Origin: an uncultured Gammaproteobacteria bacterium
GTDB lineage: Bacteria; Patescibacteriota; Patescibacteriia; Magasanikbacterales; UBA922
NCBI GenBank assembly: GCA_964345045.1
Contig: CAYFPM010000001.1
Coordinates: forward strand, 300,215 to 364,214
Direction of reading: 5' to 3'
DNA length: 64,000 nucleotides
This document shows positions 1 to 64,000 of the stretch, one piece after another. The translations under genes were made by a program, and so were the position numbers. The stretch's first letter is position 1, and every line of letters starts with the position of its first letter. The notes under the pieces were generated by a model. The model was not told the DNA's origin and ran no database searches. It saw nothing but the letters and a program-made list of their open reading frames with translations.

Positions 1-153
1 ATAGTATGTTTTTCCTTCTTGAAAAAGTTCTACCTCTATTGGTTTGGTGCCAGAAGCTAATTTAGAAATTATTTCTTTAATTTTTTCAAGATGAACTTCA
101 TCAATATTTGCCATTGCCAAAGTTAAGTGGGGCAACATATTTTTTTTGTTCAT
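1..153 (-). CDS. 2H phosphoesterase / 2'-5' RNA ligase (LigT/ThpR)-like, N-terminal fragment (gene continues beyond window start)
   Basis: Reverse translation gives MNKKNMLPHLTLAMANID...; H-x-T-x (HLTL) motif of the 2H family; ATG is the revcomp of cat at 151-153. Confidence 0.4.
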   Translation of the reverse strand, partial: MNKKNMLPHLTLAMANIDEVHLEKIKEIISKLASGTKPIEVELFQEGKTYY

Positions 154-379
154 TACTACAACTCTCCCGTCATCTCTTTTTCCAGCTTTATTTATATCTA
201 TCAAAATATCCATCACATTTTCTGGTGGAAGCAATACTATGTCTATAGCTTTTTTCATAGTACTAGTACCCACCATGCCCGTAAAAAGCTGGGGCTACAG
301 TAAAAAGAAGCATGGCAAAAATACCAATGATAGTTATAATCGTCCAAATAGTTTTGAATTTTTTGTTGTTGTACATAGG

Positions 380-706
380 TTAACTTGTTTTTTTAAAGTC
401 TATATCTCTTTTTGCTTCTGCGTGAATTATATAAGTGCCGTCTTTCAATTCAATATCTTGTACAACTAATTCGTCTAGCAGTTCTGTGTCCTTGCCATCT
501 TCTCCAAAAAATCCTTTTTCTTTCATTATTTCAAAGAGAATTCCTTTGGATTCCATAAGTTTTTCTAGGGCAACATCGTCAGGTTCTTGCTTACACTTAA
601 TTAACACCCGTATGTAACCATCTAAATCAGTTATTCTTATATCACTAATCCCCAATTTTTCTTCTATTGGGAGCATTTCAAAATTATGATCAAAACGTCT
701 TTCCAT
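380..706 (-). CDS. hypothetical small acidic protein
   Basis: 108-aa ORF with native AT-rich codon usage; no recognisable motif. Confidence 0.35.
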   Translation of the reverse strand: MERRFDHNFEMLPIEEKLGISDIRITDLDGYIRVLIKCKQEPDDVALEKLMESKGILFEIMKEKGFFGEDGKDTELLDELVVQDIELKDGTYIIHAEAKRDIDFKKTS

Positions 707-708
707 AA

Positions 709-2499
709 TTATCTTTTTAATACTGCAAGATATGCTTCTGTTGGGATGTCCACTTTTCCCTTACCATGAGCGAGCATTTTCTTTTTTCCTTTCTTTTGTT
801 TTTCCAGCAGTTTTCTTTTTCTAGTTACATCACCACCGTATAGTTTGGCAGTTACGTCTTTTCTCATAGCACTTAGCCTTTCACCGGCAATTACCTTGCC
901 CCCAATAGCAGCTTGGATTTTCAACACAAATTGTTGTCTTGGCAAAGTGTCTTTGAGAGAGTTAACAATTTGTTTGCCTATACGGAAGGCTTCGTCGCGC
1001 CAAACTAAGGTAGCCAGGGCTTCTACCATGTCTTCGGCAATCAAAATGTCTAGCTTTACCACATCGGTTTTTTCGTATTGCTTCAATTCATAATTAAGAG
1101 AAGCATAACCACTAGTAACGGTTTTTAGTTTATCATAAAAATCGGTGATGAGCGATGCAAGTGGCATTTCGTAGTGGAGTAGGGCGCGCTTGTCGCTACC
1201 AGAAGAAAGATACTCGGTGTTCAAATATCTACCCTTTCTTTCGGAAACTAGACTCATAACATTGCCAATGTATTCACTTGGGGTAATTATGTCTACTGTC
1301 ATCCAGGGCTCTTCGATTTTGTTTATGTGTTGCACTTCTGGCAAGTCTTGTGGGCTTTTTACAATTAGCTCTTCGCCATTGGTTTTTTCAACCTTGTAAG
1401 CCACACTTGGGATAGTAGCTATAATGTGCAAACCAAATTCACGTTTTAATCTTTCTTGAAAAATATCTAAGTGGAGCATCCCTAAGAAACCACAACGAAA
1501 ACCAAATCCTAGAGCTTGAGAGTGTTCTGGTTCAAATGTTAGAGCTGAGTCACTAAGTTTTAATCTATCCATGGCATCGCGCAAAGCTTCGTAATCGTCA
1601 CCTTCTTTGGGGAAGATGCCGGCAAAAACCATTGACTTTACTTCTTTGTAACCAGGTAGGGGAGAGTCGGCCACGTTGTCTTCTAGAGTAATAGTGTCTC
1701 CAACTTTTACTTGGCTTAGGTCTTTGAGACCTGTGACTATGTAGCCAATTTGTCCGTTTTCCAAACTTGGATCTGAGATAAGTTTGGGGGAGTAGTGACC
1801 AATATTAGTAACTTCACCAACTGATCCAGTTTGCATTAGCTTTATCTTTTGGCCTTTTTTTATTTCGCCATCTATCATACGAGCCGAAGCAATGATTCCT
1901 TGGTAGTCGTCGTACATAGAATCAAAGATCAAGGCTCTGGCAGGTTTGTCGCTAGACTTTGTTGGTTCTGGAATGCGTTCTATTACAGCATCTAGCAATT
2001 CGGCTACCCCTTCGCCTGTTTTGCCAGAAGCAGTTAAAATATCTTCTCTTTTGCAACCAATTAGTTGAATAATTTCTTCGGCTACTTTGTCTGGGTCGGC
2101 GTTTGGCAAATCTATTTTGTTTAGTACCGGAATAATGGTGAGGTCTTGCTCCAAGGCTAAGTAAAGGTTCCCAATGGTTTGAGCCTGGACACCTTGGCTA
2201 GCGTCTACTAAAAGAATAGCTCCTTCTACAGCGGCGAGGGATCTGGAAACTTCGTAAGTAAAGTCTACGTGGCCAGGAGTGTCGATCAAATTGAGTGTAT
2301 AGCCTTTGTGCTGCATACGCACTGGTTGGAGCTTGATGGTGATTCCACGTTCTTGCTCTAGTTCCATGGTATCTAGGAGCTGGTCACTCATTTTTCTTTT
2401 TTCTACTGTTCCAGTCAATTCCAAAAAACGATCAGCGAGCGTACTCTTGCCGTGATCGATATGGGCGATAATACAAAAGTTTCTTATGTTGACTGACAT
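709..2499 (-). CDS. lepA: elongation factor 4 (LepA)
   Basis: IIAHIDHGKSTLADRFL G1 motif, DTPGHVDF, LepA C-terminal domain; start trimmed to MSVNIRNF. Confidence 0.95.
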   Translation of the reverse strand: MSVNIRNFCIIAHIDHGKSTLADRFLELTGTVEKRKMSDQLLDTMELEQERGITIKLQPVRMQHKGYTLNLIDTPGHVDFTYEVSRSLAAVEGAILLVDASQGVQAQTIGNLYLALEQDLTIIPVLNKIDLPNADPDKVAEEIIQLIGCKREDILTASGKTGEGVAELLDAVIERIPEPTKSSDKPARALIFDSMYDDYQGIIASARMIDGEIKKGQKIKLMQTGSVGEVTNIGHYSPKLISDPSLENGQIGYIVTGLKDLSQVKVGDTITLEDNVADSPLPGYKEVKSMVFAGIFPKEGDDYEALRDAMDRLKLSDSALTFEPEHSQALGFGFRCGFLGMLHLDIFQERLKREFGLHIIATIPSVAYKVEKTNGEELIVKSPQDLPEVQHINKIEEPWMTVDIITPSEYIGNVMSLVSERKGRYLNTEYLSSGSDKRALLHYEMPLASLITDFYDKLKTVTSGYASLNYELKQYEKTDVVKLDILIAEDMVEALATLVWRDEAFRIGKQIVNSLKDTLPRQQFVLKIQAAIGGKVIAGERLSAMRKDVTAKLYGGDVTRKRKLLEKQKKGKKKMLAHGKGKVDIPTEAYLAVLKR

Positions 2500-2706
2500 A
2501 GTGATCGATACTTGCCACGTAAAGGACGATCTGCCCAAAGGCAGAGAGTTCTTTTACTGTGGTGGGCGATAATGCAGAAGTTGCGGATATTCATAATATA
2601 AATAAGCTTACAAGACCTTGAAAGCCTAGATGGCCTTGTGGGCATTGTAAGCCGTTGCTTTTTTTAGACTATACTAGCAAAAAATATTCTTTTTGACAAG
2701 ACTGTA

Positions 2707-4320
2707 CTAGACCTCGTCTGCTTCTGTAAATTCGGCTTGAGCCGGTTTTATTTTTAACAATTTTTTCTCAAAAGCTTCTTTGAACTTTATCATTTCTTCT
2801 ACTTTTAGGATGTAACAAATATAAGCAAAAACCAAAATACCAGCTGTTCCGGCTACAAAACCTTGAGTTAAAATCCCCCAAAATTTGGTCATGTCAACAA
2901 GACTCGCAATTGGAGATTTTAGACTTTGAACTACAATCATCATAACAAGACCAGCTCCAGAAATTTTCAAAACACTCTCTACCATTTTTGACTCGTGCAA
3001 AGTACCAAGCTTGTCTCGCAGAGTTAACCACAATAGGGCTAGCTGAATAATCATGGCGAGTGAAAAAGCTAGAGCCAAGCCACTAACCCCTAAAATATTT
3101 TTGAGATAAATCCCGGCAATAATATTTATAAGCGAACTAACCAGGCCTACCAAAAAAGGTGTCCAAGTATCGTGTAGTACAAAAAAAGTGCGAACAAGTA
3201 ATGGAATAAGAGCTTGGGCAAAAAGTGACAGAGTAAAAAAAGCCAAGGTGTTGGCAGTGCGGATAGTATCTGACCAATCGAATTGACCACTACCCAAAAT
3301 CACACGCACAATTTGGGCGCGCAGCAGCAAGAAAATAATTGTCAGAGGAATTATAAAAAATATAATTTGTCGAATAGTTTGCGATAGGTGTTCGGTCATT
3401 TCTTCTTTCTTATCTTTTGCTACCAAGTGAGCTAGCGTGGGAAAAGCAGCAATAGCAAAGGATATCCCTATAATTCCAACCGGGAAATGTTGAATATTAT
3501 TGGCAAAATTAAACACCGCTACGCTACCAACTCCAACTGTAGAAGCAAAAATTGTTATGACAATTAAGTTAAGCTGGGTAGTAGCTAGTCCGAGGGTTCG
3601 GGGGATCATGAGTTTGCCAATTTTTTTGATATTTTTGTTTTGCCAAAAAAATTTGGGAGTGTAAGCAAAACCATGGTGGAGGAGGCTAGGTACTTGAATT
3701 AACAAATGTAGTAACGCTCCCAATATAACACCATAAGCCAATCCTATAATTCCAAAAACAGGTACAAAAACCAAGGCTCCAAAAATAATACCCAAGTTGT
3801 AAAAAATTGGAGTAAGTGAATAAACAAGAAAAGCTTTGAAAGATTGTAAAACACCACTAACAATAGAACTAAGACCAAGCAAAATTGGGCTAAGAAACAT
3901 GATTCTAGTTAGGCTAATAGTAGTTTGTAATTTTTCTACCGAAAAACCAGGAGCCAATAAAGGAACAATCTGTGGAGTAAAAATAAATAAAATAGTACAA
4001 ATAAAAATTAGGCTAATTCCCAAAATATTTATAATACCACTGGTTACTTGCCAAGCTTCTTTTTTGTCTTTGTTTAAAATTTTGGTGAAAATTGGGATAA
4101 AACCGGCCGAGAGCGCCCCAACAATTACCAGATTATACACTAAGTCCGGGATACGAAAAGCAGCAAAATAAGCATCCAAAATATCGCCGGCGCCAAATTG
4201 ATTGGCAAAAATACGATCACGTATAATGCCAATAAACCTACTTACAAAAGACGCCGCTCCAAGAATAATGGCGGCGCTGGTAATGGATTTACTTTGTGAG
4301 GTGAAAAGTCTTTTTATCAT
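2707..4320 (-). CDS. murJ: lipid II flippase MurJ/MviN
   Basis: 14-TM MOP-superfamily protein with the MurJ N-terminal signature (ILGAASFVSRFIGIIRDRIFANQFGAGDILDAYFAAFRIPD). Confidence 0.85.
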   Translation of the reverse strand: MIKRLFTSQSKSITSAAIILGAASFVSRFIGIIRDRIFANQFGAGDILDAYFAAFRIPDLVYNLVIVGALSAGFIPIFTKILNKDKKEAWQVTSGIINILGISLIFICTILFIFTPQIVPLLAPGFSVEKLQTTISLTRIMFLSPILLGLSSIVSGVLQSFKAFLVYSLTPIFYNLGIIFGALVFVPVFGIIGLAYGVILGALLHLLIQVPSLLHHGFAYTPKFFWQNKNIKKIGKLMIPRTLGLATTQLNLIVITIFASTVGVGSVAVFNFANNIQHFPVGIIGISFAIAAFPTLAHLVAKDKKEEMTEHLSQTIRQIIFFIIPLTIIFLLLRAQIVRVILGSGQFDWSDTIRTANTLAFFTLSLFAQALIPLLVRTFFVLHDTWTPFLVGLVSSLINIIAGIYLKNILGVSGLALAFSLAMIIQLALLWLTLRDKLGTLHESKMVESVLKISGAGLVMMIVVQSLKSPIASLVDMTKFWGILTQGFVAGTAGILVFAYICYILKVEEMIKFKEAFEKKLLKIKPAQAEFTEADEV

Positions 4321-4327
4321 ACAAAAC

Positions 4328-4405
4328 GTCATTCCCGTGAAAACGGGAATCTAGTAAAAGTAGAGTCGTTCTCTAAATCTGGATTCCCGCGTACGCGGGA
4401 ATGAC
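4328..4405. repeat. twin hairpins ATTCCCG-N-CGGGAAT inside an outer GTCATTCCC/GGGAATGAC inverted repeat (murJ-corA spacer)
   Basis: attcccgtgaaaacgggaat at 4331-4350 and attcccgcgtacgcgggaat at 4383-4402; likely the corA terminator. Confidence 0.55.
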
Positions 4406-4425
4406 AACTAGGAAAAATAATACTA

Positions 4426-5346
4426 TTACAACAACTTCTTTTTCCTCATTATTACAATAAGAATGACAATTATAGCAGCCAAGCCAAGAAACATGCTCCA
4501 GACCCAAACCGGATTTTTGGCAAAAGGTAGACCCATTATATTCATACCATAGATACCAGAAAGAAGTGTAAGAGGAAGTAGGGAAACAGAAATAACAGTA
4601 AGAGCGCTGATCACTTTGTTGGTTCTTTGGTTAATCATAGATTCTACTGTAATATGCAAGCCATCTACCGTTTCTTTGTAACTTTCGATAATTGCCCAAA
4701 TTTTACTTAAGTAATCGTTAATATCATCAAAATAAAGACTTAATTTTTCGTCCAAAAAAGTTTTTCTTGTGTGAGAAAGATTGGCAATCATGAATTTTTG
4801 AGGTTCTAAAATTCTTCTAAATTGCAAAATGTTTCGGCGATGTATAGCCAGTTTACGAATAGTTTGAGGATCTTGTTCACCTTCAAAAATTTGATTTTCG
4901 GCAATAGAAAGCTGTTTCCCGATGTTGGTAAGGATTGGTCTGGTATTTTCTAGAAGAGCTTCGATTAGTCTGTATAGCAAGTAACCAGAACTTCCACTCA
5001 TCCAATCGGCTTTTATTTTTCTATTGTTCATGCAGCGGTAAAAAAAGTTTTTCATTTCTTTGCTTTTGCTACGTTGAATTGTAATGATAAAGTTGTCACC
5101 TATAAAAATATCGATTTCAAGTGGTTTGAGAGTTTGGATGTTGGCTTGCCAATGTGGAAAATGAAGAACAATAAAAAGATAGTTTTTGTAGGTATCTATC
5201 TTTGGGATTTGTTGTTCACTTTGGATATCTTCCAAATCCAAATGGTGGAAGTTGTAATTTTTTTTCAAAAAATCCAAAGATTCTTCGTCAATCTTGTCTA
5301 TGCTAACCCAAGTTAAGTTCTTTTGTGTTAGTGTTTTTATAGACAT
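4426..5346 (-). CDS. corA: CorA family magnesium/cobalt transporter
   Basis: Two C-terminal TM helices with the YGMNI (GMN) signature. Confidence 0.85.
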   Translation of the reverse strand: MSIKTLTQKNLTWVSIDKIDEESLDFLKKNYNFHHLDLEDIQSEQQIPKIDTYKNYLFIVLHFPHWQANIQTLKPLEIDIFIGDNFIITIQRSKSKEMKNFFYRCMNNRKIKADWMSGSSGYLLYRLIEALLENTRPILTNIGKQLSIAENQIFEGEQDPQTIRKLAIHRRNILQFRRILEPQKFMIANLSHTRKTFLDEKLSLYFDDINDYLSKIWAIIESYKETVDGLHITVESMINQRTNKVISALTVISVSLLPLTLLSGIYGMNIMGLPFAKNPVWVWSMFLGLAAIIVILIVIMRKKKLL

Positions 5347-5351
5347 AAAAT

Positions 5352-6023
5352 TTATTTTTCTTTTTCTAAATTTATAGTTACGATTACAAATTCTGTTCCT
5401 TCTGATTTTTCAAAACCTTTTATATATACTGCTCCGTCTATATTGTTTTTGTGAAAACTAAATTGTCTGGTTATTCCTTTGTCGGAAGTTACAATTACAT
5501 CAAAACCTTTTTTTCTTAATTCTGTTTTGTAATAAGAAGCTACAAACCAAGGTGTTGCCGGCAAGTCCCTCCATTCTATTTGGACAATATCTCTATGGTC
5601 GGCGATTGGTTCTTCTATTATTTTTCTAAAAGCATCTATATCTATATAAGATTTTTTGGTGCTGGTAGTGTCTTCGTCTCCCAAATGTTTTTCAAGCGTT
5701 ACCAAAATTGGTGACAAAATTATTTTTGGTATAACCACTGCTCTTTCTACAGCTTTGCTTCTATCTTTGCCTGCGGTAATAGCAATTTTTTCTATATTTT
5801 CTGTGTCATAAAGAGGGACAGATAATTCTACACTCCTAGGTAATTCTTTGGCTACTTTTACTTTTGGAGTGGTCGCAAACCTAATTAGAAATAGAGAGAT
5901 TATCAAAAAAATAAATATAAAAGCACAACCGGTGGTACAACTACGCCAAAAACAAGATTTCTTTTTGGATAGTTCCTGGATGGGCGGTTCTTTTATCTCT
6001 ACTTTTTCAATAATCTTTTCCAT
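5352..6023 (-). CDS. hypothetical membrane-anchored protein
   Basis: N-terminal TM helix and native codon usage; no recognisable domain. Confidence 0.45.
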   Translation of the reverse strand: MEKIIEKVEIKEPPIQELSKKKSCFWRSCTTGCAFIFIFLIISLFLIRFATTPKVKVAKELPRSVELSVPLYDTENIEKIAITAGKDRSKAVERAVVIPKIILSPILVTLEKHLGDEDTTSTKKSYIDIDAFRKIIEEPIADHRDIVQIEWRDLPATPWFVASYYKTELRKKGFDVIVTSDKGITRQFSFHKNNIDGAVYIKGFEKSEGTEFVIVTINLEKEK

Positions 6024-6218
6024 ACCTAGTGTTTGGTTATGGTTTTATAAGTAAATCCTCCGGTAGTCTTGGGCATACAAGCTATACACTAGGCGCCGCG
6101 ATTTTGTATACAAATATATTACCACAAACTTGTGTCTACGCATAGTCAGCAGATGCCGAATATGATAACATAAAAGTACATTTTTGTCAGGTATTTAGTC
6201 TTAATTTTAAGCTAATTT

Positions 6219-7568
6219 ATGAAGTTATCTTTTTTTGGAGCAGCTCACGAAGTTACCGGTTCGTGTTTTTTATTAGAAACAAACAAAAAGAAAATTTTGA
6301 TAGATTGTGGCATGTTTCAGGGGTCTAATTTTAACGAAGGCAAAAATAACGATAATTTTCCCTTTGATCCAAAATCTATTGATGCTGTATTGGTAACCCA
6401 TGCTCATTTGGATCATACAGGACGCATCCCCAAACTGATTAGAGAAGGTTTTAAAGGACCAATTTATATGACAAAAGCTACTTGCGAACTGGCTTATTTG
6501 ATTTGGAAAGATTCTCAAAAAATAATGACTTATAACAACAAAAAATTTAAAACACCGATTCTTTATTCTATAGAAGAAGTAGAATCTACTAGAGAAGCTT
6601 GCAATGGAGTTGATTATAGACAAGAGTTAGATTTGGGAGACGGAGTAAAAGCCGTTTGGAAGGATGCCGGTCATATTTTTGGAGCTGCTTTTATAGAAGT
6701 AACTGTCGAGGGTAAAACAATTTGTTTTTCTGGGGATGTGGGCAACAGCAATGTACCGATTCTAAAAGAAACAGATCAATTGGGAGAAATAGATGTTTTG
6801 CTTTGTGAATCTACTTATGGAAATAGACGTCACGAAACTAGAAAAGAAAGTATTGAATTAATTTTGAAATTGATAAAAGAAGGGGTAGAGCGTGGTGGCA
6901 CAGTTATGATTCCATCTTTTTCTTTGGAACGTACACAAGAATTGCTTTATGATTTGAACCAACTTAGCGAAGCCGGAGAACTACCAAAAGTACCTATCTT
7001 TTTGGACAGTCCTATGGCTATAGATGCTTTGCCGGTTTATCGCAAATATCCAGAATACTACGATCGTCAAGCTGCTTGTCTGCACGAAGCTGGAGATGAT
7101 TTTTTTCAATTTGATCAATTGAAAATTACCAGAAGTGTAGAAGAGTCCAAAGCTATAAACAACATAAAAAAATCCAAGATTATAATTGCCGGCTCGGGGA
7201 TGATGAATGGTGGACGAATTGTTCACCATGCTTATAGATATTTGTCGGATCCCAATTCTACACTTATAATTGTAGGTTTTCAGGCTTATGGTACTTTGGG
7301 GCGCAGATTGTACGAAGGTGCCGAGACAGTAAAAATTTTTAATGAAAAAATTCCAGTGCGAGCTACTATCAAAGCGATTGGGGGACTATCTGCTCATGCC
7401 GACCAAAAGAAAATGATAAGTTGGGTGAGAAATGCCGAGAAAATTCCGGAAAAAATTTATTTGGTGCATGGCGAACCAACTTCGGCAGCTTCACTAGCGC
7501 ACAAGTTTCGAGATGAGTTTGGAGTAAAAACAATTGTGCCGGAGTTTGGAGATGCTACCGAAATTTAA
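6219..7568 (+). CDS. beta-CASP family MBL-fold ribonuclease (RNase J/CPSF-like)
   Basis: HAHLDHTG metallo-beta-lactamase motif followed by beta-CASP and RNA-specificity domains. Confidence 0.8.
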   Translation: MKLSFFGAAHEVTGSCFLLETNKKKILIDCGMFQGSNFNEGKNNDNFPFDPKSIDAVLVTHAHLDHTGRIPKLIREGFKGPIYMTKATCELAYLIWKDSQKIMTYNNKKFKTPILYSIEEVESTREACNGVDYRQELDLGDGVKAVWKDAGHIFGAAFIEVTVEGKTICFSGDVGNSNVPILKETDQLGEIDVLLCESTYGNRRHETRKESIELILKLIKEGVERGGTVMIPSFSLERTQELLYDLNQLSEAGELPKVPIFLDSPMAIDALPVYRKYPEYYDRQAACLHEAGDDFFQFDQLKITRSVEESKAINNIKKSKIIIAGSGMMNGGRIVHHAYRYLSDPNSTLIIVGFQAYGTLGRRLYEGAETVKIFNEKIPVRATIKAIGGLSAHADQKKMISWVRNAEKIPEKIYLVHGEPTSAASLAHKFRDEFGVKTIVPEFGDATEI

Positions 7569-7583
7569 AGATAAAAAAACAGC

Positions 7584-7606
7584 CTGTAGGCTTTTATTAG
7601 ATTATT
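7584..7606 (+). terminator. stem-loop (cagcctgtaggct) with flanking A/T runs, after the beta-CASP RNase gene
   Basis: aaaaaaacagcctgtaggcttttatt. Confidence 0.4.
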
Positions 7607-8500
7607 GATGATGTGGACGAGGAGAGGACGCCGGCAACCTAGTGGTAATACCGGCGTCCTCTCTCGCACAACCTCTAGCAGGCAATGCCCCCATAGCCTG
7701 CGAGGATGATGATCCTCCTAGTTTTTCGCGGTGTGGGAACCGAGTGTCATTGCGGCCAATCAACAACACTCGGCTCCCAATCACCCAATCCGCTGTCTTC
7801 TTTTCACACCAGAAGGAGTCTTGGCGTTACTTTTTGAAGACCTTTTCTCCTTTTCTTCCTGCTAGAGAAAGGAGTTCCGGGATTGCTCGCCGAGCACGCA
7901 TGTTTTTTCCCGGGCGGAACGGTTTTAAACCGACAGCCTCGGCACGGCAGGAGTAGAACTCTCTGCCGTGCCGGGCTGCCTGTCGAGGTCGATTAGATTC
8001 CTCTCTGTTTTGCTCGAAGGTGAGGAAGCTAACATCTAGAATTTTCTCCTAGATACAGGTATGAGTCGCGGTAACCTGCCGACCGTGTGCAGTGTGTCCG
8101 TATACTGTCCAAGATCCTCCCACCCTTTGTATACAAACGACGTCGTGATCTTCCAGAGGGGAGAGGAAGATCCTGACTTGTCGCAGTTTTGCGGGTGGTG
8201 AATCAAGGTTAGTTGCGAAAACCAGCCGAGGTCGCCGGGGGGGACGACGCCAGCTGTCACACTGCTTGATTTTTAAGATTGAAAGATCGAGAAACCTATG
8301 GCTCCGGCAGACGTGTGACTGCCTGGTGAAGTTCATTGTGTTCGCCACAACGATCTGCCGGAGCCCGAGGCCCGCTCTTTTTGGGGCTACCAGGGAGGAG
8401 GTAGCCATGGCGTAGTGTAACCGGGTCGGGTTGCACCACTAGAGGTTACGCTTTGATCTTATCCCTGGGGAAGGTCTAAGACAGCCAAGTTTTTGGGGAC
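7607..8500. other. ~0.9 kb high-GC non-coding block (island A) with multiple strong hairpins; unassigned structured RNA or degraded foreign DNA
   Basis: GC ~55-60% against a ~35% background. The only ORFs are Arg/Cys-rich spurious frames. Hairpins include gagaggacgccgg..ccggcgtcctctc, ggcacggcag..ctgccgtgcc and ggctacc..ggtagcc. Confidence 0.4.
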
Positions 8501-8705
8501 TTGGAAAGCGTCATTAATATGGATATTATTCATATCTTGAAAATTTGTCAAGGTTAAGTTAAAATCTTGGTTCTTGGTAAGATGTGGTAAACTTAATAAA
8601 TACTGATTTCGTAGATTTATAAAAATTACGCAAATATTTAATTTGAAATAGGTATAAGTTTAATTATTTATAAATGTCTAAGTTTAAAATACATTCAAAA
8701 TATCC

Positions 8706-8750
8706 AGCTTCGCTCCTTCTTCGTCGGAGCTTCGCCGGGACAAGCAAACC
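8706..8750 (+). promoter_or_regulatory. GC-rich hairpin / direct repeat (AGCTTCGC x2) immediately upstream of the uvrB ATG
   Basis: agcttcgctccttcttcgtcggagcttcgcc; no Shine-Dalgarno is visible. Confidence 0.3.
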
Positions 8751-8753
8751 AGC

Positions 8754-10850
8754 ATGAGTAAATTTAAAATAAAATCTAAATATAAACCGGCAGGAGATCA
8801 ACCCGAGGCAATTAAGGGGTTAGTTTCTGGTATAAAAAATAAAGAAGAGAAGCAAACCCTGCTTGGGGTGACAGGGTCTGGTAAGACCTTCACAGTGGCC
8901 AATGTCATAGAAAAAGTGCAAAAGCCTACTCTAGTAATTGCTCACAACAAAACTCTGGCAGCCCAGCTGTGCAACGAATTCCGTGAATTTTTCCCAGACA
9001 ATGCAGTAGAATATTTTGTAAGTTACTACGACTACTACCAACCAGAAGCTTACATGCCTGGTAGTGACACCTATATAGAGAAAGAAGCTCAGATAAATGA
9101 AGAAATAGACAGATTGCGTCATGCTTGTACGCAAGCCCTTTTGTCTCGCAAAGATGTAATTGTGGTAGCTTCGGTTTCTTGCATCTACGGACTTGGTTCC
9201 CCCAAAGAATACGAAAAAATAGTTTTGCATTTGCGAAAAGGGGATAAGCTAGATCGTCGGGGCATGATGGAGCAGCTTATTGAAATGCAGTTTGAGCGTA
9301 CTAATGGAGATTTGAAACGCGGAAGTTTCCGTATGCGTGGACAGACTTTTGAAATCATGCCGGTTAACGAAGAAAAGATTTATCGGTTTGAAGTTTCAAA
9401 CTATATAGATAGTATTGAAATGATTGATCCTGTAACTAGAAAAATTTTGAAAGAACAAGAAGATGTTTGGTTCTTTCCAGCCAAACACTATGTAGCTAGT
9501 CCAGAAGCGAGAGAGCGAGCCTATACCAGTATCAAAACAGAATTAGAAGAGCGACTAGGATTTTTTAAGAAAAAAGGTAAAGTACTGGAATACGAAAGGT
9601 TAAAAAGAAGAGTTAATTATGATTTGGAAATGATTCAAAATCTTGGTTATTGTAATGGTATAGAAAATTATTCACGTCACTTTGACGGTAGGGTAGAGGG
9701 GGAACCGGCCTTTACATTGCTCGATTATTTCCGCGAAGCCGATAAAGATTTTCTTACAGTGATAGATGAATCGCATGTAACTGTACCACAGGTAAGAGCT
9801 ATGTATGCAGGCGACAGAGCTAGAAAGGATACCTTGGTAGAGCATGGCTTTCGTCTTCCATCTGCCAGAGACAATAGGCCACTCAAGTTTGAAGAGTTTG
9901 AAGAAAGAGTAAAGCAGACTATATATGTATCGGCTACTCCTGGTGAGTATGAAAATAAAGAATCTAGCCAAGTAGTAGAGCAGATTGTACGTCCGACTGG
10001 TTTGGTAGATCCAGAGATAATTGTGCGGCCGGTGACCCCCTCAGCCTCGGCTGCGGCCTCGGCAGCTCCCCCTAAGAGGGGGAGCGATCGTTCGGCTTCG
10101 TCCACGTCTTTATCTCAAATCGAGGATGTGATTCTTCGGATTGAAGATAGAATTGGAAAAGGGGAGCGGGCGTTGGTTACTACCCTGACCAAGAAAATGG
10201 CTGAGGACTTGGACGAATATTTGCGAGAAAAGAAAATTAAAGTTAAATACTTGCATAGTGATATTAAAACTTTGGAAAGAGTAGAAATAATTACGGCTCT
10301 TCGCAAGGGTGATATAGATGTGATTGTTGGAGTAAACTTGCTTCGTGAAGGACTTGATATGCCAGAAGTTTCGCTTGTTGCTATTCTCGATGCTGATAAA
10401 GAAGGATTTTTGCGTAGTGAAACTAGCTTGATCCAGACCATTGGTAGAGCCGCTAGAAATGTAAATGGCCAAGTGGTACTATATGCCGACCAGATGACAG
10501 GCTCGATTGAGCGAGCTATAGAAGAAACCACTCGCCGTCGCGAGATACAGCTTGCTTACAACAAAAAGCATGGTATTACCCCAAAGACTATTGAAAAAGA
10601 AATTAAAAATTTGCTCGAAGAATTTGGAATTGACGTTGAAAAAGAAAAGAATAAAAAAACCAGAAAGCAAAAAAATGCCAAGAGAACTACTTTGGAATTG
10701 GATTTACTCGGGGATGCTAGATCGATTAAAGAGATTATTAAGGACAAAGAACAAAAGATGAAAGAAGCTGCCCAGGGCCTAGAATTTGAATTGGCAGCAA
10801 TTCTGCGTGATGAGATAAGGGAATTAAAAGCCAGAGAAAAAGTGAAATAA
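8754..10850 (+). CDS. uvrB: excinuclease ABC subunit B (UvrB), carrying an in-frame GC-rich insertion
   Basis: Helicase motifs (GVTGSGKTFT), UvrB interaction domain and C-terminal UVR motif; extra VTPSASAAASAAPPKRGSDRSASSTSLS segment. Confidence 0.95.
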   Translation: MSKFKIKSKYKPAGDQPEAIKGLVSGIKNKEEKQTLLGVTGSGKTFTVANVIEKVQKPTLVIAHNKTLAAQLCNEFREFFPDNAVEYFVSYYDYYQPEAYMPGSDTYIEKEAQINEEIDRLRHACTQALLSRKDVIVVASVSCIYGLGSPKEYEKIVLHLRKGDKLDRRGMMEQLIEMQFERTNGDLKRGSFRMRGQTFEIMPVNEEKIYRFEVSNYIDSIEMIDPVTRKILKEQEDVWFFPAKHYVASPEARERAYTSIKTELEERLGFFKKKGKVLEYERLKRRVNYDLEMIQNLGYCNGIENYSRHFDGRVEGEPAFTLLDYFREADKDFLTVIDESHVTVPQVRAMYAGDRARKDTLVEHGFRLPSARDNRPLKFEEFEERVKQTIYVSATPGEYENKESSQVVEQIVRPTGLVDPEIIVRPVTPSASAAASAAPPKRGSDRSASSTSLSQIEDVILRIEDRIGKGERALVTTLTKKMAEDLDEYLREKKIKVKYLHSDIKTLERVEIITALRKGDIDVIVGVNLLREGLDMPEVSLVAILDADKEGFLRSETSLIQTIGRAARNVNGQVVLYADQMTGSIERAIEETTRRREIQLAYNKKHGITPKTIEKEIKNLLEEFGIDVEKEKNKKTRKQKNAKRTTLELDLLGDARSIKEIIKDKEQKMKEAAQGLEFELAAILRDEIRELKAREKVK
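10035..10110. repeat. GC-rich palindromic element (CTCCCCCTAAGAGGGGGAG core) inserted in-frame in uvrB
   Basis: ~75 nt at ~70% GC inside an AT-rich gene. It replaces the short canonical linker after PEIxVRP. It shares modules with elements at 18868, 12118, 35065 and 59876. Confidence 0.7.
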
Positions 10851-10889
10851 AATAAGCAGAGTAAGCAGAATAAGTACTAAGCAGAATAA
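10851..10889. repeat. AAGCAGA(A/G)TAAG direct-repeat motif (family also at 30830 and 31206)
   Basis: aataagcagagtaagcagaataagtactaagcagaataa. Confidence 0.5.
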
Positions 10890-10920
10890 AAAAATGACTT
10901 GTCTAGCAAGTCATTTTTTA
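10888..10920. terminator. bidirectional rho-independent terminator between convergent uvrB and the 10930 ORF
   Basis: aaaaaaatgacttgtctagcaagtcatttttta. Confidence 0.6.
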
Positions 10921-10929
10921 TTGATAATT

Positions 10930-11469
10930 TTATTTAACTTCTACACTTACATTATTGCTATATTCGGTACAAGTATCTTTTTCATTATTTTTGGTCAAGC
11001 ACATACGAAAGTGCCAAGTGCCGGTGGGTGTATCTTCCCAGATAGTTTCAGATTGTAAATGATTTTTTCTAATCCAGTAATTTTTTTCCGGATTATGAAC
11101 AGGGTTTTCTTCGTCGTCTCTAATTATTATAAATCTATTGCTTTCGTCCAATCCGCTTGGAGCTTGCCAAGATAGTTTTACTTTTCCAGAACCCATAGCT
11201 TCGGCGGTTAGTACTAGTTTATCACTAGTCATAACTTCTTTTTTTTCGCTGGAGTCTTCGTGTTTTTTTGTTTCTTCCATTTTTTTATTCTCTTCCATCA
11301 CTAATGCTTGTCCTTTGCCTTCTTTTTTTTCTTCCATTACTATTTCACTATTTACTTCTTGGGCATTTTCTTGAGCTACATAATTTTTTTCTGCATTGTT
11401 TTGTCTCCACAAGAAAATTAGAATTAGAATAGTGACTATACCCAGAAACCAAGTTGTTTTTTTGCTCAT
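10930..11469 (-). CDS. hypothetical secreted/membrane-anchored protein with FN3-like C-terminal domain
   Basis: N-terminal TM/signal, Glu/Lys-rich linker, KVKLSWQAP beta-sandwich-like region. Confidence 0.45.
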   Translation of the reverse strand: MSKKTTWFLGIVTILILIFLWRQNNAEKNYVAQENAQEVNSEIVMEEKKEGKGQALVMEENKKMEETKKHEDSSEKKEVMTSDKLVLTAEAMGSGKVKLSWQAPSGLDESNRFIIIRDDEENPVHNPEKNYWIRKNHLQSETIWEDTPTGTWHFRMCLTKNNEKDTCTEYSNNVSVEVK

Positions 11470-11678
11470 ATATAATTAATTAGTATATTATTTACCTTAT
11501 TATAAAACAGGTTCCCCTACGGTGCAAGATATGTTTTGGGATTGAAAAAAAAGTCAAAATAAGGTAAACTGTCTATTAGTAGAGATGCCCTTTTTTATTA
11601 TACTAGATATTATCCCGATTTGGTCGGGGATTTTGTATTTTACAAAGGCTAAGGTTTTGAATAATAAAAATTTCAATT

Positions 11679-14327
11679 ATGAAAGATAAAATAACAATCA
11701 AAGGCGCGCGTGAGCATAATCTAAAAAATATTGATCTAGAATTACCTAGGAATAAAATGATTGTGTTCACTGGTCTATCTGGTTCGGGCAAATCGAGCCT
11801 GGCTTTTGATACCATATTTGCCGAGGGGCAACGTAGATATGTAGAAAGCTTGTCGGCCTATGCCAGGCAATTCCTAGGTGGTATGCAGAAGCCAGATGTA
11901 GATGAGATAGAAGGGCTTTCACCAGCTATTTCGATTGATCAGAAGGCTCATAGTGCCAATCCTCGCTCGACCGTAGCGACTATCACCGAGATCTACGATT
12001 ATTTGCGGGTGCTCTATGCTAGAGTCGGGGAGCCGTACTGTCCCGTAGATGGTACCAAGATAGAGAAGATGACTGTAGATGAGATGAATGAGAAGATTTT
12101 GAAGGGATTAAAGAATACTGCCAAACCCTCACCCGCTCGGCCGAAGGCCGAGTCGACCTCTCCCAGAGGGAGAGGTAAAGCTTCAACTTCGACTAAAGTA
12201 TCTAATGAAGTTTTGATTCTCTCGCCAATAGTTCGTGGTAGGAAAGGGGAGTACTACCAGATGCTTTATGATATGTATAATTCTGGTTTTCTAGAAGTGA
12301 GAGTTGATGGCAAAATCAAGAGTTTGCGCAAGCGGATTACTCTTACTAAGAACAAAAAGCACACTATAGAAGTAGTGGTAGACAAATTTCCACTAACAGA
12401 ATTTGAATTTTCTGGCGACAAAGCTGCCAAGCAGCGTCTTGCCGAGGCAGTAGAACAGGCTGTAGATCTATCCAATGGTCTTTGTGTGGTTATATACCCT
12501 GATGGTACCGAGACAGTCTATTCTACAGAATATTCTTGCCCCAAAGATGGTTTTAGCTTTCCAGAAATTGAGCCCAGGCTCTTTAGTTTCAATAGCCCTT
12601 ATGGGCAGTGTGGTTATTGTATGGGGATTGGAACCAAGGAACTCTTTAGTGAAGAATTGTGTCCAAAATGTGAAGGAAAGAGACTCAATGAAAATGCTTT
12701 GTCTGTAAAAGTGAACAAGAAAAATATTTATGAGCTTACCTCAATGGGGATTGGAGATGCCAAGCAATTTGTAGCAGATTTGGAAGAAACCATGAGTGAA
12801 AAAGATCTAGAAATTTCTGGAGCTGTTTTTCGCGAAGTCACGGGTCGTCTTCAATTCATGCTAGACGTAGGGCTAGACTACCTTACTCTAGATCGCAAAG
12901 CTGGCACTCTCTCTGGTGGAGAAGCTCAGCGTATCCGTCTGGCTTCGCAAGTTGGGACCAAACTGGTGGGAGCACTTTATGTGCTCGACGAACCAACCAT
13001 TGGCCTGCACCAGCGCGATAATGATCAGCTTGTTTCAACTCTACGCAATTTGTGTGATGTGGGTAATACTATTATTGTAGTTGAGCATGATGAAGATACT
13101 ATTATTACCAGTGATTGGTTGGTCGACATTGGCCCTGGGGCGGGTAAGCATGGTGGAGACGTGGTTTATTCTGGTCCACTGGAAAAGATTGTGAATTTGA
13201 AATCAAAGGCCAAGAATAATACTGGTTGTAAAGAATATGGTAGTGCCGATAAATCACTGACAGGTAAATACCTGCGCGGTGAGAAAAAGATAGCTGTGCC
13301 AGAGAAGAGGAGAAAGGTAGATAGCTCGACTCCCAAAATTAAGATAAAAGGGGCCAAAGAACATAACTTGAAAAATATTAATGTGGAAATTCCATTGCGT
13401 CGTTTGGTTTGCCTTACTGGTGTTTCTGGATCTGGTAAGTCCACGCTCATGCACGACATTCTATATCGCACAGTAGCCAATAGACTCAACCATGTAAAGA
13501 AAAAAACCGGTGAGCATAAGTCTATTACCAATACCGAATATATCGATAAGATAATTAGAATTGACCAAAGCCCGATTGGTCGCACCCCGCGTAGTAATCC
13601 AGCTACTTATACCAAAGCCTATGACCATATAAGAGAGATCTTTGCCTCTACACCAGAAGCCAGAATCCGTGGTTACAAATCTGGCCGCTTTAGTTTCAAT
13701 ACGCCCAATGGTCGGTGTGAAAATTGTGAAGGTCGGGGATTCCTAGAAATAGAGATGCACTTTTTGCCAAGTGTAGAGATTGTGTGTGATGTGTGCAAGG
13801 GACAAAGATTTGATCACGAAACTTTGCAAGTGCATTACAAAGGCAAAAATATTGCCGAAGTTCTCAATATGACCATCGAAGATGCTGAAGAATTCTTTCG
13901 AGATATTCCGGCAATTTATGATAAATTAAAAGTGCTTAACCAAGTTGGTCTTGACTATTTAACACTTGGTCAGTCGGCCAAGACTCTGTCTGGTGGAGAA
14001 GCGCAGCGTATCAAACTAAGTAAAGAACTCTCCAAAAGAAATACCACCAAGACCCTGTACCTGCTAGACGAACCAACAACTGGGCTGCATTATGATGATG
14101 TACGAAAACTGGTCGATGTGTTACAACGTTTAACTTCTCAGGGTAATACAGTGATGGTGATTGAACACAACTTAGATGTAATCAAATGTGCTGATTGGCT
14201 TATAGATCTAGGCCCAGAAGGTGGTAAAAATGGAGGGCAAGTAGTGGCTGTAGGGACACCAGAGGAGATTGCTCGCAAATCTACCACCAGTTTTACGGGT
14301 AAATATTTGAAGCGAGTTTTGAAATAA
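11679..14327 (+). CDS. uvrA: excinuclease ABC subunit A (UvrA), carrying an in-frame GC-rich insertion
   Basis: Two ABC ATPase modules (GLSGSGKSSL, GVSGSGKSTL), zinc-finger cysteines, LSGGE signatures; extra AKPSPARPKAESTSPRGRGKASTSTKVSNEV. Confidence 0.95.
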   Translation: MKDKITIKGAREHNLKNIDLELPRNKMIVFTGLSGSGKSSLAFDTIFAEGQRRYVESLSAYARQFLGGMQKPDVDEIEGLSPAISIDQKAHSANPRSTVATITEIYDYLRVLYARVGEPYCPVDGTKIEKMTVDEMNEKILKGLKNTAKPSPARPKAESTSPRGRGKASTSTKVSNEVLILSPIVRGRKGEYYQMLYDMYNSGFLEVRVDGKIKSLRKRITLTKNKKHTIEVVVDKFPLTEFEFSGDKAAKQRLAEAVEQAVDLSNGLCVVIYPDGTETVYSTEYSCPKDGFSFPEIEPRLFSFNSPYGQCGYCMGIGTKELFSEELCPKCEGKRLNENALSVKVNKKNIYELTSMGIGDAKQFVADLEETMSEKDLEISGAVFREVTGRLQFMLDVGLDYLTLDRKAGTLSGGEAQRIRLASQVGTKLVGALYVLDEPTIGLHQRDNDQLVSTLRNLCDVGNTIIVVEHDEDTIITSDWLVDIGPGAGKHGGDVVYSGPLEKIVNLKSKAKNNTGCKEYGSADKSLTGKYLRGEKKIAVPEKRRKVDSSTPKIKIKGAKEHNLKNINVEIPLRRLVCLTGVSGSGKSTLMHDILYRTVANRLNHVKKKTGEHKSITNTEYIDKIIRIDQSPIGRTPRSNPATYTKAYDHIREIFASTPEARIRGYKSGRFSFNTPNGRCENCEGRGFLEIEMHFLPSVEIVCDVCKGQRFDHETLQVHYKGKNIAEVLNMTIEDAEEFFRDIPAIYDKLKVLNQVGLDYLTLGQSAKTLSGGEAQRIKLSKELSKRNTTKTLYLLDEPTTGLHYDDVRKLVDVLQRLTSQGNTVMVIEHNLDVIKCADWLIDLGPEGGKNGGQVVAVGTPEEIARKSTTSFTGKYLKRVLK
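12118..12195. repeat. GC-rich palindromic element (CCTCTCCCAGAGGGAGAGG core) inserted in-frame in uvrA
   Basis: aaaccctcacccg...gtcgacctctcccagagggagaggt; near-identical to the right half of the uvrC element. Confidence 0.7.
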
Positions 14328-14364
14328 GTTTCAAGGTACTAATTGACAAAAACTAAAATACTAA

Positions 14365-14394
14365 TCCTGTATTTGCAAAGATACAGGGTTTTTT
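14365..14394 (+). terminator. rho-independent terminator of uvrA
   Basis: cctgtatttgcaaagatacagggtttttt. Confidence 0.6.
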
Positions 14395-14397
14395 ATG

Positions 14398-14426
14398 TTG
14401 ACAAAAAGAAAAAAGCATGATATACA
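14398..14426 (+). promoter_or_regulatory. sigma70-like promoter (TTGACA-17-TATACA) driving a leaderless high-GC small ORF
   Basis: ttgaca at 14398, 17-nt spacer, tataca at 14421; the ATG follows 7 nt downstream. Confidence 0.4.
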
Positions 14427-14432
14427 TTATTT

Positions 14433-14681
14433 ATGTTTTCCGTGAGCAAACTGATGATTCCCTCTCAAATCACCACCGACATCGCCGTCTTCATGATCTG
14501 GGGGTTCTTGATCGCCTCCATGTTGATCTCGATCATGACCTGGTGGAAGTTCTTCCCCTGGCCAACCTCGGTCTGGGCGCGCCGCATCTCGATCGGTGTC
14601 GGGCCGGTCATGTGGGGTGCCTTCTTCATCTTGGCAGCTGTGGTGTACCAGGGTCCGGTCGATCAGTTCGGTGGGCCGTAG
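14433..14681 (+). CDS. small 2-TM membrane protein (82 aa) in a high-GC cassette (island B); possible PLD-N/cardiolipin-synthase-N-like fold
   Basis: GC3-rich codons (atc/gcc/ttc/ctg) and two hydrophobic helices, GPVMWGAFFILAAVVYQG. The other long frames here are Arg/His-rich and spurious. Confidence 0.4.
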   Translation: MFSVSKLMIPSQITTDIAVFMIWGFLIASMLISIMTWWKFFPWPTSVWARRISIGVGPVMWGAFFILAAVVYQGPVDQFGGP

Positions 14682-14786
14682 AAGGTGCCCCTGCGGACGA
14701 CTTAGATGCGGGGAGACAGTGTGCGTGCACCTGTCAACCCGTGTCACCCTTCCTACAAACACTTTGGATAAGTGTTTTTTATATTG

Positions 14787-16001
14787 TCAAAAATTAGCAA
14801 TAAGGTTTTTAAAATCTTGTCTCTTTCTTATCAACCTAATATTTTCACCATCAATTAAAACCTCGGCGGGTAATGGTCTAAATTGATAATTGGTAGCCAT
14901 ACTCATACCATAGGCTCCGGCATTTTTTATTGCCAATATATCTCCTTCGCGGACTTCGTTTAGCATACGGTCTCTAGCAAAATAATCGGCACATTCACAA
15001 ATATTGCCAACCACATCATACTCTCTATACATGCCATCTGGATTACTCAAATTTACAATTGGATGGTAGGAATCATACATAGCCGGGCGGACCAGGTGGT
15101 TCATACCAGTATCTGTACCTACCACAGTATGGCGACTAATCGTTTCTTTGATTGTGTTTACTTTTGTTAACAAAGTTCCGGATTCGGCTACAATATATCT
15201 ACCAGGCTCAAATCTTAGTTGAATATTTCGATTATATTCAGATTCAAATCTATCCATTCTTTTTTTAATTTCTTTACCCAAAGTTTTCAAATCCAATCGA
15301 TTTTCTTCTGGTTTGTAAGGTACTCCAAAACCACCACCAACATCTACAAATTCTAGATTTGGAAATTGTTTGGCAATGTCTAGTATTACATCGAGTGCCA
15401 AAATCGGTTCTCGTAGTCGTAGCCAGCCAGAACCAATATGTTGGTGTACACCAACTATTTGTAGATTGTGTTTTGTAGCAATAATTTTTACTTTTTCTAC
15501 ATCTTGAAAAAAAATACCAAATTTGGAATTTGGTCCACCAGTTATATTTGATTCATGCGAAGCAATACCAATGTTTGGATTGAAACGAATAGAGATTCTA
15601 GAATTTGGGTAGTTTTTTCCATATTTTTCCAGTCTAGACAAAGAACCAATGTTTTGCAAAACTCCCAAGTTTTGGACTTCTTCCATCTCGGCATTGGTCA
15701 TGTTGTTGCCAGTAAACATAATATTTTCTGGTTTGGCGCCACAGTGCAGACCTAGTTTTACTTCTTCTACAGAAACAGCATCTATCCCACAGCCAAGTTT
15801 TATTATTTCTTTAACTATTGTTGGATTATAATTAGCTTTTATAGCGTACAAAAATTTGGTATTTTGGTGCAGACCCAGATAGTTTTGTAATTTTGCAATT
15901 CGGTTTTGGATTATTTGTAAATTGTAAACATAAAGCGGACTGCCAAAATGCTCGCAAAGTTCTGTGGGACTATAATTGTTAAATATTTCATTTTGGTTCA
16001 T
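14787..16001 (-). CDS. lysA: diaminopimelate decarboxylase (LysA)
   Basis: PLP-dependent Orn/DAP decarboxylase fold with YAIKAN PLP-lysine motif and GGG loop; native low GC. Confidence 0.9.
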   Translation of the reverse strand: MNQNEIFNNYSPTELCEHFGSPLYVYNLQIIQNRIAKLQNYLGLHQNTKFLYAIKANYNPTIVKEIIKLGCGIDAVSVEEVKLGLHCGAKPENIMFTGNNMTNAEMEEVQNLGVLQNIGSLSRLEKYGKNYPNSRISIRFNPNIGIASHESNITGGPNSKFGIFFQDVEKVKIIATKHNLQIVGVHQHIGSGWLRLREPILALDVILDIAKQFPNLEFVDVGGGFGVPYKPEENRLDLKTLGKEIKKRMDRFESEYNRNIQLRFEPGRYIVAESGTLLTKVNTIKETISRHTVVGTDTGMNHLVRPAMYDSYHPIVNLSNPDGMYREYDVVGNICECADYFARDRMLNEVREGDILAIKNAGAYGMSMATNYQFRPLPAEVLIDGENIRLIRKRQDFKNLIANF

Positions 16002-16063
16002 ATTTTTGTTTAAGAATAATGGATTTGATAATGAATGGGGGAGCCTGCGTTCTCCTTGTATAT

Positions 16064-16321
16064 TTACGCAGGCTGTGATGAGGGGGTGATGACGACTCGG
16101 CCACGACCAGTGACTGGGATCCAGCTGCCGGTGATAAGGTGCTGTTCTTTGCCAAATTCGGTCAAAGTTCCTTCTTGGATTTGATAGCTATTGCCTTTGT
16201 CCGTGCAAGCCGATTTTGGGACTTGGGCAGTAAAAGGTGGAACCCCTTCTCCGCCAGCATCGCCTGGTGTGAGATGAAGTTTGATTTTGTCTCCATCTAT
16301 TTCTACCTTGGCAATAGTCAT
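16064..16321 (-). CDS. hypothetical 85-aa high-GC ORF between aspartokinase and lysA
   Basis: MTIAKVEIDGDKIKLHLTPGDAGGEG...; sits in the aspartokinase-lysA gap; not ACT-like; could be spurious in high-GC DNA. Confidence 0.25.
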   Translation of the reverse strand: MTIAKVEIDGDKIKLHLTPGDAGGEGVPPFTAQVPKSACTDKGNSYQIQEGTLTEFGKEQHLITGSWIPVTGRGRVVITPSSQPA

Positions 16322-16335
16322 TTCTAGTTTGGGCG

Positions 16336-17157
16336 TCATGCTGCGATCCTCTCGGCCGTAGTCGAGATTACCGTACCAGCACGAGTACCGGTCATGGTGT
16401 TGCACACCTCGATCGGTACCAGGCCAGCGGCCAGCTCGACAGCTCGGGGGTGGACCACGCAGGCGTTGAGGGCAAGGAAGTTTGCCGGAGTGATCTCGGT
16501 GAACAATGTGGCATCGGCGTGTTGGTTGGGGTCTTTGTTGTAGACTCCGTCTACGTCGGTCCAGTTGCAGTGAGTAGCCGAGAGGGCCACGGCGAGTAGG
16601 CTTGCCGTTACATCCGAACCCCCACGCCCGAGCGTGATGACCCGGCCGTCTGCCGTAGCACCGTAGAAACCAGGCACGATCACCTGGTGACCATTGCATC
16701 GCTCGCGGATAAGTTGGTAGGTGGCTTCGAGGTCGATGTTGCCTTCGTCGTCCACACGGATCACATTGGCTGCGTCGACAAATTGGGAACCAGTAAGCTC
16801 GGCCATGATCTGAGCCATGAGCCACTCGCCGCGCGAGGCAGCCAAGTCGTAGCTAGACTTGATCTCAAAGCGAACCTGATTGAGAAGCTTCTCGATGTCG
16901 ATCGATAAGCCGAGCTCGGACACAATGCTCTCGAACCGAGCGACGATCGCGGCCCAGTTCGCCTCGAAGTCTTCGCCACGCTGGCAGGCAATGAAGCGGT
17001 CAGTGAGCTTGGTAGCATCGGCTGGCAACTTGCCCGGAGCCGAGCAAACGACTGCCTGGCAGCCGTGGTTGCTTTGGATGATCTCGAAAACCCGCCGGAC
17101 GTTTTGGGCACATGAAAGCGACGTGCCACCAAACTTGCAGATAGTTTTTTCGGTCAT
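16336..17157 (-). CDS. aspartate kinase catalytic (amino-acid kinase) domain, no ACT regulatory domains; high GC
   Basis: KFGGTSL and LGRGGSD aspartokinase motifs. Ends at the catalytic/ACT boundary (273 aa). Strong SD aggagggtg upstream. GC ~60%. Confidence 0.7.
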   Translation of the reverse strand: MTEKTICKFGGTSLSCAQNVRRVFEIIQSNHGCQAVVCSAPGKLPADATKLTDRFIACQRGEDFEANWAAIVARFESIVSELGLSIDIEKLLNQVRFEIKSSYDLAASRGEWLMAQIMAELTGSQFVDAANVIRVDDEGNIDLEATYQLIRERCNGHQVIVPGFYGATADGRVITLGRGGSDVTASLLAVALSATHCNWTDVDGVYNKDPNQHADATLFTEITPANFLALNACVVHPRAVELAAGLVPIEVCNTMTGTRAGTVISTTAERIAA

Positions 17158-17501
17158 TTCACCCTCCTAGGTGATAAAAAGAGCCTTAGCTCGTTTGAAC
17201 TAGTGAGCTCCAATTGCTTGGAACCCGGTTTGTTCAACCGATTTTTGGAATACGAAAAAACCGCCCAGGAGGCGGTTTCTAGTAATTTTTGGGTACTAAG
17301 AAATTCACCTCGCTGGGGCGGTCATCTTCTTGGTCTTTTTTGTAGCAAGAATGAATTTCATAATATTTTGAGCTTACTAGGATTTTTCGGATTTGTAAAA
17401 TTTTTTGTGGATAAGAGGGGAATTTAGGTCTCTTTGACGATTGTGTTATTATATCTACAATAAAAAATAAAGGTTTTTTAAGGGTAATAAAAGGAGGGAA
17501 C

Positions 17502-18083
17502 ATGCCAGAAAAATATAAAAATAAATATCGGATACCATCAGCCAGATATAAAGGTTGGAATTATGGATGGGATGGATATTATTTTGTGACAATTTGTACA
17601 AAAAATAGGGAACATTTTTTTGGAAATATTGTGGAAGGGAAAATGATTTTGTCGGAAATTGGGGAAATGGTCGAAAAATATTGGTATGAAATTCCAAAAC
17701 ATTTTTCATTTGTACGGTTGGATGCGTTTGTGGTAATGCCGAACCATTTTCATGCCATTGTGATAATTGATAAAAATAATGATAAACCGGTAGAGACGCA
17801 TTGCAATGCGTCTCTACAACAACGGGATGTATATAAAAAATCAAATGATCATCGTGAATACCAAAATAAATTCGGCCCGCAAAAACACAATTTGGCGTCC
17901 ATAATTCGTGGTTTCAAAGGGACGGTAACCAAACAGGTCAACGAAAGATTTGGTGATGAATATTTCGCCTGGCAACCCCGATTCCACGAACACATTATCC
18001 GCAACGAAATAGCGTTGGAAAGAATTCGTAAATATATAAAATTAAATCCTTGGAAATGGCAAGATGATTGTTTTTTCAAATAA
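17502..18083 (+). CDS. REP-associated tyrosine transposase (RAYT) / IS200-like Y1 HUH transposase
   Basis: YYFVTICTKNRE, HuH motif NHFHAIV, WQPRFHEHIIRNE...IRKYIKLNPWKW tyrosine region. Confidence 0.75.
   Translation: MPEKYKNKYRIPSARYKGWNYGWDGYYFVTICTKNREHFFGNIVEGKMILSEIGEMVEKYWYEIPKHFSFVRLDAFVVMPNHFHAIVIIDKNNDKPVETHCNASLQQRDVYKKSNDHREYQNKFGPQKHNLASIIRGFKGTVTKQVNERFGDEYFAWQPRFHEHIIRNEIALERIRKYIKLNPWKWQDDCFFK
17790..17817. repeat. 28-nt perfect palindrome inside the RAYT ORF
   Basis: GTAGAGACGCATTGCAATGCGTCTCTAC, encoding VETHCNASLQ between the HuH and Tyr regions. Confidence 0.6.
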
Positions 18084-18085
18084 TT

Positions 18086-19477
18086 ATGTCTACAAAAATT
18101 CAAAAAAAATTAAAAAATCTTCCAGATACACCGGGTATCTATCTTTTTTATAATTTCAAAAAAGAATTAGTCTATGTAGGCAAAGCCACTTCTCTAAAAA
18201 GTAGAGTTAGAAGTTACTTCAACAGTGGTAACAAAACTAGCCGACCAATAGAAGCACTGATTCACGAAGTGGCAGATATAAAATGGAAAGAAGCAGACTC
18301 TGTACTAGAAGCCATAATAATGGAAGCCAACCATATAAAAAAATATCAACCCAAATATAATGTAGACGGTAAAGATGATAAAAGTTGGAATTATATTGTA
18401 ATAACCAAAGACGAGTATCCACGTGTAGAGACTGTGCGACAACATGAGCTTGAAAATGTACGAAATACTAAAGATACGAAATTACGAAAATTTAACGAAG
18501 TGTTTGGGCCATATCCTGGGTTGAATACCAAAGAGACTTTGAAATTGCTAAGAAAGATTTTTACTTATTCAACCTGTCAAAGCAAGAAAGCAAAAAAACA
18601 AGAAAGCAAAAAAGTTAAGCCATGTTTTTATTATCAACTAGGGCAGTGTTTGGGGGTGTGTACTGGCGAGATAAGTTCTACAGAATACAAAGCAAAAGTA
18701 ATTAGGCCTTTGAAAACTTTTCTTGGTGGTAGAAAAAAGCAACTTATAAAAAGTTTGGAAGTAAAAATGAGAAAGGAGTCTAAGCTAGAGAATTTCGAAG
18801 AAGCAGCCAGACTTCGCAACCAGATATCGGCTTTGCAAAGGATTCATGATGTGGCGCTTTTGAATAAATCGTTTGTAGATACCCCCTCAGGCCTGCGGCC
18901 AGCTCCCCCTAAACCCTCACCCGGACGCCCTGCGGTCGTTTCGACCTCTCCCAGAGGGAGAGGTGAAAACTCTGATTCTAGAAAAGAAGTTATTAGAATA
19001 GAAGGCTACGATATTTCTAATTTTGGTGCTACTGGCAAAGTGGGGTCGATGGTGGTCTTTGAATTTGGCGAAGCCAAGAAAAAAGATTACAGAAAATTTA
19101 AAATTAAATCTGTAGTAGGGCAGAGTGATGTGGATTGTCTCGAGGAAGTTCTTGAACGCAGACTGCGTCACGCAAAAAGCAAAGAGCAAGGAACAAAGAA
19201 CAAGAAAGATTTTTGGCCTTTGCCGCAAGTATTTTTGATTGATGGTGGTAAGCCGCAGGTTAACCGGGCAAAGAAAGTTTTGAAAGATAATAAAGTGGAT
19301 GTGCCGGTGGTGGGGATTGCCAAGGGGCCAGATAGAAAAAAAAATGAATTTATATTGGGGAGTAAGAATAAAGACTTTGTTAAATGGGTTTATTCTAATC
19401 AAAAATTGTTAATCGCGGTGCGCGACGAGGCTCATCGGTTTGCAATTGCTTATCAGCGAAAATTACGAAAATTATAA
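18086..19477 (+). CDS. uvrC: excinuclease ABC subunit C (UvrC), short form without C-terminal (HhH)2, carrying an in-frame GC-rich insertion
   Basis: GIY-YIG (PGIYLFYN...VYVGKA), UvrBC-binding region, RNaseH-like endonuclease (DEAHRFAI); extra DTPSGLRPAPPKPSPGRPAVVSTSPRGRGENSDSRK. Confidence 0.9.
   Translation: MSTKIQKKLKNLPDTPGIYLFYNFKKELVYVGKATSLKSRVRSYFNSGNKTSRPIEALIHEVADIKWKEADSVLEAIIMEANHIKKYQPKYNVDGKDDKSWNYIVITKDEYPRVETVRQHELENVRNTKDTKLRKFNEVFGPYPGLNTKETLKLLRKIFTYSTCQSKKAKKQESKKVKPCFYYQLGQCLGVCTGEISSTEYKAKVIRPLKTFLGGRKKQLIKSLEVKMRKESKLENFEEAARLRNQISALQRIHDVALLNKSFVDTPSGLRPAPPKPSPGRPAVVSTSPRGRGENSDSRKEVIRIEGYDISNFGATGKVGSMVVFEFGEAKKKDYRKFKIKSVVGQSDVDCLEEVLERRLRHAKSKEQGTKNKKDFWPLPQVFLIDGGKPQVNRAKKVLKDNKVDVPVVGIAKGPDRKKNEFILGSKNKDFVKWVYSNQKLLIAVRDEAHRFAIAYQRKLRKL
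18868..18957. repeat. GC-rich composite palindromic element inserted in-frame in uvrC
   Basis: ccccctcaggcctgcggccagctccccctaaaccctcacccgg...cgacctctcccagagggagaggtg. Left half matches the uvrB element and right half the uvrA element. Confidence 0.7.
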
Positions 19478-19608
19478 GAACAAAAAACGACCGGAAGGTC
19501 GTTTTTTGTTCTATCTGTATATTTTTACAAATATACAAAATGGTGTGGGTGCAAGCAACGAATTGCTTGCACCAGAATTCCTTTGTAGCTCTAGTGCCAT
19601 AGAGCCGA

Positions 19609-19680
19609 TGGGGCGGGCCGGAATCGAACCGGAGACTCTCTGACGGACGTCAGGCGCTTTCCCAATTAAGCTACCGCTCC
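19609..19680 (-). tRNA. tRNA-like gene with atypical anticodon arm (possibly Gly-UCC-like); CCA not encoded
   Basis: Acceptor GGAGCGG/CCGCCCC (one A-C mismatch), D arm GCTT-AATTGGGA-AAGC, T arm with TTCGATT loop. The anticodon region CTGACGTCCGTCAG folds as a tight palindrome and gives a 6-nt loop under the standard template. Confidence 0.45.
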
Positions 19681-19931
19681 TAGTTGTGTTTGTAGAACCT
19701 TGTCTACTTTTTTACGATTCTATCGTTTCCTACCCAGCCAATCACCTCGACGAGTAGGAGGCAGCCACGTAATCCTAATCGGAGGGAGTTTATGACCACA
19801 GCTTCGGTGGCTTTGTAGGCCAATGTGCCTTTTTGGAGGCGACATCCGGATTTCTCTTGGTTTTGCATACTAAAATCATTATCACAAAAAAAAGTAAATG
19901 TCAATAGCAAAAATGTTTTTTGTTTAGTATC

Positions 19932-19960
19932 TTGACAATTTAATAAAATTGTGTTAATAA
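19932..19960 (+). promoter_or_regulatory. candidate promoter (TTGACA-17-TAATAA) for the high-GC small ORF
   Basis: ttgaca at 19932; weak -10. Confidence 0.3.
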
Positions 19961-19998
19961 AAATATATTCTCGTTTAGAGATGGAAGGAGCTAATAGA

Positions 19999-20208
19999 AT
20001 GACTAACGTTACGTACGAGACCTGCCCGGGGTGTGGTGGTACCAGGTCAAGGGGTCACTACGGTGGCACCAGGTGTCCCCGCTGTTCCAGGAATGCTCGC
20101 GAGTCCAGGCGTCGCACCGCCGCCGCGATCGGTGACGCAATCATCGAGGGGCCAATCGCGGTTGTCAAGGGCGTGAGGAGCGTCTTCAGGTTCTTAAACC
20201 AGCTCTGA
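19999..20208 (+). CDS. small Arg-rich zinc-ribbon protein (CPGCGG...CPRC), high GC (island D)
   Basis: SD ggaaggag 8 nt upstream of ATG; CxxC-x14-CxxC; GC ~62%; its own terminators follow. Confidence 0.45.
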   Translation: MTNVTYETCPGCGGTRSRGHYGGTRCPRCSRNARESRRRTAAAIGDAIIEGPIAVVKGVRSVFRFLNQL

Positions 20209-20247
20209 CCGCCAGGTCCAGGTTCTGCGAGAGCAACCGAGAATGCG

Positions 20248-20312
20248 GGAGCACGATTAGTCGTGCTCCTGCCTCAAACTTCAATTTGTTACAGCCTGTA
20301 GGCTGTTTTTTT
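20248..20312 (+). terminator. two consecutive hairpins (ggagcacga..tcgtgctcc; acagcctgtaggctgt + T7) ending island D
   Basis: The second hairpin core cagcctgtaggct is identical to the one at 7590. Confidence 0.5.
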
Positions 20313-20359
20313 GTTTACAAATAAACTAAATTTTTATCCACAAAAGTGGGTATTTGTGG

Positions 20360-20388
20360 TTGTTGCATAAATAAAAGTGGTGTATAAT
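20360..20388 (+). promoter_or_regulatory. mraZ promoter (TTGTTG-17-TATAAT)
   Basis: tataat at 20383, ~80 nt upstream of the mraZ ATG. Confidence 0.4.
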
Positions 20389-20467
20389 GGATGCAGGTGG
20401 GGAAAAGTGGGGAAAATCCTTTCAATCGTTCCGACCTCTACTTCTAGTAGAGGCAAAGTTGCTAACC

Positions 20468-20899
20468 ATGTTCATCGGCGAATATACACACAATCTGGAC
20501 GAAAAAGGCCGTTTGGCAGTCCCAAAGAAATTTCGGGCAGATTTGTCAAAAGGTGCTGTAGTAACCAGAGGATTAGACAACTGTTTGTTTCTATATACCC
20601 AAAAAGAATGGAAAAACTTGGCCGAGAAATTGGCTAGCCTCCCATTTGCCCAGGCCAATACCCGCGCTTTTGCCAGACTAATGCTGGCTGGTGCCATGGA
20701 TGTAAAAGTAGACAAACAAGGCAGAATAATTTTGCCAGATTACCTTCGTAGTTTTGCTGGTCTCAAGAAAAATACAATTGTAGCCGGTCTATACAACCGC
20801 CTAGAAATATGGGATCAGAAAAAATGGGAAGATTACAAAAAGAAATCAGAAACACAGAGCACAGAGATAGCCGAACAAATGGCTGAGCTCGGAATTTAA
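20468..20899 (+). CDS. mraZ: division/cell wall cluster transcriptional regulator MraZ
   Basis: MFIGEYTHNLDEKGRLAVPKKFR duplicated MraZ/SpoVT-AbrB motifs. Confidence 0.85.
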   Translation: MFIGEYTHNLDEKGRLAVPKKFRADLSKGAVVTRGLDNCLFLYTQKEWKNLAEKLASLPFAQANTRAFARLMLAGAMDVKVDKQGRIILPDYLRSFAGLKKNTIVAGLYNRLEIWDQKKWEDYKKKSETQSTEIAEQMAELGI

Positions 20900-21020
20900 A
20901 AGAATAGAATTAACTTGTCATTTCGAGGAGGTACGACGAGAAATCTTTCTGACTAATAACTAACTAAAAAGTTGTTGCACGGAAAGATTCCTCGCTACGC
21001 TCGGAATGACTGAATTTACT

Positions 21021-21962
21021 ATGAGACATGTACCAGTATTGTTAAACGAAGTATTAGAAGCACTAAATTTGGAATCAGGTAAAAATATTGTCGATTGCAC
21101 CTTAGGAGACGCTGGTCACTCGGAAAAAATATTAGAAAAGATTAGTCCAGATGGAAAATTGCTTGGAATTGATGCTGATCCAGAATCAATTTTGCGTGCC
21201 AAGAAATATTTGCATCAGTACGAAGGTAGAACTGTTTTTGTAAGAGATAATTTTGTAGGAATCAAAAGTATTGTAGAAGAAGAAAAATTTGCACCGGTTC
21301 ATGGAGTCTTACTAGATCTAGGTTGGTCTACTCCTCAGTTCGAAGAAAGAAGAAGAGGTTTTAGTTTCAAAAATTTGCAAGAACCGCTTGATATGCGCTA
21401 CGACAAGAGACGAGCTTGTAAGCACAATGTAGGAGGGGAGTATTACGAAGCTTGTACTGCGGCCAGTATCTTGAATACCGAATCAGAAAAAGAATTGGCC
21501 AGAATTTTTAAAGAATACGGAGAAGAAAAGTTTGCCAAAGAAATTGCCAAAGCAGTTGTAGAAAAAAGAAAAGAATTGGAATTTGAACTAGTAGGAGATT
21601 TGGTGAATACAGTTTTAGAAGTTTATAGAAAAAAATTAAAAACAGATAAAGAAATTCCTTGGATAGGCGGGCTGCACCCAGCTACCAAAGTGTTCCAAGC
21701 GTTGAGAATAAGTGTAAATGAAGAACTAACAGCTGTAAAAGAAACTTTGCCGCAAGCAGTAGAAGTACTGGAACCAGGTGGTAGATTGGCCATAATATCG
21801 TTTCATTCGCTAGAAGACAGAATAGTCAAACATTATTTCAAAAGTCAGGATGGAAAAAGTCTAAAAATAATTACCAAAAAGCCAATTACCTGTGGAGAAG
21901 AAGAATACAAAAATAATCCACCTTCACGTTCTGCCAAATTGCGAGTTGTCGAAAGGATATAG
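21021..21962 (+). CDS. rsmH: 16S rRNA (cytosine1402-N4)-methyltransferase RsmH
   Basis: HVPVLLNEVLEAL, SAM-binding DCTLGDAGHS, FHSLEDRIVK. Confidence 0.9.
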   Translation: MRHVPVLLNEVLEALNLESGKNIVDCTLGDAGHSEKILEKISPDGKLLGIDADPESILRAKKYLHQYEGRTVFVRDNFVGIKSIVEEEKFAPVHGVLLDLGWSTPQFEERRRGFSFKNLQEPLDMRYDKRRACKHNVGGEYYEACTAASILNTESEKELARIFKEYGEEKFAKEIAKAVVEKRKELEFELVGDLVNTVLEVYRKKLKTDKEIPWIGGLHPATKVFQALRISVNEELTAVKETLPQAVEVLEPGGRLAIISFHSLEDRIVKHYFKSQDGKSLKIITKKPITCGEEEYKNNPPSRSAKLRVVERI

Positions 21963-21995
21963 GAAGTAGGCAACAGGCAATAGTTATTAGAAAAA
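21963..21995. repeat. TAGGCAACAGGCAATAG motif plus imperfect hairpin after rsmH (family also at 37888 and 44733)
   Basis: gaagtaggcaacaggcaatagtt...ctattacct. Confidence 0.5.
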
Positions 21996-22056
21996 ATCCT
22001 ATTACCTAATAAAAACTAATAAACTAATCACCTAACCACCTAGTTACTAAACAAAT

Positions 22057-22395
22057 ATGACACACACACCAAAACAAACAATGAGACAAAGAAGATTAGC
22101 TCTAAAAAGAATGTTTCTTAGTACAACTTTTAGATTTACAGCTTTACTTTTTATGTTAGTTTTTGGTGTGCTGTATGTAATGCAAACTAGTTCTGTATCT
22201 ACCAAAGGATACGATATCAATGAATTGCAAAGACAAATTACCAAACTAGAACAAGATAACCAAAGATTAGAATTTGAAATTGCTACTAACCGTTCTATGC
22301 AAAGTATTCAACAAAGATTGTCTGGTATGGATTTGGTAGCAGTAGATACTATGGAATATGGCACATTGGTAGGTACTGCTGTGGCAAGAAGATAA
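22057..22395 (+). CDS. FtsL-like cell division protein
   Basis: Single TM followed by coiled coil, in the position after rsmH. Confidence 0.5.
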   Translation: MTHTPKQTMRQRRLALKRMFLSTTFRFTALLFMLVFGVLYVMQTSSVSTKGYDINELQRQITKLEQDNQRLEFEIATNRSMQSIQQRLSGMDLVAVDTMEYGTLVGTAVARR

Positions 22396-22450
22396 AAAAT
22401 AATAAAAAATAATAAAAAATAAAAACACTCCCGCTATGGGAGTTTTGTTT
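22394..22450 (+). terminator. (aaaaaataat)x3 tandem repeat followed by hairpin actcccgctatgggagt + T-run
   Basis: Directly downstream of the ftsL-like stop. Confidence 0.5.
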
Positions 22451-22588
22451 TTTGTGATAAAATTAATTAGGGAGTAGTAAGTAGAGGGTAGGCAGTAGTG
22501 GAAAGTTTTTAGACGATTATGTGACTAAACTTTAACTAATATTGTATTTTGTTTTAATGATTTCATGCTTTAATGTTTTATTGAGGTT

Positions 22589-22939
22589 ATGTGGCTAATG
22601 GTTTTACAACGTATTACCATAGATTTTCTTTGGCATTTGGTTTACTTTCCAATTTGGTGGTATACCGGAGGTGTTAAGAAAACTTTAATTTTTTGTTTCA
22701 ATTTATTTCAAACTGGCAATGAAAATTTGGCGCCAGGGCTTTGGTTACGCAATATTTTTGTGCCAATGTTTGGCCAAACAGATTGGCAAGGTAGGATCAT
22801 GAGTTTTTTCATGCGTCTTGTAAATGTTATTTTTAGATTTATTATTTTGGCAATTTGGTTTTTTGTGGTGTTGATAATATTTTTTCTTTGGTTAATTTTA
22901 CCAATTTTTATTGGCTATATGTTGGCGCTTTCATTTTAG
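22589..22939 (+). CDS. hypothetical polytopic membrane protein
   Basis: Trp-rich, 3-4 TM helices. Confidence 0.45.
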   Translation: MWLMVLQRITIDFLWHLVYFPIWWYTGGVKKTLIFCFNLFQTGNENLAPGLWLRNIFVPMFGQTDWQGRIMSFFMRLVNVIFRFIILAIWFFVVLIIFFLWLILPIFIGYMLALSF

Positions 22940-22942
22940 GAT

Positions 22943-25684
22943 ATGCTTTTTGTAAAACAAGAACCACTCAATATAATTTCTTCCAAAAAGGATCCCAAGC
23001 CTACGGTTTTTTCCGAAGGTGCTAGTTTTGGTTATTCGGCTCGTGGTAAATGGTTGTATTTTGGTTTACCAATTTCCAAGTACAATATAGCTTTGCGTCG
23101 TTCACAAAAATGGCTTAGAAAATTAGAAATAGCCAGTGGATTATTTTTTGGTTTAGCTTTTTTGGGATTATTTTTAATACAAATTTTAGCTACCAATTCT
23201 TTTGATTTGCTTTTAACAAATAATTTTTGGACAGAAGCCGATTTGTCTATCAATAGTGCTCCAATGTTGTTTTGGTTGGCAACTATTTCTTTTTTGTTTT
23301 CTTTTTATAGGTTTTTGGCAAAGAGTACACATATTCACAAAGTAGAACAACGCCAATTTGGCAAAGATATAAGCCCGACCAGTGTGGAAACTCCAATGGT
23401 AGCAACTTGGGAAGAAGTAAAAAAAATTTCCAGAAAAAACAAAATTAATGTTGCCAAAACTTTTACAAACGAGGCTATAGAAGTACTTGAAAACAGTTAC
23501 AAATTGGCAGACAAATACCAAAATGGCATTGTTACTCCCATTCATGTACTGCACGCTTTGTTGGAATGTAAAAAAATTTATGCAGTATTTTTGCGTCTCG
23601 GCATACCAGTCAAAAATATCAAGTCGCAAATAATAAGCGCCCTCAAAAATAACAAGGGAGAATCAATTCCATCTCTAACAGCTCCGGTCAAACAAATTAT
23701 TTTTCATGCTTATGAATTGGCTTATGAAAAAAGACAAGAACAAGTTTATGTTACAGAGATATTGGTAACAACTATACGCGAGTCAAAAGCTATTCAAGAT
23801 TTACTTTATGATCTAAAGGTAGACGGGCAAAAATTAACCAATGTGGTTGAGTGGGTTAGGATTCGTGAAAATTTGCGTTTGCAAAGAAAAGCTTTTAGCA
23901 AAGCTGCTAGCAAAGTTAGCAAACACGGCATAGACAAGGCTATGACAGCCGTAGCTACTCCATTTTTAAATAGTTTTTCCAAAGACATTACTTTGGCAGC
24001 CAAGTTTGGTTACTTGGCACCCTGTGTAGCCAGAGATAGAGAGATAGAAGAAATTTTTCGGGTTATAGAAGGTGGTAGACAAAGTATAGTTTTGGTAGGT
24101 GAACATGGTGTGGGCAAACAAAGCATTATAGAAGGGATTGTTCAAAAAATGATTGTGGGCGATGTGCCAAAAAGACTCTATGACAAACGTATGGTTCAGC
24201 TTTCTACCTCGTCTCTTTTGGCGGGTACTACCGTAAGTGGAGCACAAGAAAGATTAATAAAAATGATGAATGAAATTAGGAAGGCCGGCAACATTATTCT
24301 TTTTGTAAATAATATTCATGATTTGGTAAGTATAAACGAAGCTGGTGGGGGAGAAGGATTAGATGTTTCCGAATCTTTGGCCGAATTTTTGGGAGGCAAT
24401 GTGCTACTTTTTGCCACTACTACCACCGATGGTTACAATCGCAATCTTGCCAATAGCCAGTTGGGCTCCAAGCTCTCCAAAGTCGATGTAAGAGAAATGA
24501 ACGAAAACCAAGCTATACAAGTAATAGAATCAAAAATCGGAGGGGTAGAATACAAGCACAATGTTTTCTTTTCTTACGATGCTATTGCTCAGTCGGTAAC
24601 TTTGGCGAGTAGATTTTTGCACGATCAGACTTTGCCAGAAAGTGCGCTCGAGATTGTCTCCGAGGCTGCTAGTTTTGCCAAAAATCAAAAAGGAGCCAAT
24701 AGTATGGTAACGTCCGAAGAAGTAGCTGCCGTAGTTTCGGACAAAACCGGCGTGCCTACTACTAGTATCTCCGAAGATGAATCTAGTAAACTATTGCGTT
24801 TGGAAGACGAAATGCACAAACGAGTAATTGGTCAGAACGAAGCTGTAGAATTGGTTTCCAATGCTTTGCGTCGCGCCAGAGCCGAGATCCGCTCTACCAA
24901 ACGGCCAATTGCTAATTTTCTTTTTCTGGGTCCTACTGGGGTGGGAAAAACAGAATTGGCCAAGACTATTGCTAGTGTTTATTTTGGTGGAGAAAATAGA
25001 ATGATAAGAATAGATATGAGTGAGTTTCAGGACAAAAGTGGAATTTATAGACTAATTGGTCAGCCGGGTCAAAAAGGTAGTGGACTCCTAACCGAAGCTG
25101 TACGACAAGAACCTTTTTCACTTATATTGCTAGACGAAATGGAAAAAGCTGATCCGGATATTCTTAATTTGTTTTTACAAGTTTTTGACGATGGTAGACT
25201 AACTGATAGTGTGGGGAGAGTAATTGATTTTACCAATACTATTATTATTTCAACCTCAAATGCCGGGACTAGTTATGTACAACAGCAAATTACTTCTGGC
25301 GTAGAGCTTGAAACTATACGTCAAAGTTTGATAAGAGGAGAATTGAAAAATTATTATCGACCGGAATTTTTAAACAGGTTCGATGGGATTGTGCTATTCC
25401 GTTCGCTACAAAGAGAAGAAATCAAACAAATTGCCGGACTAATGTTGAAGAGAGTAGAGACAGATTTAGAAAAAAGAGGAGTGGGGTTAAGAGTAGAAGA
25501 CGAAGCCTTAGAAGCTTTGGCCGAAGTTGGTTTTGATCCAGAATTTGGGGCTAGACCAATGAGAAGAGCTATCCAAGACAAAGTAGAAAATAAATTAGCC
25601 GAGCTTATTTTGGCAGGTAATTTGAAACGTAGAGATACTGTAGTTTTGGGGGCTGGAGCAGAAATTTTGGTCGAAAGAGCCTAA
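22943..25684 (+). CDS. ClpC/ClpB-family AAA+ ATPase with N-terminal membrane region and degenerate NBD1 Walker A
   Basis: Clp_N repeats, NBD1 VLVGEHGVGKQS (not GEPGVGKT), NBD2 FLGPTGVGKTELAK, sensor ILLDEMEKA; N-terminus has 2-3 TM helices. Confidence 0.7.
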   Translation: MLFVKQEPLNIISSKKDPKPTVFSEGASFGYSARGKWLYFGLPISKYNIALRRSQKWLRKLEIASGLFFGLAFLGLFLIQILATNSFDLLLTNNFWTEADLSINSAPMLFWLATISFLFSFYRFLAKSTHIHKVEQRQFGKDISPTSVETPMVATWEEVKKISRKNKINVAKTFTNEAIEVLENSYKLADKYQNGIVTPIHVLHALLECKKIYAVFLRLGIPVKNIKSQIISALKNNKGESIPSLTAPVKQIIFHAYELAYEKRQEQVYVTEILVTTIRESKAIQDLLYDLKVDGQKLTNVVEWVRIRENLRLQRKAFSKAASKVSKHGIDKAMTAVATPFLNSFSKDITLAAKFGYLAPCVARDREIEEIFRVIEGGRQSIVLVGEHGVGKQSIIEGIVQKMIVGDVPKRLYDKRMVQLSTSSLLAGTTVSGAQERLIKMMNEIRKAGNIILFVNNIHDLVSINEAGGGEGLDVSESLAEFLGGNVLLFATTTTDGYNRNLANSQLGSKLSKVDVREMNENQAIQVIESKIGGVEYKHNVFFSYDAIAQSVTLASRFLHDQTLPESALEIVSEAASFAKNQKGANSMVTSEEVAAVVSDKTGVPTTSISEDESSKLLRLEDEMHKRVIGQNEAVELVSNALRRARAEIRSTKRPIANFLFLGPTGVGKTELAKTIASVYFGGENRMIRIDMSEFQDKSGIYRLIGQPGQKGSGLLTEAVRQEPFSLILLDEMEKADPDILNLFLQVFDDGRLTDSVGRVIDFTNTIIISTSNAGTSYVQQQITSGVELETIRQSLIRGELKNYYRPEFLNRFDGIVLFRSLQREEIKQIAGLMLKRVETDLEKRGVGLRVEDEALEALAEVGFDPEFGARPMRRAIQDKVENKLAELILAGNLKRRDTVVLGAGAEILVERA

Positions 25685-25942
25685 TTATAAATTTTAAATT
25701 TTTAAACTTTTGCTAGTTTGTCATTTCGACTCTACGTCGGAGAGAAATCTGACATTGTGATTAATTATGCTTTGCAATACGCTTGCCCTAGAGAAAAAAT
25801 ATCACAGTGACAGATCTCTCACCCGACTTTGGTCGGGATTCGAGATGACATCTCTTTTTTGATTTTAGAATTAATAATATAGTAAAATGTCATTGCAGAT
25901 AGATCTATGGATTTTTTGCAATGATTTTTTTGTAAATTTATT

Positions 25943-26842
25943 ATGAACAAATATCTTGGTGCTTTGTACGCTTTTGTGGCTGCCTTTTGTTTTGGAATTT
26001 CGGCGCCACTAATAAAAGTTGCCGCTGACAATATTCCGGTTTTTTTCTTTCAATCTTTTGTTTTGTTTACCGCTTTGTTGATTTTGATACCAATTCATTA
26101 TTTGTCCCAAAATAAAAGAGCTTGGCAGATCAAAAAATACTGGAAAGAATTTTTGTTGATTGGAATTTTGGGTACAGTTATCCCGGCTTCTTTGGCTACT
26201 TTTGGGTTTGCTATGGGGTATGGTTCCAATGCTTCGGTCATGCTCCGTACAGAAGTGTTTTTTGTGCTTATTGTAGGAGCTATGTTTTTTGACGAAAGAG
26301 TTAATCTACGTCAGATTCTTGGGATTTTATTTGGTTTTTTGGGAGTGGTTTTATTTATTACTCAGTTCCAATTGCAATTTTCTTGGGCAGATATATTTGT
26401 AGCTATTGCCGGAGCTTGTTTTGCGGTGCAGTTTTATGTGGTAAAAATAATTGCTAATAATTTGTCTCCGGTACAGATTAATATTGCTAGATTTGCAGTG
26501 GCCTTACCATTTTTTGTTTTGGCTAGCATTTGGTTCGAAACCATAAACTTTTCTACCGTAACTCCTTATTTGCCACATGCTTTTGTCGGGAATACTTTTT
26601 TGATTATGATTGTTGGGGTTAATTTTTATTTTGCGGCTGTTAAATATTGGGAGATTTGGAAAGTGGCTTTTACGGCTCAGTTTGGAGCGGTTTTGATTGG
26701 GGCGATTAGCTCTATTATGATTTTGGGAGAAATGTTTTCTGGTTGGCAGTGGTTGGGGACACTTATTATTGTAGCGAGCTTGTTTGTAGTGTTATATCAG
26801 CCGGCAAAAAAGAGTTGGATTAGAAAGTTCTTAAAGATATGA
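25943..26842 (+). CDS. DMT-superfamily (EamA-like) transporter
   Basis: 10 TM helices, duplicated EamA domains. Confidence 0.7.
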   Translation: MNKYLGALYAFVAAFCFGISAPLIKVAADNIPVFFFQSFVLFTALLILIPIHYLSQNKRAWQIKKYWKEFLLIGILGTVIPASLATFGFAMGYGSNASVMLRTEVFFVLIVGAMFFDERVNLRQILGILFGFLGVVLFITQFQLQFSWADIFVAIAGACFAVQFYVVKIIANNLSPVQINIARFAVALPFFVLASIWFETINFSTVTPYLPHAFVGNTFLIMIVGVNFYFAAVKYWEIWKVAFTAQFGAVLIGAISSIMILGEMFSGWQWLGTLIIVASLFVVLYQPAKKSWIRKFLKI

Positions 26843-27306
26843 AAATTATAAAATCAAAAAAATTAAGATGGTTGGCTATATTATTTTTTGTTGGTTCAGC
26901 TTTGTTTTTGCATTTTTGGAATTTTCGGTGGCCTACGGCAGTTTTGGAATTGGCAGGACAAGAATTGGAGGTACTGGTAGCCAGATCGCCAAATCATCAG
27001 TACAAGGGGCTGGGTGGGCGAGATAGTCTGGAACCTTACGATGGTATGCTGTTTGTTTTTTCTTTTCCTAGGCAGGTAGGGATTGTAATGCGAGATATGA
27101 GGTTCCCTATAGATATTGTATGGATAGAAAAGGGAGTGGTAGTAGATATTGCACCCTATGTACAGGTAGAACCAGGTGTGCCAGAAGGTCAGCTACGAGT
27201 ATATAGGCCTAGAGTCCCAGCCAAGTATGTGCTAGAGCTACCTGCCGGTTGGGCAGAGGAGTATGAGCTAAAAATAGGGGATAGACTAAGGGTTTTGGAA
27301 GAATAG
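26839..27306 (+). CDS. DUF192 domain protein
   Basis: GLGGRDSLEPYDGMLFVF...FPIDIVWIEKGVVVDI. Confidence 0.6.
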   Translation: MKIIKSKKLRWLAILFFVGSALFLHFWNFRWPTAVLELAGQELEVLVARSPNHQYKGLGGRDSLEPYDGMLFVFSFPRQVGIVMRDMRFPIDIVWIEKGVVVDIAPYVQVEPGVPEGQLRVYRPRVPAKYVLELPAGWAEEYELKIGDRLRVLEE

Positions 27307-27384
27307 ACTTGACTAGCTGCCTGGGGCGTGCTATACTGCTGGCGTTCCCTAAAGTAAATTACTTAGCTATAAATTTATTATATT

Positions 27385-27699
27385 ATGTTTGCAGTTATAG
27401 AAACTGGTGGCAAACAATACCTAATCAAGACTGGTGACAGCCTAAAAGTGGAAAAATTGGACACTGAGGCTGGTAAAGAAGTGGTTTTTGACAAAGTATT
27501 GCTACTGGCCAAAGAAGATGGTTCCGATGTAAAAATTGGTACTCCTTATCTAGATGGTGTCAGCATTGCTGCTACTGTCGAAGAGCAAGGCCGCAGCCGC
27601 AAATTGCGCGTGGTCAAGTTCAAACGCAAAGTGCGTTACAAACGTGTCCGTGGACACAGACAACATTTTTCTAAAGTGAAAGTTAAGGAAGTTAAATAA
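27385..27699 (+). CDS. rplU: 50S ribosomal protein L21
   Basis: MFAVIETGGKQYLIKTGDSLKVEKL. Confidence 0.9.
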   Translation: MFAVIETGGKQYLIKTGDSLKVEKLDTEAGKEVVFDKVLLLAKEDGSDVKIGTPYLDGVSIAATVEEQGRSRKLRVVKFKRKVRYKRVRGHRQHFSKVKVKEVK

Positions 27700-27715
27700 G
27701 AAAAAGAAAAATTTA

Positions 27716-27742
27716 AAACCCCGAGATAATCGGGGTTTTTTG
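27716..27742 (+). terminator. rho-independent terminator of rplU
   Basis: aaaaccccgagataatcggggtttttt. Confidence 0.65.
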
Positions 27743-28117
27743 TTTGACTTATTTTGGTTTTGTGTTTATTCTTCAAAAAGAAAGAGAGGTTTTTAATGAA
27801 ATTTTGGGATGCCTTGGCACCTCAGTCCGAGAGACAAGTACTATCTGCAAAAGCTAAAGCACCGGTTAGCGTATGCGAAACTTGCCTATGGTTTTCTCGT
27901 TTTCCAGATGGAAACAATGAGCATGGGCATCCGGGGAGGTGTACTTTGTATCGCCCAGAGCACAGGTCGGAGCCTTACTCAGAAAGGCCTCCTTGCGCGG
28001 ATTTGTAAGAGGGGCTATCTCTTTTGCCATTATCGATCTTTGTGGGGTGTCTATCTTACTACCCCAACCACTTCTTGTTTTCAGCAGATTTTTTGGTGAG
28101 AAGAATAAGTGTAAAGT

Positions 28118-28153
28118 AAAAAAAACACCAGTTTTACGGCTGGTGTTTTTTTG
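28118..28153. terminator. bidirectional terminator-like hairpin (A8-acaccag..ctggtgt-T7)
   Basis: aaaaaaaacaccagttttacggctggtgttttttt. Confidence 0.5.
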
Positions 28154-28321
28154 CATAACGTTCCGGTATATCTGATGTTGCAACCGTAGGGAGCAATATG
28201 GGTGAGCATTTGGCGTTAGGCAAGCGCGAACCAGATATACGCTGTTAGCTGATGTATTCCTTTTCTTTTTGCCGATGAAATAGGGATTGTTTTAAAAATT
28301 TTCAAATTTCTTTTTCCGTTT

Positions 28322-28351
28322 GGGGGAGGGGGAAGAGGGGAATTAAAGGGG
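28322..28351 (+). other. G-quadruplex-forming motif (G5-N1-G5-N3-G4-N7-G4)
   Basis: gggggagggggaagaggggaattaaagggg, downstream of the toxin gene 3' end. Confidence 0.35.
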
Positions 28352-28402
28352 TGAATTCCTACTCCTTCAAACACCCACAGTGGTCTCATTACTTTTTCTA
28401 TC

Positions 28403-28795
28403 CTATAGAAGGTGGTTGTATTCTGGATAATTTTCTTTGATAAGTCGCTTCCAGTTCGCTGTTTCACTACCTCCGCCTAAATCATTTTTGTGATATACGA
28501 GGAGTACAGAAATTTGCGACGTATCTGTGTGGATTGCCAGGATACAACGATTTCCAGATGCTTTTCTTGATTGATTTGTACCAGCAACAGTAAATTCTGT
28601 CTTACATATCTTAACAGTCTCAGTGTGCACTATCACTTCTGCAATACTTCGATCAAATAGTACATCAATGCTTTGATACTGTCTCACAAGAGCCTCTCTC
28701 GTAATATCCCAAGCACGTTTATATTTCCTTTGGAACTTTTTTACAAAATGCCGCTCAGCAAAGGCGGCAAATGTAACAATATACTTAGTAGACAT
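28403..28795 (-). CDS. RelE/ParE-superfamily-like toxin (130 aa)
   Basis: N-terminus YIVTFAAFAERHFVKKF and C-terminus CILAIHTDTSQISVLLVYHKND resemble the RelE y.v.f..a.kdl / yRiiY...vlrighRkd pattern. Overlaps the upstream antitoxin gene by 11 nt. Confidence 0.5.
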   Translation of the reverse strand: MSTKYIVTFAAFAERHFVKKFQRKYKRAWDITREALVRQYQSIDVLFDRSIAEVIVHTETVKICKTEFTVAGTNQSRKASGNRCILAIHTDTSQISVLLVYHKNDLGGGSETANWKRLIKENYPEYNHLL

Positions 28796-29471
28796 ACTCC
28801 GGATCCTCTTGGGTAATAAGAGAATAAGGAATAATCTCGTTATCCTCACAAATTGAATAAGGAAGCTGCTGGTGTGTAAATTTTACAATCTCGTTTGTTC
28901 TTTTGTCCTTCCACTTCTTTGCAATACTCTTGATGAGCTCTTTCTCTTCTTTTGAGAGTGAAGCCAATTTTGCACGTCGAACTGCTTCTGATTCTCCTAC
29001 CAGGATTGCATCACCTTTGCGTTTGATGGAGATAGTCCCTTCATCTTCTAGCTCGGTGAGTGCACGGAAGTACATATCTGGCACAGGTCCGTATTCAATC
29101 TTTCGATATTTCATACCGCTCATACTCTCGAGGTGGTTGTAGAACCATGCAAAGTCTGCAAGGTACACGAGTTTCGCTAGTTTGGTTTTTGGGATTCTTC
29201 CGTCTCCCTTGTGTCCTGCAGTACGGAGATAGGCAAGAATAATTTCTTTGTACTTTTCGTAGTTTGGGATCATTTCAGATTGTAGATCCTCAATTTCAAT
29301 ACCAAACATATCCGCCAGCTTGTGCGCTTCGGAGAGTGAGAGTTCACGCTTTCCTTGTTCGATAGAAAGATATGAAGTGCGCGCGATCTCGAGTCGATCC
29401 GCGACCTCTTGTTGTGAAAAGCCTCGCTTTTCACGTAACTCTTTGATGAATTGTGCGTATGCTTGGCTCAT
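28785..29471 (-). CDS. antitoxin: HTH-XRE + Panacea (DUF4065/SocA-like) domain protein (PanA-type)
   Basis: HTH: ELREKRGFSQQEVADRLEIARTSYLSIEQGKR; Panacea: PKTKLAKLVYLADFAWFYNHLESMSGMKYRKIEYGPVPDMY. Confidence 0.7.
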   Translation of the reverse strand: MSQAYAQFIKELREKRGFSQQEVADRLEIARTSYLSIEQGKRELSLSEAHKLADMFGIEIEDLQSEMIPNYEKYKEIILAYLRTAGHKGDGRIPKTKLAKLVYLADFAWFYNHLESMSGMKYRKIEYGPVPDMYFRALTELEDEGTISIKRKGDAILVGESEAVRRAKLASLSKEEKELIKSIAKKWKDKRTNEIVKFTHQQLPYSICEDNEIIPYSLITQEDPEYVY

Positions 29472-29518
29472 ATATGTATTAGTTAAGAGTACTCTTATAT
29501 ACCACAGTATAACATATT

Positions 29519-29562
29519 TGTCAATATATTGACATAATGTTGTCCACACACTTGACAACATT
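29519..29562. promoter_or_regulatory. operator-like palindromes upstream of the antitoxin gene
   Basis: TGTCAATATATTGACA, a perfect 16-bp palindrome at 29519-29534, then ATGTTGTC-N9-GACAACAT at 29538-29562. Confidence 0.55.
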
Positions 29563-29638
29563 TAAATATTTTGAGAAAATATCTCTGCTGGTGTGGTCGA
29601 GCCAGTAGAGTATATATTATTAATCCCGTCATACATAT

Positions 29639-29926
29639 ATGACTAACATAATTTCTGAGTTTGAAGCATTTATGGGCAAAAACGGTCAGTATTATAGCCA
29701 ATTCTATGTTGGTATAACTGATGACCCACGTGAAAGACTCGTAAGTGGACATGGGGTGCATGATCGAATACCACACATCTATACCACTAATCCTTTGCCA
29801 ACGACAACTGTACGAAATATGGAGAAGTATTTTCTTCAAAAAGGTGCACGAGGTGGAACTGGTGGGGGTATTGGTGCTACTAGGTATCTTTATTCGTACT
29901 TGATCACGAACAGTACTCGTCAATAG
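29639..29926 (+). CDS. small GIY-YIG-like protein (95 aa)
   Basis: QFYVGITDDPRERLVSGHG resembles the YhbQ/UPF0213 GIY-YIG core; Gly-rich tail; divergent from the TA operon. Confidence 0.35.
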   Translation: MTNIISEFEAFMGKNGQYYSQFYVGITDDPRERLVSGHGVHDRIPHIYTTNPLPTTTVRNMEKYFLQKGARGGTGGGIGATRYLYSYLITNSTRQ

Positions 29927-30230
29927 ACAAGAGGTCAATTGAGCAAACGTGCTGGCTTATCAAGATCTTGCGGAGACACCAACGTATCAACAGTGACAGC
30001 ACTGTACGTTCATCTCTCCAATGGAGTGAGAAAGGCACTCCTCGCTTACAAAGAAACGCGCTTGTCGTGTTTTTTTGTTTATATTCCCCGAAAAAAGAAA
30101 TTTGAAAATTTTTAAAACAATTGGGCGTTAGCTCAGAAAAGAAAAGGAATATTTCAGCTAACTAGACATTATACGAACTAATTACCTAAATAATACCAAA
30201 AAATGTATAAAATACGAATTTTTTAAAAAA

Positions 30231-30824
30231 TCACCCCTTTGTTCTATTTTTCAAAGCACTCCCCAGAGTAATCTCATCGGCATACTGCAAATCACTGCCC
30301 ATCGGCAAACCTCTGGCTAGTCTAGTCACAGTCAAATCCGGGGTCAGCTCTTTCAATTTCTTTTCCAAAAACATCATAGTTGTCTCACCCTTCAAATCCG
30401 GATTAAGCGCCAAGATAATTTCCTTGGCCTCTTTGGCTCTGTCCAAAAGCTCGGCTACTTTGAGATATTTAATTTCGTCTTGCCTGTCTGGCCGAATCGT
30501 GCCACGCAACACATGATAAGTACCATGGTACTCACCAGTTTTTTCAAACACTTGCACGCTTTGTGGTTGATCCACTACACAGATAGTAGCTTTGTCTCTT
30601 CTATTATTAGCACAAACCCTACATGGTGATTGATCGGAAAAATCCCAACAAATTTCGCAACTTTGGATAGAATCAATCAAATATTTGAGAGAATTAATCA
30701 TATCCGCCACATCCCGCTTGCCACTTTTTAATAAATAAAAAACAAACCTCTCGGCCGTGCGTTGACCAACCGAGGGTAGTTTGGAAAAAGAATTAATAAG
30801 TTGTTGGATTGGAGGAGGATACAT
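30231..30824 (-). CDS. recR: recombination protein RecR
   Basis: HhH N-terminus, C4 zinc finger (CEICWDFSDQSPCRVC), Toprim. Confidence 0.9.
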   Translation of the reverse strand: MYPPPIQQLINSFSKLPSVGQRTAERFVFYLLKSGKRDVADMINSLKYLIDSIQSCEICWDFSDQSPCRVCANNRRDKATICVVDQPQSVQVFEKTGEYHGTYHVLRGTIRPDRQDEIKYLKVAELLDRAKEAKEIILALNPDLKGETTMMFLEKKLKELTPDLTVTRLARGLPMGSDLQYADEITLGSALKNRTKG

Positions 30825-30829
30825 ATAAA

Positions 30830-30898
30830 ATAAGCAGAATAAGAAGTAAGCAGATTAAGCTTTTTGCTTACTCGCTTACTCTGCTTATGATAGTCCGG
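30830..30898. repeat. AAGCAGAATAAG-family imperfect long hairpin between recR and ybaB
   Basis: taagcagaataagaagtaagcagattaagc tttt gcttactcgcttactctgcttat. Confidence 0.5.
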
Positions 30899-31187
30899 TT
30901 AAGTCTGGCATACCACCCATGTCTTTCATTTTCATAGCCATAATGCGTTGCATTTTTTTCATGGCTTCGGCATGAGCTTCTTTGATAGCTTCTTGAAGTT
31001 TGTTTTGATTTTCTGGTTTTAGCATTTCCGGGTCAATAGCTAGGCCAGTCATTTTTAGATTACCGTCCATAGTCATTACCACTTTGTCACCAGCAGTTTT
31101 TACAGTTACAGTTTCTTCGGCCAAAGCGCTTTGCATAGTTTTGGCTTGGTCACGAAGATCTTTAAATTGTTTTAGTTTGTTGAACAT
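30885..31187 (-). CDS. ybaB: nucleoid-associated protein YbaB/EbfC
   Basis: MFNKLKQFKDLRDQAKTMQ...; ~100 aa; synteny with recR. Confidence 0.85.
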   Translation of the reverse strand: MFNKLKQFKDLRDQAKTMQSALAEETVTVKTAGDKVVMTMDGNLKMTGLAIDPEMLKPENQNKLQEAIKEAHAEAMKKMQRIMAMKMKDMGGMPDLTGLS

Positions 31188-31205
31188 AACAAAAGAATTA
31201 AGTAT

Positions 31206-31290
31206 ATAAGCAGATTAAGTAATAAGCATATTAATTTTTAAAAATAATTTGTGATTTATTTTCTCTTATTGCTTATTCTGCTTACTTCTT
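31206..31290. repeat. AAGCAGAATAAG-family inverted repeat (dnaB terminator region)
   Basis: ataagcagattaagtaataagcat ... cttattgcttattctgcttacttcttaa. Confidence 0.5.
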
Positions 31291-31297
31291 AATTTGC

Positions 31298-32755
31298 TTA
31301 AAAACTTGGTACTTTTGGAGCACCTCCGGCAGGAGGAGCCGGTTGATTTGGTGGAGTTTGTGGGGGTGTTCCTGTAGCAGCTGGTGGGGCGTAGTGAGTT
31401 TCTAGATTGCGGTAACTGGCACGAGAAGCATCAAAAAATAGTTTAACCACACCAGTAGGACCGTTTCTGTGTTTGGCTACATGAATTTCACCGATGTTGC
31501 GTTCGTCTGGTGGAATATCTTCTGGGCGGTAGTTGCGGTCGGCCGCTTTTCTATAAATAAACATAACTACATCGGCATCTTGCTCGATACTACCAGAATC
31601 ACGCAAATGTGACAACTTTGGAATAGCCGGTTTGGTTTGTTCTACCGCACGAGACAGCTGAGATAGAGATAATACTGGTACGTTAAGTTCACGAGCAATT
31701 CCTTTTAGAGCTCTACTCATTTCGGCTACTTCTTGTACACGGTTGTCACTACCTTTTTTGCTATGAGATTCAATTAATTGCAAGTAATCGATAATAATAA
31801 GATCCAAGCCATGTTCGGATTGCAAACGTCTGGCTTTGGTGCGGATTTGCAAAACATTGTTGCCCGGGGCGTCGTCTATAAAAATAGAAGCTTCCGAAAG
31901 CACACCCATAGCCCGACCAATTTTTGGAAAGTCTTGGCTGTCTGGTTTGTCGGACAAGTTTCCAGTACGCATTTTCCACAGGTCGACTCCGGCTTCGGAA
32001 CAAAGCATACGGTCTACCAATTGTTCCTTGCTCATTTCTAGAGAAAATACACCTACCTTGGCTTTGCCTCGGACTGCGGCGTGCCTGGCAATGTCTAGAG
32101 CAAAAGAGGTTTTCCCAACAGAAGGTCTGGCTGCCAAAATTACCAAATCTGATTTTTGTAGACCGGCCAAAAGATTGTCTAGCTGGGTAAAACCAGTTGG
32201 GATCCCTCGCATTTTGCCTTTGTCGCGGTGTAATTCATCTATTCTTTCAAAAGCATCGCTAAGCACCATTTTGATATCTGTAAAATTTTGTTTGAGGTGT
32301 TTTTGGGTTACACCAAATAATTGTTTTTGAGCTTCGTCCAAAACGTGTTCTATATCTTCTTCTTCGTTGTAACCTAGTTTGGTAATGTCGCCGGCTGCTG
32401 CCAAAAGTTTTCGCAATGTAGCTTTTTTGCGAACAATATTGGCATAGTTTTTTATATTAGACGAAGTTGGTACTACTGTAGATAAGCCAGCCAGATAACT
32501 ACGGCCCCCAAGTTTTTCTAATTGTTTTTTTTCTTCTAATCTAGTGGAGAGAGTTAGTAAGTCAATCGGTTCATTTTTACTATACAATTCCTGCATGGTT
32601 TCAAAAATGTCTTTGTGGGCATTTTTGTAAAAATCATCTGGTGAGACGGCATCGGCAATTTTGAGCATGGCGTCTTTGTCTATCAAAACAGAGCCGAGGA
32701 GAGATTTTTCGGCTTCTAGATTTTGTGGGGGGATTTTTTCTGGGTTTTGAGACAT
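31298..32755 (-). CDS. dnaB: replicative DNA helicase DnaB with GC-rich Pro-rich C-terminal tail
   Basis: Walker A ARPSVGKTSFALDIA, DnaB N-terminal domain; extra tail APPAATGTPPQTPPNQPAPPAGGAPKVPSF containing palindrome CCTCCGGCAGGAGG. Confidence 0.9.
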   Translation of the reverse strand: MSQNPEKIPPQNLEAEKSLLGSVLIDKDAMLKIADAVSPDDFYKNAHKDIFETMQELYSKNEPIDLLTLSTRLEEKKQLEKLGGRSYLAGLSTVVPTSSNIKNYANIVRKKATLRKLLAAAGDITKLGYNEEEDIEHVLDEAQKQLFGVTQKHLKQNFTDIKMVLSDAFERIDELHRDKGKMRGIPTGFTQLDNLLAGLQKSDLVILAARPSVGKTSFALDIARHAAVRGKAKVGVFSLEMSKEQLVDRMLCSEAGVDLWKMRTGNLSDKPDSQDFPKIGRAMGVLSEASIFIDDAPGNNVLQIRTKARRLQSEHGLDLIIIDYLQLIESHSKKGSDNRVQEVAEMSRALKGIARELNVPVLSLSQLSRAVEQTKPAIPKLSHLRDSGSIEQDADVVMFIYRKAADRNYRPEDIPPDERNIGEIHVAKHRNGPTGVVKLFFDASRASYRNLETHYAPPAATGTPPQTPPNQPAPPAGGAPKVPSF

Positions 32756-32945
32756 GGATTGCGCTGATTATTCGCAGATTAGGCAAATTTAGATGTGATA
32801 CGAATCTGATTTATTACTGTCATTGAGTTGTCTAAGGTTTGCCTATAATAGCTTATCTAAACTTGGCTAGCAAACTGTAGTTATGGATAGAATGTGTGTT
32901 TTTTGGGGAAAAATAAAAAGCCCAAAAGACAGGCTCCTATTATTT

Positions 32946-33064
32946 ATGTGCGAATTACGAATTTTGCGAATATACGAATAAAGTATTTATATTTATTATT
33001 CGTTCTTTTGTTTTACTAAATTAAAGTATTCGTGAATTCGTACTATTCGTAATTCGCACATCAT
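32946..33064. repeat. ~40-bp imperfect inverted repeat with TACGAAT/ATTCGT iteron-like units, upstream of dnaB
   Basis: atgtgcgaattacgaattttgcgaatatacgaataaagtat ... agtattcgtgaattcgtactattcgtaattcgcacat. Confidence 0.5.
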
Positions 33065-33110
33065 ATGGAATTGTGACGGACGCTGGTTGGCCCCCTCTTT
33101 GTGGCCAGCG

Positions 33111-33395
33111 TCAGGCGGCGGAGTCTTCGGCTTGGAAGCGGCTGATCTCGATGTGTGGAACGGCATAGCCCTTTGGGTTGCCAAATATGATGTCGTTTTG
33201 AACAAGGTACTTGATCACTCCCATGATGTTGTCCATGTCGACTCCAAGGCCAACCAGCTTTGCCGAAAGCTTGCTCAGGTTCCAGCTCTTTCCACGGAGA
33301 GTATCTCCGTTTGAGAGTGCCCCGTAGAGTTGCTCCTTAGAGAACTTTGGTTTGATAGGTGCGATGTGAGTATACACACTTCTTCCTTTGTTCAT
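33111..33395 (-). CDS. hypothetical 94-aa protein, moderately GC-rich (~50%)
   Basis: Strong SD ggaaggag 6 nt upstream of ATG (MNKGRSVYTHIAPIKPK...); composition distinct from neighbours. Confidence 0.4.
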   Translation of the reverse strand: MNKGRSVYTHIAPIKPKFSKEQLYGALSNGDTLRGKSWNLSKLSAKLVGLGVDMDNIMGVIKYLVQNDIIFGNPKGYAVPHIEISRFQAEDSAA

Positions 33396-33445
33396 GGATC
33401 TCCTTCCAATATTTATATTAACCTTGTATATTATAATGGTCAAGT

Positions 33446-34504
33446 ATGAAGTATTGCTTAATAAACAATTTATATCCTCCTTATTCCCTAGGGGGAGCCG
33501 AGCAAATGGTAAAAAGGCAGGCCAAAAAGCTAATAGCCGAGGGTCATGAAGTAATAATAATTACCACTGCTGCCGAAGGAGACCACATTTGGCAAGACGA
33601 GGGCAAAACAGTCTATCGTTTTCGACCCAAAAATATTTACTACTACAAAGAGGCCAGCAAAAAGAATTTTGCTTTGCGTTTGGTTTGGCAATTTGTAAAT
33701 ATGTTTAACTATTCTGCTGCCAGGCAGATAAAAAATATTTTGCAAAAAGAAAAGCCGGATATAGTCCACACTCACAATCTAATGGGCGTTAGTTTTTTGA
33801 TCCCAAAAGTAATTAAGAATTTAAAAATAAAACATTACCATACTCTGCACGATGTGCAGTTAGTAGAACCCAGCGGAATTATAATGTGGCAGACAAGAGA
33901 TTCGATTAGATACAAAAATATTTTTGCTTATCTTTATACTTATTTTTGTAAAAAATTATTTGGTTCACCAGAACAAGTTTTTGCTCCGTCGCAATTTATA
34001 AAAGATTTTTACAAAAGCAAAGGGTTTTTTCCAGATTCAAAGTGGCAAGTAGACGAAAAGCCTATTTTTAATCCAAAAGAAAATTTTAATAAAAATAAAT
34101 TTATTTTTGTTGGTGCTCTTACAGAACACAAAGGGATAAAAATTTTAATGCAGGCTTGGGATAAACTAGAAAAAGAGGCTTTGCTAACTATAGTAGGGGG
34201 AGGAGATTTGGAATCAAAGGTTAGTAAATGGGCAGAAGCAAAAAATAATGTAAATTTTTTGGGTAAAAAAGATAACAAAGAAGTGCAAGAAATTTATGCT
34301 AGTCACAGCACTTTGATTTTTCCATCTTTGGCTATTGAGAATAGACCAACTGTAATTGTAGAAGCTTTGGCAAAAGGTTTGTCTGTGATTGCTACCGACA
34401 CTGGTGGCACCAAAGAGCTTTTGGAAGAGAATGAAAAATTAAAGTTGATTGAAGCGGGTAATGTAAAGGAATTAAGAGAAGCAATTGAAAGGAGGATTGA
34501 ATAA
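33446..34504 (+). CDS. GT4-family glycosyltransferase
   Basis: GT-B fold with C-terminal EX7E-type region ENRPTVIVEALAKGLSVIATDTGGTKELLEE. Confidence 0.75.
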   Translation: MKYCLINNLYPPYSLGGAEQMVKRQAKKLIAEGHEVIIITTAAEGDHIWQDEGKTVYRFRPKNIYYYKEASKKNFALRLVWQFVNMFNYSAARQIKNILQKEKPDIVHTHNLMGVSFLIPKVIKNLKIKHYHTLHDVQLVEPSGIIMWQTRDSIRYKNIFAYLYTYFCKKLFGSPEQVFAPSQFIKDFYKSKGFFPDSKWQVDEKPIFNPKENFNKNKFIFVGALTEHKGIKILMQAWDKLEKEALLTIVGGGDLESKVSKWAEAKNNVNFLGKKDNKEVQEIYASHSTLIFPSLAIENRPTVIVEALAKGLSVIATDTGGTKELLEENEKLKLIEAGNVKELREAIERRIE

Positions 34505-34506
34505 TT

Positions 34507-35016
34507 ATGAAAGAAACAAGATTAATAGTTCTACGAGGTCCATCTGGATCTGGAAAAAGTTCTGTTGCTAGGTCTGTGAGAGTAGAAGAATTAGAAAAAA
34601 ATAAAAAAATAGCTTATATCGAACAAGATTATTTTAGGAGAATCGTTTTGAAAGAGAAAGATATTGTCAACGGATTTAATATAGAATTTATCAAGGAAAC
34701 AGTTAAGTTTTTGCTTAGTAAAAATTATGATGTAATAATGGATGGTATATTTGATAATAATCGTTATAAAAAAATGTTTGAAGAGTTAATTAAATTTCAT
34801 CCTAATAATAATTTCTTTTTTTATTTTGATATTTCTTTTGAAGAAACTCTAAAAAGACACAATACCAAACCTAACAAAAATGATTTTGGTGAAAAGGAAA
34901 TGAGAGCTTGGCATAAGGATAAAGATTTTCTTGAATTTGTAGAAGAAAATTTGATTACAGAAAATAATAATTTTGATGAAAATGTAAGAGCAATTATAGA
35001 TTCTTGTAGTATTTAG
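34507..35016 (+). CDS. P-loop kinase / AAA_33-like small NTPase
   Basis: Walker A LRGPSGSGKSS; translationally coupled to the GT4 gene. Confidence 0.5.
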   Translation: MKETRLIVLRGPSGSGKSSVARSVRVEELEKNKKIAYIEQDYFRRIVLKEKDIVNGFNIEFIKETVKFLLSKNYDVIMDGIFDNNRYKKMFEELIKFHPNNNFFFYFDISFEETLKRHNTKPNKNDFGEKEMRAWHKDKDFLEFVEENLITENNNFDENVRAIIDSCSI

Positions 35017-35064
35017 ATTTAATTTTTTACTTTTGTAATTCAAAGGTTTACGATTACCGAGTAA

Positions 35065-35095
35065 CCCCCTCTGTCTCCCCCTTGGTAAGGGGGAG
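35065..35095. repeat. intergenic GC-rich palindromic element (CCCCCTCTGTCTCCCCCTTGGTAAGGGGGAG)
   Basis: Sits between convergent genes; ~87% identical to the element at 59876. Confidence 0.7.
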
Positions 35096-35105
35096 TACTT
35101 GAAAA

Positions 35106-37196
35106 TTACTCCAAGACATACTCATAAACCCAAACCCTACCACCAGCTAGCTCCCACCAATTGTCGGCTTCTAGCTTGGCAGCGTCTCTTATTTCGGCTG
35201 CCGGGGCCCAGTAGTTGGTATGGATAAAATAAGCTTTTTTTACATCAGCATACTCCATAGCCTCTACCATCCATTTTTTTCTAGGTTCTTCGTAAACCAT
35301 CTTCCGGAAATATTGGTATAGAGGTCCTCCGGTAGGGATAGAATAAAAAAATTGAGGGCCATCCGATGTTTGGTGATAATGGGCAAAGCCCAATTTATTT
35401 ATAGCTGCTACAGATACAACTTGGTTGGTTAAGACAATATACTTGCTGGGATCATAATCGTTTCTACTATTGATTAGCTCAATAGCTACTTCGTCTGCCG
35501 ATCTAATTTGGTATCCAGTGTGTAGTGAAATTGGATCTCTGGTAGGGTAGGTAAAATAAAAACTAATAAGTACAAAAAATCCTAAAATTATAGATAGTAA
35601 AATTTTGTTTAGTTTTGTTTTTGCAAAAAATTTGTAAACAAAAAATACAAAATAAGGGATTAAGAAAACAAACAAAATTTGCAAAACTCTCTGGGCATAA
35701 ACATTTTGTTCGTAAGAAATAACAGAAGGAAATTCAAACGTGGTAGCCAACAAAAAGGCCGATAAAAACAAAGAACCAATAGTAGTAAAGATAAAATTTT
35801 TGTGGGTCTCACTACCTTTTTCGTATAGCCAAACTCCGGCCAACATGGCAAAAACAATTACAAACTTGAAAGCAATTATATAAGCGTAAAGTAGTTGCCA
35901 CTTGGTAGGCGCGCCAGAAAAAATATACCAATGTGGTGGTGAAAAAATTATAACAAAATTTTCCAAACGTTCTAATGGATTGTGAAGGACAATACTCTCG
36001 GCTGCTCGCAAAGAATTGAGATACAGGGCTGCTGGCAAAACCAATGCCAAAGATAGAGCGTAAGAAATATTTTTTAGTAAATAATTTTTTACAAGTTTCT
36101 TTTTATAAAAAATAAAAGCTGTGTAAATTATAATAGTTGGTAATCCAATAAGAGGGTGAATGGCCGTACTAGCCAAGGCTAGAGAATAATATAGAATAAT
36201 GGTTTCTTTTGTTAATTTTTCTTTTTGATAAAAGATTCCTCCAAACACAGCCAAAGCAAACAATAGAGCCAAATTGTTTGGGGTAGTAAAAGTAAAAAAA
36301 CTAAGTGGGATTAACAAAGTAGCTAAAATTGGGTAAACATTTTTCACTCTATTTTTTAGAGCCTTAATTAATATAATCGGCAAAGACAAGCCGGCCAAAA
36401 GTGGCACCAAAATTTTGTTTAAAAATTCTATACTTAGACCAGTGAGTTTTTGCAAAAACAATACCAACATATATTGCCCAATGTAGTAGGGCTGTTTGGG
36501 TTCTATCACCCCGGTCTCCAAGATTTTTTTGGTAGAAGCTTGGTGGATTACACCATCAAAACCAAAAGCATAAGTAAATAAGAAATTAATTATAGAAAGA
36601 GATAAAAAGAAATGTATAACAAGCAGAAATAAATTTTTGTAAATATTTTTGCTAGTTTGCAATATATAAAATAATAATGCTGTGGCAACAAAATAAATTA
36701 AGAAAAATTTTGGTCCTACAAAAATCCAAGGAGAAATAAAAGTGTCCGAAGTCTGGCGACTTTGCAATACTCCAAATAGAGCTATGTATAGAGCCAACAA
36801 AAGTAAAGTTAGAATAAGTATTTTTAGGTTTGGTTTGGTTATTTTTAATTTAATTGTTAGAGTTTCAAATTTGGAAATAAGTATCGTAAAAACAGTTACC
36901 AGTGGAATGGTAAAAAATACAAAAGAAGAACTATAGCCCCAAAACCAATAAACCCCTGACCAAGCAAAAATTATTAAGGAGATTAAAAAAGCATTTCCCC
37001 AAAAAAGTTTAACCAGCTTGTTTTCTTCTTTAAATCTATTTCTTGCCAGGATGGCTCCGTGAAAAATAAAGTAAAAAATAGTTATAACTGTATTAACGAT
37101 TGGGTTTTGTAGATATATAACCAAAATAATTTGTAAAAAGCCTAGGCAAATTAAAGCGGCTATTTGAGAGCTTTTGTTTATAGATAAAATTTTCAT
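35106..37196 (-). CDS. large polytopic membrane protein, putative GT-C-type glycosyltransferase
   Basis: More than 14 TM helices plus a C-terminal soluble domain; located in the glycan locus. Confidence 0.5.
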   Translation of the reverse strand: MKILSINKSSQIAALICLGFLQIILVIYLQNPIVNTVITIFYFIFHGAILARNRFKEENKLVKLFWGNAFLISLIIFAWSGVYWFWGYSSSFVFFTIPLVTVFTILISKFETLTIKLKITKPNLKILILTLLLLALYIALFGVLQSRQTSDTFISPWIFVGPKFFLIYFVATALLFYILQTSKNIYKNLFLLVIHFFLSLSIINFLFTYAFGFDGVIHQASTKKILETGVIEPKQPYYIGQYMLVLFLQKLTGLSIEFLNKILVPLLAGLSLPIILIKALKNRVKNVYPILATLLIPLSFFTFTTPNNLALLFALAVFGGIFYQKEKLTKETIILYYSLALASTAIHPLIGLPTIIIYTAFIFYKKKLVKNYLLKNISYALSLALVLPAALYLNSLRAAESIVLHNPLERLENFVIIFSPPHWYIFSGAPTKWQLLYAYIIAFKFVIVFAMLAGVWLYEKGSETHKNFIFTTIGSLFLSAFLLATTFEFPSVISYEQNVYAQRVLQILFVFLIPYFVFFVYKFFAKTKLNKILLSIILGFFVLISFYFTYPTRDPISLHTGYQIRSADEVAIELINSRNDYDPSKYIVLTNQVVSVAAINKLGFAHYHQTSDGPQFFYSIPTGGPLYQYFRKMVYEEPRKKWMVEAMEYADVKKAYFIHTNYWAPAAEIRDAAKLEADNWWELAGGRVWVYEYVLE

Positions 37197-37248
37197 ACTT
37201 GGCTTATTGTAGCAAATATACCCTATAGTTTGCTATACTATAACAGTT

Positions 37249-37872
37249 ATGAGTTACTTAAGTGAATTTAAGAAAAAACATCCGGATTTGTTTACTTATC
37301 TGCCGGCCAACGAAATCCACCCTCACGATCATATGATGGAGAGGACTTTTTTGCGTTTGTTGCCACGTAGCATTACTCCAAATCAAGTAACCTTATTTAG
37401 AATAATAACTACTCCGATAGTATTTTTGACGATACTTTTTGGAGATTACACCCTTGGGGTGGTATTTTTTGTATTGGTAGCCTTTACCGATGCTATAGAC
37501 GGGTCGCTCGCCAGAACCAAACACAAGGTAACCAAGTTTGGAATGTTGTTTGATCCTTTGGCCGACAAACTCCTCATTGGATCAATGGTGCTTTTGTTGG
37601 TGTTTAAATATTTTAATTTGTGGCTTGGAGTGGCTTTGCTTGGAATTGAAATTATTTTTATTATGACAGCTTTGGTAGCCGGTACAAAATTCAAAACAGT
37701 CCACGCTGCCAATCGTTGGGGTAAGATAAAAATGATTTTACAAGTTTTGGCTGTCTTTTTTACTTTGCTCGCGCTTTTGTTGGAATTCCCAACTCTTATG
37801 ACTGTAGCAGCTTGGCTTTTTGGTCTGGCCATTGGTTTTGCTGTGCTTAGTCTGTTTTCGCATGGGATTTAG
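37249..37872 (+). CDS. CDP-alcohol phosphatidyltransferase (native, low GC)
   Basis: D-G-x2-A-R...G-x3-D-x3-D: FTDAIDGSLARTKHKVTKFGMLFDPLADKL. Confidence 0.8.
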   Translation: MSYLSEFKKKHPDLFTYLPANEIHPHDHMMERTFLRLLPRSITPNQVTLFRIITTPIVFLTILFGDYTLGVVFFVLVAFTDAIDGSLARTKHKVTKFGMLFDPLADKLLIGSMVLLLVFKYFNLWLGVALLGIEIIFIMTALVAGTKFKTVHAANRWGKIKMILQVLAVFFTLLALLLEFPTLMTVAAWLFGLAIGFAVLSLFSHGI

Positions 37873-37887
37873 ATAGGAGATAGGGAG

Positions 37888-37960
37888 TAGGCAACAGGCA
37901 ATAGTCTTAAATATCAAAAACTATTGCCTATTTTCTACTGACTCCTGCCTATAAAAATGA
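37888..37960. repeat. TAGGCAACAGGCAATAG-family long imperfect hairpin
   Basis: gggagtaggcaacaggcaatagtcttaaatatcaaaaactattgcctattttctactgactcctgcctat. Confidence 0.5.
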
Positions 37961-37964
37961 ATTG

Positions 37965-37992
37965 ACCCGCGACGTTGACGTGCGGGTTTTTT
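37965..37992 (+). terminator. rho-independent terminator
   Basis: acccgcgacgttgacgtgcgggtttttt. Confidence 0.55.
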
Positions 37993-38018
37993 GTTCCTCC
38001 TGGATTTTGGTTCTCGAC

Positions 38019-38729
38019 TTAGTTATCGAGGGCTTTTCTGGCGTCTAGCTTTTGGAGCAGGCTGCGAATCCCAAAGGGAATGGCAATCGCCCCGGCGACT
38101 GTAGCCACGTAGAGCGGCCAAGTGCCTACGCTTTGGTCGGCGTATAGAATGCCTCCCACCAGAATCAGCTCTGCTACCATCTTGATCTTGCCAGATAGCT
38201 TGGCTTTGAGATCCAGCTGTTTGCCGGATTCGAGAGCCACAGCTTCTTTGTTGGATTGGTAGTCCTCCACTCGGATAACCAAGAGTGCCATTTCGAGTAG
38301 AAAGAGGGCTGTACAGACCATAACCTCTGCACTCACAAGGAGTGGAGGAGGTTTTATCTCTATTTGCTTGGTGCAGATCAGTGACAGGAGTAACAAGAAA
38401 TACACCTTGTCGCCGACAGCATCGACATACGCGCCGTAATCTCCGGCGGTGCCTTTGGCTCTTGCCACCAGTCCATCGACGTAGTCGAGAAAACTGTTGG
38501 CGGTGTAGGCCAGCAAGATCAAGCTCATGTAGAGCAGGTTTTCGCTGTAGCGAATACTGGCAAGGCCAATGGGAATGGCCATGACCACCCGAAAGTAGGT
38601 GATCCGGTTGGCCGTGATCCAGCTGGGCAGCCTCTTGGCAGCGGGGATGAAGGTGCGGTCAAGCCAGGAATATCCCCGGCCGAAACCACTTTCGATCGAG
38701 GTGGCGAGGGTCGTCGTGTCCTGGCTCAT
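38019..38729 (-). CDS. CDP-alcohol phosphatidyltransferase paralog, high GC (~58%) (island F)
   Basis: LDYVDGLVARAKGTAGDYGAYVDAVGDKV motif; convergent with the native paralog; AT-rich SD aaggaagg upstream. Confidence 0.75.
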   Translation of the reverse strand: MSQDTTTLATSIESGFGRGYSWLDRTFIPAAKRLPSWITANRITYFRVVMAIPIGLASIRYSENLLYMSLILLAYTANSFLDYVDGLVARAKGTAGDYGAYVDAVGDKVYFLLLLSLICTKQIEIKPPPLLVSAEVMVCTALFLLEMALLVIRVEDYQSNKEAVALESGKQLDLKAKLSGKIKMVAELILVGGILYADQSVGTWPLYVATVAGAIAIPFGIRSLLQKLDARKALDN

Positions 38730-38816
38730 TTTTTACCTTCCTTTTTTTAAAAAGTTGTCAAAAAAGCCAAATTACTAGTATCATATAATAAAAAGAAAAT
38801 CAAGCCCAGTAATAAA

Positions 38817-41090
38817 ATGAAATCTGTTAATAAAAAGGTAAAAACAAATTGGTTAGTAAGTATAGCCGTTTTAATACTGTTATATTTTAATCTAACTCTG
38901 TGGCAACAAAGCTTTTTGGGTTGGGGATTGACTATACTTTATTTTTTGGCCACCAGTTGCAGTTGGCAAAAAATACTAAAAAAAGTTTATGGTTTTCGAC
39001 AATCCGATTGGATAAACAAAACAATCGCTATTTTTGCGATTTTATTTTTGGTTAGTTTTTTTAGCGGAGTATTTGTAGTTTGGTACAAATTAACATCATT
39101 AACAATTTGGTTAAGTTTTTTTCTTAGTGCTGTAGTAACTTTTGTACTAGAATATGCTGTACAAAAAAATAAAAAAGTAGAATTCAAAAACAAAAAAAAT
39201 ATTTATTCCAAAGGATTTAAACAAGATTTTTTTAGAAAGAAAAATATTTTTGTTTTTATTTATATAATACTTTGGTTTGTTGGTCTGGTGTTGCTCTCTA
39301 GAAATAATAATACAGAAATAATGTTTAGCCCTTGGCAGGGGATTGGTCCGTGGTTTTTGCCACTTTTCTTTTTGCTTACACTTTTGCTCGGTTATTTTGT
39401 TTTTTCCAAATATAGTATCAAGACGGTTTTGTTTTTTATCCTATTGCATTCTTTGTTGCTACACCTATATCTACCTTTGTCGCACCAATTACCGTGGGGT
39501 GGAGACGTGTGGCGTCATATGGCCGTAGAGCAAAAACTAATCAATGGTGAGCCAGAGTTGCCGATTCTTTTTGGAGGCGAAATCAATTACGAAAGTATAG
39601 GAGGCATAGTTCTACCAGAAGTTTTTCTTTCGCCACACAAATATTTGTATGGCATGTTTTGGGGTTCTAGTACCGTTCTAACCAAATCTCTAAATACAAA
39701 TTTGATTAGTTTTAACATTTGGTATTTGCCCATAGTGTGGTCGATCTTTTTTCCTGTAATTTTGTTTAGAATCGGGGCTTTATTATTTTCTTCTTGGCGA
39801 AGAGGGTTGCTTCTCTCCGCTTTGGGCAGTTTGCCATTTACTTTTCAAGCTGTAGGTAGTTTTACTTTGCCAGTTAGTTTGGGTTACTTATTTTTCTTTT
39901 TTATTTTACTTTTGTGGTTGGTTTATCTAAAAGATGGTTTAAAATGGCAAAAAATAATTGCTTTGTTTTTTGCAGTTACCATGATATTTGGTTACACTTT
40001 GCATTTTATCTTAATTTGGTTTGTAATTATTACTAGTTGGTTATTGAAATTGGCTGTAGAAAAAAAATATAATTTTTTTAAAAATTCGCTCAATCGCAAA
40101 AGTTTTTATACAATTTTATTTTTCTTATCCATGTTTTTTTGGCCGGTTTTTGAAATTTTTGCCAAAATTAGTTATGTCCCATACCAAATAAATTTACTTG
40201 AAAATATAAAACATTTTGTTGGTCAATTTAGTGGTTGGTATTATGCCGCTCTCATCCGGCCACACGATATTTTGAGTGGGAATATAATTTTTAATCATAC
40301 CCCCAGTTATTCGTTTGTTTCCAGTTTGTTTACAGATTTTCGTTGGCATATTGTTTTGGTCATGATTTTGCTTTGGGTTTTTGCAAAATACGCTGTTTTG
40401 GACATTTTAAATAAAAATAATTTACTTTGGAAAGTAATTGCAACTTTTTCTTTTTCAATTATTGGTGGTTATATAATAGGTTGGTTTGTCTTGTCTGGAG
40501 ACAGATCTTTTGTTAGACGCTTAGATGCAACTCTCGCTTTTGTTCTCTTGCTTTTGTTTTTGTACGGAGTGTCCACATTTTTTAACAATTATAAAATTAA
40601 ATATAAAAAATATTTCAAACCTTTGGTTTTGACTATTTTTATAATTATTTTTTCTATTTCTACTACCACTAGTTTGGCTAGTGGTCCAGATAGTCGGGTA
40701 GTAAGCCAATCCGAATACTTGGCAGCCGAAACTATTTGGGGAGAAATAACTCATGATACAAAAATAAATTGTGTTTTGGCCGATAGTTGGACATTGTTGG
40801 CTTTGGAATATTTTTCTGCCAAACAAATTATTGGAGGAGGATTTCCAATAGATTATCAATTTGGCCAACCAGAAAGAATTGCTCTTTTTAACCAAATGGT
40901 TAAATCTCCAGAAGAATCTGTCTTGGTAGAAATAAAAAAATCAACAAATTCAGAGCAATGTATTTTTGCAGTGCAAAAAGAAGTACTATCTATTGACTCA
41001 AAAAAACAAATAAATAAATTGTTTAATACAGAATCAATAGAGATAGGGGATCAGCTATTGTGGTTGGAGTACTTGCCAAAAGAAGGATAA
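38817..41090 (+). CDS. large polytopic membrane protein (hypothetical; glycan-locus associated)
   Basis: ~16 TM helices plus a C-terminal soluble region. Confidence 0.5.
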   Translation: MKSVNKKVKTNWLVSIAVLILLYFNLTLWQQSFLGWGLTILYFLATSCSWQKILKKVYGFRQSDWINKTIAIFAILFLVSFFSGVFVVWYKLTSLTIWLSFFLSAVVTFVLEYAVQKNKKVEFKNKKNIYSKGFKQDFFRKKNIFVFIYIILWFVGLVLLSRNNNTEIMFSPWQGIGPWFLPLFFLLTLLLGYFVFSKYSIKTVLFFILLHSLLLHLYLPLSHQLPWGGDVWRHMAVEQKLINGEPELPILFGGEINYESIGGIVLPEVFLSPHKYLYGMFWGSSTVLTKSLNTNLISFNIWYLPIVWSIFFPVILFRIGALLFSSWRRGLLLSALGSLPFTFQAVGSFTLPVSLGYLFFFFILLLWLVYLKDGLKWQKIIALFFAVTMIFGYTLHFILIWFVIITSWLLKLAVEKKYNFFKNSLNRKSFYTILFFLSMFFWPVFEIFAKISYVPYQINLLENIKHFVGQFSGWYYAALIRPHDILSGNIIFNHTPSYSFVSSLFTDFRWHIVLVMILLWVFAKYAVLDILNKNNLLWKVIATFSFSIIGGYIIGWFVLSGDRSFVRRLDATLAFVLLLLFLYGVSTFFNNYKIKYKKYFKPLVLTIFIIIFSISTTTSLASGPDSRVVSQSEYLAAETIWGEITHDTKINCVLADSWTLLALEYFSAKQIIGGGFPIDYQFGQPERIALFNQMVKSPEESVLVEIKKSTNSEQCIFAVQKEVLSIDSKKQINKLFNTESIEIGDQLLWLEYLPKEG

Positions 41091-41152
41091 ACACTTGAAA
41101 AATTGCTAAATTATGGTATTTTAATAAAAATTTTTTTAAAGGGTAATATTTT

Positions 41153-41557
41153 ATGAATGATTGTATTTTTTGCAAAATTGTAGCTGGGGAGATCCCCAAC
41201 TATACTATTTACGAAGACGAACATTCGTTGGCTTTTTTGGATATTAGCCCTCAAGCCATGGGGCATACTGTAGTAATCCCCAAGAAGCATTTTACAAATT
41301 TAGGAGAAATAGACGACACCAACTTTGCAGACTTAATGCTAGCTACCAAAAAAGCAGCCGAAAAAATTCAAGAAGTTTTGAATCCAGATGGTTTTAATAT
41401 TGGTTGGAACGATAGACCTGCCGGAGGCCAGGCTGTAGCGCATATACATATGCATATAATGCCACGGTGGGATGGTGACGGTGGCGGCAATATGCACTCT
41501 ATTATAAACAACAAAGGAGAGCTTTCGGTAGAAGAAGTTCACCAAAAATTTGCTTAA
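41153..41557 (+). CDS. HIT-family hydrolase
   Basis: Histidine triad HIHMHIMPR. Confidence 0.85.
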   Translation: MNDCIFCKIVAGEIPNYTIYEDEHSLAFLDISPQAMGHTVVIPKKHFTNLGEIDDTNFADLMLATKKAAEKIQEVLNPDGFNIGWNDRPAGGQAVAHIHMHIMPRWDGDGGGNMHSIINNKGELSVEEVHQKFA

Positions 41558-42386
41558 AATGGAAACAGAAAATAATAAACAATTTATAACTAGATACAAA
41601 TCTCACGAGGATAGAAGCAAACCTCATAGAGTTTTGGATACAGTAAAGGTGGGTAATATTTATGTGTCGAGATTAGAGTTAGAACATGGAGCTGTGGCTG
41701 GAAATACTTTTCACAAAGAAACCAACGTAATATTATTTGTAACCAAAGGCGTGGTGAGAATGAGGTTTGCCGATATAGAAACCGGGGCTACCGAAGAGTT
41801 GGATGTTAAACCAGGTTTTGGGATTATCCACCAACCTCCAAAATCAGCACTGGCTGCCAAAAATATTAGCATGGGCAAAGCTACGATTGTGTTTTTTTCC
41901 AATAGAAGATTGCGAAGTGGAGACGATTACGAGTATATTCTTTATGACCCTTTTAATGGTACTCCGATAGATATAGAATACACTGCCAAAGTTCCACCAA
42001 AACAAAAACCCATGACGCATTATCCCTTGAGACATGATCGTACCAAACCGGGACGTTTGCTAGAAGTGGTAAAAGTAGGTGATGTCCATATTAGTAGATT
42101 GACAATAGATCCAGGTGTAGTTACCGGCAATATGTATCACAAAGATACCAGTGTTATTTTGTTTGTGATAAAAGGAAGATTAAAATTTAAATTTGTACAA
42201 ACACAAACCAAAGAAGAAAAAGAATTTGTAAAACAGGTGGGGAGTGGTATAACCTATATGCCGCCATATGTAGCTATGGCCGACAAAAATATTTCTGATG
42301 AACCGGCTATAGTTATACTTTTTTCCAATAAACCTTTGCGTTCTGGAGATGATTTTGAATACAAAGTATATCCAACCAGAGACTAA
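41550..42386 (+). CDS. tandem WxcM/FdtA-like cupin protein (putative dTDP-4-keto-6-deoxyhexose 3,4-ketoisomerase)
   Basis: Two ~135-aa repeats with an FHK(E/D)T..ILFV.KG...F cupin core; adjacent to rfbB. Confidence 0.5.
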   Translation: MLKMETENNKQFITRYKSHEDRSKPHRVLDTVKVGNIYVSRLELEHGAVAGNTFHKETNVILFVTKGVVRMRFADIETGATEELDVKPGFGIIHQPPKSALAAKNISMGKATIVFFSNRRLRSGDDYEYILYDPFNGTPIDIEYTAKVPPKQKPMTHYPLRHDRTKPGRLLEVVKVGDVHISRLTIDPGVVTGNMYHKDTSVILFVIKGRLKFKFVQTQTKEEKEFVKQVGSGITYMPPYVAMADKNISDEPAIVILFSNKPLRSGDDFEYKVYPTRD

Positions 42387-42475
42387 TTAAAGTAATAAAA
42401 TGTATTAATGTGGTAATACATTGATACATTGGACAAATTTACAAAAACAAGGTTTTGTTAACTAGATAAAATAAT

Positions 42476-43477
42476 ATGAATTTGTTAATAACTGGTGGAG
42501 CCGGATTTATGGGCTCGCATTTTGCCAAATATATTTTGAAAAAATATCCAGATTACAAGGTTGTTGTTTTTGATAAATTAACCTACGCCGGTAACTTGGA
42601 CAATCTAAAAGAATTAGAAAATAATGCTAATTATACTTTTGTAAAAGGGGATATTTCAAACGAAAGTGAGGTTAATCAAGTTATAGAAGATTTTGCTATT
42701 GATAGAATTGTAAATTATGCAGCCGAAACTCATGTAGATAGATCTATTATAGATCCAAAAGCTTTTTTGATGACAGATGTAATTGGGACTTATACGCTGT
42801 TAGAATCTGTACGCAAATACAATTTGCAAAAAATAGTACAAGTTTCTACAGACGAAGTTTTTGGAGATATAGAACTTGGCAAATTTACCGAAGAATCACC
42901 ATTTAAACCGAGTAGTCCTTACTCGGCTGCCAAAGCTGGTGGAGATCATCTTTGTCATGCCTACTTTAGAACTTATCAAACTCCGGTAGTGGTTACTCAC
43001 AGTTGTAATTTTTATGGACCAAATCAATATCCAGAAAAGTTAATTCCACTGTTTGTAACTAATTTGCTAGAAGATAAAAAAGTTCCACTTTATGGAGATG
43101 GTTCACAGGTGCGTGAATGGATTTTTGTAGACGATCATTGCCGGGCTATTGATACAATTTTGCACAAAGGTGTATCTGGCGAGGTTTACAATATTGGAAC
43201 TGGTCACGAAGAAAGTAATCTAGAAACAACAAAGAAACTTTTGCAAATACTTGGCAAGGACGAATCGAGTATAGAAAATGTGAAAGAAAGACCAGGACAT
43301 GATGTTCGCTACGCTGTTGACTCTAGTAAACTTCGTAATGAACTAGGTTGGGAGCCGCAAGTAGATTTTGCAGAAGGTTTAGAAAAAACAGTGGCTTGGT
43401 ATAAAGAGAACAAAGCTTGGTGGGAAAAAATAAAAAGTGGGGAGTACGAAGAATATTATAAGAAGCAGTATAGATAA
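42476..43477 (+). CDS. rfbB: dTDP-glucose 4,6-dehydratase
   Basis: GGAGFMGSH Rossmann, YSAAKAGGDHL catalytic YxxxK. Confidence 0.85.
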   Translation: MNLLITGGAGFMGSHFAKYILKKYPDYKVVVFDKLTYAGNLDNLKELENNANYTFVKGDISNESEVNQVIEDFAIDRIVNYAAETHVDRSIIDPKAFLMTDVIGTYTLLESVRKYNLQKIVQVSTDEVFGDIELGKFTEESPFKPSSPYSAAKAGGDHLCHAYFRTYQTPVVVTHSCNFYGPNQYPEKLIPLFVTNLLEDKKVPLYGDGSQVREWIFVDDHCRAIDTILHKGVSGEVYNIGTGHEESNLETTKKLLQILGKDESSIENVKERPGHDVRYAVDSSKLRNELGWEPQVDFAEGLEKTVAWYKENKAWWEKIKSGEYEEYYKKQYR

Positions 43478-43496
43478 GAGGCTGGAGAAGCTAGAG

Positions 43497-43550
43497 AGGC
43501 CTGAGAAGCTGGAGAGGCTTTAGAGGCTTAATTGTTTTTTGCCTTTTGAT
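43497..43550. repeat. left terminal inverted repeat (AGAGGCT/GGAGAAGCT units) of a mini-cassette
   Basis: gaggctggagaagctagagaggcctgagaagctggagaggctttagaggcttaa; its revcomp matches 43833-43872. Confidence 0.55.
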
Positions 43551-43563
43551 TTTTTAAAAATTT

Positions 43564-43785
43564 ATGAAATCTGATAAGTTCAATGACAAATATGAGGCAG
43601 TTGGTTTATTGTTGGGATTGTTGTTTACTTTTAGTATTACTAATTATCTTAACTATCTGTCTAATCAATTAAACAAACCCTTATTAGGTGAATTTTCTAT
43701 GATTTTTTTTATAGTTGGTTTACCTGTGTTTGGTTTACTTGGTTTTTTTTGTGGAAGTTATTATAAAAAGCGTTTCAAAGAATAA
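43564..43785 (+). CDS. small 2-TM membrane protein (73 aa) inside the TIR-flanked mini-cassette
   Basis: Two hydrophobic helices; flanked by ~40-bp imperfect inverted repeats. Confidence 0.35.
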   Translation: MKSDKFNDKYEAVGLLLGLLFTFSITNYLNYLSNQLNKPLLGEFSMIFFIVGLPVFGLLGFFCGSYYKKRFKE

Positions 43786-43832
43786 AGTAAAACTAGAAAA
43801 TCTTGAAAAGTTTGAGAAGTTTAATTATTTTT

Positions 43833-43872
43833 CCTCTCCAGCCTCTCAGGCTTTTCTAGCCTTTTAAGCCTT
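43833..43872. repeat. right terminal inverted repeat of the mini-cassette
   Basis: cctctccagcctctcaggcttttctagccttttaagcc. Confidence 0.55.
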
Positions 43873-43886
43873 TAATAATAAAAAAT

Positions 43887-44729
43887 ATGCGTATTTTAAT
43901 AATAGGAAATGGTTATCTTGGCAACAGATGTAAGGAAGTTTGGGGTGAAGAAGCAGTGATAGAAGGTGCTAGAAATATAAAATCAAAAGATGATGTTTTG
44001 CAATTGATTGAAAAACATAATCCAGATGCCATCCTTAATGCCGGAGGAAGAAAAGGGAGTCCAAACGTGGATTGGTGTGAAACTAATCAAACAGAAACAG
44101 TTACTGGAAATGTAACTATCCCGCTTCTAATTGCCGAAGCTGCTGCTGAAAAAAATGTGTATCTGCTTCACTTGGGATCTGGTTGTATTTTTTATGGCGA
44201 CTCGCCCCACCCGGACAAAGCTTGGCGCGAAGATGATTTTGGTAATCCAAAACCTGTTTACTCGCGCACCAAATGGGCAGCCGACCTAGCGCTCTCTACT
44301 ATGCCAAATGTAGGGATTGCCAGAATCAGAATGCCAATAGACAACCGTCCGCATCCGGGCAATCTAATAGACAAGTTGGCTAGTTACCCAAAAATTATTG
44401 ATGTGGAAAATAGTGTAACGATTATTCCAGACATGATAAATGTTTTTTATAAACTAATGGAAAAAAAAGGAGTAGGAATTTTTCATGTTACCAATCCGGG
44501 ATCCTTGCGACACAAGCGTGTAATGGAGTTGTACCGAGAGTTGGTTGACCCTAGTCATAACAACGAGTGGATAGAGAATGAAGAATTAGTAAAAAATGGT
44601 TTGGCAGCCAAAGGCCGATCGAACAATATTTTGCATTCGGAAAATTTGGAGAAATTGGGAATTGAGATGAGGCCGGTAGAAGAAGCGATTGTGGAGACGA
44701 TGAAGGAATATACTAAAAATAGAGGTTAG
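43887..44729 (+). CDS. RmlD-like NAD(P)-dependent sugar-nucleotide reductase
   Basis: MRILIIGNGYLGN Rossmann; RmlD substrate-binding family. Confidence 0.55.
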   Translation: MRILIIGNGYLGNRCKEVWGEEAVIEGARNIKSKDDVLQLIEKHNPDAILNAGGRKGSPNVDWCETNQTETVTGNVTIPLLIAEAAAEKNVYLLHLGSGCIFYGDSPHPDKAWREDDFGNPKPVYSRTKWAADLALSTMPNVGIARIRMPIDNRPHPGNLIDKLASYPKIIDVENSVTIIPDMINVFYKLMEKKGVGIFHVTNPGSLRHKRVMELYRELVDPSHNNEWIENEELVKNGLAAKGRSNNILHSENLEKLGIEMRPVEEAIVETMKEYTKNRG

Positions 44730-44732
44730 GGG

Positions 44733-44760
44733 ATAGGCAGGAGGCAATAGTGAATAGGTT
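44733..44760. repeat. TAGGCA(G)GAGGCAATAG-family motif after the rmlD-like gene
   Basis: ggggataggcaggaggcaatagtgaatagg. Confidence 0.45.
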
Positions 44761-45028
44761 GTAGTGGGTAGTGGTTTGGTGGATGTTTTTTGGCTAAATT
44801 TAGATAAAAAAGTCTAGCTTGGGCTAGCTTTTTTGGTTTTATCTGATTTTGGTTGACAAAAGGTGTTTTTTTTGGTAATTTTAGCTGTCAATTCTATAAT
44901 AGGATAATTGTATGCGGAGACTGTAATTGGTTGGGAGAAGGTGAAATTTCTTCCACCCTATGCGTTCTTCGTCGTTCAGAAATTTTTAGTATGAACGGCA
45001 AAACAATTTAGAAGGAGGAAGGTTAGAA

Positions 45029-45868
45029 ATGAGTGACAAAAAAGGAAAAGTAGAAGTCACTGAGCAGGTTCATCTCGGACGATCTTGGAGGGTAGGTGAA
45101 GCGTACGATCCTGGTTCCGATATGCCCACGGGTATGGAGGAAGTGCCGAAAGACTTCCTTGACGATGATGGTGCTACGGAGGATGAGCCTGACGATACAG
45201 AGGTTCAACTGGTTCGTCCGCTCACAGACAGCCAAGTGGATCAGCCTGCCCCCGCCGGGCTGGGCTACTACGATGAGCCTCCTACGGAGGAGGGCCCCCC
45301 TCTTCCTTCGGAATCGCCTGCTGTGGTCTCTATCCCCACCGATACGCTCGTGCAGCAACCGGCATTGAGTTGGTGGCAGATTCCTGGCAACTGGGTCAAG
45401 GTGGTGACTATCTTGCTCGTTTTTGTCGTGGCTCTTTTGTTGGGCATGCTCAACAAAAAGTCGGATGAAGAGATCAAGGCTGAACCGCTTGATCAAGCTG
45501 CCCCGGCAAGTAAGCTGGTAGACATTCCCGATGATCCCCCTGTGGCTACGTCGGCGGTCGCTACCGCCCCAGATGCTGGAGTGATGCCCGAGGATCCTCC
45601 TCGGGTAGCTCCAGTGCTCAGGAGGAGTGGTCCTGATGCGGGAGTGAAGAAGGCGGTCAAGAGGAAGGCAAAGAAACGTCGGGAGAAACGCAAGAAGAAA
45701 CCGGCGAAAGATCCAGAAGAAACTACTACCACCCACCAACTTTTGCCTGGAGAGTCTGTCGAAGACTACTGTGACCGGTGGTCTGCCAAAACTTTTTCCA
45801 GCCCTGGCTTGGCTAGGATTGGCGCTTACAAAAGCTGTGTCAAGGAATTGAAAGGAGGAGGCAAATGA
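45029..45868 (+). CDS. single-pass membrane protein with acidic Pro-rich N-region and Lys-rich C-region; high GC (island E gene 1)
   Basis: SD gaaggagg upstream. The first ~14 codons are AT-rich and then GC rises to ~62%. One TM helix (VKVVTILLVFVVALLLGML). Confidence 0.5.
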   Translation: MSDKKGKVEVTEQVHLGRSWRVGEAYDPGSDMPTGMEEVPKDFLDDDGATEDEPDDTEVQLVRPLTDSQVDQPAPAGLGYYDEPPTEEGPPLPSESPAVVSIPTDTLVQQPALSWWQIPGNWVKVVTILLVFVVALLLGMLNKKSDEEIKAEPLDQAAPASKLVDIPDDPPVATSAVATAPDAGVMPEDPPRVAPVLRRSGPDAGVKKAVKRKAKKRREKRKKKPAKDPEETTTTHQLLPGESVEDYCDRWSAKTFSSPGLARIGAYKSCVKELKGGGK

Positions 45869-46791
45869 GAGCCTTCGTGATTGCTATCTTTTTGGTTTTT
45901 TCTTCCAGCTTGATGGCGCAAGCCTCTGACTGGAAGGACGTTCTGCATCTCCCTCCGAAAGATCCGGGCAGCCCACGATTGGTGGGCAAGGCAGCCGACG
46001 TCATGGGGGCTTTGGCTCACTGTCAGCAAGAAGTCCGTTGTCAGATCTTGGTGAAGGAGGATAAGCCCGGTGGGACTGAGTATGGGAATATGTGGCACGA
46101 GGAGTGTTACGAACTTCTCAACTCGGCCGCGATCATGAAACCAGGGCCGGAAACTTGGTTCGTCTCGGAAAAAGACGAGATGGTGGTAGCGATAGATGAT
46201 CCTGGCTCTGGTGGCCACGAAGGTGCTGTGATCAAGTGCCGAGTAGATCCCAAGCCGGCTACCATGCCCTCTATGCCATCGTCACCCCCACCAACCGTAG
46301 CCAAAGCGGTCGAACTTCAAGGTGAGAGCGATTTCAAGTTCGCCCTCACAGTCGACTTCGGAGTCGGTTTCTCACGACTCGATCCGTCGCCGGACCATTA
46401 CTTCGACGGTACGGTCGGCATCGGAGGACTGCTCTTGATCAATGATTTCTGGGAGGTCGCTCTCCGAATCGACTTTGGTGGGACATTCCGCGAGGGACAG
46501 ACGTGGTACTTCGTACCACAGCTCTCTGGCGGGGTGCGACCGGCCGACTGGATATACTTCGGCGTCTTTGGGCGCCTTGGTGGTGCAACCCAGGGATCCT
46601 ACTGGGGTAACCTAGGATTTGGAGTACGGGTGTACCCGCTCAAGATCTTCGGATCGGAGTTCCCGTTGGCTGTCTTCTTCGAGACCGATGCCCTTGGGCG
46701 TCAGGTCACACCGGAGACCGAGACCCACAACCCTGGCGATCAGGGGCGCATGGGCCTGCGCGGTGGTCTACGCTACGAAGCTTTTTTCTAA
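45865..46791 (+). CDS. secreted protein with beta-barrel-like C-terminus ending ...YEAFF (island E gene 2)
   Basis: Signal peptide MRAFVIAIFLVFSSSLMAQA; Gly/aromatic-rich alternating pattern; terminal Phe like OMP beta-barrels; ATGA overlap with gene 1. Confidence 0.5.
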   Translation: MRAFVIAIFLVFSSSLMAQASDWKDVLHLPPKDPGSPRLVGKAADVMGALAHCQQEVRCQILVKEDKPGGTEYGNMWHEECYELLNSAAIMKPGPETWFVSEKDEMVVAIDDPGSGGHEGAVIKCRVDPKPATMPSMPSSPPPTVAKAVELQGESDFKFALTVDFGVGFSRLDPSPDHYFDGTVGIGGLLLINDFWEVALRIDFGGTFREGQTWYFVPQLSGGVRPADWIYFGVFGRLGGATQGSYWGNLGFGVRVYPLKIFGSEFPLAVFFETDALGRQVTPETETHNPGDQGRMGLRGGLRYEAFF

Positions 46792-46911
46792 CGTTCATTT
46801 TTTGGCGGATGAGATCTTTCGAGATCCATCCGCCCCGTTCACATGTTCAGCATTGCAAATGCTGTGCAGGTGTTGGGTAACGCTCTTTCAAATTTTGGAA
46901 AGGAAAACAAG

Positions 46912-48384
46912 ATGAAGAAGATCGCTTTGGCCGTCTTGGCCGCACTGTTCACCTCCACCGGCTGCGAGGTGGTAAACCTCGGCAGCCCGGGTATGGCGCC
47001 GACTGAGAAGCACTTCGTGCAGTATGACGGCGGAGATCTCGACGCAGGTTTCATCGTCGGCGACGACGTGGGGCCCATCGATATGGGCTTCATCGACGCT
47101 GGCTACGATGTCGGCTTCCGCGACGCCAACCTCGACGCAGAGGCAATGGATGCGATCGCTGACGCCGACGTGACCGATGTCTACGACGACGTTGGGTTCG
47201 CTGATGCAGAAGCAGATTCTGGTCTGGACGACAGCGGGGTTCACCCCGATGCCGACTTGCCGGACGCGATCGTAGACTCGGGACCCGAGGATACTGGCGT
47301 CCACCCGGACGCCTTTGTCCCCGACATGGGTTTCCCAGACGCCGAGCCGATCGACGCCGTGATCCATCCCGATGCGGAGATTACGGACAATGGAATCCAC
47401 TTTGACGCCACAGTATACCCCGATGCTACGCCAGACACAGGGTTCCCAGACAGCGGCTTTGCCGACTCTGGGACTCTGGATTCTGGACTCGACGCTGGGG
47501 TTATCGACGGTGGTGGCCCGCCTGTTTGTCCGGCCGGGTTCATCTATGTAGCTCCTGGTTCGTTCACTATGGGGACTCCGGCTGCAGCACCGTGGTTCTC
47601 CTCGCCAGAAGGACCGCAACACCAGGTCAGTTTGACCTATGGCTACATCATGGGGGAGACCGAGGTAACCAGAGCCCAGCTGCAAGCAGTGTTGGGCATT
47701 GCTCGAGATCCTTCTTGGAACACCGGCTGTGGGGCAAATTGCCCGGCTACCAACGTGAGCTGGGACCTGGCGGCCGAGTATGCCAATGCTCTTTCTATTA
47801 GCCAAGGTCTGTCTCCATGCTACGCTGGCTCTGCCGGGAGCTACACTTTCGTAGGACTCTCGTGTACTGGCTGGCGTATGCCGACCGAGGCCGAGTGGGA
47901 ATTTGCCGCTCGAGCTGGTAGTACCACTGCCTTTTGGAATGGTGACCCAGTGAACTTCTCCTCGGGGAGTGCTATGACAACCTTTGGTGAGCCTGGGCAT
48001 GCAATTGCCTGGTGGTTGGCCAATAGTCAGGTAGCCTACACTCCAGCTGTGGACACGTTCACGGCTCCGGACAATGGATTTACCATGGCTGGTACGCACC
48101 CGGTAGCCACCAAGACCCCCAATCCGCTCGGTCTCTATGACATGAACGGCAACGTCTGGGAGCTTACCTCGGATTGTTGGACGCAGACCTACCCGGGATC
48201 AAATCCCAGAACCAATCCGGTGACCGGGGCTGGTACCCGGTGTGCCAGTATTGTGAGGCGTGGAGGAAGTTTTGCCGACCCGCAAAGCTCCTTGCACAAC
48301 TCCACTAGGTTTGGAGATTTCCCGCATGTTCAGAATCCTCTCAATGGTTTCCGGATAGCGCGTAATCACCCGGCCTGCCAGTAG
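46912..48384 (+). CDS. lipoprotein with Asp-rich HPDA repeats and C-terminal FGE-sulfatase (SUMF1/DUF323) domain (island E gene 3)
   Basis: Lipobox LFTSTGC; GSFTMGTP...TNVSWDLAAEYANALS...GWRMPTEAEWEFAARAG...YDMNGNVWELTSDCW...RGGSF. Confidence 0.7.
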   Translation: MKKIALAVLAALFTSTGCEVVNLGSPGMAPTEKHFVQYDGGDLDAGFIVGDDVGPIDMGFIDAGYDVGFRDANLDAEAMDAIADADVTDVYDDVGFADAEADSGLDDSGVHPDADLPDAIVDSGPEDTGVHPDAFVPDMGFPDAEPIDAVIHPDAEITDNGIHFDATVYPDATPDTGFPDSGFADSGTLDSGLDAGVIDGGGPPVCPAGFIYVAPGSFTMGTPAAAPWFSSPEGPQHQVSLTYGYIMGETEVTRAQLQAVLGIARDPSWNTGCGANCPATNVSWDLAAEYANALSISQGLSPCYAGSAGSYTFVGLSCTGWRMPTEAEWEFAARAGSTTAFWNGDPVNFSSGSAMTTFGEPGHAIAWWLANSQVAYTPAVDTFTAPDNGFTMAGTHPVATKTPNPLGLYDMNGNVWELTSDCWTQTYPGSNPRTNPVTGAGTRCASIVRRGGSFADPQSSLHNSTRFGDFPHVQNPLNGFRIARNHPACQ

Positions 48385-48583
48385 AGTCGCCTCATTTCTT
48401 TTCCTTTTACCCCTCTCGAGTCACGCCCACCCAAGCGCGACTCGAGAACATCCATCCCATACTTTTTTAACACTGATTACGCTGATTTAAATTATAGATT
48501 TCGCAGATTTATATGTGTGTGAAAGGTAAGTTTACTAGGTGTAGGATGATTGTTTTTTTACACAGATTACATAGATTGATACA

Positions 48584-48611
48584 GATTACTACGCCCCGAT
48601 GCTCACTGCAT
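48584..48611 (+). repeat. conserved 28-nt hairpin CCCCGA(T/C)GCTCACTGCATTCGGTCGGGG (copy 1)
   Basis: 7-bp GC stem and identical 14-nt loop; ~65 nt upstream of the GT2 cluster. Confidence 0.6.
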
Positions 48612-48676
48612 TCGGTCGGGGTAGGCAGATTAGTTGGTTTGTTTTTTACCTTTTTTTACGATAGTATAATTACATT

Positions 48677-49453
48677 ATGGATTTATCTATAATTACAGTA
48701 ACTTGGAATTCCGAAAAATATATAGCAGACCAAATTAGGTCTGTTGTTTTGGCTGCAGAGAATTTGGATTATGAGCAAATAATTGTCGATAACAATTCCT
48801 CTGATAAAACAATAGAGTTGGTAGAAAAAAAATTTCCAAATACAAAATTAATAAAAAACAAAAAAAATTTTGGTTTTGCCAAAGCCAATAATCAAGCATA
48901 CAAAATAGCCAAAGGTGAATTTGTCTTGTTTCTTAATCCAGATATGAAAGCAGAAGAGGGGACTATACAAAAAATGATAAATTGGATGAAAGAAAACAAA
49001 GATGTAGGGATACTTTCACCAAAACTTTTGGATGAAAATAAAAAACTAGATCCAACAGCTACCCCAAGAAGATTTCCAACTTTGTTTGACCAGCTATTAA
49101 TTTTTTTCAAAATACCTCGATGGTTCCCAAAAATTTTGGATAAATATCTTGGCCGAGATTTGGATTTGGAACAAGTACAAATAGTAGATTCTGTGCAAGG
49201 AGCATTTATGTTGGTAAAAAAAGAATTGCTAGACCAAATTGGTTTTGCTTTTGATGAAAGATATTTTATCTGGTTCGAAGACGTAGACCTGTGCAGAGAA
49301 ATAAAAAAATTAGGCTACAAAGTGGTTTACAACCCAACTTGGTCGGCTACAAATTTTGGTGGCAAAAGTTTTGCCAAAAGAAATTTATTTTGGAAGCAGA
49401 TTAGATTTTTTAGAAGTGCTTTAACTTATTTTGTAAAATGGGGATTGAAGTAG
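48677..49453 (+). CDS. GT2-family glycosyltransferase
   Basis: ITVTWNSEKY..., DNNSSD, DxD region. Confidence 0.8.
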   Translation: MDLSIITVTWNSEKYIADQIRSVVLAAENLDYEQIIVDNNSSDKTIELVEKKFPNTKLIKNKKNFGFAKANNQAYKIAKGEFVLFLNPDMKAEEGTIQKMINWMKENKDVGILSPKLLDENKKLDPTATPRRFPTLFDQLLIFFKIPRWFPKILDKYLGRDLDLEQVQIVDSVQGAFMLVKKELLDQIGFAFDERYFIWFEDVDLCREIKKLGYKVVYNPTWSATNFGGKSFAKRNLFWKQIRFFRSALTYFVKWGLK

Positions 49454-49454
49454 T

Positions 49455-50456
49455 ATGAAAGTTGTGATTTCATTAGTTACCTGGAATGGAGAAAAGTATT
49501 TTCCTTATCTTTTTGATTCTCTAAAAAAACAAACTTACCAAAATTGGAGTTTGCAGATTTTGGATAATGGATCCCAAGATAAAACTGTTGAATTTTTGGA
49601 AAAGGAATGTTCAGAAATCAGCCAGAAATATTCAATAGAAAAAAACAAAAAAAATTTGGGTTTTGCTAGCGGTTACAACCAACTTTTGCAAAAATCAAAC
49701 GCTGATTACAACATAATTATAAATCAAGATTTATTTTTAGCAGAAAATTGTTTGGAAAAATTAATTTCTTTTGCAGACAAACAAGAAGACACTGCAACAC
49801 TATCTCCCAGACTAATGAAGTGGAATTTTCCAAATGATTTTTCTGAAATAGTAGACTCTTTGGGGTTGCAAGTTTTTGGTAATAGAAGAATAGTTGAAAA
49901 AGAAACAGGTGAAAGATGGGATGATAAAAAAATGGAGGTTAAACAAGTATTTGGCTTGTCTGGAACATTTTGTCTGTTCAAAAAAGAAACTTTGGAAAAA
50001 ATAAAAATAAATAATGAAATTTTTGATGAATCATTTGGTTCTTACAAAGAAGATGTGGATTTGGCTTATCGTTTGAATTCTTTGGGATTAAAAAACTATG
50101 TGGTAGAAGAAGCTGTCGCTTACCACGATCGTTCGGTAGGAATAAAAAATTATAGTGACAAAAATGCTGCCAATAATAAAAACAAACAAGATAATAAAGT
50201 AAAATACAATAGTTACAAAAATCATTTGATAACTTTGTACAAAAATGAATATTGGCAAAATGTAATAATGGATTTTCCTTTTGTATTGTGGTATGAGTTG
50301 AAAAAGTTTATATGGTTTTTGTTGTTTGATAGAGATGTGTTGAAAGGATTAATTGAGATTTGGAGAGAAAGAAAAAGTTTAAAAACAAAAAGAAAACAAA
50401 TAAAAGCTAATAGAAAAGTTGATTGGAAAGCAGTAAGAAAGAATTTTAAATTATGA
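49455..50456 (+). CDS. GT2-family glycosyltransferase
   Basis: GT-A fold N-terminus LVTWNGEKY..LDNGSQD. Confidence 0.75.
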   Translation: MKVVISLVTWNGEKYFPYLFDSLKKQTYQNWSLQILDNGSQDKTVEFLEKECSEISQKYSIEKNKKNLGFASGYNQLLQKSNADYNIIINQDLFLAENCLEKLISFADKQEDTATLSPRLMKWNFPNDFSEIVDSLGLQVFGNRRIVEKETGERWDDKKMEVKQVFGLSGTFCLFKKETLEKIKINNEIFDESFGSYKEDVDLAYRLNSLGLKNYVVEEAVAYHDRSVGIKNYSDKNAANNKNKQDNKVKYNSYKNHLITLYKNEYWQNVIMDFPFVLWYELKKFIWFLLFDRDVLKGLIEIWRERKSLKTKRKQIKANRKVDWKAVRKNFKL

Positions 50457-51298
50457 AGGATTTAAATATTACATTTGTAAATTATCTAAGCAAAGATAGT
50501 TTGTTGAAAGCTCTCGAATCCGTCGAAGCAGATCTTGGTTATAGCAAGTTGGATGTATCTATAAATGTAGTGGATAATTCTTTGGATCAAGATAATTTAC
50601 AACAAGAAATTAAAAAAAGATTTAAAAAAGTAAATTATCTAAAACCGGAAAAAAATTTAGGTTTTGGACAAGGAACAACTTTGGGATTTAAAAATGTAGA
50701 AGCAAAATATTATCTAGCTTTGAATCCAGATATAATTATTCCAAAAAATAGTGATGTTATAAAAAGATTGGTTGAATTTATGGAGGCCAAACCAAAAATT
50801 GGTTGTATTGGACCAAAATTAATAAATACAAAAGGTGAAATTCAAGAAGCTTGTTATAGATTTGATTTTTGGGCCATAGCAAGCAAACCACTTAAGCAAC
50901 TAAATTTTGATAAAAAGTTCAAAAGAGTAAAAAGACAGATTGATAGATTGCTTATGAGTGACTTTTCCCACAATGAAACCAGACCAGTGGATTGGGTAAT
51001 GGGAGCTGCCATGCTGGTAAGAAAAGAAGTGATAGATCAAGTAGGTTGGTTTGATAGTAGATATTTTATGTATATGGAAGATTGCGATTGGTGTCATACT
51101 ATGTGGGAGAACAATTGGCCGGTGTATTTTGTACACGATATTACAATAGAACACAGACACAATCGAGAATCTGCCAAAATTCCTGGTTTGATAAAACCAC
51201 TTTTTACCAACAAATTAGCCAGAATTCATTTAAAAAGTTGGTTGCAATATATGTGGAAATGGAGAAAAAAACATAAATATTATGGAAAAGTTTCCTAA
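50453..51298 (+). CDS. GT2-family glycosyltransferase
   Basis: GT-A fold; translationally coupled. Confidence 0.7.
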   Translation: MKDLNITFVNYLSKDSLLKALESVEADLGYSKLDVSINVVDNSLDQDNLQQEIKKRFKKVNYLKPEKNLGFGQGTTLGFKNVEAKYYLALNPDIIIPKNSDVIKRLVEFMEAKPKIGCIGPKLINTKGEIQEACYRFDFWAIASKPLKQLNFDKKFKRVKRQIDRLLMSDFSHNETRPVDWVMGAAMLVRKEVIDQVGWFDSRYFMYMEDCDWCHTMWENNWPVYFVHDITIEHRHNRESAKIPGLIKPLFTNKLARIHLKSWLQYMWKWRKKHKYYGKVS

Positions 51299-52379
51299 AG
51301 TAGCAATTATTTATTTGGCATATAATTCGGAAAAATATCTCGATGATGTGGTTTTGGCTTTGCAAAAATTAAATTATCCAAAAGAAAAAATTGAGTTTGT
51401 AGTAGTAGACAATCCTCACCCAGAGTTTGGCCTTAGTCAAAAATCTGTGGAAGAAAAATTATTACCAAAGTCTGGTAAAGAAATTCCACGTGTAACTTAT
51501 TTGCCGCAAGAAAAAAACCTTGGTTTTGCCGGAGGAATTAACAAAGGATTAAAGTGGGCGATGGCAAATAATTTTGCTTATGCTTATTTGCATAACGACG
51601 ATGCTTATGTGGGAGAAAATGCTATTTTGCCATTGGTAGAAGAATTAGAAAAAGACAACAAAATAGCTTTGGCACAATCTTTAATAATGCTTCATCCCAA
51701 AACTAATTTGGTAAACAATGCTGGTAATTGTTTTCATTATTTGGGTTTTGGTTATAGTGATGAATACAAAACTGATAAAGAAAAAATAAGTAAAAAAGTA
51801 AAAGAGGTTGGTTATATTAGTGGGGCGGCTTGTATGATAAGGGTTCCTCTTTTGGAAAAGTATGGCCTTTTGGACGAAGATTTTTTTATGTATCACGAAG
51901 ATATGGATTGGACATTAAGATACCGAACCCAAGGTTATAAGTCTATTTTGGTTCCCGAATCAACTTTTTATCACAAGTATAATTTTAGTCGTAGTATTGG
52001 CAAATACTATTATATGGAAAGAAATAGATTTGCTGTAATGTTGCTTTATTATAAAATTCCAACTATAATTTTGCTTTTGCCAATTTTGATTTTATTAGAA
52101 GTAGGTCTTTTGTTTTTTGCTTACAAAGGTGGTTGGTTTCCCAAAAAAATAGCGGTTTATAAATATTGGTTAAATACAAATAATTTAAAAACTTGGTTAG
52201 CTAAAAGAAAGAAAATTCAAAAAGAAAGATTGATAACAGATAGAGATTTATTAAAATATTCTGTTTCGGGGATACACTTCCAAGATGAAGAAGTAGAAAA
52301 ACCAGCTCTAAAATATATTGCCAATCCGGTAATGAGACTATATCATCTAGCAGTTGTTAAATTGTTGATTTGGTGGTAG
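51282..52379 (+). CDS. GT2-family glycosyltransferase with C-terminal TM segment
   Basis: IIYLAYNSEKY..VDNPHP; C-terminal hydrophobic helices. Confidence 0.7.
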   Translation: MEKFPKVAIIYLAYNSEKYLDDVVLALQKLNYPKEKIEFVVVDNPHPEFGLSQKSVEEKLLPKSGKEIPRVTYLPQEKNLGFAGGINKGLKWAMANNFAYAYLHNDDAYVGENAILPLVEELEKDNKIALAQSLIMLHPKTNLVNNAGNCFHYLGFGYSDEYKTDKEKISKKVKEVGYISGAACMIRVPLLEKYGLLDEDFFMYHEDMDWTLRYRTQGYKSILVPESTFYHKYNFSRSIGKYYYMERNRFAVMLLYYKIPTIILLLPILILLEVGLLFFAYKGGWFPKKIAVYKYWLNTNNLKTWLAKRKKIQKERLITDRDLLKYSVSGIHFQDEEVEKPALKYIANPVMRLYHLAVVKLLIWW

Positions 52380-52399
52380 GTTTATATAAACAAAATATT

Positions 52400-53485
52400 A
52401 TGATTAAAAAAGCTATTCTAACCGGTGGTGGTAGAGCAACTAGATTGCATCCTATTACTACTACGACCAACAAACATTTACTGCCTCTGGCTAACAAAGC
52501 CATGATTGTTCATGCTATAGAAAAAGTGAGAGATGCCGGCATAGAAGAAATTTTTATAAATACCAATCCTGGAGAAAAATCTTTGCAAGAATTTTTGGGA
52601 GATGGTAGCAAGTTTGGAGTAAAAATAAAATTTTTTGAACAAAATGGGGGACCTCAAGGCATTGCTCATGTGGTAAACGAGGCCAAAGAATTTATTGGCG
52701 ATGATCCGTTTATGTTTTATTTGTCGGACAATATTTTGCTTGGAGGAGTAAAAGAAATGGTAGAGGATTTTAATCAAGGAGATTATGATTGTATGTTGGC
52801 TTTGTCCGAAGTAACTGATCCTCAAAGATTTGGTGTACCATATTTTGGAGAGAATGGAGAATTGCTCGATGTAATAGAAAAACCAGAAAATCCACCAAAT
52901 AATTTGGCTGTAACAGGAATTTATCTATATGGGCCTCGAATGTTTTTTGATACTTTTCAAAATATAGAAAAAAGCGATAGGGGAGAATATGAAATATCTT
53001 CAATTCATTCACACTTTTTGAAAAATAATAAAAAAGTTGGTTACAAAGAAATCACTGGTTGGTGGAAAGATACTGGCAAAAAAAATGATTTGATTATTGC
53101 CAATCGTTTGCTTTTGGAAGCTATGTCAGATAATGAATTTTCTATAGATGTGGAGTTGGAAGAAGATACTGTGATTGAAGGAAACGTGGCCATAGGCAAA
53201 GGAACAATAATAGGTAAAAATGTAAAAATAATAGGACCGGTGGTGATTGGAGAGAACTGTGTTTTGGAAAATTGTGTTGTGGGTAGTGATGTGTCTGTGG
53301 AAAAAGGAGTAGAAATAAAAAAAGCTACGATAACTAATTCGGTTGTGTTGAGTAATGCCAAGCTAAATTGTAATAAAAAAATTACCGATAGCATGATCGG
53401 TAGATTGGTAGAATTGGTAGACGCAGAAGAAAAAACTGACGAATACAAAATGATTTTGGGAGACAAAACAGTAATAGAGTTTTAG
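52400..53485 (+). CDS. sugar-1-phosphate nucleotidyltransferase (RmlA-like) with C-terminal left-handed beta-helix
   Basis: LTGGGRATRLHP signature; hexapeptide repeats in the C-terminal third. Confidence 0.75.
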   Translation: MIKKAILTGGGRATRLHPITTTTNKHLLPLANKAMIVHAIEKVRDAGIEEIFINTNPGEKSLQEFLGDGSKFGVKIKFFEQNGGPQGIAHVVNEAKEFIGDDPFMFYLSDNILLGGVKEMVEDFNQGDYDCMLALSEVTDPQRFGVPYFGENGELLDVIEKPENPPNNLAVTGIYLYGPRMFFDTFQNIEKSDRGEYEISSIHSHFLKNNKKVGYKEITGWWKDTGKKNDLIIANRLLLEAMSDNEFSIDVELEEDTVIEGNVAIGKGTIIGKNVKIIGPVVIGENCVLENCVVGSDVSVEKGVEIKKATITNSVVLSNAKLNCNKKITDSMIGRLVELVDAEEKTDEYKMILGDKTVIEF

Positions 53486-54816
53486 ATACTCATGGCAAAC
53501 AAACCAAATTTTTCATCTATTTGACCAAGAAAAACAAGCTTATTTTCCTCTTGATAAAAAGAGGAATTTTTAATATTTCCCTCGTATAATTTTTGAGAGA
53601 TAAAGTAACCAGGATTAAAGGCTAATAATTCTTGGTTTTTTCTAATGAAGAGTACCCCGAATTGATCAAGAGGACTAATCTCTTGCATAGCTTCTCCGGT
53701 TCGGATTAATGATTCTGTATTTCCATCATTGTAAACAGTCCACAATTCCCAAGGAGACCAAATCAACCATTCATCATTATTTTTGTTGTAGACAATTTTG
53801 GAAGCTTCTGTAGTCTGAGTATGTCCATCTTTTTTAATTGTATAAAATCGGTTATCTGATTGTAAAATATTTCTATTTTCAGAGATTTCAATAATAGAGT
53901 TTGGATTTACAAAAGGAGGAATGCTTTTGTGTTCTTCATTTTTTGAAAGATTTTCCAAGCTGTTTTTTTCGGAGTTGTATATCCAGATGTTGCTTTTGGA
54001 ATCTAGCCCCCAGACTATGTCTCTATTTGGCAACGATAATATTTTTTTCTTATCTCCATTTTTTAATTCAATTATATCCAAATTTTCTTGTACATATAGA
54101 GTTTGTTCATCACTGTTTTTGGACCATTTGTAGTTTGTTTTGTAATCGTCTAGAGAAATAGTATAAGTTTCCAGCTCCAAAGGTTTTTCTGGATCAAGTA
54201 AAGTTATGTTTTGTAAGTTTTTTGATTCTCGAATAATAAAAGCAGTATCAACAAAAGGTGACCATTCAATTTTGCTGGCGTTTTGTTTGGACAATCGGGT
54301 TATTGTTTTTGTTTCGTTTTTTGCAATGTCGTACAAGTCTATAGTTTCTACGCCTTGTTTTGTTTTTTGGAGTAGAATATATTTTCCAGAAGGGGAAGTT
54401 TTGTAATCTGTCAAAGTATTTTTTTCTATTTCCAAAAGTAGTTTTGGTTCAGTTTTTTTATAAAGTTTAATATTTTTTACAAAAGTAGTTTGTTTGCTGT
54501 TTACAATTATATCTTTTTCCCATGGCAAATAATTATCTTTTTCAATTTTGAGTTTGTATGTTCCGGGAGCGCGATTGGTCAACCTGATCGGAATTTCTTT
54601 TTTTATTCTGATATCGTTTATATAAACACGAGCATCTGTAGGTTCTACGTCTATACTTATAACTCCGGTTTGTCTGACTTGTTTGGTAGCAAAGTCATAC
54701 CTGTAACCGGCGGTATATAGGATAATAAGTGGGGCGGACACCAAAAAAACAATAATAAGAAATATCATAATTGCTCTTCTGATCGGTCTGGTTAGAAATA
54801 TATCGGGATAAGACAT
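53482..54816 (-). CDS. membrane-anchored PEGA-domain protein with beta-propeller-like C-terminal region
   Basis: N-terminal TM helix; PEGA: ISIDVEPTDARVYINDIRIK...GTYKLKIEKDNYLPWEKDIIV. Confidence 0.5.
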   Translation of the reverse strand: MSYPDIFLTRPIRRAIMIFLIIVFLVSAPLIILYTAGYRYDFATKQVRQTGVISIDVEPTDARVYINDIRIKKEIPIRLTNRAPGTYKLKIEKDNYLPWEKDIIVNSKQTTFVKNIKLYKKTEPKLLLEIEKNTLTDYKTSPSGKYILLQKTKQGVETIDLYDIAKNETKTITRLSKQNASKIEWSPFVDTAFIIRESKNLQNITLLDPEKPLELETYTISLDDYKTNYKWSKNSDEQTLYVQENLDIIELKNGDKKKILSLPNRDIVWGLDSKSNIWIYNSEKNSLENLSKNEEHKSIPPFVNPNSIIEISENRNILQSDNRFYTIKKDGHTQTTEASKIVYNKNNDEWLIWSPWELWTVYNDGNTESLIRTGEAMQEISPLDQFGVLFIRKNQELLAFNPGYFISQKLYEGNIKNSSFYQEENKLVFLGQIDEKFGLFAMSI

Positions 54817-54901
54817 GTTTTTTGGCTTATTTTTCTAGGTTGTAATCTACAACAGTTTCCTGTATGATAATACCATATTTTTCGCTAAAATCAAGCATTT
54901 T

Positions 54902-56200
54902 ATGACTAACTTTACAATTAGTGGAGGTCACAAATTAACCGGTTCTATAGAAGCTGGTTCTGGAAAAAACTCTCCAATTGCCTTAATTTGCGCTAGTCTT
55001 TTGGTACGTGGACGGGTAGTTTTGAAAGATATGTCCAAAACAGAAGAAGGACAAAAAATGTTGGAAATAATAAAAAGTATTGGTGTAAAGGTAACTTGGT
55101 TGGACAATACTACTTTGGAAATAGATTCTTCCAAACCACTCCAGATGGACAAAATTGACAAGAAAAAATCAGCAGAAACCAGAGTCGTGCTGTTATTTTT
55201 AGGGGCTTTGGCCGCTAGAGAAAAATCATACAAACTTTACAAAACCGGTGGTTGCAAACTTGGCAATCGTACAGTTCGACCACATCTTTTTGCTCTGGAA
55301 AAGTTTGGTATTAGTGTAGTTTCAAAGGCCAGATATTACGAAGTAAAAAACAAACCTTTGAAAGCTGCAGAAATTGTAATGTATGAATCCGGAGATACTG
55401 CTACAGAAAACGCTATAATGGCGGCTATATTGGCTCCGGGCGTTACTACTATTCGCTATGCTTCGGCCAATTATATGGTACAAGATTTGTGCTACTTTTT
55501 GGTCGCGGCCGGTGCTAAGATAGAAGGTGTTGGAACTACAACTTTAAAAATTACCGGAGTTAAAAAACTTAAATCTGTTAGCTCTTATCATATAGCTCCA
55601 GATCCGGTAGATGCTATGGCTTGGATTTCTTTGGCTATTTGTACCAAATCTCCATTAACTATAAAAAATTGTTCCATGCATTTTCTTGATCTAGAATTAG
55701 AACATCTAAAAATAATGGGACAAAAGTTTCAAATTCTCAAAAAAAGAAAATCAAAAAATGGTTATTTTGAAGTAGCCGATATCAAAATTGTTCCATCAAC
55801 TCTAAAAGCTTTGCCAGACAAACTTCATGGTCGACCATACCCAGGTCTAAATATAGACAACGTACCTTTGTTTGTCCCAATTTTGACACAAGCCAAAGGA
55901 ACTACACTTGTCCACGATTGGATTTATGAAAATCGTGCCGTATACTATTTGGAACTACAAAAATTAGGAGCCAAAGTCTTGCTTCTTGATCCACACCGCG
56001 CTTTGGTAGAAGGACCAACCAGATTGCGTCCAAACGAAGTGATGTGTCCACCGGCACTTCGCCCGGGTATGGCTGTGCTTATCTCTATGCTGTCTGCCAA
56101 AGGAACTTCTATATTACGCAATGCTTATATGATAGAACGTGGTTATGAAAATTTGGTAGAACGATTACAAAAAGTAGGAGCACAAATAGAAAGACATTAA
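54902..56200 (+). CDS. murA: UDP-N-acetylglucosamine 1-carboxyvinyltransferase
   Basis: EPSP-synthase fold; MurA N-terminus ...ISGGHKLTGSIEAGSGKNS. Confidence 0.9.
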   Translation: MTNFTISGGHKLTGSIEAGSGKNSPIALICASLLVRGRVVLKDMSKTEEGQKMLEIIKSIGVKVTWLDNTTLEIDSSKPLQMDKIDKKKSAETRVVLLFLGALAAREKSYKLYKTGGCKLGNRTVRPHLFALEKFGISVVSKARYYEVKNKPLKAAEIVMYESGDTATENAIMAAILAPGVTTIRYASANYMVQDLCYFLVAAGAKIEGVGTTTLKITGVKKLKSVSSYHIAPDPVDAMAWISLAICTKSPLTIKNCSMHFLDLELEHLKIMGQKFQILKKRKSKNGYFEVADIKIVPSTLKALPDKLHGRPYPGLNIDNVPLFVPILTQAKGTTLVHDWIYENRAVYYLELQKLGAKVLLLDPHRALVEGPTRLRPNEVMCPPALRPGMAVLISMLSAKGTSILRNAYMIERGYENLVERLQKVGAQIERH

Positions 56201-56210
56201 TTGATATATC

Positions 56211-57470
56211 ATGAACAAAGAAAATAAGATTTTAATTTTTTCGGCAATTGGCTTGTCGTCTATTGTATTTGTTATAGGTTTTTTTTCGGGGACTTTGTTT
56301 GATTTTCGCAAACAGATTTTGGAAAATGCCGATAACATAGAGATAAAAGAAGTTATTAGTCTGTATAGCAAAACCAGATCAGAACAAGTTGATTTTGAAC
56401 AATTTTGGGAAATTTGGGACAAAGTAAAAGATCGTTATGTTGATCAACCTGTTAGCGATGTTGATTTGTTTTATGGTGCTATAGAAGGATTGGTGGCTGG
56501 TCTAAAAGATCCACATAGTGTTTATCTTCCACCCATTGATGCCGAAACTTTTGCCAAAGACTTGGCTGGAGAATTTGAAGGTATTGGCGCAGAAATTGGT
56601 ATTCGTGACAATCAATTACAAATAATTGCCCCACTTCCCGAGTCCCCGGCTCAAAAAGCCGGACTTTTGCCAGGAGACAAAATTTTGGCAATAGATGGAG
56701 AAGATACTGCCGGCATATCTATAGAAGAAGCAGTTACAAATATTCGTGGCAAAAGAGGAACTGTAGTTACTCTAACTATTCGTAGCAATGGTTTTGAATC
56801 AATCAAAGATGTAGATATTATTCGTCAAACTATAAACGTTCCTACTGTGACTTGGGAAAAGGTTGAAGAAGATCAAGATTATGCGTATTTGCGTATAAAC
56901 AGTTTTAATCAAGATACTTGGGATAGATTTGACAAAGCTGTTCGAGAAATTTTGCGCGAAAGTCCAAAAGGATTAATCTTTGATTTGCGTAGCAACCCTG
57001 GTGGATTTTTGGATACATCTATTGATGTGGCGAGTGAATGGGTAAAAGAGGGAGTAATTGTAACTGAAAAAATGAAAGATGGTGTAAGCAAGACTCACAA
57101 CAGCACAGGTTCACATCGCTTGGCACAAATTCCAACCGTACTTTTGGTAGATGGTGGCAGTGCTTCTGGTTCGGAAATTGTGGCTGGAGCTTTGCAAGAT
57201 TATAAAGCAGCTACGATTGTAGGTAGCACTACTTTTGGCAAAGGATCTGTTCAAGATTTTGAAGTGTTGCCAGATGGTTCGGCTCTTAAGCTTACTATTG
57301 CCAAATGGTTTACCCCTAGTGATAGAGCTATCGATGGTGAAGGGATTGAACCGGATATTATCCTAGAAGAAATGTTTGCTCCCAAAGATGGTCAAAGTTT
57401 GGAAGACGAAAATGTAGAAATTATTGATCTGGGTATTAAAAAAGCTTTGGAAATTTTAAAAGAGGAATAA
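56211..57470 (+). CDS. ctpA: carboxyl-terminal processing protease (S41) with PDZ domain
   Basis: PDZ (GLLPGDKILAIDGEDT) plus S41 catalytic region (LLVDGGSASGSEIVAGALQD). Confidence 0.85.
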   Translation: MNKENKILIFSAIGLSSIVFVIGFFSGTLFDFRKQILENADNIEIKEVISLYSKTRSEQVDFEQFWEIWDKVKDRYVDQPVSDVDLFYGAIEGLVAGLKDPHSVYLPPIDAETFAKDLAGEFEGIGAEIGIRDNQLQIIAPLPESPAQKAGLLPGDKILAIDGEDTAGISIEEAVTNIRGKRGTVVTLTIRSNGFESIKDVDIIRQTINVPTVTWEKVEEDQDYAYLRINSFNQDTWDRFDKAVREILRESPKGLIFDLRSNPGGFLDTSIDVASEWVKEGVIVTEKMKDGVSKTHNSTGSHRLAQIPTVLLVDGGSASGSEIVAGALQDYKAATIVGSTTFGKGSVQDFEVLPDGSALKLTIAKWFTPSDRAIDGEGIEPDIILEEMFAPKDGQSLEDENVEIIDLGIKKALEILKEE

Positions 57471-57814
57471 TGATTGTTGGAAAAGTGATTCACGGAGAAG
57501 GGATTGGTAAAAAATTGGGGTTTGCTACGGCTAATCTTGATCTTGATGTTTCTGATCTAGAGATAGCAGAGGGTGTGTATGCTGCCAAAGCTAATCATGG
57601 TGGAAATGTTTACAATGCTGCTTTGATAATTTTGGCAAAGTCAAACAAAGTTGAAGTATTTTTGTTTGATTATACAGGCCAAGATATTTATGGAGAAAAA
57701 TTGCAAGTAGAGTATTTGGAAAAAGTAAGTGAGATTGAGATTTTTGAAAAAAAAGAAGATTTGGTAGAAAAAATTAAAAAGGATATAAATTTAGTTAAAA
57801 GTTTTTTTAATTGA
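57470..57814 (+). CDS. riboflavin kinase domain protein (monofunctional RibF-C-like)
   Basis: GKKLGFATANL matches the RFK G-x-x-GFPTAN motif. Confidence 0.65.
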   Translation: MIVGKVIHGEGIGKKLGFATANLDLDVSDLEIAEGVYAAKANHGGNVYNAALIILAKSNKVEVFLFDYTGQDIYGEKLQVEYLEKVSEIEIFEKKEDLVEKIKKDINLVKSFFN

Positions 57815-57825
57815 CATTGATTGCA

Positions 57826-57853
57826 CCCCGACGCTCACTGCATTCGGTCGGGG
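57826..57853 (+). repeat. conserved 28-nt hairpin CCCCGACGCTCACTGCATTCGGTCGGGG (copy 2)
   Basis: Identical loop and flanking (C/T)AGG(C/T)AGATTA as copy 1; upstream of the rib genes. Confidence 0.6.
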
Positions 57854-57978
57854 CAGGTAGATTATTATAGATTACGCAGATTTTTATTTTCTAAATTGAT
57901 TGACTTTTGTAAAATAATAATCGTGAGAGATATTAAAATGAATATATCGTTAAATTTTTGTGGAATAGTTTATTAAAT

Positions 57979-58557
57979 ATGTTTTCAGGAATTATAAAAG
58001 AAGTTGGAGAATTAATAAGAGTTGGGACTAAACTAGAAGTAAAAACTGATCTGGTTGTAAAAGAAGTAGAGCTGGGTTCTAGTGTGGCGGTAAATGGAGT
58101 TTGTCTAACAGTAGAGGAGATAAAACATAATGCTCTTGTTTTTGACGTAATGCCAGTTACTTTGGAAAAAAGTACTTTGAGTGATTTGAAGGTAGGGGAT
58201 AACGTAAACTTGGAATCTTCTTTAAAATTGGGAGACGAAGTTGGTGGGCATTTTGTGTATGGTCACGTGGACTCGTTGGGAGAAGTTAAAAATATAAGTA
58301 AACAGGAAGATTCAACTTTGTTTGAAATATCGGCAGATAAAACTATAATGAAATATATTGCTCCACAAGGATCTATAAGTGTAAATGGGATAAGCCTGAC
58401 TATTGCTAATTTCAACGAGGACAGCTTTACAGTTTCTTTGGTTCCATTTACTATAGATCATACCAACTTTGCTAGTTTGAACGTGGGGGACAAAGTTAAC
58501 TTGGAGGTAGATATGTTGGCCAAATACGCCGAAAAAGTCTTAAATTATAAACGTTAA
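57979..58557 (+). CDS. ribE: riboflavin synthase alpha subunit
   Basis: MFSGIIKEVGEL... duplicated lumazine-binding repeats. Confidence 0.85.
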   Translation: MFSGIIKEVGELIRVGTKLEVKTDLVVKEVELGSSVAVNGVCLTVEEIKHNALVFDVMPVTLEKSTLSDLKVGDNVNLESSLKLGDEVGGHFVYGHVDSLGEVKNISKQEDSTLFEISADKTIMKYIAPQGSISVNGISLTIANFNEDSFTVSLVPFTIDHTNFASLNVGDKVNLEVDMLAKYAEKVLNYKR

Positions 58558-58559
58558 AT

Positions 58560-59018
58560 ATGAAAAAAGGTGTTATTTTTGACAAAAAATTAAACGGTTC
58601 AAAATTAAAAGTAGGGATTGCCTTGGCCAGATGGAATAACAAAGTTACCGATGCTCTTTTGGAAGATTGTGTGGCCGGTTTACTAGATGCCAAAGTGAAA
58701 AAGAAAAATATTTTAGTTCAAGATGTCCCTGGTTCATACGAATTACCTTTTGCTGCTCATAGTCTTATCTTGCACGACAAGGTAGATGTAGTAGTTTGTA
58801 TTGGAACTTTGATAAAAGGAGAAACAATGCATTTTGAATATATTGCCGATGCTGTAAGCCAAGGAATTATGAAATTGCAACTAGAATCTGGTGTGCCCGT
58901 AGTATTTGGAGTTTTGACTTGCCTAGATAAAAAACAAGCCCTAGAGAGATCAGTTGGTAAGAAGTCTCATGCTTATGATTGGGGACTGACTGCAGTAGAG
59001 ATGGCGTTTTTGAAATAA
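58560..59018 (+). CDS. ribH: 6,7-dimethyl-8-ribityllumazine synthase
   Basis: DMRS family; ~150 aa. Confidence 0.9.
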   Translation: MKKGVIFDKKLNGSKLKVGIALARWNNKVTDALLEDCVAGLLDAKVKKKNILVQDVPGSYELPFAAHSLILHDKVDVVVCIGTLIKGETMHFEYIADAVSQGIMKLQLESGVPVVFGVLTCLDKKQALERSVGKKSHAYDWGLTAVEMAFLK

Positions 59019-59057
59019 CTTACCACTTAATTCTTATTTCTTAATTCTTAAAACTCT

Positions 59058-59306
59058 ATGTTAGAACTATACCAAATGGAACATTGTCCATATTGCGCCA
59101 AAGTAAGACGCGTTATGGAAGAATTGGATCTAGACTTTATTTGTAGAAACATGCCAAAGGGCAGCCCAAAGAGAGAATTACTTCGTCGTTTGGGTGGCAA
59201 AGAGATGGTCCCTTTTTTGGTGGATACTTCGGACAAGTCCAATCCAGTAATGATGTACGAGTCAGACGACATAATTGATTATCTAAAAGAAAAATACGGG
59301 AAATAG
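59058..59306 (+). CDS. glutaredoxin-like protein
   Basis: CPYC active site, thioredoxin fold. Confidence 0.7.
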   Translation: MLELYQMEHCPYCAKVRRVMEELDLDFICRNMPKGSPKRELLRRLGGKEMVPFLVDTSDKSNPVMMYESDDIIDYLKEKYGK

Positions 59307-59390
59307 AAATTATTTTATTTAATCCTGTCATTGCGAGGGAGCGATAACTTTGAAGCGCCGATAGGCGCTTTTTTGTTTTTGTGATATAAT

Positions 59391-59825
59391 TTGTCTACTA
59401 TGAAAAATATTTCCAAAAATAATACTCAGGCAAAAGCTGTAGAAATTTTGAAACACGAATCTACCAAACACAAATTAACTTTGTCCCAAAGAGCTGCCGA
59501 TGCTTTGACCGCTATAATGGGAAGTTGGGGATTTATTATTATTTTTGTTGTTTATCTTTTTCTTTGGATGGGATTAAATATTTATGGTTTTTGGAAGCAT
59601 TGGGATCCGTATCCGTTTATTTTATTAAATCTTACTTTGTCTTGTTTGGCAGCTATCCAAGCGCCGATTATCCTAATGAGTCAAAATCGTACTACTGAGA
59701 GAGATAGAATGAGACAAGAATATGACTACGCAGTCAACCGCAAAGCCGAAAGAGAAATTCAACAAATTCAAAAGGAACTAAAGAGTGTTAAAAAGTTGTT
59801 GGAGAAAATTAGAAAAGGGGAGTAA
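59391..59825 (+). CDS. DUF1003 family membrane protein
   Basis: 2 TM helices + LMSQNRTTERDRMRQEYDYAVNRKAEREI. Confidence 0.6.
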   Translation: MSTMKNISKNNTQAKAVEILKHESTKHKLTLSQRAADALTAIMGSWGFIIIFVVYLFLWMGLNIYGFWKHWDPYPFILLNLTLSCLAAIQAPIILMSQNRTTERDRMRQEYDYAVNRKAEREIQQIQKELKSVKKLLEKIRKGE

Positions 59826-59875
59826 AGTTTAATAAAAAAAGACCTAAACGGTCTTTTTTGTTTTTAGTATTTTTA

Positions 59876-59905
59876 CCCCCTCTACCTCCCCCTTGTCAGG
59901 GGGAG
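59876..59905. repeat. intergenic GC-rich palindromic element (CCCCCTCTACCTCCCCCTTGTCAGGGGGAG)
   Basis: Between convergent genes, next to a separate AT-type terminator hairpin (aagacctaaacggtctt). Confidence 0.7.
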
Positions 59906-59912
59906 AACTTTT

Positions 59913-60665
59913 TTATTTTAGTACATCTCGAATCGCGCCTTTTACTTTTTCCGAAAAATTTCCATTTAAAATCCATTCTAGGTAACCTCTATCCGAAAAG
60001 GCTAGCTCTTCCAAAGTTTTGCCACGGTTTTTGCCAAAGTTAATAGCTAATTTGCTATCGATAAATTTTAATTTTCCGTCGTTGTCGAAATGATCTGGCT
60101 CTTTTGGAAAACAGTATTCGTGTATTTCTGCTGCAGAGCTAGGCACGTCTTCGTACATGTTTATCTGGCCTTCCAACACTTCTATAGAAGCTTTTATATC
60201 GGCCATGGCATCGTGGGCATTGTCAAACATTCCGCCTACATATTTGCCATAAGCAGCTTCTAGAGTTCTGGGTTCTTTGATTTTGTAAATCATCATGGCG
60301 TCGACAATGTTTACACTTTCTGTATCTAGATTCAATCCGATTCTGGCAAATTCGTTTTGGATCATGGGGATGTCGTAGTATTTTATATTATATCCACCCA
60401 AGTCCGAGTCCAAAAATACTTCGGAAACTTCTGCTACTAGGTCGCCAAGCATTGGTTTGTCTTTTACATCCTCATCACGAAAGCCGTGAATTTCGGTGGA
60501 TCCCGGTGGAATTGGGATACCTGGATTTACAATCCATTCGTATTCTTTTTTTTCTCCATTTGGAAAATATTTGATAGCTGCTATCTGGATTATGCGGTCG
60601 TTGTATGGGTCTACACCGGTGCCTTCTAGATCAAAAAAGACAATTGGTTTGTTTAGGTTTAACAT
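59913..60665 (-). CDS. DEDDh 3'-5' exonuclease (DnaQ/epsilon-like)
   Basis: Exo I FFDLEGTG, Exo III HNAHDAMAD. Confidence 0.75.
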   Translation of the reverse strand: MLNLNKPIVFFDLEGTGVDPYNDRIIQIAAIKYFPNGEKKEYEWIVNPGIPIPPGSTEIHGFRDEDVKDKPMLGDLVAEVSEVFLDSDLGGYNIKYYDIPMIQNEFARIGLNLDTESVNIVDAMMIYKIKEPRTLEAAYGKYVGGMFDNAHDAMADIKASIEVLEGQINMYEDVPSSAAEIHEYCFPKEPDHFDNDGKLKFIDSKLAINFGKNRGKTLEELAFSDRGYLEWILNGNFSEKVKGAIRDVLK

Positions 60666-60700
60666 ACAGTTCTTAAGAAGTAAGTTATAAGAAATAAGAA

Positions 60701-61201
60701 TTAAGTTTTAAGAATTTTTGATAATTCGATAAAAATTTGATCCTTGAAATTTTCTGGTTTGTATTTGAAAATTAATTCTGCTATTACTTTGCAATGATTT
60801 TCTAGTTGATCTTGATTGTTTACTTTTTGGTAGTAATTATAACTATCTATTGTGTCGGCTGCTTTTATTATTAGAGCTTCTTCACTATGTTCTGCACATC
60901 TTTTTATCATTTCTTCGTTACGCTCTTCTTTTTTTATTTCTAAATTTTTTGAATTTGCTTTTATCAATTCAAGTACATTTTGTCCAAAATTTTCTTTTAT
61001 TTTTTCTTCTTCAATATTTGTATTTTCCAAAATATCATGCAACAGGCCGGCAATTATAATTTTTTCTTTATAATTATGATTATTCAAATAAACACCAACT
61101 CTTAGAGAATGAGGGAGTATTGGTTTTCTAGTGTTCTCACTAGAAAATGGTAAATGCTCTGCTAGTAATCGTATCGCTTGTTCAAATTTGGTGTCTAGCA
61201 T
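60701..61201 (-). CDS. HD-domain phosphohydrolase
   Basis: H...HD motif (AGLLHDILE). Confidence 0.7.
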   Translation of the reverse strand: MLDTKFEQAIRLLAEHLPFSSENTRKPILPHSLRVGVYLNNHNYKEKIIIAGLLHDILENTNIEEEKIKENFGQNVLELIKANSKNLEIKKEERNEEMIKRCAEHSEEALIIKAADTIDSYNYYQKVNNQDQLENHCKVIAELIFKYKPENFKDQIFIELSKILKT

Positions 61202-61202
61202 A

Positions 61203-61598
61203 TTAAAAATTTAGGAAAGTTATTGTTAATTGCAAAACCGTGGCAAAGCTAACCCAAAGAAGGTACGGGATGTTTACCAGCGCCACCCAGCGGTATTTGG
61301 GGCAGATAACTTTCATAAACCAGATTATGGTGACTAGTACTAGGATTATGTCTATAGCTGCCAAGATATTGTTTTGTAGTCCAAACTGGATTGGGGTGAA
61401 GAGAAAATTGAATACTAGATTTAGAACAAAGGGGAGAGCGACTTTTGGTTTTGGTTTTTTCTGGTAGATTTGCCAAAATACAAAGCCAAAGCTAATGGCG
61501 ATGATGGTATAGAGCACTGTCCATACTGGGCCAAAAAGCCAGGCTGGTGGGGCCCAGGTTGGTTTGATTAGTTGTTGGTACCAGGTAAAGTTATTCAT
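61203..61598 (-). CDS. TspO/MBR family protein
   Basis: WYQQLIKPTWAPPAWLFGPVWTVLY signature; 5 TM helices. Confidence 0.75.
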   Translation of the reverse strand: MNNFTWYQQLIKPTWAPPAWLFGPVWTVLYTIIAISFGFVFWQIYQKKPKPKVALPFVLNLVFNFLFTPIQFGLQNNILAAIDIILVLVTIIWFMKVICPKYRWVALVNIPYLLWVSFATVLQLTITFLNF

Positions 61599-61601
61599 TT
61601 T

Positions 61602-62561
61602 CTAAAAACGATCAAATAAATTTCTACACAGCTCGTATTGTGGATGATTATATCCACAAAGGCTACAAAATCTCACTATTGAGTGAGTATTAAGTTTAAG
61701 ATTATCGCTATATTCTGTTCCGATTATCCCCGGAGTATTATATTTTTCAAAAAGAGGTGTTACTGTTTGATTATTATCTGGCAAAGTTTTTATACTGTAT
61801 TTGTCGATTGAAATGTTCCCTAAACTCGATGAAAGGGGCATTGAATAATAATCAATTTCTTTTCTACTGTAGCTTACAGAAAATTCATTCTTTAACATCT
61901 CTAGAGGATTTTTATAACTTCTTACTTCTAAAAAATATTTTTTTAAATCCTTAATTATTTCAGGTTTTAACTTTGTTTTATTTTTGTCGGAGTAATAATC
62001 TTTATCATCTGTACAAAATACAAATTCTTTAACTTTTTTTGTAAAATTTTTCTCAAAAAAATCTAACATTGATTCAAATGCAACGCAATCTTGTGTCTGT
62101 CTACGCTTCTCAGGATTAAAGGGTGGAATTTTAAACAAATCTCTTTTTATTCCACGTGCAATAATATCAGTAGTGACATTAATTTTTATGGTATTTTCAT
62201 TTTCTGTTATGTTTTTAAAAATTTTTTTACCATCATTTCTGGTTTCTGTAATTTTTTTTAAGCAGTTTTTTTTACTTTTTTTGATTGAATCATTAATAAG
62301 CTTTGATATTTTTACTTTGCTTTTGTCTAATTTATTTTCTAAACTTTCACTAATTATTTTTTTCAATCTTTCTGCTTCAACTTCTATTGTATTTTTAACT
62401 TCTCTTTCGATCATTTCTGGTAGTATCAGTTTTATATTGATTCTTTTGAGTTTACCTGATAAATCTTTTAAGGGTTTGGAGTCCAATTTTGCAACTCTTT
62501 GGTATATACAATCAATAAAAAGGTTCGTATCAATAAATATGTATTTTTCAAATTTTTTCAT
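61602..62561 (-). CDS. hypothetical Lys-rich protein with PIN-like N-terminus and C-terminal Cys cluster
   Basis: YIFIDTNLFID (PIN-like acidic motif); CSLCGYNHPQYELC. Confidence 0.4.
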   Translation of the reverse strand: MKKFEKYIFIDTNLFIDCIYQRVAKLDSKPLKDLSGKLKRINIKLILPEMIEREVKNTIEVEAERLKKIISESLENKLDKSKVKISKLINDSIKKSKKNCLKKITETRNDGKKIFKNITENENTIKINVTTDIIARGIKRDLFKIPPFNPEKRRQTQDCVAFESMLDFFEKNFTKKVKEFVFCTDDKDYYSDKNKTKLKPEIIKDLKKYFLEVRSYKNPLEMLKNEFSVSYSRKEIDYYSMPLSSSLGNISIDKYSIKTLPDNNQTVTPLFEKYNTPGIIGTEYSDNLKLNTHSIVRFCSLCGYNHPQYELCRNLFDRF

Positions 62562-62579
62562 AAATCAAAAATCTAAATC

Positions 62580-63446
62580 CTACACCCTCTTCACCCAATG
62601 CTTATCAACCTCAACTTCGAGTTCCAAAAAAATCTTCTTGTTAACCGCAGCTTCCAACTCACGCCTAGCCATCTGCCCAATCTCCTTAATCTTTTGCCCA
62701 CGACTACCAATAATAATCTTTTTATAACGCTCTTCGTTGGTAAGCACTCTCGCTTCAATCACCAGTACGTCTGGTTTGTCTTCCACATTAGTCACATCCA
62801 CAGTAATAGAATAGGGAACTTCTTTTTCAAAAACAGAAAAAACCTTTTCGCGAATAATTTCGGAGATCCAAAAATAATTATCCACGTTAGTTAGCTGGTC
62901 ACTAGGGTACATAGCCTCGCCCTCTGGCAACAGTTCAAACACTTTTTCTCGAAGTGGTTGTATGTGACTAGCTCGCAAAGCCGATAAATGCAAAACGTCT
63001 GCAAAATCTTCGCTCCAAGCTTCGTAGTCTTCTTGATATTTTCTGTCTTCTCTTGGCAAATCAGATTTGTTAATTACCAATATTTTTGGAGTATCCATGT
63101 GACGGATCATCCCGTAGGTGGCTTTTTCTTCGTCGCCAATTTCACGAGTCGGATCAACTACATAGATAATCAAATCAATGTCTTCCAAAGCTTCTTTTAC
63201 TTTGTTAGTAAGTTTGGCAGTCAAGGGATTCTTGCGGTCTTTGAAAACACCAGGAGTATCTACAAATACCGCTTGGCCAGCTTCTACATCTTTGCCCGCT
63301 GGTATATTCATTACCCCATGGATAATATGCCTAGTCATTTGGGCACGAAAAGAAGTGGCGGCAATTTTGGTGCCGACCAAAGTGTTCATAAGAGTTGATT
63401 TGCCTACATTGGATCTACCAACTAGGACTACAAAACCGGATTTCAT
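62580..63446 (-). CDS. era: GTPase Era
   Basis: G1 GRSNVGKSTL, DTPG, NKSD; C-terminal KH domain. Confidence 0.9.
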   Translation of the reverse strand: MKSGFVVLVGRSNVGKSTLMNTLVGTKIAATSFRAQMTRHIIHGVMNIPAGKDVEAGQAVFVDTPGVFKDRKNPLTAKLTNKVKEALEDIDLIIYVVDPTREIGDEEKATYGMIRHMDTPKILVINKSDLPREDRKYQEDYEAWSEDFADVLHLSALRASHIQPLREKVFELLPEGEAMYPSDQLTNVDNYFWISEIIREKVFSVFEKEVPYSITVDVTNVEDKPDVLVIEARVLTNEERYKKIIIGSRGQKIKEIGQMARRELEAAVNKKIFLELEVEVDKHWVKRV

Positions 63447-63462
63447 ATAGTTTAAAGGCTTA

Positions 63463-63599
63463 GGAGGCTTGCAAAGCTCACAAGGCTTAGAAGGCCAAGG
63501 CTATTTTAGCAATGCCTTGCACAAAATTCAAGGTTGGCATACAATAAGCTTTGTAAGCCTCTAAGGCCTTCTCGGCCTAGTAAGCCTTTTAAATTATGA
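63463..63599. repeat. imperfect ~45-bp inverted repeats (AAGGCTTAG/AGGCC units) flanking a central palindrome
   Basis: aaaggcttaggaggcttgcaaagctcacaaggcttagaaggccaaggc ... aagctttgtaagcctctaaggccttctcggcctagtaagcctttt. Confidence 0.5.
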
Positions 63600-64000
63600 A
63601 AGTAATCCTAACCAAAGACGTCCCTGGTACTGGTTATAAGGGAGAAATAAAAGAAGTTTCCGATGGATACGCCAGAAATTTTTTGCTACCAAGAAAAATG
63701 GCTCAACTAGCTACCAAGGGGGCTGTAAAAGATTTGGAACTAAGCCAAGCCAAAAAGAAAAAGAAAATGGAAGTCGAGCTAAAAAGTTTTCAAAAATTAG
63801 CCGGCAAACTAGATGGTAAAGAAATAGAACTAAATGTCAAAGCTAGTGAAGGTGGCAAACTTTATGCCGCTATATCTGCCAAAGAAATAATAGAAGCTGT
63901 TAAAAAACAACTAAAAGTAGACATCTCCGAAAAGCAAGTAAATTTTCCATCTCCCATAAAAGATACCGGCACGCACCAAGTAGAAATTCAATTTGGACAT
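63596..64000 (+). CDS. rplI: 50S ribosomal protein L9 (C-terminus beyond window)
   Basis: [32 protein letters not shown]. Confidence 0.8.

Follow-up and report, generated by a model that had tools for sequence, protein, structure and literature searches.

A probable subclass 2.4 RAYT gene carrying an in-frame double-foot REP palindrome next to uvrC

The closest described relatives of the gene analysed here are the REP-associated tyrosine transposases (RAYTs, or TnpA_REP) of subclass 2.4, defined by Quentin, Siguier, Chandler and Fichant (2018, BMC Genomics 19:475, PMC6006769) and corresponding to RAYT Group 4 of Bertels, Gallie and Rainey (2017). Members of this subclass carry the motifs NH[IFV]H, WQ and YIxNNP, have a mean length of 194 aa and show a median HuH-to-Y distance of 88 aa (Table 1, PMC6006769), and they bear a β3–αC insert of variable length and sequence. 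Their REPs have a 'double foot', GT[AG]G at the 5′ side and C[TC]AC at the 3′ side, and REP copies lying in frame inside the transposase gene are a hallmark of the subclass (PMC6006769). The authors of that description saw in the REP-hosting region a peripheral extension that probably affects activity little. Subclass 2.4 proteins include Chloroflexus aggregans ACL24330, Cyanothece ACK69880 and Calothrix AFY32102, and Table S1 of PMC6006769 gives 28-nt REPs with the stem GTAGAGACGC or GTAGAGACGT, such as GTAGAGACGCACGGCCGTGCGTCTCTAC of Chloroflexus aggregans and GTAGAGACGTTGCATGCAACGTCTCTAC of Cyanothece. Group 4 is common in Cyanobacteria, Chlorobia and Caldilineae, and its flanking 16-mers are scarce, at about 14 per replicon (Bertels et al. 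2017).

The TnpA_REP of E. coli (RayT; PDB 4ER8) belongs to subclass 2.2, or Group 2. It shares with the protein described here the Y1 HuH fold, the GTAG-binding segment WQPRF.EH..RN, a tyrosine in a YIxxNP helix and the class of substrate, a GTAG-footed hairpin on single-stranded DNA. The two proteins are only about 20% identical, however, and the E. coli enzyme has DHLH in place of NHFH as its HuH motif and lacks the long β3–αC insert; E. coli REPs are single-footed with a bulge, extragenic and abundant, and none lies inside the gene. The TnpA proteins of IS200/IS605 elements (IS608, ISDra2) have the same fold, recognize single-stranded DNA hairpins and form a covalent 5′-phosphotyrosine link, but they carry other motifs and belong to true insertion sequences with subterminal LE/RE hairpins, often with tnpB and in multiple copies. 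Rickettsia palindromic elements (RPE) and intragenic REPs offer a further likeness, as short in-frame palindromes that are translated as extra surface peptides. Unlike in those cases, the host gene here is itself the presumed mobilizer and the element its own cognate substrate.

A RAYT gene with subclass 2.4 traits

The window, by which we mean the whole 64-kb stretch of DNA that was analysed, contains the following gene and catalytic elements.

17502..18083, plus strand: intact RAYT (TnpA_REP) gene encoding 193 aa from an ATG start, recognized from the ORF list, Pfam, NCBIfam, homologues, fold match and motifs.
17742..17753, plus strand: codons N81-H82-F83-H84 of the HuH motif (NHFHAIV); H82 and H84 are invariant in an alignment of 36 proteins (A1) and align to LPEHMH of 4er8.
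17970-17975, plus strand: codons W157-Q158, invariant in A1.
17970..18005, plus strand: WQPRFHEHIIRN, which a phmmer alignment to 4er8 matches to the GTAG-binding residues of E. coli TnpA_REP.
18033..18035, plus strand: codon of Tyr178, the presumed catalytic tyrosine (RKYIKLNP), aligned to position 115 of chain 4er8_A in DYIYINP.

Position 115 of 4er8_A is what we take to be the catalytic Y115 of TnpA_REP, and Y178 is nearly invariant in A1. The NHFH motif, Y178 and matches to Pfam and 4er8 agree in identifying a Y1/HuH transposase of the RAYT type with a C-terminal tyrosine, as the original prediction held. The Pfam profile that it had named for a check, Y1_Tnp (PF01797), matched the protein at 32 bits against a cut-off of 23. 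The sole NCBIfam match was REP_Tyr_transpos (NF047646), whose score of 70.5 bits falls under the curated equivalog cut-off of 80, placing the protein by sequence as a relative, and not an equivalog, of the RayT proteins behind that model. A search for homologues returned more than 4300 at E < 1e-3; the top ones are 50–60% identical and come from Bacteroidota and many uncultured lineages.

An AlphaFold2 model of the protein built with 36 sequences has a mean pLDDT of 80.8 and a pTM of 0.75. Its best fold match by Foldseek is the E. coli TnpA_REP structure 4er8 (E 6.9e-7), with IS200/IS605 transposases next; 4er8 is also the best PDB match by sequence and the sole solved structure found in that way. 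In E. coli TnpA_REP the GTAG foot is bound by W94, Q95, W99, E100, H101 and R104 (Figure S11, PMC6006769). In the phmmer alignment these pair as W157/W94, Q158/Q95, H162/W99, E163/E100, H164/H101 and R167/R104, five of the six being identical, with W99 replaced by H162.

We weighed whether the gene could encode the transposase of a canonical IS200/IS605 insertion sequence (TnpA_IS200). The fold matches the ISDra2, IS608 and IS200 transposases with E values of about 1e-5 to 1e-6, and the Pfam family is common to both kinds of protein. Set against this, the protein reads NHFH, WQ and YIKLNP where subclass 1.1, which comprises the IS200/IS605 TnpA proteins, has DH[VI]H, W[TS] and Y[IV]ENQ (PMC6006769), and TnpA_REP is its best match by both structure and sequence. 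The LE/RE hairpins and tnpB that the original prediction had named as marks of such an element were likewise looked for: neither flank holds hairpins, the gene abuts uvrC across a 2-nt gap, its neighbours are an AA_kinase gene and uvrC with no tnpB among those in the window, and a tblastn search found no second RAYT copy or pseudogene in the window. An IS200/IS605 transposase is, in our view, extremely unlikely.

Agreement with subclass 2.4 extends across the protein and its DNA. The Y1 fold, NHFH, WQ, the length and the HuH-to-Tyr distance (94 residues from H84 to Y178) are all those of the subclass, as are the variable insert, the double-foot REP and an internal REP in frame between HuH and Y. 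The Y motif, YIKLNP, departs from the published YIxNNP only at its fourth position, where L stands in place of N; A1 itself has YIxNNP as its consensus, with N182 and P183 invariant. Judged by sequence, the gene shows every subclass 2.4 trait that can be assessed here, with that single departure in the Y motif. The taxa of its homologues (Cyanobacteria, Chlorobiota, Chloroflexota and Bacteroidota) are those described for Group 4 and subclass 2.4, whose patchy distribution across phyla they share.

One general RAYT trait is not seen in the window. Scanning the 64 kb for GT[AG]G...C[TC]AC recovered the internal copy and no other GTAG-footed hairpin, half-site, REP doublet or flanking REP, and the flanking REPs and REP/REPIN population that generally make up a REPtron were therefore not found within the window, in contrast to the described members of subclass 2.4. 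The gene looks solitary in this genome, and given the lack of a REPtron arrangement within 64 kb it may be inactive or orphaned. The sparseness of REPs in the window agrees with the low abundance reported for Group 4.

The internal palindrome and its linker

Two features define the part of the gene between the catalytic motifs.

17790..17817, unstranded: 28-nt perfect palindrome GTAGAGACGCATTGCAATGCGTCTCTAC, a 'double-foot' REP (GTAG...CTAC) of 14+14 nt, identified by sequence and by the same position in homologues.
17766..17891, plus strand: variable β3–αC linker hosting the REP (about residues 89–130), delimited from AlphaFold2 pLDDT and alignment A1.

The palindrome occupies codons 97–105 and the first base of codon 106 and encodes in frame the peptide V-E-T-H-C-N-A-S-L-(Q); the coordinates and translation first given for it, a perfect 28-nt palindrome between the catalytic motifs encoding VETHCNASLQ, are correct. 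It is single in the 64-kb window even at 3 mismatches, with 0 matches in 100 shuffles, and no 14-bp stem arose in 20 block shuffles of the window. Only a 16-bp terminator hairpin 3′ of uvrC forms a longer perfect stem in the 64 kb. The palindrome folds with an energy of −14 kcal/mol (z-score −6.1) for DNA and −22.9 kcal/mol (z-score −6.5) for RNA. An Rfam search over the gene and the whole window assigned no family to the palindrome and placed only a tRNA above gathering scores. The basal stem, GTAGAGACGC, is that of the Chloroflexus aggregans subclass 2.4 REP, and the upper stem and loop, ATTGCAAT, form a variant absent from Table S1 of PMC6006769.

In the AlphaFold2 model the palindrome-encoded segment lies in a low-confidence linker between the strand of residues 82–89, which carries the HuH motif, and the helix of residues 131–150. 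The pLDDT falls below 50 at residues 96–107 and 109–113, and means over 10-residue blocks are 46–58 across residues 91–130. The linker is hypervariable in length and sequence in A1 and is some 25–30 residues shorter in homologues that lack the hairpin. The structural comparison proposed at the outset thus places the peptide, as modelled, in the β3–αC loop of the TnpA_REP fold, within a long linker that is lacking in 4er8 and shortened in hairpin-less homologues.

Taken with the subclass traits, the gene is very probably an intact subclass 2.4 RAYT carrying, within its reading frame, a copy of its cognate double-foot REP in the disordered linker that joins the HuH strand to αC. The window gene shares with known subclass 2.4 members the HuH, WQ and Y motifs, the length, the enlarged HuH-to-Tyr distance and the variable β3–αC insert, together with a 28-nt double-foot REP that has the basal stem GTAGAGACG and sits in frame inside the gene. 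A RAYT with an in-frame internal REP is an already described kind, this being a published hallmark of subclass 2.4, and the window adds one more example. The suggestion that a hairpin had been inserted into, or co-opted by, the transposase gene matches what the literature reports for this subclass (PMC6006769).

By analogy with E. coli TnpA_REP, the enzyme would bind a GTAG-footed hairpin on single-stranded DNA and cut and join there. The REP may have reached the linker through the enzyme's own single-strand cleavage and joining at GTAG, a chemistry known for E. coli TnpA_REP. Its presence in the enzyme's own gene would be tolerated because the linker is peripheral, with survival only of insertions read in the two TAG-free frames, and either selection or RAYT-mediated exchange with other REP copies would keep the palindrome perfect.

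The hairpin across relatives and beyond RAYT genes

A block of the form VET(QNF/HCN/LHA)ASL follows the HuH strand in almost every sequence of A1, amid a linker that cannot otherwise be aligned. Back-translated, these blocks give one palindrome, GTAGAGACG-N10-CGTCTCTAC. For comparison, 80 genomic loci in which relatives are encoded were retrieved; their sources are Bacteroidota, Chlorobiota, Chloroflexota, Cyanobacteria, Gammaproteobacteria and several CPR lineages. In 71 of them both the HuH and the WQ motif could be placed. Of these 71 loci, 53 have a perfect hairpin of 9 bp or more between the two motifs, as against 4 of 71 for a control segment of 230 nt in the same genes; the remaining 18 loci lack such a hairpin, and some of these contain decayed remnants. 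The internal hairpins of loci L004, L015 and L019 are identical to the Cyanothece REP GTAGAGACGTTGCATGCAACGTCTCTAC. A strict REP-peptide pattern fits 81 of the 116 closest proteins that have both motifs; a few are decayed and only two (P0068 and P0079) lack any REP-derived peptide, so that such a peptide is kept in about 98%. The original prediction had treated the palindrome as peculiar to this gene, a view that these counts overturn: the trait is clade-wide.

Copies of the hairpin also occur around the genes of relatives. Further copies that match the internal hairpin stand no more than 400 nt from the gene, on one side or the other, at 20 of the 53 loci. At L079 the loop of the internal copy is oriented opposite to those of the flanking copies, at L039 it is opposite to that of the single downstream copy, and L008, L047 and L064 are among the loci with copies in inverted pairs. 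These flanking and inverted-pair copies are the REPtron arrangement expected of a RAYT. Four loci have matching copies farther off, within about 10 kb, and at 32 of the 53, the window included, about 10 kb of surrounding sequence contains no copy besides the internal one.

The 28-mer of the window is not confined to RAYT genes either. An exact-sequence scan found it in, at the least, more than 120 public metagenome stretches. Of 85 occurrences on 80 stretches, 6 fall inside a RAYT homologue and 2 at up to 500 nt from one; 65 others are without a RAYT nearby, and for the last 12 a contig end is too near for a decision. From the first flanking base on, the copies share no sequence context, and around 84 dispersed copies we found no target-site duplication and, as a signature, only a weak T(−1)/A(+1) bias. 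The 28-mer is a dispersed element, mobile elsewhere. Open frames of at least 200 codons contain 29 of the 85 occurrences, and dispersed copies may thus sit inside other genes too. The family pattern of the REP was found in 116 viral-contig stretches, and among 80 stretches examined none showed a RAYT on a viral contig with the pattern.

These observations bear on whether the protein needs the peptide VETxxxASL, the DNA palindrome being a by-product. V97, E98, T99 and S104 are each conserved in at least 90% of A1, as that reading would have it. Reading frames argue otherwise: 29 hairpins with a GT[AG]G foot are read as VET...ASL in 19 cases, as RRD....VST in 10 and in the TAG-containing frame in none. 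The same DNA read in two frames means that the DNA is kept, not the peptide. In relatives the palindrome also stands beyond the ORF, both 5′ and 3′ of the gene, the identical 28-mer occurs in at least 65 places without a RAYT, and the peptide segment itself is modelled with a pLDDT below 50. We consider a requirement for the peptide scarcely probable.

The preferred reading, a REP copy hosted in the linker of its own RAYT, leaves the question of how the palindrome is kept. A comparison of 22 distinct 28-mers shows almost no variation in the eight basal pairs and an upper stem that varies with pairing retained. Changes occur on both sides in 8 of 12 stem pairs, a count reached in 0 of 500 shuffles, in a set picked as perfect hairpins, whose 100% pairing is partly by construction. 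Independent insertions, instead of compensatory changes at one site, may account for the differing upper stems. Hairpin sequence correlates weakly with protein similarity (Spearman 0.20, a value reached in 10 of 500 permutations). Mean pairwise identity is 0.89 over the basal nine bases of each hairpin arm, four of which were fixed by selecting loci on the foot; over 35 codons of the catalytic core it is 0.73 at first and second positions and 0.47 at third positions, and in the 12 nt on either side of the hairpin it drops to 0.27–0.33. Since the palindrome is conserved above the catalytic core, inside a linker that is not conserved, a neutral relic is unlikely. We infer that the internal REP is either selected or continually renewed by exchange with other copies. 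A double-foot basal stem that is almost identical across phyla, in palindromes kept perfect within a hypervariable linker, points to active maintenance, whether by selection or by RAYT-mediated exchange, a point that the original description of the subclass left as 'little impact' (PMC6006769). If functional, the internal REP would make this a compact example of a transposase that carries its own substrate.

Selection could mean that the hairpin is a cis-acting element in its own right and not a tolerated passenger, a reading that would add to the one preferred here without excluding it. Such an element might be an autoregulatory site bound or cut on single-stranded DNA, an mRNA hairpin that throttles translation, or a self-carried 'seed' REP for joint horizontal transfer. 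The perfect palindrome amid a hypervariable linker, the excess of basal-arm identity over that of non-synonymous core positions (0.89 against 0.73), the retention of the REP-derived peptide in all but 2 of the 116 closest homologues, the 32 of 53 loci at which the internal copy is the sole one within about 10 kb and the strong RNA hairpin (−22.9 kcal/mol) all speak for it. Yet a perfect hairpin of 9 bp or more is missing from 18 of the 71 loci, some with decayed remnants; among loci the copy number (0–3), the offset from HuH (9–175 nt) and the reading frame all vary; RAYT-mediated exchange would also keep the palindrome perfect without any function; and the authors of the original description regard the region as peripheral and as affecting activity little (PMC6006769). 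A selected cis-acting role seems to us possible but rather unlikely. The more specific idea, that the internal REP serves as a self-carried master copy re-seeding REPs after transfer, or as a site by which the enzyme senses or limits its own gene, we hold to be less likely still; were it true, the window would represent the minimal state, a RAYT whose only local substrate lies inside itself.

Gene neighbourhood and the uvr inserts

Upstream of the gene lie putative expression signals, and downstream its neighbour uvrC.

17434..17461, plus strand: promoter-like site TTGACG-16 nt-TACAAT upstream of the RAYT gene (10/12 in a consensus scan, by consensus match alone).
17492..17497, plus strand: Shine–Dalgarno-like AGGAGG, 4 nt before the ATG.
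18086..19477, plus strand: uvrC, recognized from its GIY-YIG, UvrC_M and UvrC_RNaseH domains; given as context and not part of the element.

The RAYT stop codon TAA occupies 18081-18083 and the uvrC ATG begins at 18086, leaving the gap of 2 nt that had been reported. As no terminator-like site was found between the two genes and the 16-bp terminator hairpin follows uvrC (19477-19512), co-transcription is likely, and the sequence makes uvrC a probable operon partner of the RAYT gene. This apparent operon sets the locus apart from the subclass 2.4 examples. So does the host, which has the look of a small, low-GC genome, probably of the CPR, and not of a cyanobacterium or a member of the Bacteroidota. 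On the other side, the upstream neighbours are the AA_kinase gene and a diaminopimelate-decarboxylase-like gene on the other strand.

REPs occur within genes elsewhere, notably within repair genes (Di Nocera et al. 2013, PMC3733652), and the window itself contains palindromic inserts in uvrA, uvrB and uvrC. The uvrA insert (12123-12198) and the uvrC insert (18911-18986), both GC-rich and in frame, represent one 76-nt element in two copies that are 75% identical; its hairpin is ACCTCTCCC-AGA-GGGAGAGGT. A related insert in uvrB, at 10011-10111, carries the hairpin GCTCCCCCT-AAG-AGGGGGAGC. That these elements share a window with the RAYT gene, and that REPs inside DNA-repair genes are reported in other bacteria, would fit the original prediction that the RAYT mobilizes them. 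Their stems, however, are unrelated to the RAYT palindrome, and the footed-hairpin scan of the window, which finds only the internal RAYT copy, places no GTAG or CTAC foot, the signal that TnpA_REP recognizes, on any of the three inserts. The retention of five of six GTAG-binding residues argues in addition that a GTAG foot is still required by the protein. Given the known recognition rule, the RAYT is therefore not the expected mobilizer of the uvr inserts, a role that we consider very unlikely. Two ideas about the locus are thereby corrected, one taking the palindrome as peculiar to this gene, the other tracing the uvrA, uvrB and uvrC inserts to the RAYT.

On sequence grounds the RAYT gene looks horizontally acquired. 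Its GC content of 34.7% is near the window average of 38%, and the adjacent AA_kinase gene has 58.5%. Homologues from CPR lineages (Uhrbacteria, Magasanikbacteria, Parcubacteria and Moraniibacteria) are 41–43% identical to the window protein and those from Bacteroidota 48–51%, and the greater distance of the CPR homologues fits such an origin. Among the 80 loci only L032 (Ca. Magasanikbacteria) has uvrC near a RAYT homologue, about 9 kb away, which indicates that the adjacency of RAYT and uvrC is local to this genome; the uvrC of L032 is 57% identical to that of the window.

The RAYT linker in homologous proteins

The internal REP of the REP-associated tyrosine transposase (RAYT) is a perfect palindrome, and the minus strand of 17791-17817, read in the matching phase, consequently encodes the same nine residues, VETHCNASL, as the plus strand (tblastn self-match). 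Some RAYT homologues hold two or three internal REP copies, and the linker, the variable β3-αC segment that hosts the internal REP, also carries tandem peptide repeats (DGRN, ADG) in some of them; both features occur among L006, the L015-like proteins P0006, P0049 and P0059, and locus L061. Together, the multiple REPs and the peptide repeats indicate that the linker is a hot spot of repeated insertion and expansion. In the Candidatus Magasanikbacteria locus L032, uvrC (19250-20464; 57% identity to uvrC of the window) lies approximately 9 kb from that locus's own RAYT homologue, a hint that a CPR lineage akin to this one is the source of the window.

Dispersed copies of the REP

Among the matches listed, more than 120 stretches of metagenomes from varied environments contain the exact 28-mer, GTAGAGACGCATTGCAATGCGTCTCTAC, each time with unrelated flanks. 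At 65 of 85 occurrences in the metagenome loci L084-L163 there was no RAYT nearby, and 29 of these 85 fell within open frames of at least 200 codons. An identical REP across so many hosts is unusual beside the species-specific REPs of proteobacteria. The pattern of this REP family, GTAGAGACG-N10-CGTCTCTAC, also occurred in 116 viral-contig stretches from IMG/VR. None of the 80 of these that were examined (L204-L283) encodes a RAYT homologue, and phages or prophages may therefore carry such REPs as passengers.

Inserts in the uvr genes

The original prediction viewed a RAYT as the expected mobiliser of REP-like palindromic families of the sort inserted in three uvr genes, while noting that the palindromes differ in sequence:

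uvrA 12123-12198: GC-rich 76-nt element inserted in frame, with the hairpin ACCTCTCCC-AGA-GGGAGAGGT
uvrC 18911-18986: GC-rich 76-nt element inserted in frame, with the hairpin ACCTCTCCC-AGA-GGGAGAGGT
uvrB 10011-10111: GC-rich insert related to the uvrA/uvrC element, with the hairpin GCTCCCCCT-AAG-AGGGGGAGC

The uvrA and uvrC copies are 75% identical and have their hairpin in common. Because the GTAG foot is absent from all three inserts, they constitute a family separate from the REP of the RAYT. In Rfam, the uvrC insert gave a match to whalefall-1 (18913-18966, minus strand) that, at 23.6 bits, falls short of the gathering score of 37.

Non-coding and GC-rich regions of the window

A further stretch borders uvrB:

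7570-8750: approximately 1.2 kb, flanked by an RNase-J-like gene (6219-7568) on one side and by uvrB (8754-10850) on the other

This stretch holds no ORF of more than 119 codons and had no match in an Rfam search, and its non-coding length is unusual given the compactness of the genome. Several islets of high GC content, together with hairpins, occur within it, among them 7622-7663 and 8295-8370.

Against the 38% GC of the window, GC-rich patches stand out at 14540-14740, 16336-17157 and 45000-48000, and these are likely to be foreign DNA. GC content reaches 58.5% in the AA_kinase gene adjoining the RAYT and 54-60% in the 45-48 kb region. The RAYT itself lies on the margin of one of these patches.

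Follow-up and report, generated by a model that had tools for sequence, protein, structure and literature searches.

A lineage-specific block between uvrC and mraZ carrying a tRNA-like gene that cannot read codons and a predicted orphan zinc-knuckle mini-protein

In tRNA-targeted genomic islands, tyrosine integrases act at attachment (att) sites at the 3′ ends of tRNA genes, and integrases leave their islands 3′ of the reconstituted tRNA. The window analysed here, a 64-kb stretch of a Magasanikbacteria-like Patescibacteria genome, contains a locus resembling such islands in that a tRNA-like gene, compositionally foreign DNA and a short bracketing direct repeat occur together. Unlike in those islands, however, the repeat is not derived from the tRNA and encloses the tRNA-like gene, and the empty site holds no tRNA. 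A second comparison is with tRNA pseudogenes and relics on acquired DNA, with which the element shares passage through a general covariance model and failure in a strict tRNA finder, scattered stem defects, an unusable anticodon loop and a location in lineage-specific DNA. It differs from them in that its promoter-like site, long leader and flanking hairpins are not required of a relic, and in that neither a parent tRNA nor an isotype is identifiable.

Non-decoding RNAs that keep D- and T-arm elbow features, as this element does, are also described among the bacterial Y RNAs (YrlA and Yrn1; PMC4201824). In the Yrn1 of D. radiodurans, the ‘anticodon’ stem is 5 bp long and is capped by 6 unpaired nt, and Y RNA is encoded beside a Ro60/TROVE gene (PMC4201824). 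YrlA is permuted, whereas the element here has the ordinary tRNA topology and ends at the acceptor stem. Other Y RNA traits were absent from the locus: there is no Ro60/TROVE gene among the neighbours, the motif GNCGAAN0-1G occurs on neither strand of 19478–19905, and no Rfam Y RNA family matched up to an E-value of 1.

The extra DNA as a whole can also be compared with small non-autonomous cassettes, either MITE-like or integrase-less and att-flanked, in that it is shorter than 1 kb, carries no mobility gene, has short imperfect direct repeats and sits in an intergenic spacer just past a terminator. Unlike such cassettes, it lacks terminal inverted repeats and is present only once in the window, and its 18-nt (perhaps about 28-nt) duplication exceeds the usual target-site duplications.

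Extra DNA between uvrC and mraZ

The neighbours of the block are a Y1_Tnp-like gene, uvrC, mraZ, rsmH, an ftsL-like ORF and clpB. After uvrC, the window has the order mraZ-rsmH-ftsL-(small ORF)-clpB, and the same order is found in two relatives, L007 (UvrC 66% identical) and L042 (UvrC 61% identical). The interval between uvrC and mraZ is 990 nt in the window, 195 nt in L007 and 172 nt in L042, with no tRNA between the two genes in either relative. The extra DNA amounts to ∼790 bases at 19542–20313 (772 bp, to which a single 18-nt repeat copy is added), and excising the block together with one repeat copy leaves a spacer of about 200 nt. On the uvrC side, a native bidirectional terminator lies downstream of uvrC and outside the insertion (19477–19512; 16-bp stem with an A-run and a T-run). 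On the mraZ side, similarity to the relatives' sequence restarts at a native palindrome, TATCCAC-AAAA-GTGGGTA (20335–20352), which is kept in L007 and in a third relative, L008, and partly in L042, and which is followed by GTGG(G) boxes at 20397–20416. This palindrome belongs to the native sequence upstream of mraZ and does not terminate the mini-gene described below.

Block bases are identical in four per-run assemblies from different sequencing runs (L001, L006, L044 and L045), which contain the whole block or parts of it; the 134-kb L044 and the 41-kb L045 span it entirely, with 0–1 mismatch across 9–13 kb. A metagenome source, and the fact that the short contigs L001 and L006 stop inside the block, might suggest a sequencing or assembly artefact, either a normal tRNA from which 1 nt was dropped or a chimera of high-GC and low-GC sequence. 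Since the four assemblies give the same sequence, an artefact is for practical purposes excluded; in addition, the odd anticodon loop is reproduced in L006 and does not lie at a homopolymer.

The block is bracketed by a direct repeat with a left copy, TTTACAAATATACAAAAT, at 19524–19541 and a right copy, TTTACAAATAAACTAAAT, at 20314–20331, both on the plus strand and identical at 16 of 18 positions. Brackets of 16/18 were reached by 0/1000 and 1/200 shuffles and by 10/1500 pairs of real AT-rich segments (0.7%). The repeat lies in AT-rich sequence of terminator or promoter type in which similar motifs recur, and its significance is moderate, about 0.5–3% depending on the null. When the GC-rich ORF was taken alone, no comparable bracket was found (best 13/18).

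A sequence-only reading of this DNA had recognised the signature of a classic genomic island in the adjacency of tRNA and insertion, which the comparison with relatives did not bear out. Since the tRNA-like gene is missing at the syntenic L007 and L042 sites, it is itself part of the extra DNA, and since it is enclosed by the bracketing repeat, it is cargo and not an integration target. The att repeat that such an island should show was searched for, and no k-mer of at least 9 nt from the tRNA-like gene recurs in 19400–20500 or in the rest of the window; likewise, no tRNA segment of at least 16 nt is repeated within the 64 kb, and a blast search with the tRNA-like gene matched nothing else in the window. 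No integrase or recombinase was found in the block, whose only ORF encodes a 69-aa protein and whose other frames have no family matches, and this mini-gene lies on the 5′ side of the tRNA-like gene. It is therefore very unlikely that the attachment site was a resident tRNA gene and that the zinc-ribbon gene is the leftover of an adjacent island. In support of that model, the DNA next to the tRNA-like gene is of foreign composition, and the loop defect, together with mismatches that oppose nucleotides of the 5′ and 3′ halves (A3·C70 and C27·A43), might in principle betray a hybrid tRNA produced by integration in the anticodon loop. The opposite outcome, a normal 7-nt loop together with an island conserved in relatives, was not observed either, and the truth lies between the two: the block is a modest, lineage-specific insertion and not a classic tRNA-targeted island. 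More generally, the heuristic that joins a tRNA to foreign DNA can mislead when the tRNA is itself cargo.

The Y1_Tnp-like gene (17502–18083) lies outside the repeats and shows no homology to the ORF of equal size in L008. Mobilisation of the block by this gene in the manner of IS200/IS605 elements was rejected, as the end hairpins do not resemble each other and the block is flanked by a duplication of a kind that the IS200/IS605 family does not make. The case of L008 demonstrates variability of the uvrC–mraZ spacer, and the bracketing repeats there are too weak to count. No sequence is shared between the block and the different insertions found at this junction in L008, L041 and L043, and when phage and plasmid collections were searched with the block by blastn, no match was returned.

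The tRNA-like gene and the leftward unit

The tRNA-like gene (19609–19680, minus strand) is 72 nt long, encodes no CCA and is identical in L006, L044 and L045. It is the single match of the Rfam tRNA model RF00005 in the 64 kb (44.1 bits, where the gathering score is 29; E 4e-6), in accordance with the earlier claim that no other tRNA-like sequence is present. ARAGORN calls no tRNA at default settings; at an 80% threshold (-ps80) it reports ‘tRNA-???(tc)’ on exactly these positions by taking a 6-nt loop as a 2-base anticodon, such that a normal tRNA with a 7-nt loop is called at neither setting. The anticodon loop in the Rfam alignment is also 6 nt (CGUCCG), while RNAfold favours a 5-bp stem, CUGAC/GUCAG, capped by a GUCC tetraloop. 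No register of the gene gives a 7-nt loop, and the U33/purine-37 context is missing from the anticodon arm in every register. The initial impression that the anticodon region lacks a 7-nt loop is borne out, and the 6-nt loop suggested there is that of the Rfam alignment and of relaxed ARAGORN.

Beyond the loop, the Rfam alignment places one mismatch in each of three stems (A3·C70, C27·A43 and U49·C65), and the Levitt pair is a non-canonical A15·C48. The elbow invariants U8, A14, G18 and G19 and the T-loop UUCGAUU (U54–A58) are intact. The acceptor, D and T arms had been described as good, which is slightly generous with regard to the three mismatches and the Levitt pair; the accompanying suggestion that the tRNA is damaged or noncanonical is supported. 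Cloverleaf stability is no better than that of shuffled sequences (z −0.19).

The tRNA-like gene is unable to read codons. We give almost no credence to a working decoder in which a 6-nt-loop tRNA reads unconventionally, for example by two-base recognition or frameshifting. Relaxed ARAGORN settings do model the two-base anticodon ‘tc’, and the acceptor and T arms suffice for 44 bits, but the U33/purine-37 context is absent, the loop shuts into a stable tetraloop hairpin, and four further non-canonical pairs are present. In addition, the gene has no relatives, and its location is within a recent insertion instead of next to genes for translation. The gene therefore illustrates an annotation trap in which the Rfam tRNA model is passed by a sequence that cannot decode.

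Searches for relatives used different parts of the gene. With the anticodon-arm pattern and loops of 4–9 nt, no relative was found in JGI metagenomes or IMG/VR; the search gave one chance match within a coding region (L009, JGI metagenomes) and zero in viral contigs. The 5′ half gave zero matches. The T-arm/acceptor string matched 31 viral loci, every one of which is an unrelated ordinary tRNA or 3′ half, and for that reason the isotype is not inferable. A literature search for 6-nt anticodon loops found nothing.

Upstream of the tRNA-like gene, a promoter-like site, TTGACA-18-AATGAT (19875–19904, minus strand; 10/12 match), faces it across a moderately GC-rich leader of ∼188 nt (19681–19868, minus strand). 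The folding of this leader is not unusual (z −0.9) and coding periodicity is absent (p about 0.29); a coding relic was rejected on the lack of periodicity and of family matches. Directly 3′ of the tRNA-like gene is a hairpin, GCUCUA-UGGCAC-UAGAGC (19588–19605, minus strand), and ∼35 nt past its 3′ end is a perfect 11-bp hairpin, GGUGCAAGCAA-UUCG-UUGCUUGCACC (19548–19573, minus strand). A U-rich tail begins 6 nt beyond the stem of the latter, which is a possible terminator of a minus-strand unit. The RNA most likely represents a tRNA gene in decay that was carried along in the inserted DNA, though its promoter-like site and clean hairpins, together with the intact elbow invariants, would be compatible with a functional, maintained tRNA mimic as well.

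The predicted zinc-knuckle mini-gene and the direction of change

The 69-aa mini-protein gene (19999–20208, plus strand) would encode a zinc-ribbon or treble-clef-like protein in which CPGC-x16-CPRC is followed by two predicted helices, with 11 Arg and a net charge of about +8. Its GC content is 62% and its GC3 is 0.73, and the description of an Arg-rich CPGC...CPRC protein of this length and composition in the sequence-only reading was correct. The separation from the 5′ end of the tRNA-like gene had been put at ∼250 bp and is 318 nt when measured to the mini-gene start. As read from the sequence, an extended −10 promoter-like site, TTGACA-17-TAATAA with TGn (19932–19960, plus strand), faces the gene, while a promoter scan with a stricter rule picked a weaker site overlapping it. 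The −35 boxes of the two divergent promoter-like sites are 28 bp apart in a core of 20–28% GC. A Shine–Dalgarno sequence, AAGGAG (19985–19990, plus strand), lies 8 nt ahead of the ATG. Downstream, a GC-rich hairpin in the 3′ UTR, GCGGGAGCACGA-TTAG-TCGTGCTCCTGC (20245–20272, plus strand), has no U-tract, and it is followed by an intrinsic terminator, ACAGCC-TGTA-GGCTGT and then T7 (20291–20312, plus strand). Of the promoter and twin terminators that had been proposed for this gene, a promoter-like site and one terminator therefore stand, while the upstream hairpin does not qualify.

The length of the ORF by itself is not significant, as an open frame of at least 69 aa occurs in 83% of shuffles. 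A CxxC-x(8–30)-CxxC pattern within an open frame, in contrast, occurred in 10/3000 shuffles, and the codon-phase GC periodicity was equalled in 16/2000. Together with the Shine–Dalgarno site, these features support the mini-gene as a predicted coding sequence. A structured-RNA reading of the GC-rich region was rejected in favour of coding, since its folding against shuffles gave z −1.2 and −0.08 on the two strands.

Outside its own population the predicted protein is an orphan. Searches for zinc-ribbon homologs found only its own copy in a word-indexed set of 5.8 billion clusters and in an exhaustive HMMER search of 1.84 billion representatives, and gave weak motif-level matches at most in a translated scan of IMG/VR and in PHROGs, PADLOC, NCBIfam and PDB sequences. 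The best Pfam model, Zn_ribbon_TFIIB, scored 17.6 bits, under its cutoff of 22, and the Pfam models of DUF4379, CapR and DUF723 gave no match even at E up to 10. One library protein, P0002, which is itself DUF4379/DUF723/CapR, matched with a library-wide E of 1.5e-9 that is a sum over 5 repeats; its best single repeat unit gave 33 bits and 42% identity across 43 aa. An AF2 single-sequence model (pLDDT 69) shows a short hairpin and two helices, and Foldseek of this model against the PDB gave nothing below E = 1.

The DUF4379, CapR and DUF723 modules of phages and conflict systems share with the mini-protein a C-P-x...H-x-x-G-x-x-C-P-x-C knuckle followed by a basic helix. Unlike these multi-repeat proteins of 300–700 aa, the mini-protein is a solo unit of 69 aa, its first knuckle is CPGC instead of CPxHG, and it reaches no Pfam threshold. 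Because of this distant likeness to a single unit, we propose that the basic zinc-knuckle protein is probably a small nucleic-acid-binding protein. Tests of its expression and RNA binding would be inexpensive.

Codon choice in the mini-gene also departs from that of the host: AGG serves 7/11 Arg and ATC 4/4 Ile, where the host uses AGA and ATT/ATA. These features support the mini-gene region as foreign-looking, inserted DNA. The composition of the block is not uniform, and its AT-rich promoter core is native-looking. Since no donor, second copy or empty-site allele was found, the direction of change, gain as opposed to loss, depends on composition and on two distant relatives (61–66% UvrC identity). 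For an ancestral block that was lost from the relatives' spacer, with high GC reflecting protein composition and RNA structure, one can point to the distance of these relatives (UvrC at most 66% identical), to the host-like promoter core, Shine–Dalgarno site and terminators, and to the variable spacer of L008. This is nevertheless improbable: the tight 172–195-nt spacing and the mraZ promoter architecture are common to two independent relatives, collapsing the direct repeat gives back the ancestral spacer length, and homologs of the protein are absent from all other Patescibacteria. Moreover, the GC3 of 0.73 and the AGG and ATC preferences are features of synonymous sites and are unexplained by amino-acid content.

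A combined reading and the other GC-rich islands

Bringing these observations together, we favour, with moderate confidence, a lineage-specific non-autonomous insertion with two divergent units, one a tRNA relic that is dead for decoding and the other an expressed orphan zinc-finger mini-protein. In the proposed sequence of events, the 772-bp block plus one 18-nt repeat copy would have inserted into a short uvrC–mraZ spacer. Two back-to-back units would be driven in opposite directions out of an AT-rich promoter core of 140 bp, each closed by a hairpin or terminator at the edge of the block. Leftward transcription would yield a ∼190-nt leader and then a tRNA-shaped RNA that keeps the elbow formed by the acceptor, T and D arms, and whose anticodon arm, with a 6-nt loop or tetraloop, and four non-canonical pairs would preclude codon reading. 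Rightward transcription would yield the highly basic 69-residue zinc-knuckle protein, with synonymous-site GC and codon choice unlike the host's.

In a different proposal, the tRNA-shaped RNA is a maintained functional mimic and the block a two-component RNA–protein module. Such an RNA could act as a decoy or scaffold for tRNA-binding enzymes, as an RNase P signal that frees the 190-nt leader, or as the RNA partner of the zinc-finger protein. In favour of this, alteration is limited to the decoding end, with the elbow invariants and a 7-bp acceptor stem kept; the RNA comes with a promoter-like site of its own and with hairpins downstream; its co-inserted partner is a zinc-knuckle protein of charge +8; and the tRNA-like ncRNA Yrn1 of D. 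radiodurans offers a precedent (PMC4201824). However, neither component has homologs and hence there is no sign of selection, mismatches over three stems together with the Levitt pair form the pattern expected of decay, neither the cloverleaf nor the leader folds beyond shuffles, and the two transcripts share no complementarity longer than 10 nt. We therefore regard a maintained mimic as unlikely, if not strongly so. The same limit on complementarity between the divergent transcripts led us to reject a type I toxin–antitoxin system. A more far-reaching version, in which the block is a mobile two-gene module whose non-decoding RNA and basic zinc-finger work together, for example as a pair titrating or marking some factor that recognises tRNA, and which belongs to a wider class of terminator-proximal GC-rich Patescibacteria cassettes that duplicate ∼18–28 nt, strikes us as quite improbable.

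Under the favoured reading of an insertion carrying a tRNA relic and a mini-protein gene, the block alone is of little consequence; it becomes somewhat more interesting because other GC-rich pieces accompany it in the genome. This 35% GC Patescibacteria genome contains GC-rich pieces of 85 nt to 3.5 kb, some of them bracketed by repeats and with genes that lack close relatives. Island B, at 14.4 kb, has the same kind of bracket as the block described here (island D), with repeats that are unlike in sequence, and the kinase of one island has no homolog above about 42% identity. A single donor for all of the high-GC islands was rejected, as codon biases differ among them, and a literature search for GC islands in Magasanikbacteria found nothing. 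If small cassettes do enter reduced genomes in terminator-proximal positions, this would be relevant to the way in which orphan genes reach CPR bacteria. Elsewhere in the window, at 7.6–8.45 kb, a candidate non-coding RNA of ∼850 nt is highly structured and represents a stronger lead.

The uvrC-mraZ spacer and its inserted block

The window (~35% GC) is placed by its genes in the Patescibacteria, closest to Candidatus Magasanikbacteria, and, the organism's own copies aside, no relative of its UvrC exceeds 66% identity. Both the tRNA-like gene and the neighbouring mini-gene (island D) lie in the spacer between uvrC (18068/18089-19477) and mraZ (20468-20899), which is 990 nt long in the window. 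In two relatives mraZ follows uvrC after 195 nt (L007, UvrC 66%) or 172 nt (L042, UvrC 61%, a 474-kb contig) with no tRNA, and the order mraZ-rsmH-ftsL-like-small ORF-clpB after uvrC is the same in both as in the window, where homology to the relatives restarts at about 20328. An 18-nt direct repeat flanks the extra DNA on both sides, TTTACAAATATACAAAAT (19524-19541) and TTTACAAATAAACTAAAT (20314-20331), and a 16/18 match between flanks was seen in 0/1000 and 1/200 shuffles and in 10/1500 real AT-rich segment pairs. With the block and one copy of the repeat collapsed, the spacer shrinks to about 200 nt, which is the ancestral spacing, and the GC-rich ORF alone has no comparable repeat, its bracket matching at only 13/18. 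On these grounds the inserted unit is the whole 772-bp block (19542-20313), tRNA-like gene included.

In our judgement it is this comparative evidence that decides the interpretation: the block is probably a lineage-specific, non-autonomous insertion cassette, carrying a decoding-dead tRNA relic and the gene, foreign in codon usage, for an orphan zinc-knuckle mini-protein that is real and probably expressed. Since the relatives are distant, there is also a slim chance that the block was lost in them instead of gained in the window's lineage.

The sequence-only reading was sound in its observations and only partly so in interpreting them, having taken the insertion beside a tRNA as the signature of a genomic island. 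No tRNA-derived k-mer of at least 9 nt recurs nearby as an att repeat would, the tRNA-like sequence does not recur elsewhere in the window, and the 18-nt bracketing repeat encloses the gene. The tRNA is absent in L007 and L042, no integrase was found for the block, and the mini-gene lies on the 5' side of the tRNA-like gene, all of which leaves the classic tRNA-target model unsupported. By blastn, the block matched nothing in phage and plasmid collections.

Contigs assembled from four sequencing runs within one ENA project, all representing one population, reproduce the block sequence: L006 ends within the tRNA-like gene, odd loop included, L001 spans 19806-20916, and L044 (134 kb) and L045 (41 kb) cover the whole block with 1 mismatch over 12.8 kb and 0 mismatches over 9.4 kb. 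In a third relative, L008 (UvrC 60%), the same junction (4087-5520) is occupied by another set of small ORFs, 1.4 kb in all, with no sequence in common with the window's block, so that mini-genes seem to have landed in this spacer repeatedly. Two of the L008 ORFs are GC-rich and encode 59 aa and 52 aa, and another, low in GC, encodes a 71-aa Zn_ribbon_13 protein.

At the other end of uvrC, a 193-aa Y1_Tnp (IS200-like) domain gene at 17502-18083 (+) abuts and overlaps the uvrC start. Neither L007 nor L042 has it there, and the ORF of equal size in L008 is no homolog of it, so it too is lineage-specific; no link between this gene and the inserted block was found. Within uvrC, the naturally variable linker is filled in the window by a ~85-nt segment of 65-77% GC (18880-18965), which encodes TPSGLRPAPPKPSPGRPAVVSTSPRGRGE, holds the perfect hairpin CCTCTCCC-AGA-GGGAGAGG and looks like an in-frame GC-rich mini-insertion.

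The tRNA-like gene

The Rfam tRNA model (gathering score 29) has a single match in the 64 kb, at 19609-19680 (-) with 44.1 bits and E 4e-6, which agrees with the earlier claim that this is the only tRNA-like sequence. ARAGORN reported no tRNA in the window at default settings, and with its threshold at 80% it called exactly this element as 'tRNA-???(tc)', a 6-nt loop, not the normal 7-nt one, taken as a two-base anticodon to which no identity could be assigned. In the Rfam alignment the cloverleaf has 72 nt, the standard minus one base, which is missing from the anticodon loop (CGUCCG), and its stems are mismatched at A3.C70, C27.A43 and U49.C65; RNAfold tightens the anticodon arm to a CUGAC/GUCAG stem with a GUCC tetraloop. 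U8, A14, G18 and G19 are intact, as is the T-loop UUCGAUU, but the Levitt pair is A15.C48, and CCA is not encoded. The first description of the gene was thus correct: the RNA could adopt a tRNA-like L-shape but lacks a usable anticodon loop.

The scattered defects look like decay. Under the main rival explanation, which we consider unlikely, the RNA would be maintained as a mimic of tRNA and may work with the basic protein. That tRNA mimics exist is shown by the Y RNAs of bacteria, and the 'anticodon' loop of Yrn1 of D. radiodurans also has 6 nt (PMC4201824), but the element here lacks the Y RNA hallmarks, with no TROVE neighbour, no GNCGAAN0-1G motif, no corresponding Rfam match and an ordinary topology that is not permuted.

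The ~188-nt leader on the 5' side of the gene shows no coding periodicity (p about 0.29), matches no family and folds unremarkably (z -0.9), and two hairpins lie on the 3' side. Searching for the anticodon arm with any 4-9 nt loop gave a single match in JGI metagenomes, a chance one within a coding region, and nothing in IMG/VR; the 5' half as query returned no relatives, and the T-arm string is generic.

The zinc-knuckle mini-gene and its signals

As described earlier, the mini-gene (19999-20208) encodes a 69-aa Arg-rich protein, with 11 Arg, a net charge of about +8 and a CPGC-x16-CPRC arrangement. The length of the frame is uninformative in 62% GC DNA, because 83% of dinucleotide shuffles contain one as long. 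Two CxxC knuckles in an open frame occurred in only 10/3000 shuffles, the GC by codon position (0.50/0.63/0.73) has a periodicity found in 16/2000, and a Shine-Dalgarno AAGGAG lies 8 nt 5' of the ATG, features that support a coding gene. A structured-RNA reading of the region is not favoured, since on both strands its folding is no better than that of shuffled sequence (z -1.2 and -0.08). Codon usage is foreign, with AGG in 7/11 Arg and ATC in 4/4 Ile; neighbouring host genes use AGA (56 vs 7 AGG) and ATT/ATA.

The mini-protein is an orphan. Among 5.8 billion clusters its sole match was a copy that is 100% identical and comes from the same project, and an exhaustive HMMER search of 1.84 billion representatives added only DUF4379/CapR/DUF723 treble-clef proteins, which share the 'H-x-x-G-x-x-C-P-x-C' knuckle but are multi-repeat (42% identity over 43 residues to the best single unit). 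The mini-protein falls below every Pfam, NCBIfam, PHROG and PADLOC threshold, and nothing in the PDB is significantly similar to its AlphaFold single-sequence model (pLDDT 69), in which two helices accompany a short hairpin.

Two promoter-like sites diverge within an AT-rich core (19862-19998, 20-28% GC), TTGACA-18-AATGAT facing the tRNA-like gene and TTGACA-17-TGtTAATAA facing the mini-gene, the latter in keeping with the putative promoter proposed earlier. Where twin terminators were claimed, the mini-gene is followed by a hairpin that lacks a U-tract (20245-20272) and then by one genuine terminator (20291-20312). The next terminator-like site (20335-20352) is a palindrome kept upstream of mraZ in relatives and is part of the mraZ promoter region. 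There, repeated (A)AAGTGG(G) boxes and a TATAAT come after TATCCAC-N4-GTGGRTA (window 20335-20416, L007 9564-9650, L008 5383-5470), a layout that relatives at about 60% UvrC identity have in common and that is probably the MraZ operator/promoter.

Other GC-rich segments

The window holds several further GC-rich segments. Island B, a 318-bp cassette of 58% GC (14451-14768; surroundings 14388-14791), is laid out like island D, with a native terminator, a TTGACA promoter, an ORF and a short terminator. Its ORF (14433-14681, +) encodes a hydrophobic product of 82 aa with GC3 0.84, a pattern that disfavours the public gene call, an ORF of 111 aa on the other strand, and its bracket, just after the terminator, is GTTTTTTATGTTGACAAA / GTTTTTTATATTGTCAAA (16/18; 1/200 shuffles). 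Larger coding islands of 54-59% GC (16336-17157, -; 38019-38729, -; 45029-48384, +) have no significant bracketing repeats and do not share island D's codon bias; between them they encode a truncated amino-acid kinase without ACT domains (nearest homologs at about 40% identity), a CDP-alcohol phosphatidyltransferase and three further ORFs, one of them for a protein with an FGE-sulfatase domain.

The most striking of these segments, and probably more interesting than the tRNA-like gene and mini-gene, is 7575-8450, ~850 nt of 54% GC that lie convergent to an RNase J-like gene and downstream of it. No ORF in the segment exceeds 120 aa, codon-phase periodicity is absent, and Rfam gives no match even at E up to 0.1. 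The minus strand folds at -367 kcal/mol versus -265 for shuffles (z -11.8; plus strand z -4.9), which makes the segment a candidate for a large, structured non-coding RNA; it ends at a bidirectional terminator. The hairpin CAGCCTGTAGGCT(G/T) with a T-run (transcript orientation) occurs at both 7580-7593 and 20292-20305, closing both this RNA candidate and the zinc-ribbon mini-gene; the window has no third site, and about 0.13 would be expected by chance at up to 2 mismatches.

Follow-up and report, generated by a model that had tools for sequence, protein, structure and literature searches.

A small mobile islet of Patescibacteria with a Panacea-type antitoxin, a candidate toxin of predicted RelE/ParE fold and a neighbouring structured RNA

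We describe a small islet in the genome of a member of the Patescibacteria (candidate phyla radiation, CPR; ultra-small cells), made up of a predicted toxin-antitoxin pair, a small gene and a structured RNA, and lying between rplU and recR in the window (the whole stretch of DNA analysed, 64 kb). As a whole the islet is best explained by a core that is probably a bicistronic type II toxin-antitoxin module of the PanAT class. Its second gene encodes a 130-aa protein with at least 452 homologues, all annotated as hypothetical or belonging to Patescibacteria, and the features around the pair include a previously undescribed RNA element supported by covariation.

Results

The upstream gene of the pair encodes a protein with an HTH-XRE domain at residues 9-63 (nt 29283-29447; HTH_3, 52.2 bits against a gathering threshold of 23) and a Panacea domain at residues 98-203 (nt 28863-29180; PF13274, 56.3 bits against 25.7). 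Both domains thus pass the Pfam gathering thresholds, which bears out the PanA-type (HTH-XRE plus Panacea/DUF4065) identity given in a first-pass annotation of this DNA, including its Panacea assignment, for which an HMM search had been proposed as a check. Beyond the Panacea domain the protein ends in an acidic tail that is conserved according to the conservation profile. The PanA stop codon (28785-28787) and the ATG of the toxin candidate (28793-28795) give directly the 11-nt overlap that had been noted earlier. Of 59 non-redundant related modules, 46 share this 11-nt overlap and 9 others have one of 14 nt, so that the genes overlap in 55 overall. At 88 of 88 related loci, every one from Patescibacteria, the gene immediately upstream of the toxin homologue encodes a full-length PanA homologue, and the bicistronic arrangement of the pair is strictly conserved.

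The 130-aa protein had been called RelE/ParE-like, a call that stands for its predicted fold but found no counterpart among sequence models. Searches with the single sequence and with a profile returned nothing in Pfam, NCBIfam, PHROGs, PADLOC or PDB sequences, and the proposed search with RelE and ParE models drew a blank: no RelE, ParE, HigB, YoeB or YafQ model in Pfam or NCBIfam matched at E <= 1. Scanning 101 diverse members of the family against Pfam likewise provided no bridge to RelE families, the sole match being PF06296 in one member (E 0.014). With E. coli RelE and YoeB as references (sequences agreeing with PDB 4FXE and 2A6Q), hhalign gave probabilities of 2.4% and 0.3%, neither of them significant. 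The AlphaFold (AF2) model, on the other hand, is of high confidence (pLDDT 91.2, pTM 0.86). Its topology, b-a-a-(a)-b-b-b-b-aC, contains the b1-a1-a2-b2-b3-b4 order and antiparallel sheet of the RelE/ParE fold, and a Foldseek search of the PDB placed it in that superfamily, as the structural check suggested at the outset had anticipated. The best match was HigB2 (8a0x_D, E 3.3e-4), then aRelE (1wmi_A, E 7e-4, target-normalised TM-score 0.72), and next RelE, RelE2, YoeB, PfiT, HigB and YafQ, with probabilities up to 1.00; every PDB match at a probability of at least 0.85 is a toxin of the RelE/ParE superfamily. TM-scores are moderate, at 0.41-0.52 normalised by query and 0.5-0.72 normalised by target. 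As no sequence model matches and the hhalign alignments are non-significant, the RelE assignment is a fold-level one, drawn from a predicted structure.

Several residues of the predicted fold are under strong conservation. K65, R83, Y101 and K103 are near-invariant and form a basic and aromatic set on strands 3-5 of the sheet; hhalign pairs K65 with RelE K54 and R83 with RelE R61, in an alignment that is itself non-significant. The protein also carries a conserved C-terminal helical extension of ~28 residues, which classical RelE lacks. Because the fold matches include the ParE-type toxins PfiT (9w3a) and PrpT (7ycs), an RNase and a gyrase poison are indistinguishable from the fold.

The toxin family forms 170 clusters at 50% identity and has members in the genomes of 188 GTDB species; all 80 of these that were examined proved, mislabelled ones aside, to be candidate-phyla-radiation MAGs, and the family appears confined to Patescibacteria. 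Identity stays at ~55-65% across many lineages. The module itself is mobile and occurs as a discrete cassette in many genomic contexts, among them dnaG/rpoD, gatB/purA and type I restriction-modification operons, where several homologous modules lie between hsdS and hsdR. At one locus (L054) the ~1.14-kb module is flanked by a 238-bp duplication of the 3' end of recG (98.7% identical), and at seven other loci it is flanked by unrelated, host-derived direct repeats of 26-146 bp. Integration targeted to tRNA genes was considered as a general rule and rejected, with ~5 of 80 modules adjoining a tRNA gene.

Table 1. Features of the islet, in window coordinates
Feature	Position	Strand	Basis or remark
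Left (toxin-side) inverted-repeat arm	28244..28318		Islet bound; repeat pairs and alignment of the arms
3' untranslated stretch, C-rich tract on the coding strand	28319..28402	-	Conserved with the related cassette
130-aa PanT-type toxin candidate, predicted RelE/ParE-superfamily fold	28403..28795	-	AlphaFold model and Foldseek
PanA-type antitoxin, 228 aa from MSQAY	28785..29471	-	Pfam HTH_3 and SocA_Panacea above gathering thresholds
Candidate panA promoter(s), ATGTCA-18-TATACT with extended TG, or TTGACA-17-TATATA	29496..29535	-	Consensus scan and reading
Operator candidate 1, perfect 16-bp palindrome TGTCAATATATTGACA	29519..29534		Overlaps the panA -35 region
Operator candidate 2, palindrome ATGTTGTC-N9-GACAACAT	29537..29561		Overlaps the -35 of the divergent + strand promoter
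Hairpin with TCGAC-containing loop, 10-bp stem	29583..29610	+	5' end of the small-ORF transcript
95-aa ORF, conserved small-protein family, distantly GIY-YIG-like	29639..29926	+	Homologues, AF2, Pfam
Conserved structured non-coding RNA	29930..30049	+	Directly 3' of the small ORF; 15-locus alignment, covariation
Intrinsic-terminator-like hairpin and T-run	30048..30078	+	Ends the small-ORF/RNA transcript
Right (small-ORF-side) inverted-repeat arm	30089..30162		Islet bound; L009 homology resumes here

Between PanA and the small ORF lies a divergent regulatory region. Both palindromes reported earlier upstream of the antitoxin are present there, within the promoter. The perfect palindrome TGTCAATATATTGACA has a single match against 0.01 expected, and ATGTTGTC-N9-GACAACAT was found where 0.00 was expected. 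Their candidacy as operators is upheld by TGTC/GACA half-sites that overlap the promoter and are kept in relatives, with TGTC-N8-GACA retained in the closest ones (L001, L003, L006). A TTGACT...TATACT arrangement recurs upstream of panA across the family, and on the + strand there is a promoter-like site, TTGACA(29552)-17-GAAAAT(29580). Hairpins with a (T)TCGAC loop and differing stems lie 82-128 nt upstream of panA in the window and at six other loci (L013, L035, L044, L050, L067, L087); a TCGAC-loop match at L022 was discarded as the T-arm of a real tRNA gene.

The small ORF is indeed divergent from the antitoxin, as first described. It has at least 89 homologues, none of them annotated, and its AF2 model reaches a pLDDT of 92.7. 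Its likeness to GIY-YIG proteins held up in part. The window copy scores below threshold with PF01541 (14.0 bits against 22.6, E 0.063, profile positions 11-39 only), and no GIY-YIG protein is among the fold matches of its model in the PDB, but the likeness recurs across the family, where 28 of 54 members match PF01541 at E <= 1 (best E 3.4e-5); a BFVD fold search added one weak match to a GIY-YIG protein (probability 0.57). Invariant in the family are Y23, G25, H38, E62, G72, G75, G76, Y85, Y87 and T93. The catalytic residues of GIY-YIG nucleases are the tyrosines of GIY and of YIG together with Arg, His, Glu and Asn; in this family Y23-x-G25 ('YVG'), R33, H38 and E62 vary little or not at all, and neither sequence nor model contains the first 'GIY' strand. 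In most of the places examined, close homologues are divergent neighbours upstream of an HTH-Panacea gene, including modules with another partner (a 116-aa protein at L099 and a 130-aa, DUF4258-like one at L102).

The structured RNA that follows is new, and its structure is supported by covariation. RNAalifold on an alignment of 15 loci gave 19 pairs, 15 of them with compensatory changes; paired cells amount to 95.1% against 79.0% in shuffles and covariation to 0.612 against 0.298 (0 of 500 shuffles in each case), with 32-48% in slid controls. G-U pairs fix the strand. A covariance model recovered three more copies (L014, L033, L035; 91-100 bits). Rfam gave nothing at gathering thresholds across the whole window, a permissive search of 29900-30100 gave no E below 1.7, and viral contigs held no matches. 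The element contains an SD-like GAGG (29931-29934) and the 5' strand of its outer helix, TTGAGC (29939-29944). A small peptide gene inside it, with the GAGG and a TTG start, was rejected because reading frames and stop codons vary from locus to locus, whereas the nucleotide sequence is conserved. An alternative helix or pseudoknot, GAGGy:rCCUC, has weak support (permutation P 0.027 for two variable positions, 0.09 with a third added), and the RNA may switch the GAGG between free and paired states. Equivalent terminators lie 3' of the element in other loci.

This RNA lies 3' of the small ORF in every close homologue examined, yet only ~7 of 81 PanAT loci have it. The nearest relative, L003, holds unrelated DNA in the slot of the small ORF and RNA; the ORF that precedes the RNA elsewhere may instead encode a DUF1508 protein, or a protein of 55 aa or of 102-112 aa; and the small ORF and RNA occur together outside PanAT at L107, L110 and L114. 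Taken together, the rarity of the RNA, the copies free of PanAT and the exchangeable ORF make the link of this slot to PanAT facultative.

The islet had been placed at 28216-29930. The features described do lie inside that interval, but its natural bounds are a pair of inverted repeats, at ~28244-30162, and the right edge at 29930 left the conserved RNA element and its terminator (29930-30078) outside. At 28216 the earlier left edge coincides with the end of an 83-aa ORF (28216-28467), which matches no family and is not called in public assemblies. The repeats are ~75 nt long and imperfect, with a near-palindromic, A+T-rich central part, and comprise the pairs 28286-28318/30089-30121 (33 nt, 97%) and 28244-28269/30137-30162 (26 nt, 92%); each pattern occurs twice within the window against 0.00 expected. 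Nucleotide homology with the related cassette at L009 runs unbroken from 29527 to 28284, beyond the toxin stop, and restarts at 30097-30183 (84%) past a non-homologous slot. With L098, the window shares a single homologous block of toxin, PanA, small ORF and RNA, which ends at 30085, just within the right arm. The repeat core is common to the window and the related cassette in L003/L009, and the toxin-side arm of L003 retains the 33-nt core only. Among family loci the repeats were found only in the window and L003/L005/L009, and we rejected them as a family-wide feature, since they are confined to the window lineage. Like those of an insertion sequence or MITE, the arms (28244-28318 and 30089-30162) are terminal inverted repeats; a scan found no transposase-like ORF between them, no direct repeat at their outer ends, and no extra copies elsewhere in the window or in viral contigs.

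The first-pass annotation had also taken the absence of rpmA as a sign of insertion. No L27 gene lies within the 64-kb window (tblastn with E. coli and B. subtilis L27, best E 2.4; no motif regex match), so the absence is real there, but it says nothing about insertion, because rplU has its own promoter and terminator and a separate unit of ~480 nt intervenes between it and the islet. No empty site emerged from exact look-ups of the window RplU and RecR: all matches came from the same population and had the islet in place, which leaves insertion at the rplU/recR site putative. The whole ~1.9-kb islet was probably acquired as a unit, because a related cassette (86.5% identical), at another position in another genome, has the same inverted repeats.

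Discussion

The islet core is probably a PanAT-class module, and we propose that it would work as follows. The 130-aa protein, the predicted toxin, would arrest growth, most likely by ribosome-dependent mRNA cleavage, given that HigB2, RelE and YoeB are its best structural matches and that K65, R83, Y101 and K103 are kept on the sheet. Its gene is translationally coupled to panA through the 11-nt overlap. To neutralise the toxin, PanA would bind it directly, by way of the Panacea domain, the acidic C-terminal tail or both, and a dimer of its HTH would repress the operon at the TGTC/GACA palindromes overlapping the promoter. Control by PanA probably extends to the 95-aa ORF and the structured RNA 3' of it, since the second palindrome shares nucleotides with the -35 element of the divergent promoter. 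The biological role is most likely addiction or an abortive-infection-type defence.

How the candidate toxin would act could be read otherwise. RelE and ParE share one fold, and with PfiT and PrpT among its structural matches the 130-aa protein might be a ParE-type gyrase poison, leaving the module PanAT but killing by trapping DNA gyrase. ParE toxicity depends on the ParE C-terminal region, and a conserved C-terminal helical extension is present in our model. PanTs with ParE domains have already been catalogued (PMC8832971). We nonetheless regard a gyrase poison as unlikely: the best-scoring matches are the ribosome-dependent RNases HigB2, aRelE, RelE and YoeB, and K65, R83, Y101 and K103 resemble the RelE/YoeB catalytic pattern, with K65/R83 falling, weakly, on RelE K54/R61 in hhalign. 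A still less probable reading, to which we give little credence, is that the pair arrests nothing and that a catalytically dead RelE-fold protein serves the HTH-Panacea protein as co-regulator or adaptor. It draws on the lack of any match to models of active toxins and on a conservation (~55-65% identity) unusually high for a toxin. Against it stand the type II architecture, with the antitoxin first, overlapping genes and palindromic operators; the status of Panacea proteins as validated antitoxins (PMC8832971, PMC10440598); the patchy, mobile distribution that extends into restriction-modification operons; and the conserved charged and aromatic residues on the sheet.

Two further readings concern the rest of the islet. 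The divergent side could be an exchangeable slot in the HTH-Panacea modules of Patescibacteria, comprising TCGAC-loop hairpin, small ORF, ~115-nt RNA and terminator, that PanA controls as a third arm, whether as a nuclease or RNA effector, a trigger, a mobility function or an RNA-protein pair of its own resembling type III systems. Homologues of the 95-aa protein lie divergent from HTH-Panacea genes even where the partner differs, the window and L098 share the whole block from toxin to RNA, operator candidate 2 overlaps the divergent promoter, and the RNA covaries strongly; yet the element is rare among PanAT loci, its slot in L003 is filled with unrelated DNA, small ORF and RNA also travel without PanAT, and the ORF before the RNA is exchangeable. 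A PanA-controlled third arm is therefore a tentative possibility, both as a larger unit here and as a general slot. Of about the same modest likelihood is that the islet was brought here by a non-autonomous transposon or an invertible segment, of which the inverted repeats are the marks. Homology with the related cassette ends exactly at the ~75-nt repeats, but no transposase or recombinase lies between them, no target-site duplication is apparent by eye, and other copies are lacking in the window, in viral contigs and in family loci outside the window lineage; in addition, the toxin-side arm in L003 is reduced to its 33-nt core, and the central part is near-palindromic and A+T-rich.

A PanAT-class module remains our preferred reading of the core, and it adds to that class and to the RelE/ParE fold a large unannotated, Patescibacteria-wide family of predicted toxins. 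These tiny genomes keep and exchange such modules, at times inside restriction-modification operons. Two by-products of the analysis could matter more. One is the new, strongly covarying RNA motif and its association with a slot where small genes replace one another in defence-type neighbourhoods. The other is evidence that the 1.1-kb toxin-antitoxin cassette, on insertion, comes to be flanked by host-derived duplications that differ in length, a pattern suggesting an unexplained mode of movement. Were the third-arm reading true, the divergent side would be part of a new three-part defence or addiction architecture, not an accessory passenger.

PanAT systems with Panacea/DUF4065 antitoxins were described by Kurata et al. 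2022 (PMC8832971) and Ernits et al. 2023 (PMC10440598). The module shares with them an N-terminal HTH and Panacea antitoxin, the order of antitoxin then toxin, and a variable partner toxin. PMC8832971 catalogues 343 HTH-PanAs and lists PanT clusters T14 and T28 with HHpred matches to HigB-2/RelE/YoeB/ParE; no Parcubacteria or Patescibacteria entries were found in the part of its dataset examined. Unlike the toxins described there, the family reported here is without a Pfam or NCBIfam model and apparently limited to Patescibacteria, and at some loci it is accompanied by an accessory small ORF and structured RNA, of which none is described for PanAT. A literature search found no description of the 130-aa toxin family or of the RNA element. 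With its predicted RelE/ParE fold, the toxin family adds a new member to the known PanAT class.

The closest structural parallels to the 130-aa model are HigB2/HigA2 of Vibrio cholerae, archaeal and bacterial RelBE, and YoeB-YefM, whose toxins, likewise small and basic, share its b-a-a-b-b-b core and whose operons are autoregulated via palindromic operators, the counterparts of the candidate operators here. The present protein differs from HigB2, RelE and YoeB in that sequence similarity is non-significant and an extra conserved C-terminal helical segment is present, and its antitoxin, unlike HigA, RelB and YefM, is of the Panacea type. Burkholderia fungorum encodes an MqsR-type PanT with a ZBD-HTH-Panacea PanA, whose HTH was proposed to be an autoregulator and whose Panacea domain may be a sensor (PMC10440598). 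That system likewise joins a RelE-fold RNase toxin, fold and RNase activity both being predicted in our case, to an HTH-containing PanA; the PanA described here lacks the zinc-binding neutralising domain, and MqsR is not among the top fold matches. In the three-gene paaR-paaA-parE loci and among the 'accessory proteins' of PanAT (PMC8832971), a third conserved gene accompanies a subset of pairs, as it does here, whereas in our islet and its relatives this third gene is divergent and interchangeable (95-aa GIY-YIG-like, DUF1508 and others) and is always followed by the conserved RNA.

PanA and its 130-aa partner

The islet between rplU and recR (about 28244-30162; see table) is best read as having at its core a PanAT type II toxin-antitoxin module, with PanA as candidate antitoxin and the 130-aa protein as toxin candidate. 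The module probably regulates its own expression and moves between genomes by horizontal transfer. The sequence features listed in the first-pass annotation were all borne out, namely the ORFs, their 11-nt overlap, both palindromes, the divergent ORF and the lack of a detectable L27 gene (rpmA) across the 64-kb window; its interpretation is supported in part. The antitoxin assignment stands, as PanA passes the Pfam gathering thresholds for both HTH_3 (52.2 bits, residues 9-63) and SocA_Panacea (PF13274; 56.3 bits, residues 98-203). NCBIfam and PADLOC gave just generic HTH and weak SocA/DarG-type matches. Judged by its sequence, the protein is PanA-type in the sense of Kurata et al. 2022, who defined PanA and catalogued 343 PanAs with an N-terminal HTH (PMC8832971).

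Coordinates of features in the window and in comparison loci (L numbers, loci from other genomes)
Feature	Location	Strand	Remarks
rplU	27385-27699	+	left-hand neighbour
G+C-richer unit	~27775-28160	+	~380 nt
Promoter-like site of this unit	27744-27772
Terminator of this unit	28119-28152		strong
Imperfect inverted repeats	28244-28318 and 30089-30162		bound the islet
Toxin-candidate ORF	28403-28795	-	130 aa, N-terminus MSTKY
PanA ORF	28785-29471	-	228 aa, N-terminus MSQAY
Palindrome 1	29519-29534		perfect, TGTCAATATATTGACA
Palindrome 2	29537-29561		ATGTTGTC-N9-GACAACAT
(T)TCGAC-loop hairpin	29583-29610		5' end of slot, opposite the RNA
Small ORF	29639-29926	+	95 aa
RNA element	about 29930-30049	+	non-coding, ~115 nt, directly after small-ORF stop codon
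Intrinsic terminator	30048-30078	+	after RNA element
recR	30231-30824	-	right-hand neighbour
Rfam tRNA match	19609-19680	-	44.1 bits
recG 3'-end copies	L054:2536-2773, 3914-4151		238 bp, 98.7% identical, either side of cassette
Modules between hsdS and hsdR	L006:4212-5299, L007:5306-6393, L008:3759-4846, L016		type I restriction-modification operons
Module beside rpsS...rplN	L099:2806-4288		PanA 241 aa, partner 116 aa, plus 95-aa ORF and RNA element
RNA element copies	L013:3044-3163, L014:4750-4868, L033:4750-4867, L035:4925-5043, L044:1239-1358, L067:4796-4895	-
RNA element copies	L098:3574-3706, L099:4283-4400, L102:4282-4401, L106-L114
ORF before RNA	L013:3151-3342	-	63 aa, DUF1508/YegP-like, 34 bits
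ORFs before RNA	L014:4864-5202, L033:4859-5167	-	102-112 aa, GIY...YIG-like by eye, no Pfam match
ORF before RNA	L035:5035-5202	-	55-aa basic protein
Inverted repeat in slot	L003:4921-5031		perfect, 25 nt
Distant 95-aa homologue contexts	L117/L118, L125		type I restriction-modification
Distant 95-aa homologue context	L134:461-1237		DUF1883-TIR
Distant 95-aa homologue context	L132:4302-4979		DUF3800
Distant 95-aa homologue context	L127:1-775		HTH + M78 peptidase

The partner had been called RelE/ParE-like, a label that the predicted fold supports and sequence models do not. Single-sequence and profile searches of Pfam, NCBIfam, PHROGs, PADLOC and PDB sequences returned no match for it. It nevertheless belongs to a genuine family, whose members number at least 452, each about 130 aa long, all unnamed or 'hypothetical' and from Patescibacteria wherever a name exists. 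A search of 1.84 billion representatives gave 170 clusters at 50% identity, and relatives occur in 188 GTDB species genomes. A confident AlphaFold2 model built with 44 homologues as input (pLDDT 91.2, pTM 0.86) has the element order b1, a1, a2, short helix, b2-b5 and C-terminal helices. The top Foldseek matches in the PDB are almost exclusively RelE/ParE-superfamily toxins, on which the fold-level label rests: HigB2 (8a0x_D, E 3.3e-4), Pyrococcus RelE (1wmi_A, E 7e-4, target-normalised TM 0.72), Thermus RelE, M. tuberculosis RelE2, PfiT, YoeB, HigB and YafQ. A Pfam scan of 101 diverse family members yielded a single RelE match (E 0.014), and hhalign against E. coli RelE and YoeB, their sequences checked against the PDB, gave nothing significant. 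As a hint only, the non-significant RelE alignment is topologically sensible, with K65 and R83, both near-invariant, falling on RelE K54 and R61. The best-supported reading, resting on the model, is that the protein represents a new branch of the RelE/ParE fold, specific to Patescibacteria.

Candidate operators and promoters

Both palindromes occur once in the window, far above chance. Each overlaps a -35 region: palindrome 1 that of candidate panA promoters (ATGTCA-18-TATACT with extended TG, or TTGACA-17-TATATA), palindrome 2 that of a promoter-like site on the plus strand (TTGACA at 29552, 17-nt spacer, GAAAAT), which would drive the 95-aa ORF. Palindrome 1 is kept as TGTC-N8-GACA in the closest relatives, and a TGTCAA...TTRACA inverted repeat followed by a TTGACT/TATACT promoter recurs family-wide; because half-sites and promoter arrangement are conserved, autoregulation of the operon by the PanA HTH is plausible.

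In much of the family (e.g. L013, L044, L058) the TATACT -10 lies just 6-10 nt before the panA ATG, which suggests leaderless or near-leaderless panA transcripts there; panA in the window has a longer leader without an obvious Shine-Dalgarno sequence. In L003, the closest relative, the 95-aa ORF is replaced by an inverted repeat enclosing three tandem GACA-N3-TGTC-like units that resemble operator half-sites.

Mobility of the cassette

In 88 of 88 related loci (8 via exact look-ups and 80 at one genome per species), a full-length PanA homologue of 49-92% identity directly precedes the 130-aa homologue. The genes overlap by 11 nt in 46 and by 14 nt in 9 of 59 non-redundant modules. The neighbours vary, including dnaG/rpoD (L001), gatB/purA (L003), type I restriction-modification operons and occasionally tRNA genes, and the pair, constant amid differing neighbours, thus behaves as a mobile toxin-antitoxin cassette does. 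Within the window, Rfam calls a tRNA that is missing from the ARAGORN results for the whole window. One HTH-Panacea module (L099) adjoins a ribosomal-protein operon, and such neighbourhoods may be recurrent landing sites.

The first-pass annotation had argued for insertion from the absent rpmA. That argument falls away: rplU carries a promoter and terminator of its own, and between it and the islet lies a separate unit, likewise with a promoter-like site and a terminator. This unit folds better than 100 of 100 shuffles (z -3.45) and has no Rfam match; it may be a non-coding RNA, since public gene callers disagree on its ORF (70 or 96 aa). Exact look-ups of the window's RplU and RecR found no empty rplU...recR site.

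Other evidence bears on insertion. The inverted-repeat arms comprise a 33-nt segment (97% identical) and a 26-nt segment (92%) around a divergent spacer, and each segment occurs just twice in the window. The nearest related cassette (L003/L005/L009), from a second Patescibacteria genome of the same sequencing project, matches at 86.5% identity across 1249 nt, a stretch that starts at the promoter, takes in panA, the toxin gene and a C-rich tract, and ends at the repeat core; it also shares the other repeat arm (84% over 88 nt). Its flanking genes differ, and unrelated DNA stands where the window has the 95-aa ORF, so in this lineage the repeats move along with the module. We rejected them as a family-wide feature, as they were not found across other family loci. 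Elsewhere host-derived direct repeats, 26-238 bp long, lie on both sides of the ~1.14-kb module: the longest are recG 3' ends in L054, and those in L018, L019, L020, L034, L047, L077 and L080 are unrelated sequences of 26-146 bp, in many cases terminators. These flanking duplications show discrete insertion events of the PanAT cassette, with target duplications variable in length.

The small-gene slot and a structured RNA

The 95-aa ORF had been called GIY-YIG-like. The window copy scores below the Pfam threshold (14 bits against 22.6) and its model (pLDDT 92.7; helix, strand, helix, strand, helix, strand) matches no GIY-YIG protein among solved structures, but PF01541 is matched by 28 of 54 family members (best E 3.4e-5) with no competing family. 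The second BFVD match is a GIY-YIG protein (probability 0.57), and a YVG...R...H...E motif is invariant or nearly so; distantly GIY-YIG-like, with the first strand absent, is a fair description.

Directly behind the ORF lies a conserved RNA element that the first-pass annotation did not list, without an Rfam family match and absent from the viral contigs searched. RNAalifold across 15 loci predicts a long hairpin with interruptions, in which 15 of the 19 pairs show compensatory changes. Paired cells reach 95.1% (79.0% in shuffles) and the covariation score 0.612 (0.298 in shuffles), neither attained in 500 shuffles; shifting partners by 1-3 columns lowers pairing to 32-48%. A covariance model recovered three more copies (L014, L033, L035; 91-100 bits) with pairs kept in all three. 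Frequent G-U pairs assign the element to the small-ORF strand. An SD-like GAGG just past the stop codon could tentatively pair with an internal-loop CCUC (P 0.027-0.09).

The element follows every close 95-aa homologue examined, including those not adjoining panA. The preceding ORF is of another kind in L013, L014/L033 and L035, so the RNA marks a slot for interchangeable small genes. At the opposite end, the (T)TCGAC-loop hairpin, with variable stems, recurs 82-128 nt upstream of panA in L013, L035, L044, L050, L067 and L087; the L022 instance of this motif belongs to a genuine tRNA gene, where it forms the T-arm.

Do the ORF and RNA belong to the PanAT system, or merely share the islet? At most of the sites examined, close homologues of the ORF, from a conserved family of at least 89 members, none annotated, are found upstream of an HTH-Panacea gene and in divergent orientation; these sites include modules with other partners (116 aa in L099; 130 aa with a weak DUF4258 match in L102). 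A single homologous block common to the window and L098 extends from toxin gene to RNA end (28419-30085), ending just inside the right repeat arm. Distant homologues sit in defence-island-type neighbourhoods without PanA, beside restriction-modification, TIR, DUF3800 and HTH-peptidase genes. We consider membership in the system unlikely.

Comparison with known systems

For the PanAT module itself, we infer that the toxin candidate would act as an mRNase; the mode by which PanA would neutralise it, and a role in defence or addiction, are inferred likewise. The RNA motif, as yet unannotated, and the manner in which the cassette inserts are what chiefly make the locus of interest. The catalogue of Kurata et al. 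already contains, as clusters T14 and T28, partners of PanA that HHpred matches to HigB-2/RelE/YoeB/ParE (PMC8832971), so the kind of system is known.
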